Source: a virus
Lineage: Duplodnaviria > Heunggongvirae > Uroviricota > Caudoviricetes
Virus record (IMG/VR): IMGVR_UViG_2878528002_000001
Location: 1 to 34,472 of that record
Direction: 5' to 3' (one strand)
DNA: 34,472 bases
Below are positions 1 through 34,472 of this stretch, one piece after another. The translations under genes were made by a program, and so were the position numbers. Within the stretch, counting starts at the first letter, position 1; each line of letters begins with the position of its first letter. The notes under the pieces were generated by a model. That model made no database searches. It was not told the DNA's origin and saw only the letters and a list, made by a program, of their open reading frames with translations.

Positions 1-2634
1 ATGGCAAAATGGGTTTACATGTTTACAGAAGGTAACGCTAATATGAGAAACCTTCTGGGTGGTAAAGGTGCCAACCTTGCTGAAATGACTAACCTTGGTC
101 TTCCTGTACCGCAGGGCTTCACAATCACAACAGAAGCTTGTACTCAGTACTATGAAGACGGAAGACAGATCAATGATGAGATCATGGCTCAGATCATGGA
201 AGCAATCACTAAAATGGAAGGAGTTACCGGTAAGAAATTCGGTGACAAAGAAAATCCTCTGCTTGTTTCCGTTCGTTCTGGTGCCAGAGCTTCCATGCCT
301 GGTATGATGGATACTATCCTGAACCTTGGTTTAAATGAAGAAGTAGTTAATACTCTTGCAGAAAAATCCAACAACCCACGTTGGGCTTGGGACTGCTACA
401 GAAGATTCATTCAGATGTATTCTGACGTAGTTATGGAAGTTGGTAAGAAATATTTCGAAGAGCTGATCGACGAAATGAAAACTAAGAGAGGCGTTAAACA
501 GGACGTTGAACTTACAGCTGAAGACCTTAAAGAACTTGCAGAACAGTTCAAAGCTGAATATAAAGAAAAAATCGGTGCTGATTTCCCAACTGATCCGAAG
601 GAACAGTTAATGGGTGCTATCAAAGCCGTATTCCGTTCTTGGGACAACCCGCGTGCAAACGTTTATCGTCGTGACAACGATATTCCATATTCCTGGGGTA
701 CCGCTGTAAACGTACAGATGATGGCATTCGGTAACATGGGAGATGACTGTGGTACAGGTGTTGCCTTCACACGTGACCCTGCTACAGGAGCTAATGGTCT
801 GTTCGGTGAATTCCTGACAAATGCTCAGGGTGAAGACGTTGTTGCTGGTGTTCGTACACCTATGCATATCACTGAAATGGAACAGAAATTCCCAGAAGCA
901 TTCGTACAGTTCAAACAGGTTTGCAAAACTCTGGAAGATCACTACAGAGATATGCAGGACATGGAGTTCACTGTAGAGCATGGTAAACTGTACATGCTGC
1001 AGACACGTAATGGTAAGAGAACTGCTCAGGCTGCTCTGAAGATCGCTTGTGACCTTGTAGATGAGGGAATGAGAACAGAAGAAGAAGCTGTAGCAATGAT
1101 CGATCCACGTAACCTTGACACTCTGCTTCATCCGCAGTTCGATGCAGCTGCTCTGAAAGCCGCTACACCGATGGGCAAAGGTCTTGGAGCTTCTCCAGGA
1201 GCTGCTTGCGGTAAGATCGTATTCACAGCTGATGACGCTGTTGAATGGGCAGAAAGAGGAGAAAAAGTTGTTCTGGTTCGTCTTGAGACATCTCCAGAAG
1301 ATATCACAGGTATGAAATCTGCTCAGGGTATCCTGACAGTTCGTGGTGGTATGACTTCTCACGCTGCAGTAGTTGCCCGTGGTATGGGTGAGTGCTGTGT
1401 ATCCGGATGCGGTGATATCGCTATGGATGAAGAAAACAAGAAATTCACACTGGCTGGAAAAGAATTCCACGAAGGAGACTTCATCTCCATCGATGGTACA
1501 ACAGGTAACATCTACGACGGAATCATTCCGACTGTAGACGCTACAATCGCTGGTGAGTTCGGCCGTATCATGGCTTGGGCTGACAAATACAGAACTATGA
1601 AAGTTCGTACAAATGCAGATACACCGGCTGACGCTAAGAAAGCAGTTGAGCTTGGTGCAGAAGGTATCGGTCTTTGCCGTACAGAGCATATGTTCTTCGG
1701 TGAGGGACGTATCGATGCATTCCGTGAAATGATCTGCTCTACAACAGTTGAAGAAAGAGAAAAAGCTCTTGCAAAAGTTCTTCCATATCAGCAGGGAGAC
1801 TTCGAAGGACTGTTTGAAGCTCTGGAAGGTAACCCGGTTACTATCCGTTTCCTGGATCCGCCGCTTCATGAGTTCGTTCCTACAGAAGAAGCTGACATCA
1901 AGAAACTTGCAGATGCTCAGGGCAAAACTGTTGAAGAAATCAAGACAATCATTGATTCTCTCCATGAATTCAACCCGATGATGGGCCATCGTGGATGCCG
2001 TCTTGCAGTTACTTATCCAGAAATTGCTAAGATGCAGACAACAGCTGTTATCCGTGCAGCTATCAAAGTTAAAAATGCTCATCCGGATTGGGCAATCAAA
2101 CCGGAAATCATGATTCCGCTTGTTGGAGATATCAAAGAGCTTAAATATGTTAAGAAATTCGTAGTAGAAACTGCAGACGCTGAGATCAAAGCAGCTGGTT
2201 CCGACCTTCAGTATGAAGTTGGTACTATGATCGAGATCCCGAGAGCAGCTCTTACTGCTGATGAAATCGCTAAAGAAGCTGACTTCTTCTGCTTCGGTAC
2301 AAACGACCTTACACAGATGACATATGGCTTCTCTCGTGATGATGCAGGTAAATTCCTGAACGCATACTATGATGCTAAGATCTTCGAGAATGATCCATTT
2401 GCTAAACTTGATCAGGTTGGCGTTGGCAAACTGATGAAGATGGCAATCGAACTTGGAAGACCGGTTAACCCGAACCTTCATGTAGGTATCTGTGGAGAAC
2501 ACGGTGGAGATCCGTCCTCTGTAGAGTTCTGCCATAAGATTGGTCTTAACTATGTATCCTGCTCACCATTCCGTGTACCGATCGCTCGTCTTGCAGCAGC
2601 ACAGGCAGCAATCGCAGAAACAAAGGCGAAATAA
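1..2634 (+). CDS. ppdK: Pyruvate, phosphate dikinase
   Basis: 877 aa. N-terminus MAKWVY..LLGGKGANLAEM, phospho-His motif GGMTSHAAVVARG, and C-terminal GTNDLTQ and GICGEHGGDP motifs. Codon usage is strongly biased and host-like, and GC is visibly higher than downstream DNA. Confidence 0.99.
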   Translation: MAKWVYMFTEGNANMRNLLGGKGANLAEMTNLGLPVPQGFTITTEACTQYYEDGRQINDEIMAQIMEAITKMEGVTGKKFGDKENPLLVSVRSGARASMPGMMDTILNLGLNEEVVNTLAEKSNNPRWAWDCYRRFIQMYSDVVMEVGKKYFEELIDEMKTKRGVKQDVELTAEDLKELAEQFKAEYKEKIGADFPTDPKEQLMGAIKAVFRSWDNPRANVYRRDNDIPYSWGTAVNVQMMAFGNMGDDCGTGVAFTRDPATGANGLFGEFLTNAQGEDVVAGVRTPMHITEMEQKFPEAFVQFKQVCKTLEDHYRDMQDMEFTVEHGKLYMLQTRNGKRTAQAALKIACDLVDEGMRTEEEAVAMIDPRNLDTLLHPQFDAAALKAATPMGKGLGASPGAACGKIVFTADDAVEWAERGEKVVLVRLETSPEDITGMKSAQGILTVRGGMTSHAAVVARGMGECCVSGCGDIAMDEENKKFTLAGKEFHEGDFISIDGTTGNIYDGIIPTVDATIAGEFGRIMAWADKYRTMKVRTNADTPADAKKAVELGAEGIGLCRTEHMFFGEGRIDAFREMICSTTVEEREKALAKVLPYQQGDFEGLFEALEGNPVTIRFLDPPLHEFVPTEEADIKKLADAQGKTVEEIKTIIDSLHEFNPMMGHRGCRLAVTYPEIAKMQTTAVIRAAIKVKNAHPDWAIKPEIMIPLVGDIKELKYVKKFVVETADAEIKAAGSDLQYEVGTMIEIPRAALTADEIAKEADFFCFGTNDLTQMTYGFSRDDAGKFLNAYYDAKIFENDPFAKLDQVGVGKLMKMAIELGRPVNPNLHVGICGEHGGDPSSVEFCHKIGLNYVSCSPFRVPIARLAAAQAAIAETKAK

Positions 2635-2636
2635 TT

Positions 2637-2753
2637 CATATAAATTTCGTCATTACTTACAAAATGGCTCAAGATTATAGAAAGTCTATTGGTAAATATT
2701 TGCGTAGGAACCAATGGGATGATATAAATATTGATGTCGAGATAGGATTATAA
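2637..2753 (+). pseudogene. Probable 3' remnant of a phage large serine recombinase gene
   Basis: Frame HINFVITYKMAQDYRKSIGKYLRRNQWDDINIDVEIGL* has no RBS-supported start and ends just before a terminator. It resembles, from memory only, the C-termini of clostridial phage recombinases. Confidence 0.4.
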
Positions 2754-2791
2754 CAATTCTATCTGTGTCCAAGCAGTGTAACAAAATATTT

Positions 2792-2833
2792 CCTCATAGT
2801 GTGAGAAATCATGCTATGAGGTTTTATTTTTTT
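2792..2833 (+). terminator. Rho-independent terminator downstream of ppdK and the remnant
   Basis: CCTCATAGTGTGA-GAAA-TCATGCTATGAGG 13-bp stem with G-U pairs, followed by TTTTATTTTTTT. Confidence 0.8.
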
Positions 2834-3127
2834 ATAAACAAAAATAGCGCAACCATTAGGCACGCTATTTCTGCAACTCATATCATTTCATTGGTTATTC
2901 CTGTAACCAAATTAATAATAACATATTCTATATAAAATTACAAATTCGAAATATGTCGAAGTGAATATGATAATGTAGTATAAAGAGTGATGGCACAAGA
3001 CCGGACTGGGGTGTCATAAGCCTTGTGCCATTATAGGGGTTGCTGCTATCCATCTTTTGATAACAAGACAATAATATTATGACATCCATGTCAAATATTG
3101 TCAACTTATAATGTCAACTTGAAAAGT

Positions 3128-3163
3128 AAAAAAATGGGATACCACAATTAAGTGATATCCCAT
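3128..3163 (-). terminator. Rho-independent terminator of the lysis cassette
   Basis: ATGGGATA..TATCCCAT stem with a T7 run on the minus strand, downstream of the holin. Confidence 0.7.
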
Positions 3164-3342
3164 AAATATTGTCAACTTTTAAATTTCAGATACGGATGCT
3201 GACTTCCGAGTAAATTCTAACTTACATATCTGAGTCCGTAAGTATTATAGAAATATATACTTCACCACGAAGCGTATACTGCATCTAAAATCAATTCTAA
3301 GTGATAATCCTTAGAAATAAATCATTTAAAGTCGATTTTGGT

Positions 3343-3612
3343 TCAAATTTCGTCCTTCTTAGGCTCTGTATATCCAAGTGCCTGAATGCTATCCGTGATA
3401 CCGTCAGTAGTCGGGTCAGTTACAATACCAAGAATTGTCAGTACTGCAAATACAGCATTAACAACAGCTAAAAGCTTATTACCCATATCGCCCAAGTCAA
3501 TAGTAATTCCGAATACAGCAGCTACAACCTGAATCAGCAGCAGTACTGCCGGAATGAGTGCGATCCAGAATGCTTTATTTTTAATTCTTACAGTCCAGTT
3601 AATGTTTTTCAT
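3343..3612 (-). CDS. Phage holin, phi LC3 family
   Basis: 89 aa with two TM segments. INWTVRIKNKAFW start and GIVTDPTT.G..DS motif are typical of LC3 holins. Lies next to the endolysin. Confidence 0.92.
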   Translation of the reverse strand: MKNINWTVRIKNKAFWIALIPAVLLLIQVVAAVFGITIDLGDMGNKLLAVVNAVFAVLTILGIVTDPTTDGITDSIQALGYTEPKKDEI

Positions 3613-4215
3613 TTAAATACCTTCTTTCTGTGAATAAATACTCCCATCAGGATAATGAATTTCTAATGCCTCAACTTCAGGTAAAAGCTTGGAATGATAG
3701 ATATCATTTCCTCCGCTTTGTTCGTAAAGCTTTCCCATCTCAATGAACGTTTTTAATCCGTCTGGAGTAACATACCCTTGGTTTATAAAGTCTTTGTGCA
3801 TGCGCCATAAAGAGCTTCTAAAAGAAGCTACTGTGCGATCATTTTGAGTGTTAATAAAATCTTGCATCATCTGAGATAATTCGGTTATCTGACCGCTTAA
3901 TCCTTCTTGATTTTCTTTCAATTCATCTCTAATCTGAATACTTTGTTCGTGATAACCTTTTTGTTTCCGGTACAGAGAATTTTCACGATCTTCAATTTCA
4001 TTACGAAGCTGTTTAACGGCTTTCTCAAGATCAATAATTCTTTGTTCCTGAGCTTTTTTATATAAACTAGATTTTGTTTCAAGTCCTAATATTTCCATTA
4101 TTTTTTTGCCAATTGTAACAAGTGCGATAATGATAATTGCGATATATAATAATGATACAAGAACATTTAATTCCCCTATTTTGTGAACTTGTTTTATAGC
4201 TTCAATTCCATCCAT
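3613..4215 (-). CDS. Phage lysis-module membrane/coiled-coil protein
   Basis: 200 aa with an N-terminal TM helix, a coiled coil and a YEQSGGN motif. GGAGG RBS. Abuts both the holin and the endolysin. Confidence 0.75.
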   Translation of the reverse strand: MDGIEAIKQVHKIGELNVLVSLLYIAIIIIALVTIGKKIMEILGLETKSSLYKKAQEQRIIDLEKAVKQLRNEIEDRENSLYRKQKGYHEQSIQIRDELKENQEGLSGQITELSQMMQDFINTQNDRTVASFRSSLWRMHKDFINQGYVTPDGLKTFIEMGKLYEQSGGNDIYHSKLLPEVEALEIHYPDGSIYSQKEGI

Positions 4216-4227
4216 ATTACACCTCCA

Positions 4228-5949
4228 TTACTGTTTATCAACATGTCCAGAGAAGATATAGCCATAGATTTTGCCACCGATACAGATGTAGTACCAATCA
4301 TTACCAGAAGCAGATTTTATTGTGTCACAAACATCAACAAGATTACCTTTGTTCAGTGTTGGGTAAGATGTTAATTGAGCATATTTTTTACCTGGATTTT
4401 TACGTACAGGTGCATTGTTTTTATTTACTTTTCCGACAAATTTACGAACTTTTGATGGGGCTTTAGAAGTAGTAGAAGATGTATTTTTAGACTTAGCAGC
4501 GATTACAGCATTAAGTTTTGTAATTGTGTTTTTACCAGCAACACCGTCAACTTCGAGATTATATTTCTTCTGGAAAGAAGTGACAGCAGCTTTTGTTGCG
4601 GAACCATATTCACCATCAACTGTAAGCTTATATCCAACCTTGTTAAGCTTAGTCTGAAGTGTTTTTACAGCATCACCTTTGTCCCCAACCGTGAGATAAT
4701 TCTTTGTATTTGTATGAGTTGTTGGAATAGAAGTAGAAGAATTCCCAGATACAATAGATATTACAAGAGAGTAGTTAGGAGTACAGAATTTAGTTCCTGG
4801 AAGCTTTGAATTGTAATAAGATTTGGCACATACACCACCGCCATTAGCAACAATACCAGAAGCACCAGATGTATTTCCTTCAATTGTCCAGAACTTATCA
4901 CCCCGAACCTTTGTTACTAATCCTGTATGTCTGAATTCACCAGAACGATAGAAGATTACAATATCTCCAACTTTCGGATTTGCGTTTTTAGTGAAAAGAG
5001 ATCCTAATGTTGGACAGTATACATAAGGCCAATGTTTAAGCAATTTTTTCGCCATTGTAAGACCAAATGCTTTCATAAAGCACCATGAAACGAATGCGGC
5101 ACACCATGGCTCAGTCTGATATGCAGGGTATATATCTCGCCAGTATTTTGTAAAATTGTTATATCCAGCATTGGCTGTTTTACTATTTAATTGAGCATTT
5201 GATTTTTTCTCAAGATAGCCAATTTCATTCTGAGCAGTTTTAATTACAGCGTTAATTGCCTGTTCTTTTGTTGTTTTATTTGTCATAGTATTATTTCCTT
5301 TATTTGTGTTACTTGAAATGGAAGAATTGGTAGAATTACCAAGAAGTTTAGGATTATAGCAGATATCTCCATCGAAGTTCTGATTGAATCCAGCCAATCT
5401 AGCTCGACTAGAATACTGGAAAATATCACATGAAATTGGGCTTTCATGGTAAGAATAATCTGATTTATAATGAGCATACCAGAGATAATAGCCTTTATTT
5501 TTTACACGGTCTGAATACATTGTCTTGTAATAATCATCATTGCAATAATAACCAGGAGCAATTCCTGCTGCTTTTACAGTATCGCAAAAAGCAATTGTAA
5601 AATCATTACATTCTTTTGAGCCAAGAGTTATTCCTTGTGCTTTAGCTTTCTTTACTGTATCATATTCGAAATCGTAAAAAATTGTTGGAATATTATACGG
5701 TTTACATGCATTGATACAAATCGTTGCTTCATTTTTAGCTTGAGCTACATTTAAAGCATAAGTAAACCAGTAAGCACCAATAATCTTAATACCTACTGAC
5801 TGACAAGCTTTAGCGTACTGATCAAACCTAGAATCTTTAGTTGTTCCGTAACCGGCTCTAAGAATAATATAATTGATGCCAGCCGATTTAAGCTTTTTGA
5901 AATCGAGATTACCTTGCCAGTAACTAATGTCAATTAATTTTGTAGACAT
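4228..5949 (-). CDS. Modular endolysin: GH25 muramidase + CHAP + PG-binding + SH3-like domain
   Basis: IDISYWQG and DFEYD (GH25); WCAAFVSW, HTGLV and IEGNT (CHAP); GDKGDAVKTLQTKL..VDGEYG..FQKKYNL.VDG (PG_binding_1). Start placed at ATG 5949 because AAGGAGG lies 9 nt upstream. Confidence 0.93.
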   Translation of the reverse strand: MSTKLIDISYWQGNLDFKKLKSAGINYIILRAGYGTTKDSRFDQYAKACQSVGIKIIGAYWFTYALNVAQAKNEATICINACKPYNIPTIFYDFEYDTVKKAKAQGITLGSKECNDFTIAFCDTVKAAGIAPGYYCNDDYYKTMYSDRVKNKGYYLWYAHYKSDYSYHESPISCDIFQYSSRARLAGFNQNFDGDICYNPKLLGNSTNSSISSNTNKGNNTMTNKTTKEQAINAVIKTAQNEIGYLEKKSNAQLNSKTANAGYNNFTKYWRDIYPAYQTEPWCAAFVSWCFMKAFGLTMAKKLLKHWPYVYCPTLGSLFTKNANPKVGDIVIFYRSGEFRHTGLVTKVRGDKFWTIEGNTSGASGIVANGGGVCAKSYYNSKLPGTKFCTPNYSLVISIVSGNSSTSIPTTHTNTKNYLTVGDKGDAVKTLQTKLNKVGYKLTVDGEYGSATKAAVTSFQKKYNLEVDGVAGKNTITKLNAVIAAKSKNTSSTTSKAPSKVRKFVGKVNKNNAPVRKNPGKKYAQLTSYPTLNKGNLVDVCDTIKSASGNDWYYICIGGKIYGYIFSGHVDKQ

Positions 5950-5982
5950 GTTATGCAACCTCCTTTTTAAATTTTGTTTACA

Positions 5983-6011
5983 TTGACAAACATATGTTTG
6001 CTTTGTATAAT
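5983..6011 (+). promoter_or_regulatory. Consensus sigmaA promoter with a palindromic operator in the spacer
   Basis: TTGACA-17 nt-TATAAT exact consensus. The perfect palindrome CAAACATATGTTTG (5987..6000) overlaps the -35 and spacer. Confidence 0.8.
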
Positions 6012-6095
6012 ATTAATAATGAAATTTTGAGATTCGAACTTGATAGCTTTAAGCTATAGAAATAGAAGATTAAAAAGATTAGAAAGGTTAGAATT

Positions 6096-6362
6096 ATGAT
6101 AGATAATACGTACAATTACATCCCCATCCCCGTGATCGCTTCATTCAATACTTCTGGAGATTTTATGCCAATTTGGTTTCGTTATAACGACTGCGTATAT
6201 GACGTAGCGGTAAGTTCACATAAAGAAACCTATAATTCCAAAATATTTTATTGTGAAATCATAAAAGCATCAAATGAAGATGAGGGGAATTATATGATTG
6301 GGAAAAGAATAGAAATCATATATTATGAAAGAAATCATATTTGGGGAATTGTAAAGAACTAA
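6096..6362 (+). CDS. Small hypothetical protein (moron-like, antisense to the late operon)
   Basis: 88 aa, AGAAAGG RBS, own consensus promoter. Confidence 0.75.
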   Translation: MIDNTYNYIPIPVIASFNTSGDFMPIWFRYNDCVYDVAVSSHKETYNSKIFYCEIIKASNEDEGNYMIGKRIEIIYYERNHIWGIVKN

Positions 6363-6705
6363 ATAGAAAGAGCAAAAGAACAGTTGTAGATGGCAACTCT
6401 GTCCAAATTGCAGTAGGAAAATTTTTAGTTCCATGTTCCAGCTGTTTTTGTGTGATAAGTAAGAGTTGGAACATTGCATCCAAATAAAATGTACGCACCA
6501 TAATCTCCCCTTCCATATTTTTGGACGATCATTGAATATCTAAATGCAAAGATAAAATTTACAAAAACTATTATTCCTTCACTTACAGGTATCTTATTAT
6601 CAAAAACAATTTGTGCCGCTTGATCGGCTGATTGTGCCTCCGCTTGAGTAATTGTTCCTCCGTCAATGAATTTGAGTCCGGACGAGTTTACTATTTAGTT
6701 CATTA
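6352..6705. repeat. Inverted repeat pair (16/18 nt) flanking a fibre C-terminal cassette
   Basis: TAAAGAACTAAATAGAAA (+, 6352..6369) versus TAATGAACTAAATAGTAA (-, 6705..6688), with an identical 11-nt core GAACTAAATAG. Confidence 0.7.
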
Positions 6706-6971
6706 AGAGCTTGTACAAGGGTTTTTGATCCCTGGTCAAGTGTGAACTGTTTGGATGTGATTTTAGTAAGAATTGCATCTGCTAGTTTGTCATAATCTAT
6801 TAGTTTATCTTTTTTTTCAGTCGTATCTCGAATCATAATTTGATCCGTATCTGAAATATTATCTTTTGTAGTTTTGTTTTCCGTTTTTAACGCAGATACG
6901 CCATTACGAGCTTCTGTATCTTCAATATCATACGACGTACCATTTACATCAACAGAATTTACTGTTGCCAT
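6425..6971 (-). pseudogene. Small tail-fibre-associated protein with a 1-nt frameshift at ELNS(K/N)
   Basis: Annotated ORF 6663..6971 stops 8 codons after ELNS. Removing one A at 6687..6689 fuses it to an 87-codon open frame NSSGLKFIDGG...TYHTKTAGTWN* ending at 6425 (181 aa total). AGGAGG RBS. Confidence 0.7.
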
Positions 6972-6991
6972 ATAATTCCTCCTTTACAAAT

Positions 6992-7020
6992 AAAAAAGAG
7001 AGGGGTATATCCTCTCTTTT
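6992..7020 (-). terminator. Rho-independent terminator-like hairpin (potentially bidirectional)
   Basis: AAAAAA-GAGAGG-loop-CCTCTC-TTTT. Confidence 0.6.
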
Positions 7021-7048
7021 AAAATTCATTATTGAAAGTTCTATTTCA

Positions 7049-7357
7049 TCAGACATTTTCAGCCCCTTCGAACTCCGGAAGGGTTTTAAGATATTCATAA
7101 GCTTTTACGATGGTCATGGTACCGTCGTAATCGGGGTGAAGATACTGTGCATCATAATATGGGAATGAAATCAATCCAGAATCGATATCCTTATACTTTC
7201 CTTCGGCATAATCTTTCTCAATCTGACGACCATCTTCGGATAAATACGAATATAATAAAATAGTATTCTGCTGATTAACTTCCACTGAAATCATTGCTAT
7301 TCTATGGTACTCAGTGACAATACCATTTTTCGCTGTTACTTTTTTCTTTAATGCCAT
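7049..7357 (-). CDS. Phage protein, probable tail-fibre-associated/chaperone
   Basis: 102 aa, AAGGAG RBS, directly downstream of the fibre gene. Function is inferred from position only. Confidence 0.7.
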   Translation of the reverse strand: MALKKKVTAKNGIVTEYHRIAMISVEVNQQNTILLYSYLSEDGRQIEKDYAEGKYKDIDSGLISFPYYDAQYLHPDYDGTMTIVKAYEYLKTLPEFEGAENV

Positions 7358-7369
7358 GATAATTCTCCT

Positions 7370-10300
7370 TTAAACTCCGTATACTCGTCTGAGTACAAAC
7401 CACCGTTCATCTAATGTAATTCCGCTACTAGCCTTAAATGTAGCTTTATCGTTCTGAGCATTACCAACTATTTGAGTATCTTGCACAGAAACTCTTTTCA
7501 CGCCTGCCTTCCATCCTGACTCCCAAAACATGGTAAATACATAGTCATAGTTTATCGCTGTTTTAGGAACAAAGTAAGGATTCGTCATTACGTTAGTCAC
7601 CCCACCAGTTGTTGGATCGTATAACGCAAAAATAACTATTATCCCGTGAGGCTGCTGACTGATTGGAGCACTTAATGTTGCTGTCTGATCAGCGCGCATC
7701 CAAACAAACCCATCCCATAGACATGGAGTTTGACCATTATACGCAGCAAGAAGCGTTGAATTATTGTAGTATTGAATGGCATGCGAATAATTGATTAGGG
7801 CTCTATTTCCATTCGAGCCATTGGTATGTATCTCTACTTGCGAAGTACTTTTGTTTGTAATAACATTAACTGAAGAATATCCTGCATCACCATCACTGTA
7901 TAGACTTGCCGATGAATCACGAACGGTTAATGTTGAATGACCTTGAGTATCAGTTACGCTTGCTAACACTTCACGTTCCCCAGACATCCCGTTCAAACTT
8001 ATTAATGCATTGACTTTATCACTGCTCGGATCAGTACTGCCGGTTCCAATAGTCATCATGTCAGTCGATAACAAATGAGCGTCATAGAAAGTTGTACCTT
8101 CAATCGTTTGTTTCTGTCCAATAAGTTTCACGATTCCATTAAGGAAACTAATCGTGGCGGTACTGGTATTTTTACCAATCTCAATCAAACTCTCTGCAAA
8201 GCTTGACAAGACATTAGACCCGTTCCGGATATTTACCGAACGATCATCAATATTGACATTTCGTCCAAGGGTATTTTTCGTAAGATTACCAACAGTCAGA
8301 CCAGAAATATCGAACTTCATATAATTGGTGGCTGTTTTGGCGGCGTTTGACGCTTCTTTACGGGCTGTGTCAGCTGTAGATTTAGCACTAGAGGCTGTAG
8401 AATTAGCGTTATTAGCTATAGATTTAGCTTGAGTCGCTGTACCCATAGCTTCTGATGATGTGCTATTAGCTTTATTCAGAGCATCCGCTAACACAGGAGT
8501 CGTCGTGGTAGTGGTATTATCGTTCCACGTCTGATATGTCCTTGTCCAAATATACTTGCCAGATACCCAGCTAGGCTGAGTGTTGCTCCAAGAACCACCC
8601 GACTGAGTTGTATTGGATGTAGATAAATAATACTGATCAACGGCTGATTTAAGGCCCTTACCTGTTGATCCTTGAGGGCCTGTTGCGCCAGTAGCACCTT
8701 TTTCGCCTTGTAGACCTTTAGGTCCCTGAGCACCTGTAGCGCCTTTTTCACCCTGCGGTCCTTGAGCACCTGTAGCTCCTTTATCACCCTTGTCACCTTT
8801 GGCGCCAGTGCTACCTGTGATACAAACACCGTTTGCTGAGGGCTGGTATTCTGTAGTTCCATTATTCTTCACTACATACGTACGTTTCCAGATATATTTA
8901 CCGTTTTCCCACGTAGGCTGTGAATTACTCCATGATCCGCCAGACAAAGAAGTTGGAGAAGTAGATTTGTAGAACTGTTCCGTGGTACTCTTAACCGTGT
9001 TTTGGGCTGTCGATACGGCACTTGACGCATTCTTATTCGCATTATCGGCAGCACTTTTCGCAGCGTTTGCAGTTTCCAGTGTAACACTCCAGCTGCTAGA
9101 ATCCTGTTCTACTTTGGACATTCTTTTTCCGAGATCATCCGTAGTAGATACCTGTTGAGTGATTTTATCAGACAGGACCTTAATAGAAGCATCTGTCTCA
9201 GTCTTTGTGTAGTAGTCTTCCGGTGCTGGTGACCAGTCTGTTACTTTGTTACCTTTTTCGATTTTAATGCCGCATACATACATTTCGCAATTGGATGAAC
9301 CTGTGTATAAATAAATATAAGCTATCGATTGTAAACAATCTTTAGTTGGAGACTTTGTAAGTGTTATCCTGGTCCATTTGTTTGCTTCTACTGCTACAGG
9401 ATCTCCAACACCACTTACATCATCTTTGTTACTCCAATGAGTTTGCAATTTAACTTTTGCGTTCTCAGTACATTTAACCCATGCAGAAACTGTGTAAGTT
9501 TCCCCTGAGCGTAAACCTGCAAAATCATCTTGGCAAAATCCAATTTGCGAAGTGTTATCTTTTCTAGTTACAAGAATACCTTTGGTGATTGAGGGTATGG
9601 GGGAATCATTTATATCGACATTACTTATACTTCCGGTGCCAGAACGTCGCCATGTGCCAGTATCCCACGTTCCATTTCCAATCGGTAATGTAGCGGTATT
9701 TTTAGCTAAATTCCTTCCACCAATATTAATATTATCGATAGCTTCAGTAACTTCTGTCTTCTTTGCTCTTAGCTCGATTTCTTCCTTATTCTTTTTAATA
9801 GTAGTCTCTGCTTCTGTGACTTTTGTAGTCAGAGCCGTGAGATTTTTAGTTGCAGTATCGGCAGTACTCTTAGCCTGATCAGCTGTAGTTTTAGCGGTAC
9901 CAGCAACTGATGAAGCATTTGACGCTACCTGACTTGCAGAATCGGCGGTTGATTTAGCATCACTGGCAGTCTTACTTGCTCCTTCTGCTGTTGACTTGGC
10001 AGCATTTGCAGTACTATTGGCTGTCGAAGCTGCCGACGAAGCACTGGATGCAACACTAGCGGCATTATCAGCCGTCTTCTTAACATCTTCAATTGCATCC
10101 GCTACATTTGACGAACCAATAAACAAATCTTCTACAGCAATTGCAAGTTTATACTTACCTTCACTGACTCGGTAGAATTTCACATACTGGCTGGCATTAC
10201 CAAAATTAAACTGTCCGTCATTGGCAAAATAAATACCTTGAGAAATACTAGCTACAGATGATTTATCCTTTGAATGAATAGCAGACGCCCCAATTACAAA

Positions 10301-12199
10301 ACCCCCTATATTGCCAGAATCTGTAGTAATATCTCCTTTAAATGCGGCAGTGCCAGTTGAATCTATATAAAAAGATGGCGTGCTAATAATACCATTAGAT
10401 AAATCTATAAAAGTACCTGCTTTAGAAAAATTCTTATCTGCAACATAATTCAATGATTTTATTGCATCTGTCGCTAATTCTAAAGATGTAATAGCATGTG
10501 ATTTAATATTTCCTTTTTCAATAATTACAGATTTTCCGTTAGAATCCTTGATTATAAATTGATTTGTAATTGCCTGAATCATTCCGTCCGTAAGGCTTAA
10601 TTCAGTTGAACCTGAAGACGTATTAAATACCTTCCATATAAAGCCATATAAATTTTGAGTAGATTCAGAAAAGAAATTAGAAATAGTACTGCTGACAATT
10701 TGCCCATTTTCGTCTTTATAATCTATCGTATCTGTACGCGAAATTTTATTAGAAATTTCGCCATTAATTTTATCTACAATAGATTCTACTGTTGCAATAG
10801 TAGTAATAGAAGTATCAGTAGAAACAACATCTCCATCTGCCTGTCTCCACGGTGAAGGATTTAATCCTTTTTCTAATTGAAAATTTCTAATTTGAACGTC
10901 CATATTTGTACCGTATAAGCATACAGCCAAATAATTAGAAACCTCATCAAAATCAGTTGGGATAGTAAAAGGCAAATATCTGCGTGAAAAATAAAACTGA
11001 CTAATTCCATCATTTACGCTATCACCATCATTAATCCATGATATATCAGAAGATGACACAATTTTTCCAGAAGTATTTTTATAGAAAATTTTCATTCCAA
11101 AAAGAGTACTTTGATTAATTGTTCCGCGAATAGCAAGAGAGTAGACATAATGTTGTTTCCTTTTGAATTGAATGCCAGAAATGACAGAATAAAAACCACT
11201 TTCGGGATTAGTTGCATTGGAAGTAACAATTCTTTGTGAATCTGTTTCTGCATCTAATATATTTTTTGAAACATTATTTTTAGATTCAATAGTCCAATTA
11301 CATAAATCAGAAGTATATTGTTTCACACTTGCTGTATTAGTTAATAGATTTACACCGCCAACTTCAATATCATCTACATCATGCAATCGTAATACAGTTG
11401 TAGTGTCATAATATTTATCATCATTACTCAAACATTTAAATACTATAGAAGTAATTGAATTATTAAACAAAGCACAATCTTTTGCAATTAAAAGAGAATG
11501 AGTCGTTATAACACTTCGAGACTTTAAAGATAATTTTGCACCAGAAACAGATCCACCATCTATAATATTAAGTGTTGAATCTGTGACCATATAATCAGCA
11601 TAAACAGAAAGAGTCTTATTGCTTACAACAAGCTTTCCAATAGAATCAGAAATCTTTAAACCGTATTCTCCATCAACAACATCTTTCCATGTTATGCCAT
11701 TATCAAGGCTATATTGCCATTTATTAAAAGATAATCCCCCCTGAAAGATTGGTGTTAGTCTAATAATATTTGGTGAAAAATTTTCGCCGCCGTCAGAAGA
11801 TTTAAATACTAATCCATTAGAATAAATATCTACAGCTTTTGCCGGAATTCCTTCTTTCGCGCAGCTCCAAGTGACGCTTTTATTTACTGTACTTCCTTCC
11901 ATTGTAATAGGAATAATAATAGTTCCGTTATCCGCGGTAATAGTTGTATTGCTATTTACCGCGAATTTTACAGAATTGGCTGTTTTTGTAGTGGTAAGAA
12001 AACTTGGTGCTTGAATTGTTCCGATTGAAAAATTCGTCTTCTGAGCTGTTCCTTGATATACTACAATGTCACAAGTATACGTTTGTGCGCCAGAAGATAC
12101 TCTGTTTGAATCTGTAGATATATGTATGGAATCATTTGATACAATTACAGAAAACGGCTCGCTTAAATCAGAAATAGTTATACTTCCATAAGCGATCAA
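7370..12199 (-). CDS. Tail fibre / host-specificity protein with collagen-like and carbohydrate-binding-like segments
   Basis: 1609 aa with a TTG start behind AGGAGG. Contains a GXY collagen run, Ala/Ser/Thr coiled-coil repeats, and two GG.NL...(QL/KI)EKG...W modules typical of siphovirus fibres. Confidence 0.85.
8540..8990 (-). repeat. Collagen-like GXY run flanked by duplicated Trp-rich fibre motifs
   Basis: [46 protein letters not shown] lies between [27 protein letters not shown] and [27 protein letters not shown]. Coordinates approximate. Confidence 0.85.
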
Positions 12200-12222
12200 T
12201 TTTTATCCCTCCTTTCTTTTAT

Positions 12223-12714
12223 CTAAGCGAATACAGATAAAAATTCAACATCGTCCATAGTGAGAGATGTATCGTCCTTTAAATTAGAAACCTCGGCATC
12301 AAAGTCGATCACATATATGTCGAATTCTTTCTGCTCTTTAGCCAACTCCAAAAGAGCCATTTGAATCTCTTGGTATTTTGTGGTGAATTCGTCCATATAT
12401 TCAGGTTTGACTTGGCGAGCAGGAACTTCTTTTTCTTTTCCATCAACCATCTGCTTTACAGTAATCTGTTGTCCTTTTTCATCATTCATTACATACTCAT
12501 CTTTAAGAGCAATTACTTTTTCTTCTGTAAAGGCTATAAAATCGGAAATCTGCGCCGTCATAATATCAATATCTCGTTTGATGTTCCACTGTGTAGAAAG
12601 AGAAAAGATGTTGAATTTATCCTTTGTTTTTTCGTCTGAACGTTCTTTCTTATAATAATCCAATACCATTTTAATATCGGCGATGCTCATTGTTTTATGA
12701 ATTGTTTTGTTCAA
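12223..12714 (-). CDS. Hypothetical phage tail-module protein
   Basis: 163 aa, AAGGAG RBS with TTG start, co-oriented in the operon. Confidence 0.75.
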   Translation of the reverse strand: MNKTIHKTMSIADIKMVLDYYKKERSDEKTKDKFNIFSLSTQWNIKRDIDIMTAQISDFIAFTEEKVIALKDEYVMNDEKGQQITVKQMVDGKEKEVPARQVKPEYMDEFTTKYQEIQMALLELAKEQKEFDIYVIDFDAEVSNLKDDTSLTMDDVEFLSVFA

Positions 12715-12732
12715 TTTCGATACTCCTTTTGA

Positions 12733-14718
12733 CTAATTTATTTCGCATTTACAAGTAAAATTTATTTTTCGATTAACTACTGTACTGTCCAAATAAATTG
12801 CTTTACCAGTAGCATAAGGTTTTGTTTTATCTAATTCATTTCCTGATGCATCACGCCTGTACCAACTATAGACTGCTTTTGGCTGTTCACTTGCCACTGC
12901 CTCAACCCATGAAGTTCCGTTATATTTCATCAGTGAAACTGATTTCTTCGTGGAATCAAGTTTGTAGAAAAACGTGCCACTTGTCGGACTGCTCGGATAA
13001 GCCGCTCCAAAAGATGTTGTTTTAATCGCGTCAAGTTCTTCTCCGTTGCGAAGAACAAGCGCGTAAATTGCGCCAACACCAGATCCGTTAATAATCTGTT
13101 CTCCCAATGTAGAGAAGCATCTTATTTCTATCGGATCAGTTTTATCCGTTACTGAATAAAAAGCAGTATAAGACTTATTATTATAAGTAGCAGTACATTT
13201 GAATGATGCTACAGAATCAACCATTGCGGGTGTAACTGTAATCTGACTTCCTGTTGCATTTGAAATGTTTTCATAAGCAGAACCAGTAAATTTAGACCAC
13301 TGATATGTGATACCAGAAGTAATTACAGAAGTTCCGCTTGATAATTGAGCCTTTAAAATAACATTATTTCCATCATTGAGAATTACGGTAGAACTATTAT
13401 CAGCCACCATAATTTGAAGAAGAATCGCACTTTCACCAGATGCGGCTTGAATACGTTTTGTCCATGAGAATTTATGCGTAGAAGTTACGCCAGAGGTTGT
13501 GAATGTGATTGTTATGTCGCCTGATTCGGCAAAAGATAACGTCGCACCTTTTGCTACAGCAAGGACTAAAGTTCCGCTTGTTGTAGTGGTTGCATTCGTA
13601 TTAGTTTTAACTGTTACACCAGATGGAAGAGTACCGACACTCGCAGTTCCCGCAACTCTATTGATTCCCTTATAACAGTCAAATGGAATGATGATATCTT
13701 TAGATTCCACGACAGTTCCAGATGTGCTGCACGGGATAATCTCAGATGAATTTCCTAATACAACGTTAACAGCTCCTTCGCCCGCCGCGCCTTGCTGTCC
13801 ATCGCGAAGCTTGATGATTTGATGTGTGTCATAAACCGAAGGATCTTCTGTTACTGCTTTGATAGTAACAATGTCGTCCACAAAAACATCATCGGTTGCC
13901 TTTACGATCAAAATATTGCTCACAGTCGCTGCAATTGGCGTTTCGGTCGGAGAATCAGCAATTACATCAGAAGTAGATTCTTCTGTAGTTTCTACAGGGT
14001 CACTTGTGATTTCTTGTGGATAGTCAACAAATTCGCCTTTTGCATTTTTGTATTGCCATGCAACAATTTTGGTATTTGTAAGATTCGCGGTAAGCGTTAT
14101 CGAACCCGCAGAAACAAGTTTTCCTGTACTATCATATTTAAACGTTGTGTCGCCTAAGATACTACAATCTACCAACTCGGGAGCATTCTTTACCAAAGAA
14201 TACGTCATTTGTGTTTGAGTCTGCAAAGAAGAATCACTTAAAGTGTCAACATATTTGATAGAACATGAGTATGTCAGAATTCCTTCTTCTATATTAGACA
14301 ACATATTGTCTGTTACGACTAAGCTTCCGTTGACAACATTTTCGCCCGTAATCAAGTCAGTTATTTCACCAGAACCAGCTTTACGTTTCCACTTGATTTC
14401 CAAAAATTCAGATGTCAGCGTGATTTGATCATTGTTAAAAAACACAACAGGCGTGATTACAAGATTATTTGTTTTCCAGTTTGGCATATACTCGTTCGCA
14501 GAGTTTGGATCATAAACAACCATTAATGGTTGAGAAGACGTTAGATATGCCGACAATTTACCGATGTTCGTCAAGTCGGTTATAGTAATACGCCCATATG
14601 CCAGAGGCTTTCTGTCTGTCATAGTTGAACCATATACATTTGTATTTTCACCATAAATCAATGTTTGGTTCGTAGCAGTTGAATTATCATTATATAGGGC
14701 TTTGTCTACAACTTTCAC
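12733..14718 (-). CDS. Minor tail/baseplate protein with Ig-like beta-rich repeats
   Basis: 661 aa, Thr/Ser/Val-rich, with repeated YQW/YSW strands. The AYGRITITDL motif is shared with the fibre N-terminus ([10 protein letters not shown]). Confidence 0.75.
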   Translation of the reverse strand: MKVVDKALYNDNSTATNQTLIYGENTNVYGSTMTDRKPLAYGRITITDLTNIGKLSAYLTSSQPLMVVYDPNSANEYMPNWKTNNLVITPVVFFNNDQITLTSEFLEIKWKRKAGSGEITDLITGENVVNGSLVVTDNMLSNIEEGILTYSCSIKYVDTLSDSSLQTQTQMTYSLVKNAPELVDCSILGDTTFKYDSTGKLVSAGSITLTANLTNTKIVAWQYKNAKGEFVDYPQEITSDPVETTEESTSDVIADSPTETPIAATVSNILIVKATDDVFVDDIVTIKAVTEDPSVYDTHQIIKLRDGQQGAAGEGAVNVVLGNSSEIIPCSTSGTVVESKDIIIPFDCYKGINRVAGTASVGTLPSGVTVKTNTNATTTTSGTLVLAVAKGATLSFAESGDITITFTTSGVTSTHKFSWTKRIQAASGESAILLQIMVADNSSTVILNDGNNVILKAQLSSGTSVITSGITYQWSKFTGSAYENISNATGSQITVTPAMVDSVASFKCTATYNNKSYTAFYSVTDKTDPIEIRCFSTLGEQIINGSGVGAIYALVLRNGEELDAIKTTSFGAAYPSSPTSGTFFYKLDSTKKSVSLMKYNGTSWVEAVASEQPKAVYSWYRRDASGNELDKTKPYATGKAIYLDSTVVNRKINFTCKCEIN

Positions 14719-14740
14719 TTATAATATTACCTCATTTCAT

Positions 14741-17700
14741 TTATTGTGTTGCTGCTAAAGGCATGAAAAAACATTCATACGTAACTCCATACAAAATATC
14801 ATCCTTAACAACTTGCAAAGTTTTTCCGATTATATGTTTTTTATTCCATGTCGTATCAGCTGTACCATCAGAAGATTCTCTTGTCCATACGAAATTCTTG
14901 TCTTCAAACTTTGAAGTGACGTCAATTCCTGACTGGTATAGTGTTACTGATAGAGTAGTATCACGAATTTCGCGAGTAAATACACTTCCGTTTGAAGATG
15001 AAATTCTTATTTCATATGGTGCAGAAGAAGTGATTTTGTTACTTAATTCCGTAAGAGAATTATTTACATCTTCTTGGAATGAAGAATATTTTACTCCAAA
15101 TTTTTCTCCATCTTGATATATATTTGCAATATCAACTCCACCATATTTATTTGCTTCCACTACAGAAAATCCAAGTTTGTTTTTTGCGATGGTTTTGTCA
15201 GTAATCATATCATTGACAATCGTATTGTTAGGAATACCATCTTTAGTAATTCCATTTTCGTCAAACATGGCGGTTTTTCCATCTTCTCCACGGACAATGA
15301 AATTAAATTTTCCGTTTCCGTCTTGTCCAATCTGAACACGGATATTCCCATTAGAATCATAGAATTGCTGTGTAGATTCAACGAATGCGATTGTTGGTTT
15401 ATTGTCTTTTCCGATTAGAGTAATAATATCAGCAGAAGCACTATGTGTCGCCAAATCTGCAACAGAGATTTTTTTTGCAATCAAGTCTGTGATTACCGCG
15501 TCATCAATTGTTACGTTTTTCGCGGTTAAATGAATAGTTCCAATCTCACCGATTCCAGCATTTCCGGCAAGTAATGTTTTGATATTTGCCACATCCGCAG
15601 AGATTACTTCAAAGTCACCGAATTTCGCAAAGAACTTATTGAAACTAGCTTCGTCACCAGTAATCTTGCCAACATCAATTGTTGCAGCGTTCATGTAATC
15701 TACGATAAGAGTATTTACTCGCGCTTCGTCAAAGTTAACAGTTGTGTTACCTGCGATATTACTGACAGTAGTTTTAAACAGATTCATTTTCATCATCTGT
15801 TGAAGCATCGCGGTCATATATTCTTTTTCATCAGAAGAATTCCCAGTACCTAGAGAAACACTGTTTTTAGCACCACGATAATTCTCATCGTCAATTAGTT
15901 CTGATAAGTCAGTACGACCAGAGCGTGAAGTAATCATGCTTGAAAAATCTATGCTTAAATCAGATGTGATTTCGCACGGATTATAAGTAATGCCTGTAAC
16001 TCTGACTTTTACACTATAATCATCTTTAATTCCTAGTCGGATAAAATTCAACAGTGCAAGTTGAGATTCCCAATCTTCAAACTCAGGAATTCTGTAAAGA
16101 TTATCAAGGGTTACAGAAAACTTATACTGAGGTTGCGCAGCTTCGGAAAGCTTATCCATCGCATCTTCGTATAATTCAAGTTCTTTATCAATTTTGGTTT
16201 TAGTGGTATCAAGAGATGTGGTTAAGATATTATTGTTCTGATAATCCGTATCATGGAATAATGAATGAATTGTGATTAGGTCGGAAGAAGTGAAACCAAA
16301 AGACTCATTTTCTAAACTTACTTGATTTGCAAGGTTATTACGTTGAGTGTTAATTTCCTTAATTTTATCGTCATGAACTTTTTTCTCGGCTTTTCGCGCG
16401 TCAAGTGCTTTACTAATATTGGTTACGTTCGTAGCTGCTTCTGTATATTGCTTATGATAGTTGTTGTAATTCTCTGAATTGGTATGCTTTTTCTTTTCCT
16501 CATCGGTCAAATCGTCCCACGCTTTAGCATACTCGGACAGGGAATCTAAATTATTTTGATATTCTTTTTGTTTGCCTTGAAGTTCTTCAATGCCATACAA
16601 ATCCCAATTTGTTTCCCAATCTTTAATATAGTCCGTCTTTTGGTCGTCTGGCTTGTTAAGGTTTTCAAGAGCAATTTTGATGTTTGGAATGATATAATTC
16701 AGGGTGTCATAGTACGTATAATATCCACCATAACCATTCTCGGCATTATACAAAGCTTGTAAATATCTATCATGGTCAATTGAGCCATCGACTTTTTTCC
16801 ACGGCTCATAACCAGAGTAATCTTTACTGTCACCACCTGTCCATGATGGATCTACAGAAACTTGTAAGCTGGTAAGTAAAGTGTTGTAATATTTCAAACT
16901 TTCCTCAAGTCCCTCTTGATTCATGTCGTCCCATTGGTCGATGTTTAAATCGTCAGAAGGAACTCTGTATTGGATTTCCGTAGAAGCTTCTTTCTTATCA
17001 GCCCATTGACGGGAGATGGCAATATAAGTTTCACGATTGTCTTCGCGCGCTTTAAGCCATGTCTTTACTTTTAATATCAAATCTTCGGTCATGTATGGGG
17101 CGCGCAAAAAGTAATCCAAATTCATAATTCGATAGTCTTGATAGTTTACATCTAAAACGTCAAGATCGTCATTCCCGCGACAATTATAACGAGTGAATAT
17201 AGAATCTTCATCAACACTTACATCTATCTGTGATGCAAGATTTCTATAGCCAATAAAGATGTTAGTTTCGTATTTTGTGTCGTTCAAACTTTCCTTTGCA
17301 ATGACTTTTACTTTTCGATGAATCGTGTCAAACATAAATAAACATCCGATTCTTGGCGCGACAGTAGATGTGCAAAGATTATATAGGTTTACATTATCCT
17401 GTGAAATAGAAGGGATTTTTTTGTCTCGGATAAGTGGATCAATATCGTCTTTATCAACAGACCAACCATGAATCTTTTCCAATACAAGATGAATAAAAGA
17501 CAACTCATGATTTTTCTCGTTATAAAATTTGATGAATTCTTTCGCAAATCCAAGTTCGTTTAAGTTGTTAGTGGCAAGCTGTTCAAGGGAATCTTTTTCA
17601 CCAGTATTCACTTTGAAGTCTAACCAATCTTTATCCTCCCATTCTTTCTCAAGAGAATAAGCAGTTATTTCTTTTGTATTTTTTTTGCCGTCACCAGAAT

Positions 17701-17959
17701 CCTTTGGCTTCTGCATTTGAAACATTCCAATATCTTCAAGATAAAGGGTAATAAATGCATCCAACTCGTCATATCCATTAGACTTTACTTTGCCGTCATC
17801 CGTCTGAATATACTCATCAACCGTAAAGGTTAATTGGTCATAATCCTTTACATTTTGAGATAAACTTACGGAACTCGTCTGAACGCCATTAAGTTCAGTG
17901 ATAGGTTTAAGGTTTAGATTACATAGGTAAATCTTTTTTACATTCTGAATCATAGCCAT
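14741..17959 (-). CDS. Tail spike/baseplate hub (Tal-like) protein
   Basis: 1072 aa directly after Dit. N-terminal hub-like region, long coiled coil, and a GNIRVQIGQDG beta-rich region. Confidence 0.78.
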   Translation of the reverse strand: MAMIQNVKKIYLCNLNLKPITELNGVQTSSVSLSQNVKDYDQLTFTVDEYIQTDDGKVKSNGYDELDAFITLYLEDIGMFQMQKPKDSGDGKKNTKEITAYSLEKEWEDKDWLDFKVNTGEKDSLEQLATNNLNELGFAKEFIKFYNEKNHELSFIHLVLEKIHGWSVDKDDIDPLIRDKKIPSISQDNVNLYNLCTSTVAPRIGCLFMFDTIHRKVKVIAKESLNDTKYETNIFIGYRNLASQIDVSVDEDSIFTRYNCRGNDDLDVLDVNYQDYRIMNLDYFLRAPYMTEDLILKVKTWLKAREDNRETYIAISRQWADKKEASTEIQYRVPSDDLNIDQWDDMNQEGLEESLKYYNTLLTSLQVSVDPSWTGGDSKDYSGYEPWKKVDGSIDHDRYLQALYNAENGYGGYYTYYDTLNYIIPNIKIALENLNKPDDQKTDYIKDWETNWDLYGIEELQGKQKEYQNNLDSLSEYAKAWDDLTDEEKKKHTNSENYNNYHKQYTEAATNVTNISKALDARKAEKKVHDDKIKEINTQRNNLANQVSLENESFGFTSSDLITIHSLFHDTDYQNNNILTTSLDTTKTKIDKELELYEDAMDKLSEAAQPQYKFSVTLDNLYRIPEFEDWESQLALLNFIRLGIKDDYSVKVRVTGITYNPCEITSDLSIDFSSMITSRSGRTDLSELIDDENYRGAKNSVSLGTGNSSDEKEYMTAMLQQMMKMNLFKTTVSNIAGNTTVNFDEARVNTLIVDYMNAATIDVGKITGDEASFNKFFAKFGDFEVISADVANIKTLLAGNAGIGEIGTIHLTAKNVTIDDAVITDLIAKKISVADLATHSASADIITLIGKDNKPTIAFVESTQQFYDSNGNIRVQIGQDGNGKFNFIVRGEDGKTAMFDENGITKDGIPNNTIVNDMITDKTIAKNKLGFSVVEANKYGGVDIANIYQDGEKFGVKYSSFQEDVNNSLTELSNKITSSAPYEIRISSSNGSVFTREIRDTTLSVTLYQSGIDVTSKFEDKNFVWTRESSDGTADTTWNKKHIIGKTLQVVKDDILYGVTYECFFMPLAATQ

Positions 17960-18765
17960 CCACCAACCTTTTTGTACGGATAATCAAATTCAATCTTCAA
18001 TTTTCCCGTGCCATTAACTGTAAGATTATTTGTGCCAGGCAAAAATCTGAGCCAATAGATATTACTTACATCTGTCCACCCTAAATCTTGATAAGTAAAA
18101 ATTCCAGACGTAGTGCCGTCTTTTGGAATACAGTTTTTACAGTCGAACACCATAGGAAGATTTTTTTTGGCGGAAATTTTCATAGAATTGGAATTATCAG
18201 ATTTGTTAATAATCTCAAATGTAGCAGAAGTAGAAGATGTGATTGTGATTTTAGGATATATGTATTCTTCAAGTTCATCTGTTTCACAATTTATAGTAAA
18301 ATTACTTGTTGTAGAAATAGTATAGTCTTTTGAAAAACTGAACATTGGGTAGGCAGAATTATTCGTAAAAGTGAACATTGCTCCTGCAAAACCACCTGCA
18401 CATGGATACCAATCGGTTTTGGTGAATTTTCCACAATAAAATTCTTCATTTTTTTTATTATCACAATCATAAAAATAAAGTTTTTGGGAAATCTTCGGAG
18501 AAGTAAGCCATGTTTCAATAGTCCGTTGCTCGGCATCTGTAAATGGAGTCTTATCTTTTTTTATAATTCCATACTCAATTTCAAGAGATTGGTATTGCGT
18601 TCCATACTCATTTGCGATAGGACGGGAGATAGTAGTATCTCCGATAATGTTATCTCGTTGATGTCCCGTTACGGAATCACTATTGTTAAAAGTCCCCAAT
18701 ATTAATTCGGAACTTGGAATAATATTTTTAGTCGATTTTCCATTATAAATAAAGCCTTTTACCAT
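17950..18765 (-). CDS. Distal tail protein (Dit-like)
   Basis: Follows the tape measure gene. F.YNGKS N-terminus and WLRFLPGTNNL.V.G C-terminus are typical of Dit. Start placed at ATG 18765 behind AAGGAGG. Confidence 0.8.
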   Translation of the reverse strand: MVKGFIYNGKSTKNIIPSSELILGTFNNSDSVTGHQRDNIIGDTTISRPIANEYGTQYQSLEIEYGIIKKDKTPFTDAEQRTIETWLTSPKISQKLYFYDCDNKKNEEFYCGKFTKTDWYPCAGGFAGAMFTFTNNSAYPMFSFSKDYTISTTSNFTINCETDELEEYIYPKITITSSTSATFEIINKSDNSNSMKISAKKNLPMVFDCKNCIPKDGTTSGIFTYQDLGWTDVSNIYWLRFLPGTNNLTVNGTGKLKIEFDYPYKKVGGWL

Positions 18766-18789
18766 AACTCCTCCTTTCATTTTTTTTAG

Positions 18790-18820
18790 AAAAAGAGCTA
18801 CTCCGATGAAAGAGTAGCCC
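18790..18820 (-). terminator. Terminator-like hairpin between the tape measure and Dit genes
   Basis: GGGCTACTC-loop-GAGTAGCTC followed by TTTTT on the minus strand. Confidence 0.6.
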
Positions 18821-18837
18821 CTTGAATTAGACAGTTA

Positions 18838-21800
18838 TTATGTTCTCCTGAGATTCTTACGCATCTCATTTTGAGTATATTCATTCGATTTCTTCAAAAT
18901 CGTTTTAAGGTCTGGAAGTGTATCACGTACCAGATCTCCCTGAATAGTAATAGGATTGTTATTCGTATAGTTATACACTACATTTTTATCTCCATCACTC
19001 TTGATTTCCGGCATCTTAATTGAAGAAATCATATCTCTGTTCTGATATTGTTCCGCCATATGCACCAAGGTTTCAGTGATATCATTCGGAATAATCATAT
19101 CGGATGCACCAAGTTTGGTCAGCCATCCTTTTCTCGTTACCACAATTTCACGACCATTTTCATTTGTCAGACCAATACTGTTGTGTCCAACATGGTCAGT
19201 ACCTTTTGCGTACTTCTTAATATTGCCCGCGCTCAGATTGGACGCACTGATTCCTAACTGATCAGGAGTAATATTAAACTGCTTTAAGACCTCTGCCAGA
19301 GTATTCATAGCGTCGGCAGCAGAAGCACCAGAGTTATTGATGGCATCATTTATTGCTTTAGACATCTTATCCAGATTGCCACTAAGTTCATTTGACCATT
19401 TTTCGAAATCTTCTTTGAGCTGGTCTTCAAGGTCATCGAGTCCGTCTACCTGCAAATCATAGACGTGATCGCGCACGGTATCGTCAAGGTCATCCTGCGC
19501 GTCCTTTAACTGCGCTTCAAGTTTAGCTTTCTGCGCACGAGATTCTGCATCAGTTACCCCGTCCAATGCATCTATCTGCTGTTGCAGAAGATTGATCTCT
19601 TTTGTCTTACTTTTTAGTTGCTTATCATAATCGTAATATTCCTTTTTCTTTTTCAATGCCTCTTTCCGCGCGTCAATTACCTTAAACAACGCGTCCTGTT
19701 CCTTCTGTGATTGAGTTTTCACGATGGACAGAATCTGCTGTTTATAGGAATTTGCATTCTTGAGGGCATTTTGAATATTGGAATCGTTTTCGGACATCAG
19801 CTCATCATATTTTTGTTCTCCGAAAAGCTTATTATTATAGTCATCTATAATCTGTTGACGCTTCTTAGCATAATTCTGCAAGGTGTCCAGACTGTCATTC
19901 ATGCTCTGCGCGTTTAGAGTAAGAGAGAGTGCGCCCATATCCGTAAGCTGACCAGTATCATAGTCATACATCATTTCTTCCGTTAAAAGGTCATTGATGT
20001 TGTCAAGCTTGGAGATAAACTTATCTGCTTTCTCAATCGCGCGGTCAAACATTTCTTCATACTTAGTGGTAAGCTGTTTCTGTTTGAGGTTTTCAATATC
20101 GGTATCGAATTCCTTTACCGCACTTTCAGCTTCGGCAATTTTAGTGGACATTTCAAGCCATTCGTCAGAACCTTCCTTTATAACTCCACTATCCATTGAA
20201 TTCTTGAGCTGTTCTTGCATTTTAGTAAGTTTTTCAGTTGCAATAGCACGCTGATTTGTCTGTTCTGTAATTTGCGTATCATAGTCAGAAGATTTTGTAT
20301 AGTTGCCGTGTGCTTCGGAAAGATCACGTAACTTTTCTTCTTTCTCAGCAAGTGCTTTCTGATAATCTAAGCGTTTATCATAGTAGTCAGAGATGTTCTC
20401 GAACTTGGTTTGCTCTGCCTCAATTGCTGCTTGTGCGAGTTCCGCTTGAGACTCAGCTGCATTCGCAGCTGCTTCGGCTTCGGCATTTGTTGCTATGTCA
20501 ACCTGTGTGGTTAGTTGCTCAAGGTTTGCCTGTGCATCACGTACTGCATTTGCCGTGTTGGTCAAAGATTTATTATATGCGTCAAGTTGCTTCTTGAGAT
20601 ATTTGCTCTTGATTCCTTTAGTGCTAACAGTTTTGCCCGCATTCAGCGCATTAATCTGTGAGCGATTAAGCTTGTTCTTATACTTTTTAGCAAGAGAAGA
20701 TCCCTTTTTCTTCGCATTAGCTTGATTATTCTTTGCACTCTGTAATTTACTTGCTGCCGCATTTTTCTGTGCAATAGTATCTTGTGTGTTCTTTGTAGCT
20801 TGTGCATAAGCATCTTGATTTGCCTTGTTCTGTTCCTTGGTATTCTGCAATTCCATATCCGTCAGATAATTCTGATAACCTAATGTGTCACCATTAGCAA
20901 GATATTTGGATGACTGTGAATACTGTTTCTGATATTCTGCATAAGTAGCATTTGCACTGTTATATGCAGACCTCGCGGAATTGACAGAACTTCTTGCGAT
21001 GTTAACAGCATTACTTGCGCTCTTAGTTGCAGACTGCGCATGGCTTAATACACTCTTAGAAGAATTGTTCTTCTTTAGCGCGGCATTGTATTTCTGAACA
21101 AGAGTTTTCTTCTTGCCTTTTAGTCCTTTCGTACTGAGTGCCTTGCCAGATGCGATTCTCTTTTTCTCGGAAGAAGTGAGAGTAACAGACTTGTTCTTTT
21201 TAAGTTTCTTCGTTGCACTATTAAGTGCTTTTGTATCTTTATTGGATTGAGATTTTGCACGAGATTCCGTTTTCTGCGCATTACTCAGAGATCTATTAGC
21301 AGAAGATAATCTGCTATTTGCAGAATCAAGATTTGTCTTTGCTGAATTACGTGCGTTTGCAGAGGAATTGACACTAGATTTTATCTCATTGTTCAAATAT
21401 GCTTGCGCTGATCCGCCAAGATTTGCGGTCTTTAATCGTGCTTGAATTGCTGTAAGTCCATTAAAACCATTTTTTAGCTTCTCGATTTTCTTTTCTGCTG
21501 CTTCCGTCGGCATGTTCGCCCACTGCTCGAAAAGCTCAAGCTGCTGATTTTTCAGGTCTTGGACAGCCTGTGTGCATTTTACATATTCATCATAGTATTT
21601 TGCATACTCCTGAATCTTCTCATACTGAGATTTTGTGCCACTCTTCTTACTGGAAGTAGATGTGTTATATTCGGTAATGGCATATTTACCCTCACGAACA
21701 TCTTTCTTAACTTTCGCACTAAGACCAATGGAATTCGCTTTCTTGAGGTATGCATTTGCACCCTTGCTATTGACGGTAATTTCATTGCTTATTGCGGAAA

Positions 21801-24800
21801 TTTGTTTCTTTAACTGAGATGTCTTGAATGCAGAAGACACATAATCATTAATTTTGTCCGCAATCTCTTTGGTTTTGTTAGCAAAATAGGTGAGTTTTCG
21901 TGCCACATAATCAAAGGCAGATGTAGACTTCTTTGTGGACTTAGTGTTTGCTTTGGTTGCGTTTGTATTGGCTTTAGTAGCACTGGTATTATCTCCAGAA
22001 GTTTTTCCAGAAGATTTTGTGTTTCCATATTTCGGACTTGCTAGACCACCTTGAAATTTCAAAGTTGCCGCACCAACGCCAGGAGAATTTGCATGTGCAG
22101 GAGCAATATCGGACAATGATCCATGCGCATAAGCACGAGCAGTTCCATTTGCTTTTCCGTGTGCTAATAAATCCGCAGTTTGCTGTGCATTTAAAACAAT
22201 GTCACCTTTTTTTAATGACTGTGTATGCATTCCAGGTGGAAGCATAAGCCATCTGTCACCACGAATAATAGATTCCTGACCAATTTCATTAACAAGAGCA
22301 GTTTCAGAACGTTGTAACCCGACTTTGCCATTGGCATAAGCAGAACCGTAATTGGTAACATTATAAACTGTGCCAGAAGCATGAGCAGGAGATGATGACG
22401 GAGCAGACATAGTTCCAGATGCTTTTGGTTTTGCAACTGTTCCAAGTGTATAATTAATTACACCCGTAGCAGTCGCGGATTTTGGCGTGGCAACAGTTCC
22501 TAAATCATAATTAATTACACCAGTAGAAACTGTACCGTCAGCCTTTTCCACGTTTCCCTTTTTATAATCGATCGTACCAGTAGATTTTGTGCCGTCCGCT
22601 TTTTCAACTTCACCTTTTTTATAGTTAATGGTTCCGCTAGAAGTAGTGCCATTCGCGTTTTCTACTTTTCCTGCGGTAATATTTCCCTTAACATTAACGG
22701 TTCCAGACGGAGTTCCCGTAACGGAAGTAACATTACCTTTTACATCGACCGTACCTGATGGTTCTCCACTAATAGTCGTTGCGTTAGCATTGACATCAAC
22801 GGTTCCAGATGGAGTTCCGGTAACAGTAGTTACATTCGCATTCACATCTACTGGCTGAGACGGAGTTCCCGTAAGTTGCACAACATTACCCGTCACTGCA
22901 ACTGGCGTTAATCCTGTTCCTGCGGTAAGAGTAGTTACATTCCCAGTAACATCAACACTAGGTTTTGTTCCTTCGGCTGCATTTTGTACCGCACTCTGAG
23001 TTTCAGATTCTACTTGTGAAGTATCTACTTGTGGTGTAACTTTTGCTTCCGTTCCTTCTACAGCAGATTTTGTTTCTGCTTCCACACCATCTGTATTCGC
23101 TTCAACAGGAACCTCAATCTTCTCGCCAGTAATAGCATTAATCAATGCAACAAACTGATCGGAATTCATGGCAACAGTCATATCAATCTGTTCCCCGCTC
23201 ATTTCCTGAATTTCATCACGAACTTGATCTACTTGAGATGCATCACATCCAACAGTAGCCATTAACTCTTGATCGGAAAGTGTAAGTAATTCTTGAAAAG
23301 AATTTCCATTTTCAACCGCAGTTTGAATCTGAACTTGAACTTTTTGTGCTTCTAATGAAGAAATTTCCGTGTCTAAAGTATTAACCGCATCTTCACCATC
23401 AACAGCTACGTCTACATTTACTTTCGCATCTTGTAATTCTTTGATTTTAGAATCAATCTGATCAAGAGACATAGTTGTTTTATCATAGTCAAAATCAATT
23501 CCTGATAAAGTAGAAGAAGTTGATGAGGATTTTTCTTTAAGCTGTTCTTGTGCAGTTTTTCCATCTCCGGTAACGTTTAAATTATCATCAACGGTAATTC
23601 CTGCGGCTGCGGCTTTCTCTTTTGCCATGTTTCTATAAGAATCCGCAAGAGCTTTATTATTTGCATTTTCAGCTGCCTGAACCTGCTCCTGGATATTTTT
23701 AATTTCATCCGCGGCAGTTTTCATTTTCTTCTGCTGGGCTTCTGATCCAAGATTATGCTCGGCATAATAATCCATGCTTTCTTGCAAACCGTCAATCTGT
23801 TGCTTATACTTCGCAACCTCGTCCTCGGCGGCTTTTATCGCAGTGGTATTATATATCGGGTCTTTACCATCTTTTTGCGCCTGGGCATTTTCTTCATTCA
23901 TCTGATCCAGACGTGCTTTAGCCTCAGACCAGTTCTTAGTTGCTTCGGTTGCCTTTAAAATACCATCCTGCATATCGGAGATAACAGTAGTAGTAGCACC
24001 GTAATCTTCGGCACGTCCAAACAATGCCTCTACAACAGGTGTTCCTGTTCCGAGTTTCTGGGCGACTTCTCCGAGATCATGAGTGTTAAGTTCCCATGAC
24101 TGAGTTTCTTCGTTGAAACTTGCCATTGCCTGTCCAGCGGCATCAGTTTTGGTACTAAGGTCTTCGAAGAAATGAACAAGACCGGATTCATCAGATGTGA
24201 GGTATCTTGCGGCTTTCGCGTAGTTTTCCGCAAAGTTTACAGGATCAGTTGCGCCGGAAGGCGATATCATTTTTGCGAAAGATTTGAAATCATCTGTTCC
24301 GATTTCACCAGCGTCCCATGCTTTTTTTGCAGTATCTAAGCCGGAAACCATTGACAGATATTTGTCGCCAGAATTTTCGGTCTGTGTTGCGCGTTGCCAT
24401 TCCGCATAGTCGGAGAAAAGCTGTTTCTGCTGTTGATACTGGGCGTAGTATTGAGATTGCGCCTGTTGTGTGGCATTCAAATCTTCCTGGGCTTGCTTCT
24501 GCTTTTCTAAAGCTTCAACATACTCATCGGATGTTTCTCCGTATTTAGCTTTTAGAATTTCTGCTTGTTTTGCTTGTTTATCAAGTTCATCCGTTTGTTG
24601 TGAGATAGATTCCGCGAAATCTTGTTCTTTGATATCTTTCTGTATATCAAGAAGATTTTCAAGCTGAGAATTATTTAATTTAACGCCTTTAGACGTGTTT
24701 GTAAATAAACCATCTAAATCAAAATCTTTTAATTCATCAGTAGAATTGATTACATCTTGAACACTACTTTTAACAGCATTAATAGAATCTTTTGATAATC

Positions 24801-26640
24801 CCGTATCAGACATGGAATCAGAGATAGCAGAAGAGATAGTTGAATATTGAGAAGTAATACTTTCTACTGATTTCTGTAAATTTGCAACTGATAATTCAGC
24901 TTGTCTCTTTTGATTCTCAATTTGAGAAATTGCATCGTTATAGGAAAGTTTATGATCAGTGTCTGCATTTGCAATTTCACCAAGAGCCTCTAAATCCTCT
25001 GTATTAAATCTACGAATAGCATCTTCTCTAGTTGTATCACCATATCGAGAAGTAATACTTGTCATCGCATCTTTAACTTTAATCCATTCATCATAAATTC
25101 CAGAAGCTTCTTGTAACTGCTTTTTATTGAATGATTCAGATTTTGCATCTGCTTCGTCTAAAGCTGCGTTTGCAGTAGTATACCAATCTTTTGCAGTATC
25201 TTCTGCGTGATTTTCATTGAAACTAAATAATGAATCAATGGAATCTCGAATATCAGATTTGTCTAATTCATTGACTACATTACTTGCCCATTTCTTGATA
25301 TTATCCGCAGCATTATCTTTATCAGTAAACCCATTGGATTCAAGGTCTTCCATGGTCATAGCATTAATCATAGAAGTAACCTTGCTATCTAAACCATCAT
25401 TATCCAAAATTAAATCCTGATATTTTTTATTTGCCTGTAAAAAACTAGGAATATATTGTTTTAATTCATTTGCAGAGTTATCAACATCACTTTGAAGCTC
25501 GCCAACTCCATCCATTAATGTTGTAAGCGTCTTTGCGGAATCACTACCGGATTTTAATTTTCCATTACTAGAATTCAAATCTTGAATTAAATCTTGAATA
25601 TCCGCCTGTGATAATCCTAAAGTTTGATATGCCTCGCCAAAATCAGAAGCATTAAATCCTGTTTCCGCATTTGTGGACATATTCATGTATTTCTGTAAAT
25701 CAATATAACCAGTCGGCTTATTTCCACCTTTTGTAGAAAATGCTTTGTTATAATCTTTAATAAACTGTTCCAATCCGTCAAGCTGTTTCTGAGAGCCAGC
25801 ATCTTGCCATGGAAGAGTTTTACTGCGCATAACTTCTTCATAAAATTTGCCAGTAACATCTTTTGCTTCTTTGACATTTTTGTTATATGCGTCAAATTTG
25901 GCATTCTTTAATGCAGTTTGCAAATCAGAGACACTTTTTGCCGCGCCAATAATCGGTTTTCCTAAAGAATCGTAGCCAGTAACAAGCTCTGGGAATTGCT
26001 GCGCAATCTGAGAGGAGAGTTGTTGATATTCTTCATAATCTGCACTTGTAAGACTAAGATTCTGTCCGAGATTATTAACGCCTTTAGAAAGTTCTTCATA
26101 TCTTTCAGCATTGGTCTTAACCCATGAAGTAGATTCACTCATTTGCTGATTGATATTCTGGTAATCGCTCAGAACTTCGGAACCTGCTTTAATGGTGTTT
26201 GATTGTTTGTTTACAACATAATCAATACCAGCGGCAGTTGCTTGAAGTCCGGCACTGATTAAAAAATTAGTTCCGACATCTACTGCCACAGCTTTTGCAG
26301 TTTGACCAAATGAAGATAAGCCACTTTTTAATTTTTCCATAATGGTACTGGTATCAATCATTTGCTCACCAGATTCAGCCTGGGACTTTTTGAATTTTTC
26401 TTCTGCTTTCATAGCAGAAGTAGCACTATCTCCATATTGATTAAAAAATTTGATCGTATCCTTTAATCTATCCCCGTATGCTTTTTGTGCGTCTGGTGAT
26501 AAATTACTTGCTTTTAATACGTCTTCATACTTGATATTCCTGTTTCCAGACTGATGTTGTTCATCTATATATGAAAAAGCATTTCTAAAACTTCTACTAT
26601 TATTTATTCCTTTTGATAAACCATCTATTGTATTGTATAC
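18838..26640 (-). CDS. Tape measure protein, exon 2 (2600 codons)
   Basis: Long helical Ala/Gln/Lys-rich ORF with AKGT..GLTNENGREIV-type C-terminal motifs. The frame is open 76 codons upstream of the annotated Met (26412), back to TAG 26643..26641, and that Met has no RBS. Confidence 0.88.
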   Translation of the reverse strand, partial: VYNTIDGLSKGINNSRSFRNAFSYIDEQHQSGNRNIKYEDVLKASNLSPDAQKAYGDRLKDTIKFFNQYGDSATSAMKAEEKFKKSQAESGEQMIDTSTIMEKLKSGLSSFGQTAKAVAVDVGTNFLISAGLQATAAGIDYVVNKQSNTIKAGSEVLSDYQNINQQMSESTSWVKTNAERYEELSKGVNNLGQNLSLTSADYEEYQQLSSQIAQQFPELVTGYDSLGKPIIGAAKSVSDLQTALKNAKFDAYNKNVKEAKDVTGKFYEEVMRSKTLPWQDAGSQKQLDGLEQFIKDYNKAFSTKGGNKPTGYIDLQKYMNMSTNAETGFNASDFGEAYQTLGLSQADIQDLIQDLNSSNGKLKSGSDSAKTLTTLMDGVGELQSDVDNSANELKQYIPSFLQANKKYQDLILDNDGLDSKVTSMINAMTMEDLESNGFTDKDNAADNIKKWASNVVNELDKSDIRDSIDSLFSFNENHAEDTAKDWYTTANAALDEADAKSESFNKKQLQEASGIYDEWIKVKDAMTSITSRYGDTTREDAIRRFNTEDLEALGEIANADTDHKLSYNDAISQIENQKRQAELSVANLQKSVESITSQYSTISSAISDSMSDTGLSKDSINAVKSSVQDVINSTDELKDFDLDGLFTNTSKGVKLNNSQLENLLDIQKDIKEQDFAESISQQTDELDKQAKQAEILKAKYGETSDEYVEALEKQKQAQEDLNATQQAQSQYYAQYQQQKQLFSDYAEWQRATQTENSGDKYLSMVSGLDTAKKAWDAGEIGTDDFKSFAKMISPSGATDPVNFAENYAKAARYLTSDESGLVHFFEDLSTKTDAAGQAMASFNEETQSWELNTHDLGEVAQKLGTGTPVVEALFGRAEDYGATTTVISDMQDGILKATEATKNWSEAKARLDQMNEENAQAQKDGKDPIYNTTAIKAAEDEVAKYKQQIDGLQESMDYYAEHNLGSEAQQKKMKTAADEIKNIQEQVQAAENANNKALADSYRNMAKEKAAAAGITVDDNLNVTGDGKTAQEQLKEKSSSTSSTLSGIDFDYDKTTMSLDQIDSKIKELQDAKVNVDVAVDGEDAVNTLDTEISSLEAQKVQVQIQTAVENGNSFQELLTLSDQELMATVGCDASQVDQVRDEIQEMSGEQIDMTVAMNSDQFVALINAITGEKIEVPVEANTDGVEAETKSAVEGTEAKVTPQVDTSQVESETQSAVQNAAEGTKPSVDVTGNVTTLTAGTGLTPVAVTGNVVQLTGTPSQPVDVNANVTTVTGTPSGTVDVNANATTISGEPSGTVDVKGNVTSVTGTPSGTVNVKGNITAGKVENANGTTSSGTINYKKGEVEKADGTKSTGTIDYKKGNVEKADGTVSTGVINYDLGTVATPKSATATGVINYTLGTVAKPKASGTMSAPSSSPAHASGTVYNVTNYGSAYANGKVGLQRSETALVNEIGQESIIRGDRWLMLPPGMHTQSLKKGDIVLNAQQTADLLAHGKANGTARAYAHGSLSDIAPAHANSPGVGAATLKFQGGLASPKYGNTKSSGKTSGDNTSATKANTNATKANTKSTKKSTSAFDYVARKLTYFANKTKEIADKINDYVSSAFKTSQLKKQISAISNEITVNSKGANAYLKKANSIGLSAKVKKDVREGKYAITEYNTSTSSKKSGTKSQYEKIQEYAKYYDEYVKCTQAVQDLKNQQLELFEQWANMPTEAAEKKIEKLKNGFNGLTAIQARLKTANLGGSAQAYLNNEIKSSVNSSANARNSAKTNLDSANSRLSSANRSLSNAQKTESRAKSQSNKDTKALNSATKKLKKNKSVTLTSSEKKRIASGKALSTKGLKGKKKTLVQKYNAALKKNNSSKSVLSHAQSATKSASNAVNIARSSVNSARSAYNSANATYAEYQKQYSQSSKYLANGDTLGYQNYLTDMELQNTKEQNKANQDAYAQATKNTQDTIAQKNAAASKLQSAKNNQANAKKKGSSLAKKYKNKLNRSQINALNAGKTVSTKGIKSKYLKKQLDAYNKSLTNTANAVRDAQANLEQLTTQVDIATNAEAEAAANAAESQAELAQAAIEAEQTKFENISDYYDKRLDYQKALAEKEEKLRDLSEAHGNYTKSSDYDTQITEQTNQRAIATEKLTKMQEQLKNSMDSGVIKEGSDEWLEMSTKIAEAESAVKEFDTDIENLKQKQLTTKYEEMFDRAIEKADKFISKLDNINDLLTEEMMYDYDTGQLTDMGALSLTLNAQSMNDSLDTLQNYAKKRQQIIDDYNNKLFGEQKYDELMSENDSNIQNALKNANSYKQQILSIVKTQSQKEQDALFKVIDARKEALKKKKEYYDYDKQLKSKTKEINLLQQQIDALDGVTDAESRAQKAKLEAQLKDAQDDLDDTVRDHVYDLQVDGLDDLEDQLKEDFEKWSNELSGNLDKMSKAINDAINNSGASAADAMNTLAEVLKQFNITPDQLGISASNLSAGNIKKYAKGTDHVGHNSIGLTNENGREIVVTRKGWLTKLGASDMIIPNDITETLVHMAEQYQNRDMISSIKMPEIKSDGDKNVVYNYTNNNPITIQGDLVRDTLPDLKTILKKSNEYTQNEMRKNLRRT
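22420..22960 (-). repeat. Tandem peptide repeats inside tape measure exon 2
   Basis: About six ~17-aa units (VDVNANVTTVTGTPSGT) followed by four ~19-aa units (GTINYKKGEVEKADGTKST). Coordinates approximate. Confidence 0.85.
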
Positions 26641-26730
26641 CTACGAAAATAAATATATCTATCATATAATTTTGGATTTATATATAGAATATTGTGTGAT
26701 ATAATGAAAATTAAAAAGGAGTAAAAATAA

Positions 26731-27222
26731 ATGGGAACAGAAGAACGTATTAAACAACATTTAATAATTTGTCCGAGATGTGGTGATATATTTGGATCTC
26801 GGATTCCATACGATCCAAATAAAAAAGAAGTTTGTGTAAGATGTCAATATCCGGATTCGCTAGACACAAAAATGACCGTCGCAGATTTAGATAATTTTTT
26901 GAATAATAGTAAATACGAAGAATGGCATGAAAGACAAAGGGAATTGCGTAAAAAATACACCATAAACAGTAATGTATTTGATCAAGATTTATACAACCAA
27001 ATCATAAAAGAAGAGTATGAGAGATACCATCTCAATGATGATGTTCCAACCAGTACGCCAAAACCAGTAACTAAACATATACCTAAATGCCCTACCTGCG
27101 GCTCAACCAATATTGAGAAAATCTCTGCAACTAAAAAATTAGCTGGTAGTATGCTGTTTGGTTTATTCAGCAAAGATGCTAAGAGTACTTTCCATTGTAA
27201 AAACTGCAACTACAAATGGTAA
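26731..27222 (+). CDS. Double Zn-ribbon protein (intron cargo, antisense)
   Basis: 163 aa with CPRC/CVRC and CPTCGS/CKNC pairs. AAGGAG RBS and an extended -10 TGATATAAT at 26697..26705. Confidence 0.85.
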   Translation: MGTEERIKQHLIICPRCGDIFGSRIPYDPNKKEVCVRCQYPDSLDTKMTVADLDNFLNNSKYEEWHERQRELRKKYTINSNVFDQDLYNQIIKEEYERYHLNDDVPTSTPKPVTKHIPKCPTCGSTNIEKISATKKLAGSMLFGLFSKDAKSTFHCKNCNYKW

Positions 27223-27416
27223 TCATCCAATGTTATATTACCGCTGGCTTTATGCTTAACATATGTAATGCATTTTTCGATTTCCTGATCCGTTGGAACC
27301 GGAACATGTTTTAGTTTCATATAATGTATAAATGATTCTGCCATTAAATAATAATTGCACAACTGTTTTATAAAAAACAAATTTGTCAAGATAAGTATGA
27401 TTATAATAAATAACAT
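27210..27416 (-). CDS. Small membrane protein (intron cargo)
   Basis: 68 aa with a hydrophobic N-terminal helix and AGAAAGG RBS. Converges on the Zn-ribbon gene. Confidence 0.55.
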   Translation of the reverse strand: MLFIIIILILTNLFFIKQLCNYYLMAESFIHYMKLKHVPVPTDQEIEKCITYVKHKASGNITLDDYHL

Positions 27417-27447
27417 ATCGTCGCCTTTCTAAAGATGAGGTTGAATT

Positions 27448-27855
27448 ATGAAATTAAATTTAGACTGCATAAAAGATGTCATGGTGTTTCTGGAAGACAA
27501 TCTTACAGATGACAATGCTTTTGTACCAAATCAAATATATGAATCACTTGAAAAATATTCTTATGAAGATGTCGAATATACTGTCAAGGCTTTATTGTCT
27601 GAAAAATGGATTGCCGGAATAGTACAAGAAATAGGTGGCTTGTATATTGTAAAATCTATTACACCTGATGGACATAATTACTTAAATGCAATAAAAGACG
27701 AATCTATCTATAAAATCATAAAGAAACATTTTGCAACCGCTGGGGCATCTACATTATCATTTCTTACAGTAATTATAAAAGATGTTCTTGTGAAATATGC
27801 AGACAAGCACGATGCGGTTTCTGTGGCACTTCATTATTTTAAGAATCTATTTTAA
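27448..27855 (+). CDS. DUF2513/YjcQ-like winged-helix protein (intron cargo)
   Basis: 135 aa. MKLNLDCIKDVMVFLE start and ITPDGHNYLNAI motif. GAGGT RBS. Confidence 0.78.
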   Translation: MKLNLDCIKDVMVFLEDNLTDDNAFVPNQIYESLEKYSYEDVEYTVKALLSEKWIAGIVQEIGGLYIVKSITPDGHNYLNAIKDESIYKIIKKHFATAGASTLSFLTVIIKDVLVKYADKHDAVSVALHYFKNLF

Positions 27856-28076
27856 TATTTTATCAGAAAACATTAGATAAGGAGTTCAAAGATTCTTTAT
27901 TAAATCCGGTAGAAGAAGAGGAATATGAAGAACCAAAGATTAGATGTCCGAAATGCGGTTCCATTAATATAACAACTGGGCAGTGTGGTTATTCTTTTTT
28001 TACTGGATTTTTAGGATCTAATAAGACTATGAATAGGTGTGGAAATTGCGGGTATAAATGGACACCAAATAAATAG
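27856..28076 (+). pseudogene. 5'-truncated Zn-ribbon gene fragment (not in the ORF track)
   Basis: Frame ..EEPKIRCPKCGSINITTGQCGYSFFTGFLGSNKTMNRCGNCGYKWTPNK* has no start codon between the in-frame stop at 27840 and the Cys motifs. Same architecture as the C-terminus of 26731..27222. Confidence 0.75.
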
Positions 28077-28091
28077 ATATAGAAAAGCAAA

Positions 28092-28115
28092 ATGAGAGGC
28101 AAAATAGCCTCTCAT
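28092..28115. terminator. Perfect 9-bp hairpin, probable terminator
   Basis: ATGAGAGGC-AAAATA-GCCTCTCAT, downstream of the plus-strand cargo genes. The T-rich tail is on the minus side. Confidence 0.6.
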
Positions 28116-28346
28116 ATAATGCTTGTTTGGCGGGATCATGGAGATAACTCCGAATCACCCGTTATTAGAGAATTAAAAAAGACTACACTCGAAGCTCCGC
28201 CTCTATCCAGTCTTAGTAAAATGACAAGGAGTATCCACCACTTATACGCCATCTGCCTACATTTAATTCCCTATAACAATATCTCAGCAAGTGAGCCTAT
28301 ATTAAATGTATAATACTAGGAAAGCAGTAACTCTCTTTTTTTATAC

Positions 28347-28602
28347 AAAAAAAGAACAGCCCATGAAGCTGTTCCAAAAAACTCAACCGTTTTTTGCCAG
28401 TATAAGCAAAATATTCGAATTTATATTACTCTATAATAATATCCAGACAAATATCTCGTCAATATACTGGAAATCGTTGTGAGCCTATAAAAATGCGTCC
28501 ATTTTCAAGCTCAAAAAAGAATACTATTGATATTGAGAAATATCAAACACTACGCAGTGACAGGACACAAACCGTGTATACGACGGGATAATATTTCTAC
28601 TT
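28347..28602 (-). ncRNA. Candidate ~255-nt structured RNA downstream of the PemK-like gene
   Basis: Own promoter (28637..28609) and terminator (28374..28347). Contains 8-bp helices TTGATATT/AATATCAA and CCAGTATA/TATACTGG. No ORF listed in the track. Confidence 0.62.
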
Positions 28603-29406
28603 ATGTTTAATATATCCTTTTCCCTTATTATTGTCAACATGTTTCTTTTTATTTTTCGGTTCTGATTTTAGTCTTTGTTGTTCTAATTTGTTTATTCTGA
28701 ATTTTAAATCATGAACCTGTTTCTCAAGTTCTTTATTTCTTTTTTTATATTCATCATTATTCTTTATAAGAGATTGATGTCTTTGATGAATAGTAGGATA
28801 CATGATTTGAAATACCTGCATTTGTATATCAAACAAAACAGTATCTGAAATTGTTGTAATCTCCTTATCTATCCTTGCACGTGAAATAAATTTTGTGTCA
28901 TTGATAAGCAAAACACAATCTTTAGGAAATCCATCACTCATTAAACCTTGTCTGTATTTTTTATTTCCATTTTTATTATTTGTGGGATGATAACTCTGTG
29001 GAAAAATATCATTACCACTTCGAATAGGAACTACTAAAAATTTATTGTCTTTAACGCCAATGCATAATCCATGGTGATAATATCCCAACTCTCCGGCAAA
29101 TGTGTTTCCATAATCAATATAGTATGTATGTCCTATTTTTGGAATAATTTGTTTTTTATTATCATCGTAAGATACTGTCGTATGACATTTTCTCATCCAA
29201 TTCATATCACTGAATAGTATAGATGCTGCGTCATACGCATTTTGTCTTTTTAACCCCTGAATGTAATTATGCATATACTGAACAGCTGCAAGCATAATTA
29301 CAGAATATTTGATTGATTTATTTGTTTTATTCTTTTCGATATGCTCTGTATATCTCTTTATGTTTGTGACATCACTCCAAATCATATTATCATGATTCAT
29401 TTGCAT
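28597..29406 (-). CDS. PemK/MazF-like endoribonuclease-fold toxin with C-terminal coiled coil (intron cargo)
   Basis: 269 aa. GHTYYIDYGNTFAGELGYYHHGLCI..FLVVPIRS and LINDTKFISRARI resemble the PemK/MazF pattern. Promoter TTGACG-17-CATAAT at 29471..29443. Confidence 0.68.
   Translation of the reverse strand: MQMNHDNMIWSDVTNIKRYTEHIEKNKTNKSIKYSVIMLAAVQYMHNYIQGLKRQNAYDAASILFSDMNWMRKCHTTVSYDDNKKQIIPKIGHTYYIDYGNTFAGELGYYHHGLCIGVKDNKFLVVPIRSGNDIFPQSYHPTNNKNGNKKYRQGLMSDGFPKDCVLLINDTKFISRARIDKEITTISDTVLFDIQMQVFQIMYPTIHQRHQSLIKNNDEYKKRNKELEKQVHDLKFRINKLEQQRLKSEPKNKKKHVDNNKGKGYIKHK
28609..28637 (-). promoter_or_regulatory. sigmaA promoter embedded in the last codons of the PemK-like gene
   Basis: TTGACA (28637..28632)-17 nt-TATATT (28614..28609). 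Confidence 0.72.
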
Positions 29407-29570
29407 ATTTTAGTTCACCATCCAATATTGTGTATTAATATTATTATGTGACAAAATATGACAAACGTCAATTCAGAACATATGTATGCAAACACATATT
29501 TACTAAAATTCATTGACAAAACATTAATTTCATCGTATGTTGAGTATAATATATAGAAGGAGATATTAGT

Positions 29571-29801
29571 ATGAACAATAAAGAAATTAGCAGTAATATA
29601 TCACTTGTCTATCGTGATATAGAAAATACATATTCTGATTCAAAATCTATTTTGGCTGATATTATGAAACATGCAAATGACAATTTTGAAGAAATTGAAA
29701 ATATATATCGTCTTGTTGCAATGATATCTTTTTACAAAAATAATTACAGTCAGAGAGGCGGCGAAATATTATTCGAAGAATTCTCCAAAAATTTCTGTTA
29801 G
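29571..29801 (+). CDS. Hypothetical protein, possibly extended to 29917 by a -1 frameshift
   Basis: AGAAGGAG RBS and promoter TTGACA-17-TATGTT (29513..29541). The -1 frame continues FLLENQIPVRAIPEYY...LGLFYNC*. Confidence 0.65.
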   Translation: MNNKEISSNISLVYRDIENTYSDSKSILADIMKHANDNFEEIENIYRLVAMISFYKNNYSQRGGEILFEEFSKNFC

Positions 29802-30029
29802 AAAACCAAATTCCTGTTAGAGCAATACCCGAATATTATGCCAATGAATACCAAATAGATTATGTCTCACGACTCAATACTGCATATAAAAACCTAGGAT
29901 TATTCTATAATTGCTAATTATATAATTTAGAAGTGGAAGATACTTGTTCTTCCAAAAAAATATTGTGTTGACTCGCGAACATTACTATAAGCAATGACGA
30001 GTAATATAATGCAGAAAATATGTTCTACT

Positions 30030-31330
30030 GTGAATTACTCATGTCTAAAGACACGAGCTTCCTGCTTCTACGTCCTCGTAACCTACTAACTCCACAGGCG
30101 TAAATTTCGGTAATTCCTACCGTATTTTATTTCTATCATGATACTTCTAACATTCTCATTCCTTCGTTAAGAATATTAATTGCAGCATTAATATCACGAT
30201 CATGAACAGTTCCACATTGAGGGCATATCCATTCTCTTACTGATAAGTCTTTTGTATCTTTATTAACAAAGCCACATACATTACAGGTCTGACTTGACGG
30301 TACATATCTACCAATTTTGATATATGTACGTCCATTCCATTCTGCCTTATATGTAATCTGTCTAGTTAATTCATACCATCCACAATCTGAAATAGCTTTT
30401 GCAAGATTATGATTCTTAACCATATTTGATACTGCCAAATCTTCACTAATTACCACTTGGTTTTCGCTGATAAGTTTATGTGATATTTTATGCAAATTGT
30501 CAATTCTGGTGTTATGAATTTTCTCATGAATTCGAGCTATTTTAATTCGTTGCTTATTCCAGTTTTTACTACCTTTTGCTTTATGAAACAGTTTTCTTTG
30601 TTCTTTTGCAAGTTTGTATTCGTATTTCTTAGTAGCACGAATATTGTCAAATTTTTCTCCATCAGAAGTGATAAGTAAATCCTTAATACCTAAGTCAATA
30701 CCAACTGAATTATTATTTTCTTTCATTGGAATATGTTCTGTTTCTACAAGAATTGAAACAAAATATTTTCCAGATGAAATCTGAGATATTGTTGCAGATT
30801 TTATCTTGCCTGTAAATTCTCTATGGATTTTTGCTTTAACCCATTTAAGTTTTGGAAGTTTGATCTTATTGCTTTCAAAAGAAACTTCTATATTCCCATT
30901 TGTAAAATTAGTAGAATATAATTTTTTCTTATTACGTTTACTCTTGAATTTTGGATATCCTGTATGCTCTTTAAAGAACCTCTGGTATGCGGAATCCATA
31001 TTATAAATTGCATTTGTAAGGGCAAACTTGTCAACTTCTTTCAGCCATTCATATTCCTTTTTTAGAACTTGATTAACATAATTGTTACAATCTATTTTGC
31101 TCATAGATTCTTTTTTAGTTTCATATAATTCTTTTCTATACGCTAACATTTGATTATAAACAAATCTACAACATCCAAAAGTTTTCTGAATTTGTTCTTC
31201 TTGTTGCTTATTTGGATAAATCCTATATTTATAAGCCTTTAACATTTACTCATCACCTCCTCACTTATATATTCTCTTTTAATTTGCTAACTCACGACTA
31301 AAGTCACGAGAATGCACAAATTAATGTTTT
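30030..31330 (-). mobile_element. Non-autonomous IS200/IS605-family (IS1341-type, tnpB only) element nested in the intron
   Basis: Related subterminal hairpins CTCGTGACTTTAGTCGTGAG (31310..31291) and CTCGTGTCTTTAGACATGAG (30057..30038). Right end reads ...TAATTCAC. No tnpA. Left end approximate. Confidence 0.85.
30136..31245 (-). CDS. tnpB: RNA-guided endonuclease TnpB
   Basis: 369 aa. KAYKYRIYPN HTH start, RuvC residues GIDLG / SEDL / DRDINAA intact, CNVC..CPQC Zn finger, GGAGG RBS. Confidence 0.96.
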   Translation of the reverse strand: MLKAYKYRIYPNKQQEEQIQKTFGCCRFVYNQMLAYRKELYETKKESMSKIDCNNYVNQVLKKEYEWLKEVDKFALTNAIYNMDSAYQRFFKEHTGYPKFKSKRNKKKLYSTNFTNGNIEVSFESNKIKLPKLKWVKAKIHREFTGKIKSATISQISSGKYFVSILVETEHIPMKENNNSVGIDLGIKDLLITSDGEKFDNIRATKKYEYKLAKEQRKLFHKAKGSKNWNKQRIKIARIHEKIHNTRIDNLHKISHKLISENQVVISEDLAVSNMVKNHNLAKAISDCGWYELTRQITYKAEWNGRTYIKIGRYVPSSQTCNVCGFVNKDTKDLSVREWICPQCGTVHDRDINAAINILNEGMRMLEVS

Positions 31331-31546
31331 TCAAAACGACTATTCTGATGGTATAATTTGCCATGTAGATAGTGAGCGAACGCACCACTCACTTGTGCGT
31401 ATCTACACAGCAACCTATTAACCACACCAAACAAATAAAGGATAGGTGTATTACCATCAGAAGTCTATATGATTCTGGGCGTTCTGCCCTTTATATTTCC
31501 ACTTTTGACCAGAGTGGTGGCTTAACCGCTAGGAAGGAGGTGGAAC

Positions 31547-31738
31547 ATGAAAAAAGCAGAACAGCAATTTGAGCTTGCAAAGTTAGCAATTAATCGAATT
31601 ACAATCGTAGTTGGAGTACTCGCTGTTGTTTGGATGATTTTTGCGCATAATCCGGCAACATTTAAAGCGGCTTTCAATACGAATGAATTCACAGCTGAGA
31701 TTTCTTGTGAGTTTGCAAGCGATTCACCGGAGGAGTAG
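31547..31738 (+). CDS. Small single-TM protein with a long structured leader (intron cargo, antisense)
   Basis: 63 aa, strong AGGAAGGAGGT RBS, TM ITIVVGVLAVVWMIFA. Extended -10 TGGTATAAT at 31349..31357 and terminator at 31800..31831. Confidence 0.7.
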   Translation: MKKAEQQFELAKLAINRITIVVGVLAVVWMIFAHNPATFKAAFNTNEFTAEISCEFASDSPEE

Positions 31739-31799
31739 AATTACAAATCCGGTAGCATGGGGTGAAACCCATGTGATGTTTTTGTTTCACTTCTTTATA

Positions 31800-31831
31800 G
31801 ATGCCGTGGCTCATTTGTCACGGTGTCTTTT
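31800..31831 (+). terminator. Rho-independent terminator just before the intron core
   Basis: GATGCCGTGGC-loop-GTCACGGTGTC-TTTT. Confidence 0.65.
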
Positions 31832-32401
31832 CAATTGCAACCATTTTATTCTGCTCATATTTTAGTTCTCCGCAGTGGAGATATCCGAAGTTGCGTCGGA
31901 TTGGTATTCACTCTATATTCGCACATCGCAACCATACCAATTTGCAATGCTCCAAAAAATGCTGACAGAAGGGTAGTATATAGAAACTATCCCTGAATGA
32001 TTCGGGCATCTGTCTTCCCTATCGCTAGAGTGCATCTTCGTGATTCCTGATGAAACCACGCTTTCGTTACGCTCGTTGAGGTCGGTATCCTTTCTTATTA
32101 GAACGAAACCCTACCTGCGGATTACCTCGTGTTTTGAATTATTCCCTTACCTCATGCTTTCACATTCGCCACCTATTCCTATTAAGAATAGGTTTGAGAT
32201 CAAAACCATGTGACGCAGACTTTTGAACTGCGAAGGTTCCCCGTCCTACTGTTCATAGTAGGAGAGTAATGCATTACCATTGCTCCATATTAGAAAGTCA
32301 CTATAGAAGTCCTTGTCTTTTGACTCGTACACGTTACCGTTAAACTTCTAAGCGGCATAAGTCATTTGAAAAATGCATGGGGCGAATTCCCATGTACTCT
32401 T

Positions 32402-34472
32402 ACCGCTGCCTGTTTTGCCCTGGAAGATTCCAAGACCGATCGCTGCTGTATTTAACATACCAATCGAACTTGTCAAATTTGTAAACAAATTTAATAAGTT
32501 TGTGCCACCATCTACTAATCCTTTAAACATATCAGAAGAAAACGTAGTCGTAGCCATTTTCTGAAATGCAGATTCAAACTGTTGTTGTTTAGCTTCAATA
32601 GATTCTAGCCATCTATCCTGTTCCTGTTGCGCAGAACCATCAGAATTTAATGTGTCTTGATATGCTTTTTGAACTTGTCCAGATTGGAATCCTTGAATTA
32701 ATGCAGCAATTTGGTTGCCTCTATTCTTACCTGCTAATTTTTCGAGTAATTCCGCTCTATTTTTATCAGTCAAATCATCATAGATTTCACTGATTTCTTC
32801 CATAAGAGTATATGTATCTTTATATGTCTGCTTTGTATCATCAGTAAACAGACTAATGCCGCCAGGTGTTTTTGCCGTTTTTGTTAAGTCAGCAATTGCA
32901 CCTGAAAGTTCTTCTGTGTCATTGGTGTATGAATCGGTTTCTTCGTCATAACCTCTTACCCTCATGGCGAGGATCTTTAGTGCATTTCCAGCTTCTGGTG
33001 CACTCTGCGTGATTTCTGACATTCCTGTAAGCATAGCTAGAGAATGACCAAGGTCGTTTCCTGCGGTTGCTAAAGAAGATGCCGAATTGGATAGTCCCTC
33101 ACCTAAATCTGCACTTGAAGTTGCGAAATTATTACCCAGAATATTTAATTGATCAATTATAGATTCTGCATCTGATGCTTGAATATTAAACGCCTTCATA
33201 GCAGTAACCATATCGGAAACTGCCGTGTTGTCACTAACTTCACCAACATTTGCATACATTGAACTTAATTTGGAAAGTTGCTCAGAATCATCTAATGAGT
33301 ATCCAAGTTTTGACCATTCAGATGTTTGGGAAATATAAGAAGATATGCTTCTTCCTAATTCAGGCGCATTTTTAGAAGCAGTATCAAGATATTTAGAATA
33401 ACGAGACTGTGATTCATCTGTTACTTTATACAGGTTCGTCATTGCTGAATCAACGTCTTTGACCGAACTAATCACTTTAGACGGAACTTCCATTATTACA
33501 TTTTGAATCGCACCATAAATTCCTGCGAACTGTCCGATTTGCTTAAAAGCTCGCTTGAATTCATCTATTCCAGATTTTCCAGTTAATCCTTCTGCGGAAA
33601 TCCTCGACTGAATATTCTTAAACGCAGTATCAAGATTTGCCTTTTCTTCCACAGTGGAAACTTGTTGGTACTGTTTTTCAAGTTCTTTTAATGTCGCCCC
33701 ATATTTTTTTACAGCTTTACTGTTTTCTTCGTAATATGTAGCAACTTTATTTGCCGACTGAATAGCAACACCTGGAGCAAGTGTCTTTGACTGCGTATCA
33801 CGAATTTCAGAAAGAGTATTTTTAAACGTGTCGCCAGCTTTAGTCATTTTTTCAAAACTTTCTGCAAGCTGAGTTCCGTTTAAGGAAGCGTTTCCACTAA
33901 AATGATTCTGTAATTTGGACAATTCTTCGTTGTATGTCTGAAGCGCGGCTTTTGCTTTTGTTATATTCTCAGAATCCTGCCCATTATAAGCTGATAACTG
34001 TTTTGCCATCCTTGAAGATCTGGCATCATAAGTTCCAGTTTCAATATTATATTTAATCTGATTTCTATTAGATTTTGTGGCAGAATTTTGTGCTTTATCA
34101 GTAACTGAAGCTCTAGCCTTATCGACCACAGAAGCGGTTTGCATTCTTCTTTGGTTAAGTATTCTGGATTGTTCTTTTGGAGTATACACATCTGTATACT
34201 GTTTCATTTCACTCTTTAGACGTTTACTTTCCGCCTGTAATTGCTGTCTCTCTCTCTTTAGAGAATCAACAGTAGCAGAATTTCCGGATGCTTGATTTTT
34301 TATAATATCTGCTTTATTTTTATTAAGCTGATCAACATTTTTTAATTGTTGTTTGAGTAAATCATTTGCATTTTTCTTGCGTTGAGTAATTAGAGCCTTT
34401 TCTTGCCTTTCCTGTTCATCATATAGTTTTTTAGCATCACTCATCGCATCCTTGTTTCTGATACTTTTTTTG
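32402..34472 (-). CDS. Tape measure protein, exon 1 (TP901-type core; 5' end outside the window)
   Basis: VKDVDSAMTNLYKVTD, WSKLGYS, LGNNFATSSADLGEGL and LAGKNRGNQIAAL are TMP core motifs. The frame is open to the window edge. The unspliced ORF would stop 17 codons into the intron (32348). Confidence 0.92.

Follow-up and report, generated by a model that had tools for sequence, protein, structure and literature searches.

A tape-measure gene in an SPbeta-like provirus is interrupted by an insert of several kilobases, raising the question of whether its two halves act as separate genes or are rejoined as RNA. The window (the whole 34,472-nucleotide stretch of DNA analysed) contains most of this locus, with the tape measure protein (TMP) encoded on the minus strand. 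Exon 1 (789 amino acids; 32402..34472, on to genome position 34768) matches PF10145 (E=5.8e-22) and phrog_4211 (E=4e-76), and its start at G000:C1:34768, beyond the window edge, is preceded by a strong ribosome binding site. Exon 2 (2,600 amino acids; 18838..26640) lacks a ribosome binding site, and its earliest in-frame ATG, GTG or TTG is codon 77. Between them lie 5,761 nucleotides of intervening sequence (26641..32401, minus strand), composed of a ribozyme-like core and cargo and ending in the omega-G.

A preliminary description of this DNA proposed a very large group I intron within one TMP gene. This is also the reading best matched by core covariation, an in-frame 3′ junction, collinear halves and protein conservation ahead of any start codon. 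The proposed size of ~5.8 kb holds, but its 5′ limit must be moved inward from 32407 because nucleotides 32407-32402 are the exon strand of P1. On comparative sequence evidence, we consider that the insert probably is a group I-type self-splicing intron, which a clade of large, SPbeta-like phages of the gut carries at a fixed TMP codon.

Ribozyme-like core at the 5′ end of the insert

At the 5′ end of the insert, approximately 440 nucleotides fold into a group I core in which 23 relatives show compensatory changes. The folding z-score is -3.66, and none of 100 shuffled sequences is as stable. All helices originally listed (P1, P2, P3, P4-P6, P7 and P8) are present where they had been placed, and their order, with a P3-P7 pseudoknot, P4-P6 and P8, is canonical. 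P1 (32351..32407, minus strand) joins the six terminal exon bases (32407-32402) to the internal guide (32356-32351) and is invariant in 23 of 23 copies, as is its closing U32402.G32356 wobble, the mark of the 5′ splice site. The remainder of the core, from P2 to the 5′ strand of P9.0 (32022..32350, minus strand), is recognizable by covariation, invariant G-site columns and motifs that resemble those of the T4 td and SPO1 cores. It includes two additional hairpins that separate P3 from P4, and a P4-P5 with a large P5 extension. In the P9 domain that follows (31964..32021, minus strand), compensatory changes occur both in a short P9 stem and in a longer stem-loop, which possibly form a pseudoknot together.

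In the core alignment 98.5% of the cells are paired, and 13 of 65 pairs carry two-sided changes, compared to 0-2 in slid controls. Such changes occur in P2, P5, P6a, P7, P8 and P9, while those in P3 are one-sided only. Since P1, P3, P4 and most of P7 are invariant, support for these helices comes from motif and invariance and not from covariation, and the sole double change in P7 represents one clade-level event. The predicted G-binding pair in P7 is G32074-C32028, beside a bulged C32075, and is invariant. The neighboring pair is G-C, departing from the C-G usual at this position of group I introns.

Other departures might suggest a relic or a regulatory RNA, in which case the halves would yield two separate proteins or the gene would be dead. 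Both P4 and P7 contain non-standard pairs: P4 is short, with four standard pairs, and departs from the consensus, and the C.A pair in P7, already recognized in the preliminary description, occurs in 16 of 23 copies. However, the catalytic-site columns are invariant despite an overall identity of ~77-80% between clades, and this and the junction evidence below make such a loss of rejoining improbable.

Searches with the Rfam model RF00028 revealed no group I match in the window, core, genome or relatives. A lack of covariance-model support had been named beforehand as grounds for rejecting the intron, and for RF00028 this is indeed the outcome. The non-match does not refute a group I assignment because T4 td also escapes this model, and T4 nrdB (35.7 bits) and SPO1 (25.6 bits) fall short of its 50-bit cut-off. 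Gaps in its coverage have been documented (PMC11878797). Our own model, R1, did not significantly match the introns of T4 and SPO1 or other TMP introns, and thus provides no sequence-level link to a validated intron. Given that the core is invisible to Rfam, introns of this kind are probably undercounted.

Proposed splice junctions and the joined reading frame

The 3′ splice site was at first thought less certain than the 5′ site, but it proves to be the best supported part of the model. The nine bases at 26638..26646 (minus strand) comprise the 3′ strand of P9.0, the omega-G at 26641, as predicted, and the first codon of exon 2. In each of the 26 complete copies, whose inserts span 2.4-7.9 kb, the frame reopens at the same motif, TCGYAG/RTA (the slash marks the junction), and RTA is always the first codon of exon 2. 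These copies represent nine types of exon 2 with starts that are mostly 17-38% identical to each other. The 24 bases 5′ of the motif diverge, as does the exon-2 protein, and the chance of such an in-frame reopening is ~1e-5 per position. Retention of a phase-0 junction across nine divergent types argues against halves that are never rejoined.

Recomputation bears out phase 0 at both junctions. The earlier estimate of at least 3290 amino acids stands as a minimum for the joined protein, which is 3,389 amino acids long (789 + 2,600). As TMP length sets the length of the tail, a tail of ~500 nm would be expected, at an estimated 0.15 nm per residue. The two halves map in order onto a single TMP profile (phrog_4211, positions 554-936 followed by 966-1603) and are also collinear with SPbeta YomI, and two distant TMPs (L004 and L023) read across the insertion site with no stop. 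Exon 1 continued into the intron forms a closed ORF, and exon 2 read from codon 77 forms an ORF of 2,524 amino acids, as would be expected of two separate proteins. Yet no ribosome binding site was found before codons 77, 94 or 101 of exon 2. Moreover, a profile built from six relatives gives exon-2 residues 1-72 a score of 27.8 bits, which none of 1000 shuffles reaches (best 9.2), while no ATG, GTG or TTG lies upstream of codon 77 in the window copy or codon 98 in L012. Homology between phages in residues that precede every possible start means that this stretch has to be joined to exon 1.

Exon-2 residues 1 to ~130 constitute a hypervariable cassette. No intron-free allele of exactly this clade was found: a search of viral contigs with exon 2 as query gave no match, and a DNA search of 401 genomes in the family of the L008 genome gave a single short match.

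Three pairings could bridge the distance between core and 3′ splice site. The 3′ partner originally assigned to P9.0 is retained, but its 5′ strand is not, as U32027 pairs with A32076 in P7. A better reading of P9.0 pairs 32025-32022 with 26646-26643, so that A32026 faces A26642, and a C variant in L012 converts a G.U of this helix to G-C. The P10 suggested previously can form between guide bases 32359-32357 and the first codon of exon 2, although with three base pairs it is energetically marginal. We also propose a short long-range stem that may close the cargo loop, formed by 31951..31957 and 26670..26676 (both minus strand), the latter 29-35 nucleotides upstream of the omega-G. Anchors with two Gs accompany tails with two Cs in five types, and anchors with three or four Gs accompany tails with three Cs in four types; L082 and L083, retrieved after this prediction had been made, agree with it. 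The stem is weak, at -7.0 kcal/mol in the window copy, and 58% of cargo windows also pair with the anchor.

The insert also carries spliceosome-like GT..AG ends, but a cut there would put the frame out by two bases and we take them to be coincidental.

Cargo genes and transcription across the insert

Cargo gene content varies from phage to phage. In the window, a 63-amino-acid ORF with a hydrophobic stretch (31547..31738, plus strand, antisense to the TMP gene) has a strong ribosome binding site and a downstream terminator, and matches no family. It is followed by a 1.3-kb IS200/IS605-family element carrying TnpB only (30030..31329, minus strand; ORF 31245..30136; PF01385, PF07282 and PF12323). 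This element is inserted after TTGAA, with end hairpins and no target duplication; L011 has an empty site, and the element is evidently a recent passenger. Next is a 76-amino-acid ORF (29571..29801, plus strand) with a related ORF in L012. A 269-amino-acid protein (28597..29406, minus strand) is putatively PemK/MazF-like from language-model features only (ESM Atlas 0.96, with a PemK label on 11-54% of cluster members). It has no Pfam match, a low-confidence predicted structure (pLDDT 36), and homologues in L011 and L028. Two further antisense genes on the plus strand encode a DUF2513 protein (135 amino acids; 27448..27855; PF10711, E=2.6e-17) and a zinc-ribbon protein (163 amino acids; 26731..27222). 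The zinc-ribbon gene has relatives in seven other copies, and its promoter-like site (26677-26705) adjoins the 3′ splice site. No homing endonuclease was found among the window cargo ORFs or 17 scanned cargo proteins of relatives.

A strict, immunity-like pairing between the last antisense gene and the exon-2 cassette was considered and rejected: L001 and L015 have the same cassette without sharing the gene, and the gene is common to L002 and L015, whose cassettes differ.

In size and accessory cargo the insert resembles the elements that interrupt sporulation genes, and a site-specific recombinase might likewise excise it from DNA before late expression. A 4-base direct repeat does span both junctions of the window copy, but it is missing in relatives, and no common direct or inverted repeat links the ends. 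Excision of this type is very unlikely, as there is no recombinase among the examined cargo genes and a 440-nucleotide covarying RNA fold would be left unexplained.

A hairpin scan identified terminator-like hairpins on the TMP strand of the cargo (28375-28353 and 28115-28092, within 28092..28375, minus strand). Similar hairpins occur in 15 of the 21 other copies scanned, whereas the 7.8 kb of exon 2 contain none. This distribution would suit trans splicing by the same ribozyme, wherein the first transcript would end at a cargo terminator and a second one, starting from a promoter within the cargo, would contain exon 2; the long-range stem, P9.0 and P10 would bring the two RNAs together. Group I introns that naturally splice in trans are reported from organelles in work cited in PMC6545197. 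However, six copies lack a terminator at the same threshold, the bridging pairings of just ~7 + 4 + 3 base pairs are weak for a bimolecular reaction, and no conserved sense promoter stands out upstream of exon 2, where promoter-like sites are at chance level.

The phage also encodes a polymerase whose presence weighs against trans splicing, which we regard as unlikely overall. The gene at G000:C1:62370-65219 matches phrog_8308 (E=2e-90), to which SPbeta YonO belongs. YonO transcribes the SPbeta late genes as a single operon and pauses little (PMC5467207). Terminator-like hairpins are likewise present in that operon. By analogy, the YonO-like polymerase could read through the cargo terminators.

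For cis splicing by a group I-type intron, we envisage that the late operon is transcribed across the entire insert during lytic growth, probably by the YonO-like polymerase, for which the host-type terminators within the cargo would be no barrier. The ribozyme would fold from the first ~440 nucleotides, and the cargo would form a loop 3′ of the P9 domain. The long-range stem and P9.0 would then carry the omega-G, 5.3 kb distant, to the G-binding site, and the guide would align the exons through P1 and P10. Two transesterifications would yield an in-frame mRNA for the 3,389-amino-acid protein. At the DNA level, the loop would be a slot in which genes that have their own promoters, and presumably are expressed in the lysogen, can be gained, lost and exchanged.

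More tentatively, the intron might serve as an exchangeable multi-kilobase gene bay within an essential virion gene, with a dedicated stem closing a loop of any length, YonO-type read-through of cargo terminators at which host polymerase stops, and recombination at the bay also swapping the adjoining ~130 TMP residues. The intron would then be a hotspot for both accessory genes and tail-protein variation; this fuller reading is possible, but we hold it with some doubt.

If the intron splices, a phage ribozyme joins exons over up to 7.9 kb, several-fold above described phage introns, and offers a natural design for a cargo-tolerant self-splicing RNA. It would also open a route for accessory genes to lodge in an essential late gene that is not destroyed in the process. 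The arrangement accounts for a common annotation artefact, two 'tape-measure genes' flanking an island, which makes predicted tail lengths wrong.

Comparison with known introns and mobile elements

In the literature consulted, mostly non-subscription papers, we found nothing closer to a cargo-carrying tape-measure intron or to multi-gene swappable cargo in phage introns than the systems compared here. Phage group I introns, including those of Bastillevirinae, averaged 802 +/- 342 nucleotides in one survey and carry homing endonucleases (PMC11878797). The core described here resembles T4 td in its P4 5′ motif, and shares its G-site strand motif with td, nrdB and SPO1 and the presence of extra sequence between P3 and P4 with SPO1.

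Tape-measure genes were already known as group I hosts, so the novelty lies in size and swappable cargo and not in the host gene. TMP-IVS1, 2 and 3, reported in 2008, are group I introns (IA1/IA2) in the tape-measure genes of Bacillus cereus-group prophages (PMC2504315). Like them, the present insert is an in-frame intron in a prophage tape-measure gene with a U.G at the 5′ site, P10 and a terminal G. They carry a homing endonuclease at most, whereas this insert holds several unrelated genes on both strands in 5.8 kb (2.4-7.9 kb in relatives). It also lacks their P7.1/P7.2, an IA1/IA2 trait, since in every copy only 3-4 nucleotides separate the 5′ strand of P7 from the 3′ strand of P3. A ribosome reading on into the intron would meet a stop only after 17 codons.

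IStrons CdISt1, BcISt1 and CbISt3/4 are IA2 introns with P7.1/P7.2, ~1.4-2.6 kb long among the examples listed in PMC4227781 and PMC10690162. They resemble the window copy in having a 5′ ribozyme, cargo 3′ of the P9 domain and a distant 3′ splice site, and the window copy also contains a TnpB gene. However, IStron splice sites coincide with transposon ends, the IS makes up the 3′ part and the insertion sites vary, whereas the intron here occupies one fixed codon in all copies. The insert itself was rejected as an IStron, since the IS right end (30030) lies 3.4 kb from the 3′ site (26641) and the element is internal, dispensable and absent in L011.

The giant group I intron ND5-717 of hexacoral mitochondria, with forms of 18-19 kb removed by back-splicing (PMC6545197), likewise carries several genes in a peripheral loop, expresses them independently and still joins its exons. 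ND5-717 is organellar and holds core mitochondrial genes in P8, whereas the phage intron carries variable accessory DNA after P9.

A tape measure gene in two halves

The 174,673-bp provirus record, of which the window forms the first 34 kb, is complete (CheckV), and close relatives of this phage come from gut assemblies. Tail genes and an endolysin lie on the minus strand of the window, where the frame ending at 32348 encodes a tape measure protein (TMP; PF10145) whose relatives occur in large Firmicutes phages, SPbeta-like ones among them. Exon 1 of the gene starts outside the window, at genome position 34768, downstream of a strong ribosome-binding site. An in-frame join with exon 2 would yield 3,389 aa, in keeping with the at least 3290 aa of the preliminary description.

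The first ATG, GTG or TTG that exon 2 could use is codon 77, and none of its first three candidate starts follows a ribosome-binding site. Nevertheless, against a profile built from six relatives its residues 1-72 reach 27.8 bits, a value equaled by none of 1000 shuffles, and each relative, when left out in turn, gives the same result. The residues are thus selected as protein, for which exon 2 must be joined to exon 1. The halves are also collinear on the TMP profile phrog_4211 (554-936, then 966-1603) and on SPbeta YomI. The TMPs of two relatives (L004 and L023) cross the intron site stop-free, but these are distant, and no intron-free allele of the same clade was found.

Several other features of the prophage deserve mention. 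A complete pyruvate phosphate dikinase gene (1..2634, plus strand; Pfam) opens the record and is probably host flank, and a 642-codon open frame antisense to it (607..2535, minus strand) is probably a shadow of codon usage. The ORF at the record end (G000:C1:172934-174673, in whole-genome coordinates), whose N-terminus we take from its motif to be serine-recombinase-like, is probably the prophage integrase. A tail-fibre-like protein of 1,609 aa, encoded at 7370..12199 (minus strand), contains collagen and alanine-zipper segments.

Limits of the proposed intron and its ribozyme-like core

An insert at 26641-32407 had been proposed. Its 26641 end holds, but the last exon base is U32402, and the resulting insert (32401..26641, minus strand) measures 5,761 nt, matching the earlier ~5.8 kb. 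All of the pairings named previously lie where they had been placed. Folding of the core beats 100 of 100 shuffles (z = -3.66), and protein and pattern searches recovered the same RNA at the same TMP codon in about 40 loci. Among 23 distinct copies, standard pairs fill 98.5% of cells and two-sided changes occur in 13 of 65 pairs, versus 0-2 with partners slid, although these copies represent about four clades and per-cell counts overstate the number of events. P2 contributes three more two-sided changes once one gap is corrected by hand.

P1, P3, P4 and the greater part of P7 do not vary among the copies; they are identified by motif and position. Both strands of the G-site, also invariant, resemble those of T4 td, nrdB and SPO1. 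The core is unusual in having two hairpins in the P3-P4 interval, a large extension of P5, a P4 of only four standard pairs, a C.A pair in P7 (16 of 23 copies) and no P7.1/P7.2 in the copies compared; these oddities are conserved and are not signs of decay. We assign the core to no group I subgroup. At 32030..32017 (minus strand), the P7 3′ strand and the P9.0 strand can alternatively make a local GNRA-loop hairpin, which could delay activity of the core until synthesis of the distant 3′ end. The P9 stem also explains these bases.

Rfam model RF00028, to which the preliminary description looked for support, gives no match here. The same model misses T4 td, scores T4 nrdB at 35.7 bits and SPO1 at 25.6 bits against a cut-off of 50, and also misses the related TMP intron L010 despite its textbook motifs; the model's coverage gaps are documented (PMC11878797). 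A model of our own did not reach validated introns either, so that the insert is placed in group I by its anatomy.

The 3′ splice site had been considered the less certain of the two. Yet the frame opens at TCGYAG|RTA in 26 of 26 loci showing exon 2 (partly redundant, with nine distinct exon-2 starts), 2.4 to 7.9 kb past the 5′ site. This word is expected by chance at a given position with a probability of about 1e-5; the sequence just 5′ of it is unalignable between types, and the first 100 exon-2 residues are mostly 17-38% identical. P9.0 would pair the four bases ahead of the last A-G with invariant bases just 3′ of P7, and in the related locus L012 its G.U is replaced by G-C. The first exon-2 codon can pair with the guide strand as P10 in every case, albeit weakly.

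Cargo genes and possible joining of distant ends

The window copy carries a 63-aa hydrophobic ORF, a 1.3-kb TnpB-only IS605-family element, a 76-aa ORF, a 269-aa putative PemK-like protein (from a single lead), a DUF2513 protein and a zinc-ribbon protein. Relatives carry NYN, DUF3800, AIPR, Bro-N/ANT, transposase and membrane proteins, and no homing endonuclease was seen in the cargo examined from either source. Usually the 5′ genes are sense-strand and the final gene is directed away from the 3′ splice site. The segment 28075..27945 is likely a gene remnant: it lacks an intact ORF, and in many relatives the 3′ ends of zinc-ribbon cargo genes match it. The IS605-family element is missing at the exact site in the related locus L011 and is thus a passenger, which led us to reject an IStron identity (PMC4227781) for the insert. 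Two further ORFs with TnpB-like N-termini lie elsewhere in the prophage (G000:C1:67366-68421 and 149414-150520).

Exon-2 residues 1 to about 130 (26640..26250, minus strand) are hypervariable and are swapped between phages otherwise 96-100% identical; the window and L011 share 29% identity across the first 100. One short motif near residue 55 is common to these cassettes, whose role is possibly host- or exclusion-related.

A T-run plus G-run right after the P9 domain (31957-31951) has its complement at 26676-26670, within about 40 nt 5′ of omega-G, and their pairing would bring the intron ends together. Two Gs accompany two Cs in five types, and three or four Gs accompany three Cs in four types, although this covariation may reflect one event on the tree. 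Two loci retrieved after this prediction (L082 and L083) both agree. The stem is weak and energy does not single it out, making the evidence for it suggestive.

Terminator-like hairpins lie on the TMP strand at 28375 and 28115 and are present in most relatives, with none found in exon 2. The prophage encodes a 949-aa protein (G000:C1:62370-65219) that falls with SPbeta YonO in phrog_8308 (E=2e-90); the catalytic motif aligns, and identity is 20%. YonO transcribes the SPbeta late genes as a single operon and pauses little (PMC5467207). Terminator-like hairpins are present in that operon as well. By analogy, the YonO-like polymerase may read through the cargo terminators; trans splicing is the rival to read-through. 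Given that controls explain the RF00028 miss, that distant unbroken forms exist and that conservation pins the junction, we consider it likely that the TMP halves are rejoined at the RNA level, and probable, if somewhat less assured, that this occurs by cis splicing.

Relation to known introns

Within a few codons of the present site, immediately beyond exon 1, different group I-like RNAs split related TMP genes (L003, L005, L006, L008, L009, L010, L017, L021 and L025), in several cases with kilobases of cargo behind them. The G-C variant beside the G-site recurs in some of these RNAs; the motifs of L010 are textbook.

The preliminary description emphasized both host gene and size. Tape-measure genes were already known to hold group I introns (PMC2504315), but the size is indeed unusual, since the mean length in a survey of phage introns is 0.8 kb (PMC11878797). 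We found no published account of a phage intron whose cargo comprises several genes and is exchangeable. IStron cargo also sits 3′ of P9 (PMC4227781, PMC10690162), and coral ND5-717 holds many genes within one intron (PMC6545197).

Follow-up and report, generated by a model that had tools for sequence, protein, structure and literature searches.

A tape-measure gene of a gut prophage interrupted by a predicted group I intron that carries swappable accessory genes rather than a homing endonuclease

The tape-measure (TMP) genes of Bacillus cereus-group prophages contain the group I introns TMP-IVS1, TMP-IVS2 and TMP-IVS3 (PMC2504315), and vibriophage ICP1 has a spliced TMP, demonstrated by RT-PCR, with variable intron content (PMC10448857). 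The IStrons CdISt1 and BcISt1 begin with a ribozyme, have protein-coding DNA, including TnpB, past domain 9, and end at a distant 3' splice site; there the end of the insertion sequence (IS) is the end of the intron, and the whole can transpose to numerous positions (PMC4227781). The ~18-kb ND5 intron of Discosoma (PMC3073962) holds several non-mobility genes in an intron loop, with long-range pairing of its splice sites. Phage SPbeta (NC_001884), which encodes YonO, carries extra genes among its tail and head genes (yomJ-yomL, yonI), some antisense and with stem-loops.

The locus considered here is like the Bacillus and ICP1 introns in its class of host gene, in its in-frame insertion and in the early stop inside the intron, but those introns hold an HNH or GIY-YIG gene, a remnant, or nothing, whereas here there are 2-8 kb of unrelated genes on two strands, with terminators. 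Its core also lacks the P7.1/P7.2 of the Bacillus TMP introns (IA1/IA2) and is missed by Rfam. The layout of the IStrons recurs, except that the site is fixed and that the IS came late, landed inside the intron and is absent from most relatives. Where the Discosoma intron has essential mitochondrial genes in P8, this one has, in its P9 region, accessory genes with a rapid turnover, and unlike SPbeta, whose extra genes lie between genes and whose TMP gene yomI is uninterrupted, it has them within a gene. I found no multi-gene intron island of this layout described in the literature searched, most subscription journals being outside its coverage.

The window (the whole stretch of DNA analysed, 34,472 nt) comes from a 175-kb SPbeta-like provirus, whose TMP gene, on the minus strand, is split by an insert of 5,761 nt (32401-26641), identified by comparison with relatives as a predicted group I intron. 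The 3' part of exon 1 (32402-34472) matches PhageMin_Tail (E 6e-22) and positions 554-936 of phrog_4211, the gene itself starting at genome position 34768, beyond the window. Exon 2 (18838-26640; 2,600 codons) matches positions 990-1603, so that the exons are collinear with phrog_4211, and joining them in frame gives an open frame of 3,389 aa, of the length of its homologues and without a stop. The first Met of exon 2 is codon 77 in the window and has no RBS. Among the compared loci its position ranges from codon 8 to codon 123, the protein is conserved 5' of it, and no start or RBS is conserved. When an intronless allele was sought in the window's own clade, the matches were all unrelated.

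The first ~450 nt of the insert fold as a group I core with P1 and P3-P9. In P1 (32351-32407) the last six exon bases (32407-32402) pair with a guide (32356-32351), with U.G at the 5' splice site (32402/32356); all six pairs are invariant in 12 sequences. The P10 strand (32359-32357) lies within the same region. P2-P8, placed by folding and comparison, occupy 32027-32350. P3 has 5 bp and is separated from P4 by two additional hairpins; P4 has four standard pairs as against the canonical six, P5 is branched and covaries, and P6 and P8 are present. P5, P6 and the joining segments are canonical. P7 (32076-32070 with 32032-32027) forms a pseudoknot with P3 and has a bulged C and a G-C pair as guanosine-binding site; among its 6 positions there is one compensatory pair, and 7 of the 12 sequences carry a C.A mismatch. 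From the 5' strand of P7 the 3' strand of P3 and P8 are reached within four bases, with no P7.1/P7.2 hairpins, and the P9 stem (31964-32014) encloses an inner hairpin, with two-sided changes in helices 16-17.

RNAalifold recovered P1, P3-P6, P8 and P9 unaided. In the alignment of cores 99% of cells are paired, and 24 pairs show two-sided change, compared with 11.6 when shuffled and 0-3 with slid partners, although the 12 cores amount to about three types and the counts are therefore not independent. The Rfam group I model, a match to which is a library test and not a structural definition of a group I intron, found nothing in the window (E 1), in the core region (E 10) or in eight relatives; three loci of a sister clade were negative.

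At its 3' end (26641-26676) the intron presents one strand of a closing stem (26676-26670), one strand of P9.0 (26646-26643) and the terminal G (26641). The other strand of P9.0, GCGA (32022-32025), is invariant, its partner being UCGU in seven 3'-end types and UCGC in the close relative L046. The closing stem of the cargo loop, with its predicted 5' strand at 31951-31957, is short and thermodynamically weak; it reads UUUUGGA/UCCAAAA in the window, in L046 and in a second close relative, L045, with a UGGG/CCCA core in the remaining loci. The 3' motif occurs only once 3' of the core, and it stands immediately before the exon-2 frame in all close relatives. By an energy test neither P10, which is 3 bp in the window and longer in the sister clade, nor the closing stem rises above the cargo background of the window, where 38% and 89% of random positions, respectively, are as good.

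An earlier note on this DNA had taken the region for an intron loaded with accessory genes, with the central prediction that the core and insertion codon would be conserved while cargo length and content vary. Comparison bears this out: the core and the terminal UCGYAG are kept in 18 close loci, while intron length ranges from 2.4 to 7.9 kb and the cargo falls into 44 ORF clusters. There are eight types of 3' end and exon 2, and in these the exon-2 frame opens directly after UCGYAG and begins with RUA, which pairs with the guide; the motif and RUA are kept beside unrelated sequence on both sides. The outcomes that the note had set against itself did not appear, since the cargo is not invariant, it yields no homing endonuclease, and uninterrupted TMPs, which would reveal an additional exon, match nothing within it.

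The sister clade, with 16 loci, has a core of no detectable sequence kinship to that of the window, and a sequence HMM of the window core detected none of its cores. With the joints located by protein motif, every one of the 16 inserts is preceded by U and ends in G. The joined junction pairs with the guide over 8-15 bp, across up to 7.4 kb, guide and exons change together, and the joined peptide aligns without a gap with uninterrupted TMPs.

The cargo lies 3' of P9 and 5' of the terminal G. Inspection of ORFs and RBSs upheld the count of seven ORFs and one gene fragment in both orientations: there are seven credible ORFs in 26700-31860, each with an RBS-like site, and a Zn-ribbon fragment with no start. 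Nearest the core is a gene for a 63-aa protein (31547-31738, plus strand) with a hydrophobic segment, a strong RBS and a terminator (31799-31828), its DNA 98% identical in L045. It is followed by an IS200/IS605-type element without TnpA (30030-31328, minus strand), whose TnpB gene (30136-31245) matches NF038281 (E 4.6e-152). The identification of TnpB in the earlier note was right, but not its inclusion in the cargo: in L045 the site is empty, after TTGAAA, and TnpB is thus a separate IS605 insertion, not intron cargo in a functional sense. A 76-aa uncharacterised protein (29571-29801, plus strand) has had its 3' end replaced relative to an 87-aa homologue in L046.

The gene at 28597-29406 (minus strand), earlier called PemK-like and paired with an RNA, encodes 269 aa. 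Its predicted structure (pLDDT 82.8) has N-terminal helices, a MazF/PemK-fold domain and a long C-terminal helix; Foldseek matches it to MazF/MoxT/YdcE (E 1.6e-5), although there is no Pfam match. The fold stands, but the RNA is unsupported: Rfam gave no match, there is no array of repeats, and a comparison of four homologous loci showed no conservation. As to a conserved antitoxin gene or RNA beside it, the neighbours vary among its homologues, and the DNA on its downstream side is not conserved. The gene has 34 homologues, some adjoining an uninterrupted TMP gene on its upstream side or sitting in other islands.

Next come the 3' relic of the Zn-ribbon gene (27880-28076, plus strand, its 5' boundary approximate; phrog_2546, E 3.7e-6), which has an intact counterpart in L046 at 85% DNA identity, and a 135-aa protein (27448-27855, plus strand) that is, as had been proposed, of the DUF2513 family (PF10711, E 2.6e-17). 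The least certain gene is a 68-aa ORF (27210-27416, minus strand) with a hydrophobic N-terminus and an RBS-like site, for which no family, and no homologue among the relatives, was found. The last, antisense to TMP, encodes a 163-aa double Zn-ribbon protein (26731-27222, plus strand), and its promoter region overlaps the 3' elements of the intron. This arrangement is general: the last cargo ORF is antisense in 33 of 33 loci examined, with its start at most 95 nt from the 3' splice site in 32. A further ORF (28092-28313) was rejected as a gene, having no RBS, no family and a start within a terminator hairpin.

No LAGLIDADG, GIY-YIG or HNH family was matched by the scanned cargo ORFs (Pfam, NCBIfam and PHROGs profiles), as the earlier note had stated, though some other TMP insertions in relatives do contain genes that PHROGs flags as HNH. 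The earlier note called the cargo accessory or defence-like; PADLOC gave no convincing defence match in it apart from TnpB/Cas12-like models. Cargo in relatives includes AIPR/AbiU-like, GmrSD, PemK, PBECR, NYN and DUF3800 genes. The intron is not the only landing pad, given the MazF-fold homologues elsewhere and the late region of SPbeta. As to the expression signals claimed for most cargo genes, RBS-like sites are present and terminators exceed shuffles (9 vs 2.2 +/- 1.3), but promoter-like sites are at shuffle level (37 vs 33.4 +/- 4.9). The earlier interpretation as a whole is partly supported.

The reading I prefer, at a probability of about two in three, is that a divergent group I intron in the TMP gene is spliced in cis from a long late transcript, around a variable cargo loop. 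During lytic growth this transcript would run through exon 1, the core, 5.3 kb of cargo and exon 2, and would probably be the product of a YonO-like single-chain RNA polymerase, a gene for which is present in the phage genome. The core would dock the 5' splice site through P1, while the short closing stem, P9.0 and the 3-bp P10 would draw in the terminal G over a distance of 5.4 kb, so that the spliced message encodes the 3,389-aa TMP. The loop could then gain and swap independently expressed accessory genes, through recombination and IS insertion, because constraint would be limited to the first ~450 nt of the intron and its last ~35 nt; these genes may be expressed in the lysogen and may benefit it. 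Judging from sequence, the sense-strand terminators of the cargo are best read as being passed by the YonO-like polymerase. The YonO of SPbeta is highly processive and the late genes there form one operon (PMC5467207); the same region, without an intron, has antisense genes and stem-loops (NC_001884).

Those terminators are also what lends weight to the main rival, trans-splicing, to which I would give a small chance. Trans-spliced group I introns are known from organelles. The intron would be split in the P9 loop and the cargo would lie between two transcription units, outside the spliced precursor: one transcript, with exon 1 and the core, would end at a cargo terminator, and a second, starting just upstream of the closing stem, would carry the terminal G and exon 2. 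Terminator-like hairpins on the TMP sense strand lie at 28353-28375 and 28092-28115; such terminators occur in 12 of 16 cargos and in neither shuffles nor exon 2, and the antisense last ORF so close to the 3' splice site has the layout of a divergent promoter region. Against this, no good sense promoter was found 5' of 26676, a stem as short and weak as the closing one is poorly suited to holding two molecules together, the halves are collinear on the same strand at every locus, and the SPbeta late genes are a single YonO operon.

Slightly less probable still is that nothing is productively spliced here, the intron being a decayed relic or TMP being made as two separately translated pieces, with the gap an ordinary site for morons. 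The negative Rfam result, the short P4, the C.A in P7 and the weak P10 of the window would fit, as would a record that is a provirus and could be defective, and cargo families found also outside introns. But the core is conserved with compensatory changes, the terminal motif and RUA persist in all eight types, exon 2 has no conserved start or RBS, and the C.A variant is common to many genomes. The order of a group I core and then an intact IS200/IS605 TnpB gene, which is that of an IStron (PMC4227781), suggested an intron fused to an IS605 element, or TnpB as homing nuclease, but both were rejected as very improbable on account of the empty site in L045, where the core is 99% identical; moreover the right end of the IS (30030) falls 3.4 kb before the terminal G, what follows it is cargo and not an exon junction, none of the other 17 close introns has TnpB, and the P7.1/P7.2 of an IA2 core are missing.

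If splicing in cis is accepted, group I introns in phages and bacteria can carry a changing island of several genes where one mobility gene had been the limit. Many pairs of "adjacent tape-measure genes" in gut prophages would then be predicted to be one gene, which bears on annotation and on estimates of tail length. The interval from core to terminal G gives a fixed address for mining accessory and candidate defence genes, and the loci offer natural tests of long-range capture of a 3' splice site and of how YonO-type polymerases behave at host terminators. A broader picture, which I offer tentatively and at somewhat short of even odds, is that a widespread SPbeta-like phage family of gut Clostridia splices an essential tail gene by means of group I ribozymes that are non-canonical and escape the standard model, whether in trans or in cis with as much as 8 kb of cargo on both strands in between. 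Selection would have maintained the intron loop over a long time as a hotspot where defence and toxin genes expressed in the lysogen are exchanged, and the 3' splice region would incorporate the promoter of the last antisense gene.

At 27226-27249 a stretch of 24 nt resembles the 5' splice site; this was taken as chance, since the hexamer is found three times in the cargo.

The window makes up the first 34 kb of a genome record of 174,673 bases that is classed as a provirus, and close protein relatives occur in Lachnospiraceae genomes. The record carries an SPbeta-like gene set, including a YonO/RdRP-type polymerase gene: a YonO-like single-chain RNA polymerase gene at genome positions 62370-65219 (L097), with a DFDSD motif. 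PHROGs finds one tape-measure family, phrog_4211, covered consecutively by two long minus-strand frames, at 32348-34768 (family positions 554-936) and 18838-26640 (positions 990-1603). Separating the two exons of this tape-measure gene (TMP) is a predicted group I intron of 5,761 nt (32401-26641, minus strand), with additional genes, its cargo, between the ribozyme core and the terminal G. This reading, a predicted TMP intron that bears cargo, is well supported by comparison with related loci, and the strongest evidence for the intron is provided by its 3' splice signals.

No match to a group I model was found by Rfam in the window or the core. Despite this, a group I-type core is present, as judged by comparing 12 cores (76-94% identical to the window's). 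The folding program, unaided, drew P1, P2, P3, P4, P5, P6, P8 and P9, with a U.G pair in P1 at 32402/32356. P7, which it was unable to draw alongside P3, shows the usual bulged base and G-C guanosine pair, together with a single compensatory change. Over the 98 pairs compared, 99% of cells pair. Two-sided changes occur at 24 pairs (shuffles, 11.6; slid partners, 0-3), a count not to be read as a probability, since the 12 cores amount to about three types. The textbook core is not matched in three respects: two hairpins separate P3 from P4, P4 has four pairs and, in 7 of 12, P7 contains a C.A. These departures may explain the Rfam miss; they also leave the activity of the predicted core less than certain.

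In all close relatives whose sequence extends into exon 2, the motif UCGUAG (UCGCAG in L046, one of these relatives) directly precedes the long frame, and around this conserved motif the upstream cargo and downstream exon-2 sequence are of eight different types. Through its first four bases the motif forms P9.0 with a GCGA shortly 3' of P7, a pairing that the change in L046 preserves, and exon 2 begins in all cases with RUA, the partner of the guide in P10. A short closing stem 5' of the motif covaries with its partner at the core's end; its energy in the window is no better than the cargo background. Joined, the exons encode 3,389 aa without a stop. Gene callers begin exon 2 at Met 26412, dropping 76 codons (26412-26640) conserved in relatives. 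The first Met of exon 2 varies from codon 8 to 123, and the protein is alignable upstream of it, evidence against a second protein with a start of its own. The earlier note had named further exons within the region as the contrary case; none is indicated, since no part of the cargo has a match in uninterrupted TMPs.

A sister clade lends independent support. In most of the more distant loci, too, the TMP is interrupted at roughly this position, the exceptions being L004, L033, L036 and L040. In 16 broken loci of this clade, the joints, set by protein motif alone, have U before the insert and G at its end in every case. The joined junction forms 8-15 bp with a guide that covaries with the exons, and the joined peptide (KNFx-QLKDLG type) aligns with the uninterrupted KNFEQLKNAS. 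Their cores have no detectable sequence relatedness to that of the window, so these inserts (1.3-7.4 kb) may represent distinct introns that occupy the same site or one close by. On a tree of 33 exon-1 rows, from which L010, L052, L054, L057 and short matches were omitted, the uninterrupted alleles require at least three gains or losses. Two related loci (L007:7462-9124 and L006:1865-3457) have a second insertion farther upstream in exon 1, each with an HNH-type endonuclease gene, and similar breaks are seen in L015, L016, L018, L021 and L039-L043. It seems that the cargo intron exists alongside mobile introns of the conventional kind.

The earlier note's count of seven ORFs and a gene fragment, on both strands, agrees with what was found between the TMP frames, seven credible ORFs plus the relic of a Zn-ribbon gene. 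DUF2513, IS605 TnpB and double Zn-ribbon proteins were identified among them. The note saw no homing endonuclease, and no such family was matched in the cargo; PHROGs does detect HNH in the relatives' other TMP insertions. Of the promoters and terminators it assigned to these genes, terminator-like hairpins are indeed enriched, but promoter-like sites are no commoner than chance predicts for DNA so rich in AT. Its PemK-like gene encodes a MazF-fold protein (28597-29406), but the RNA partner is unsupported. The protein has 34 homologues, no Pfam match and no evident antitoxin; the family has additional helices at the N-terminus and a long one at the C-terminus. Members also occur outside introns, so the cargo is accessory material of a general kind. 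In L091-L093, a 1,062-aa gene with an RdRP domain lies, together with a MazF-fold homologue, directly upstream of a TMP called in one piece. The 24 nt at 27226-27249 resemble the 5' splice-site sequence (79%) and might serve as a cryptic P1 target, though the likeness is probably due to chance.

Group I introns in phage TMP genes (PMC2504315, PMC10448857), IStrons (PMC4227781) and organelle introns with multiple genes (PMC3073962) are already known. In the literature searched, I found no description of a variable multi-gene accessory island inside a phage intron.

The variable cargo predicted beside a conserved core is borne out by 18 complete close introns of 2.4-7.9 kb, with 44 ORF clusters (some surely spurious short ORFs included). 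L045, whose core is 99% identical to the window's, lacks the TnpB element, which establishes the element as a 1,299-nt insertion at 31328-30030. Two more TnpB genes lie at genome positions 67366-68484 and 149414-150520, their DNA 63-65% identical to the cargo TnpB. The Zn-ribbon relic (~27880-28076) corresponds to the 3' end of a gene that L046 retains whole, pointing to replacement by recombination. Genes in the relatives' cargo (AIPR/AbiU-like, GmrSD, PemK, PBECR, NYN, DUF3800, Bro/ANT, protease) make defence-type cargo real for the family; for the window itself it is no more than suggested, and PADLOC named no defence system in its cargo.

Of 16 cargos, 12 contain terminators on the sense strand, and that of the window contains two. 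Either the late polymerase would read through them or the intron, split in the P9 loop, would be trans-spliced. By analogy, read-through would have this phage's YonO-like enzyme act like SPbeta YonO.

In 33 of 33 loci examined, the final cargo ORF runs antisense from a start close to the 3' splice site. It is often a Zn-ribbon protein, and its promoter/RBS region overlaps the 3' elements of the intron (at 26641-26731 in the window, and in 32 related loci); exon-2 N-termini covary with it. Two skipping-rope RNAs lie within the cargo of a sister-clade intron (L005:12072-12258), and a RAGATH-18 RNA lies just upstream of TMP in another related locus (L001:8334-8406).
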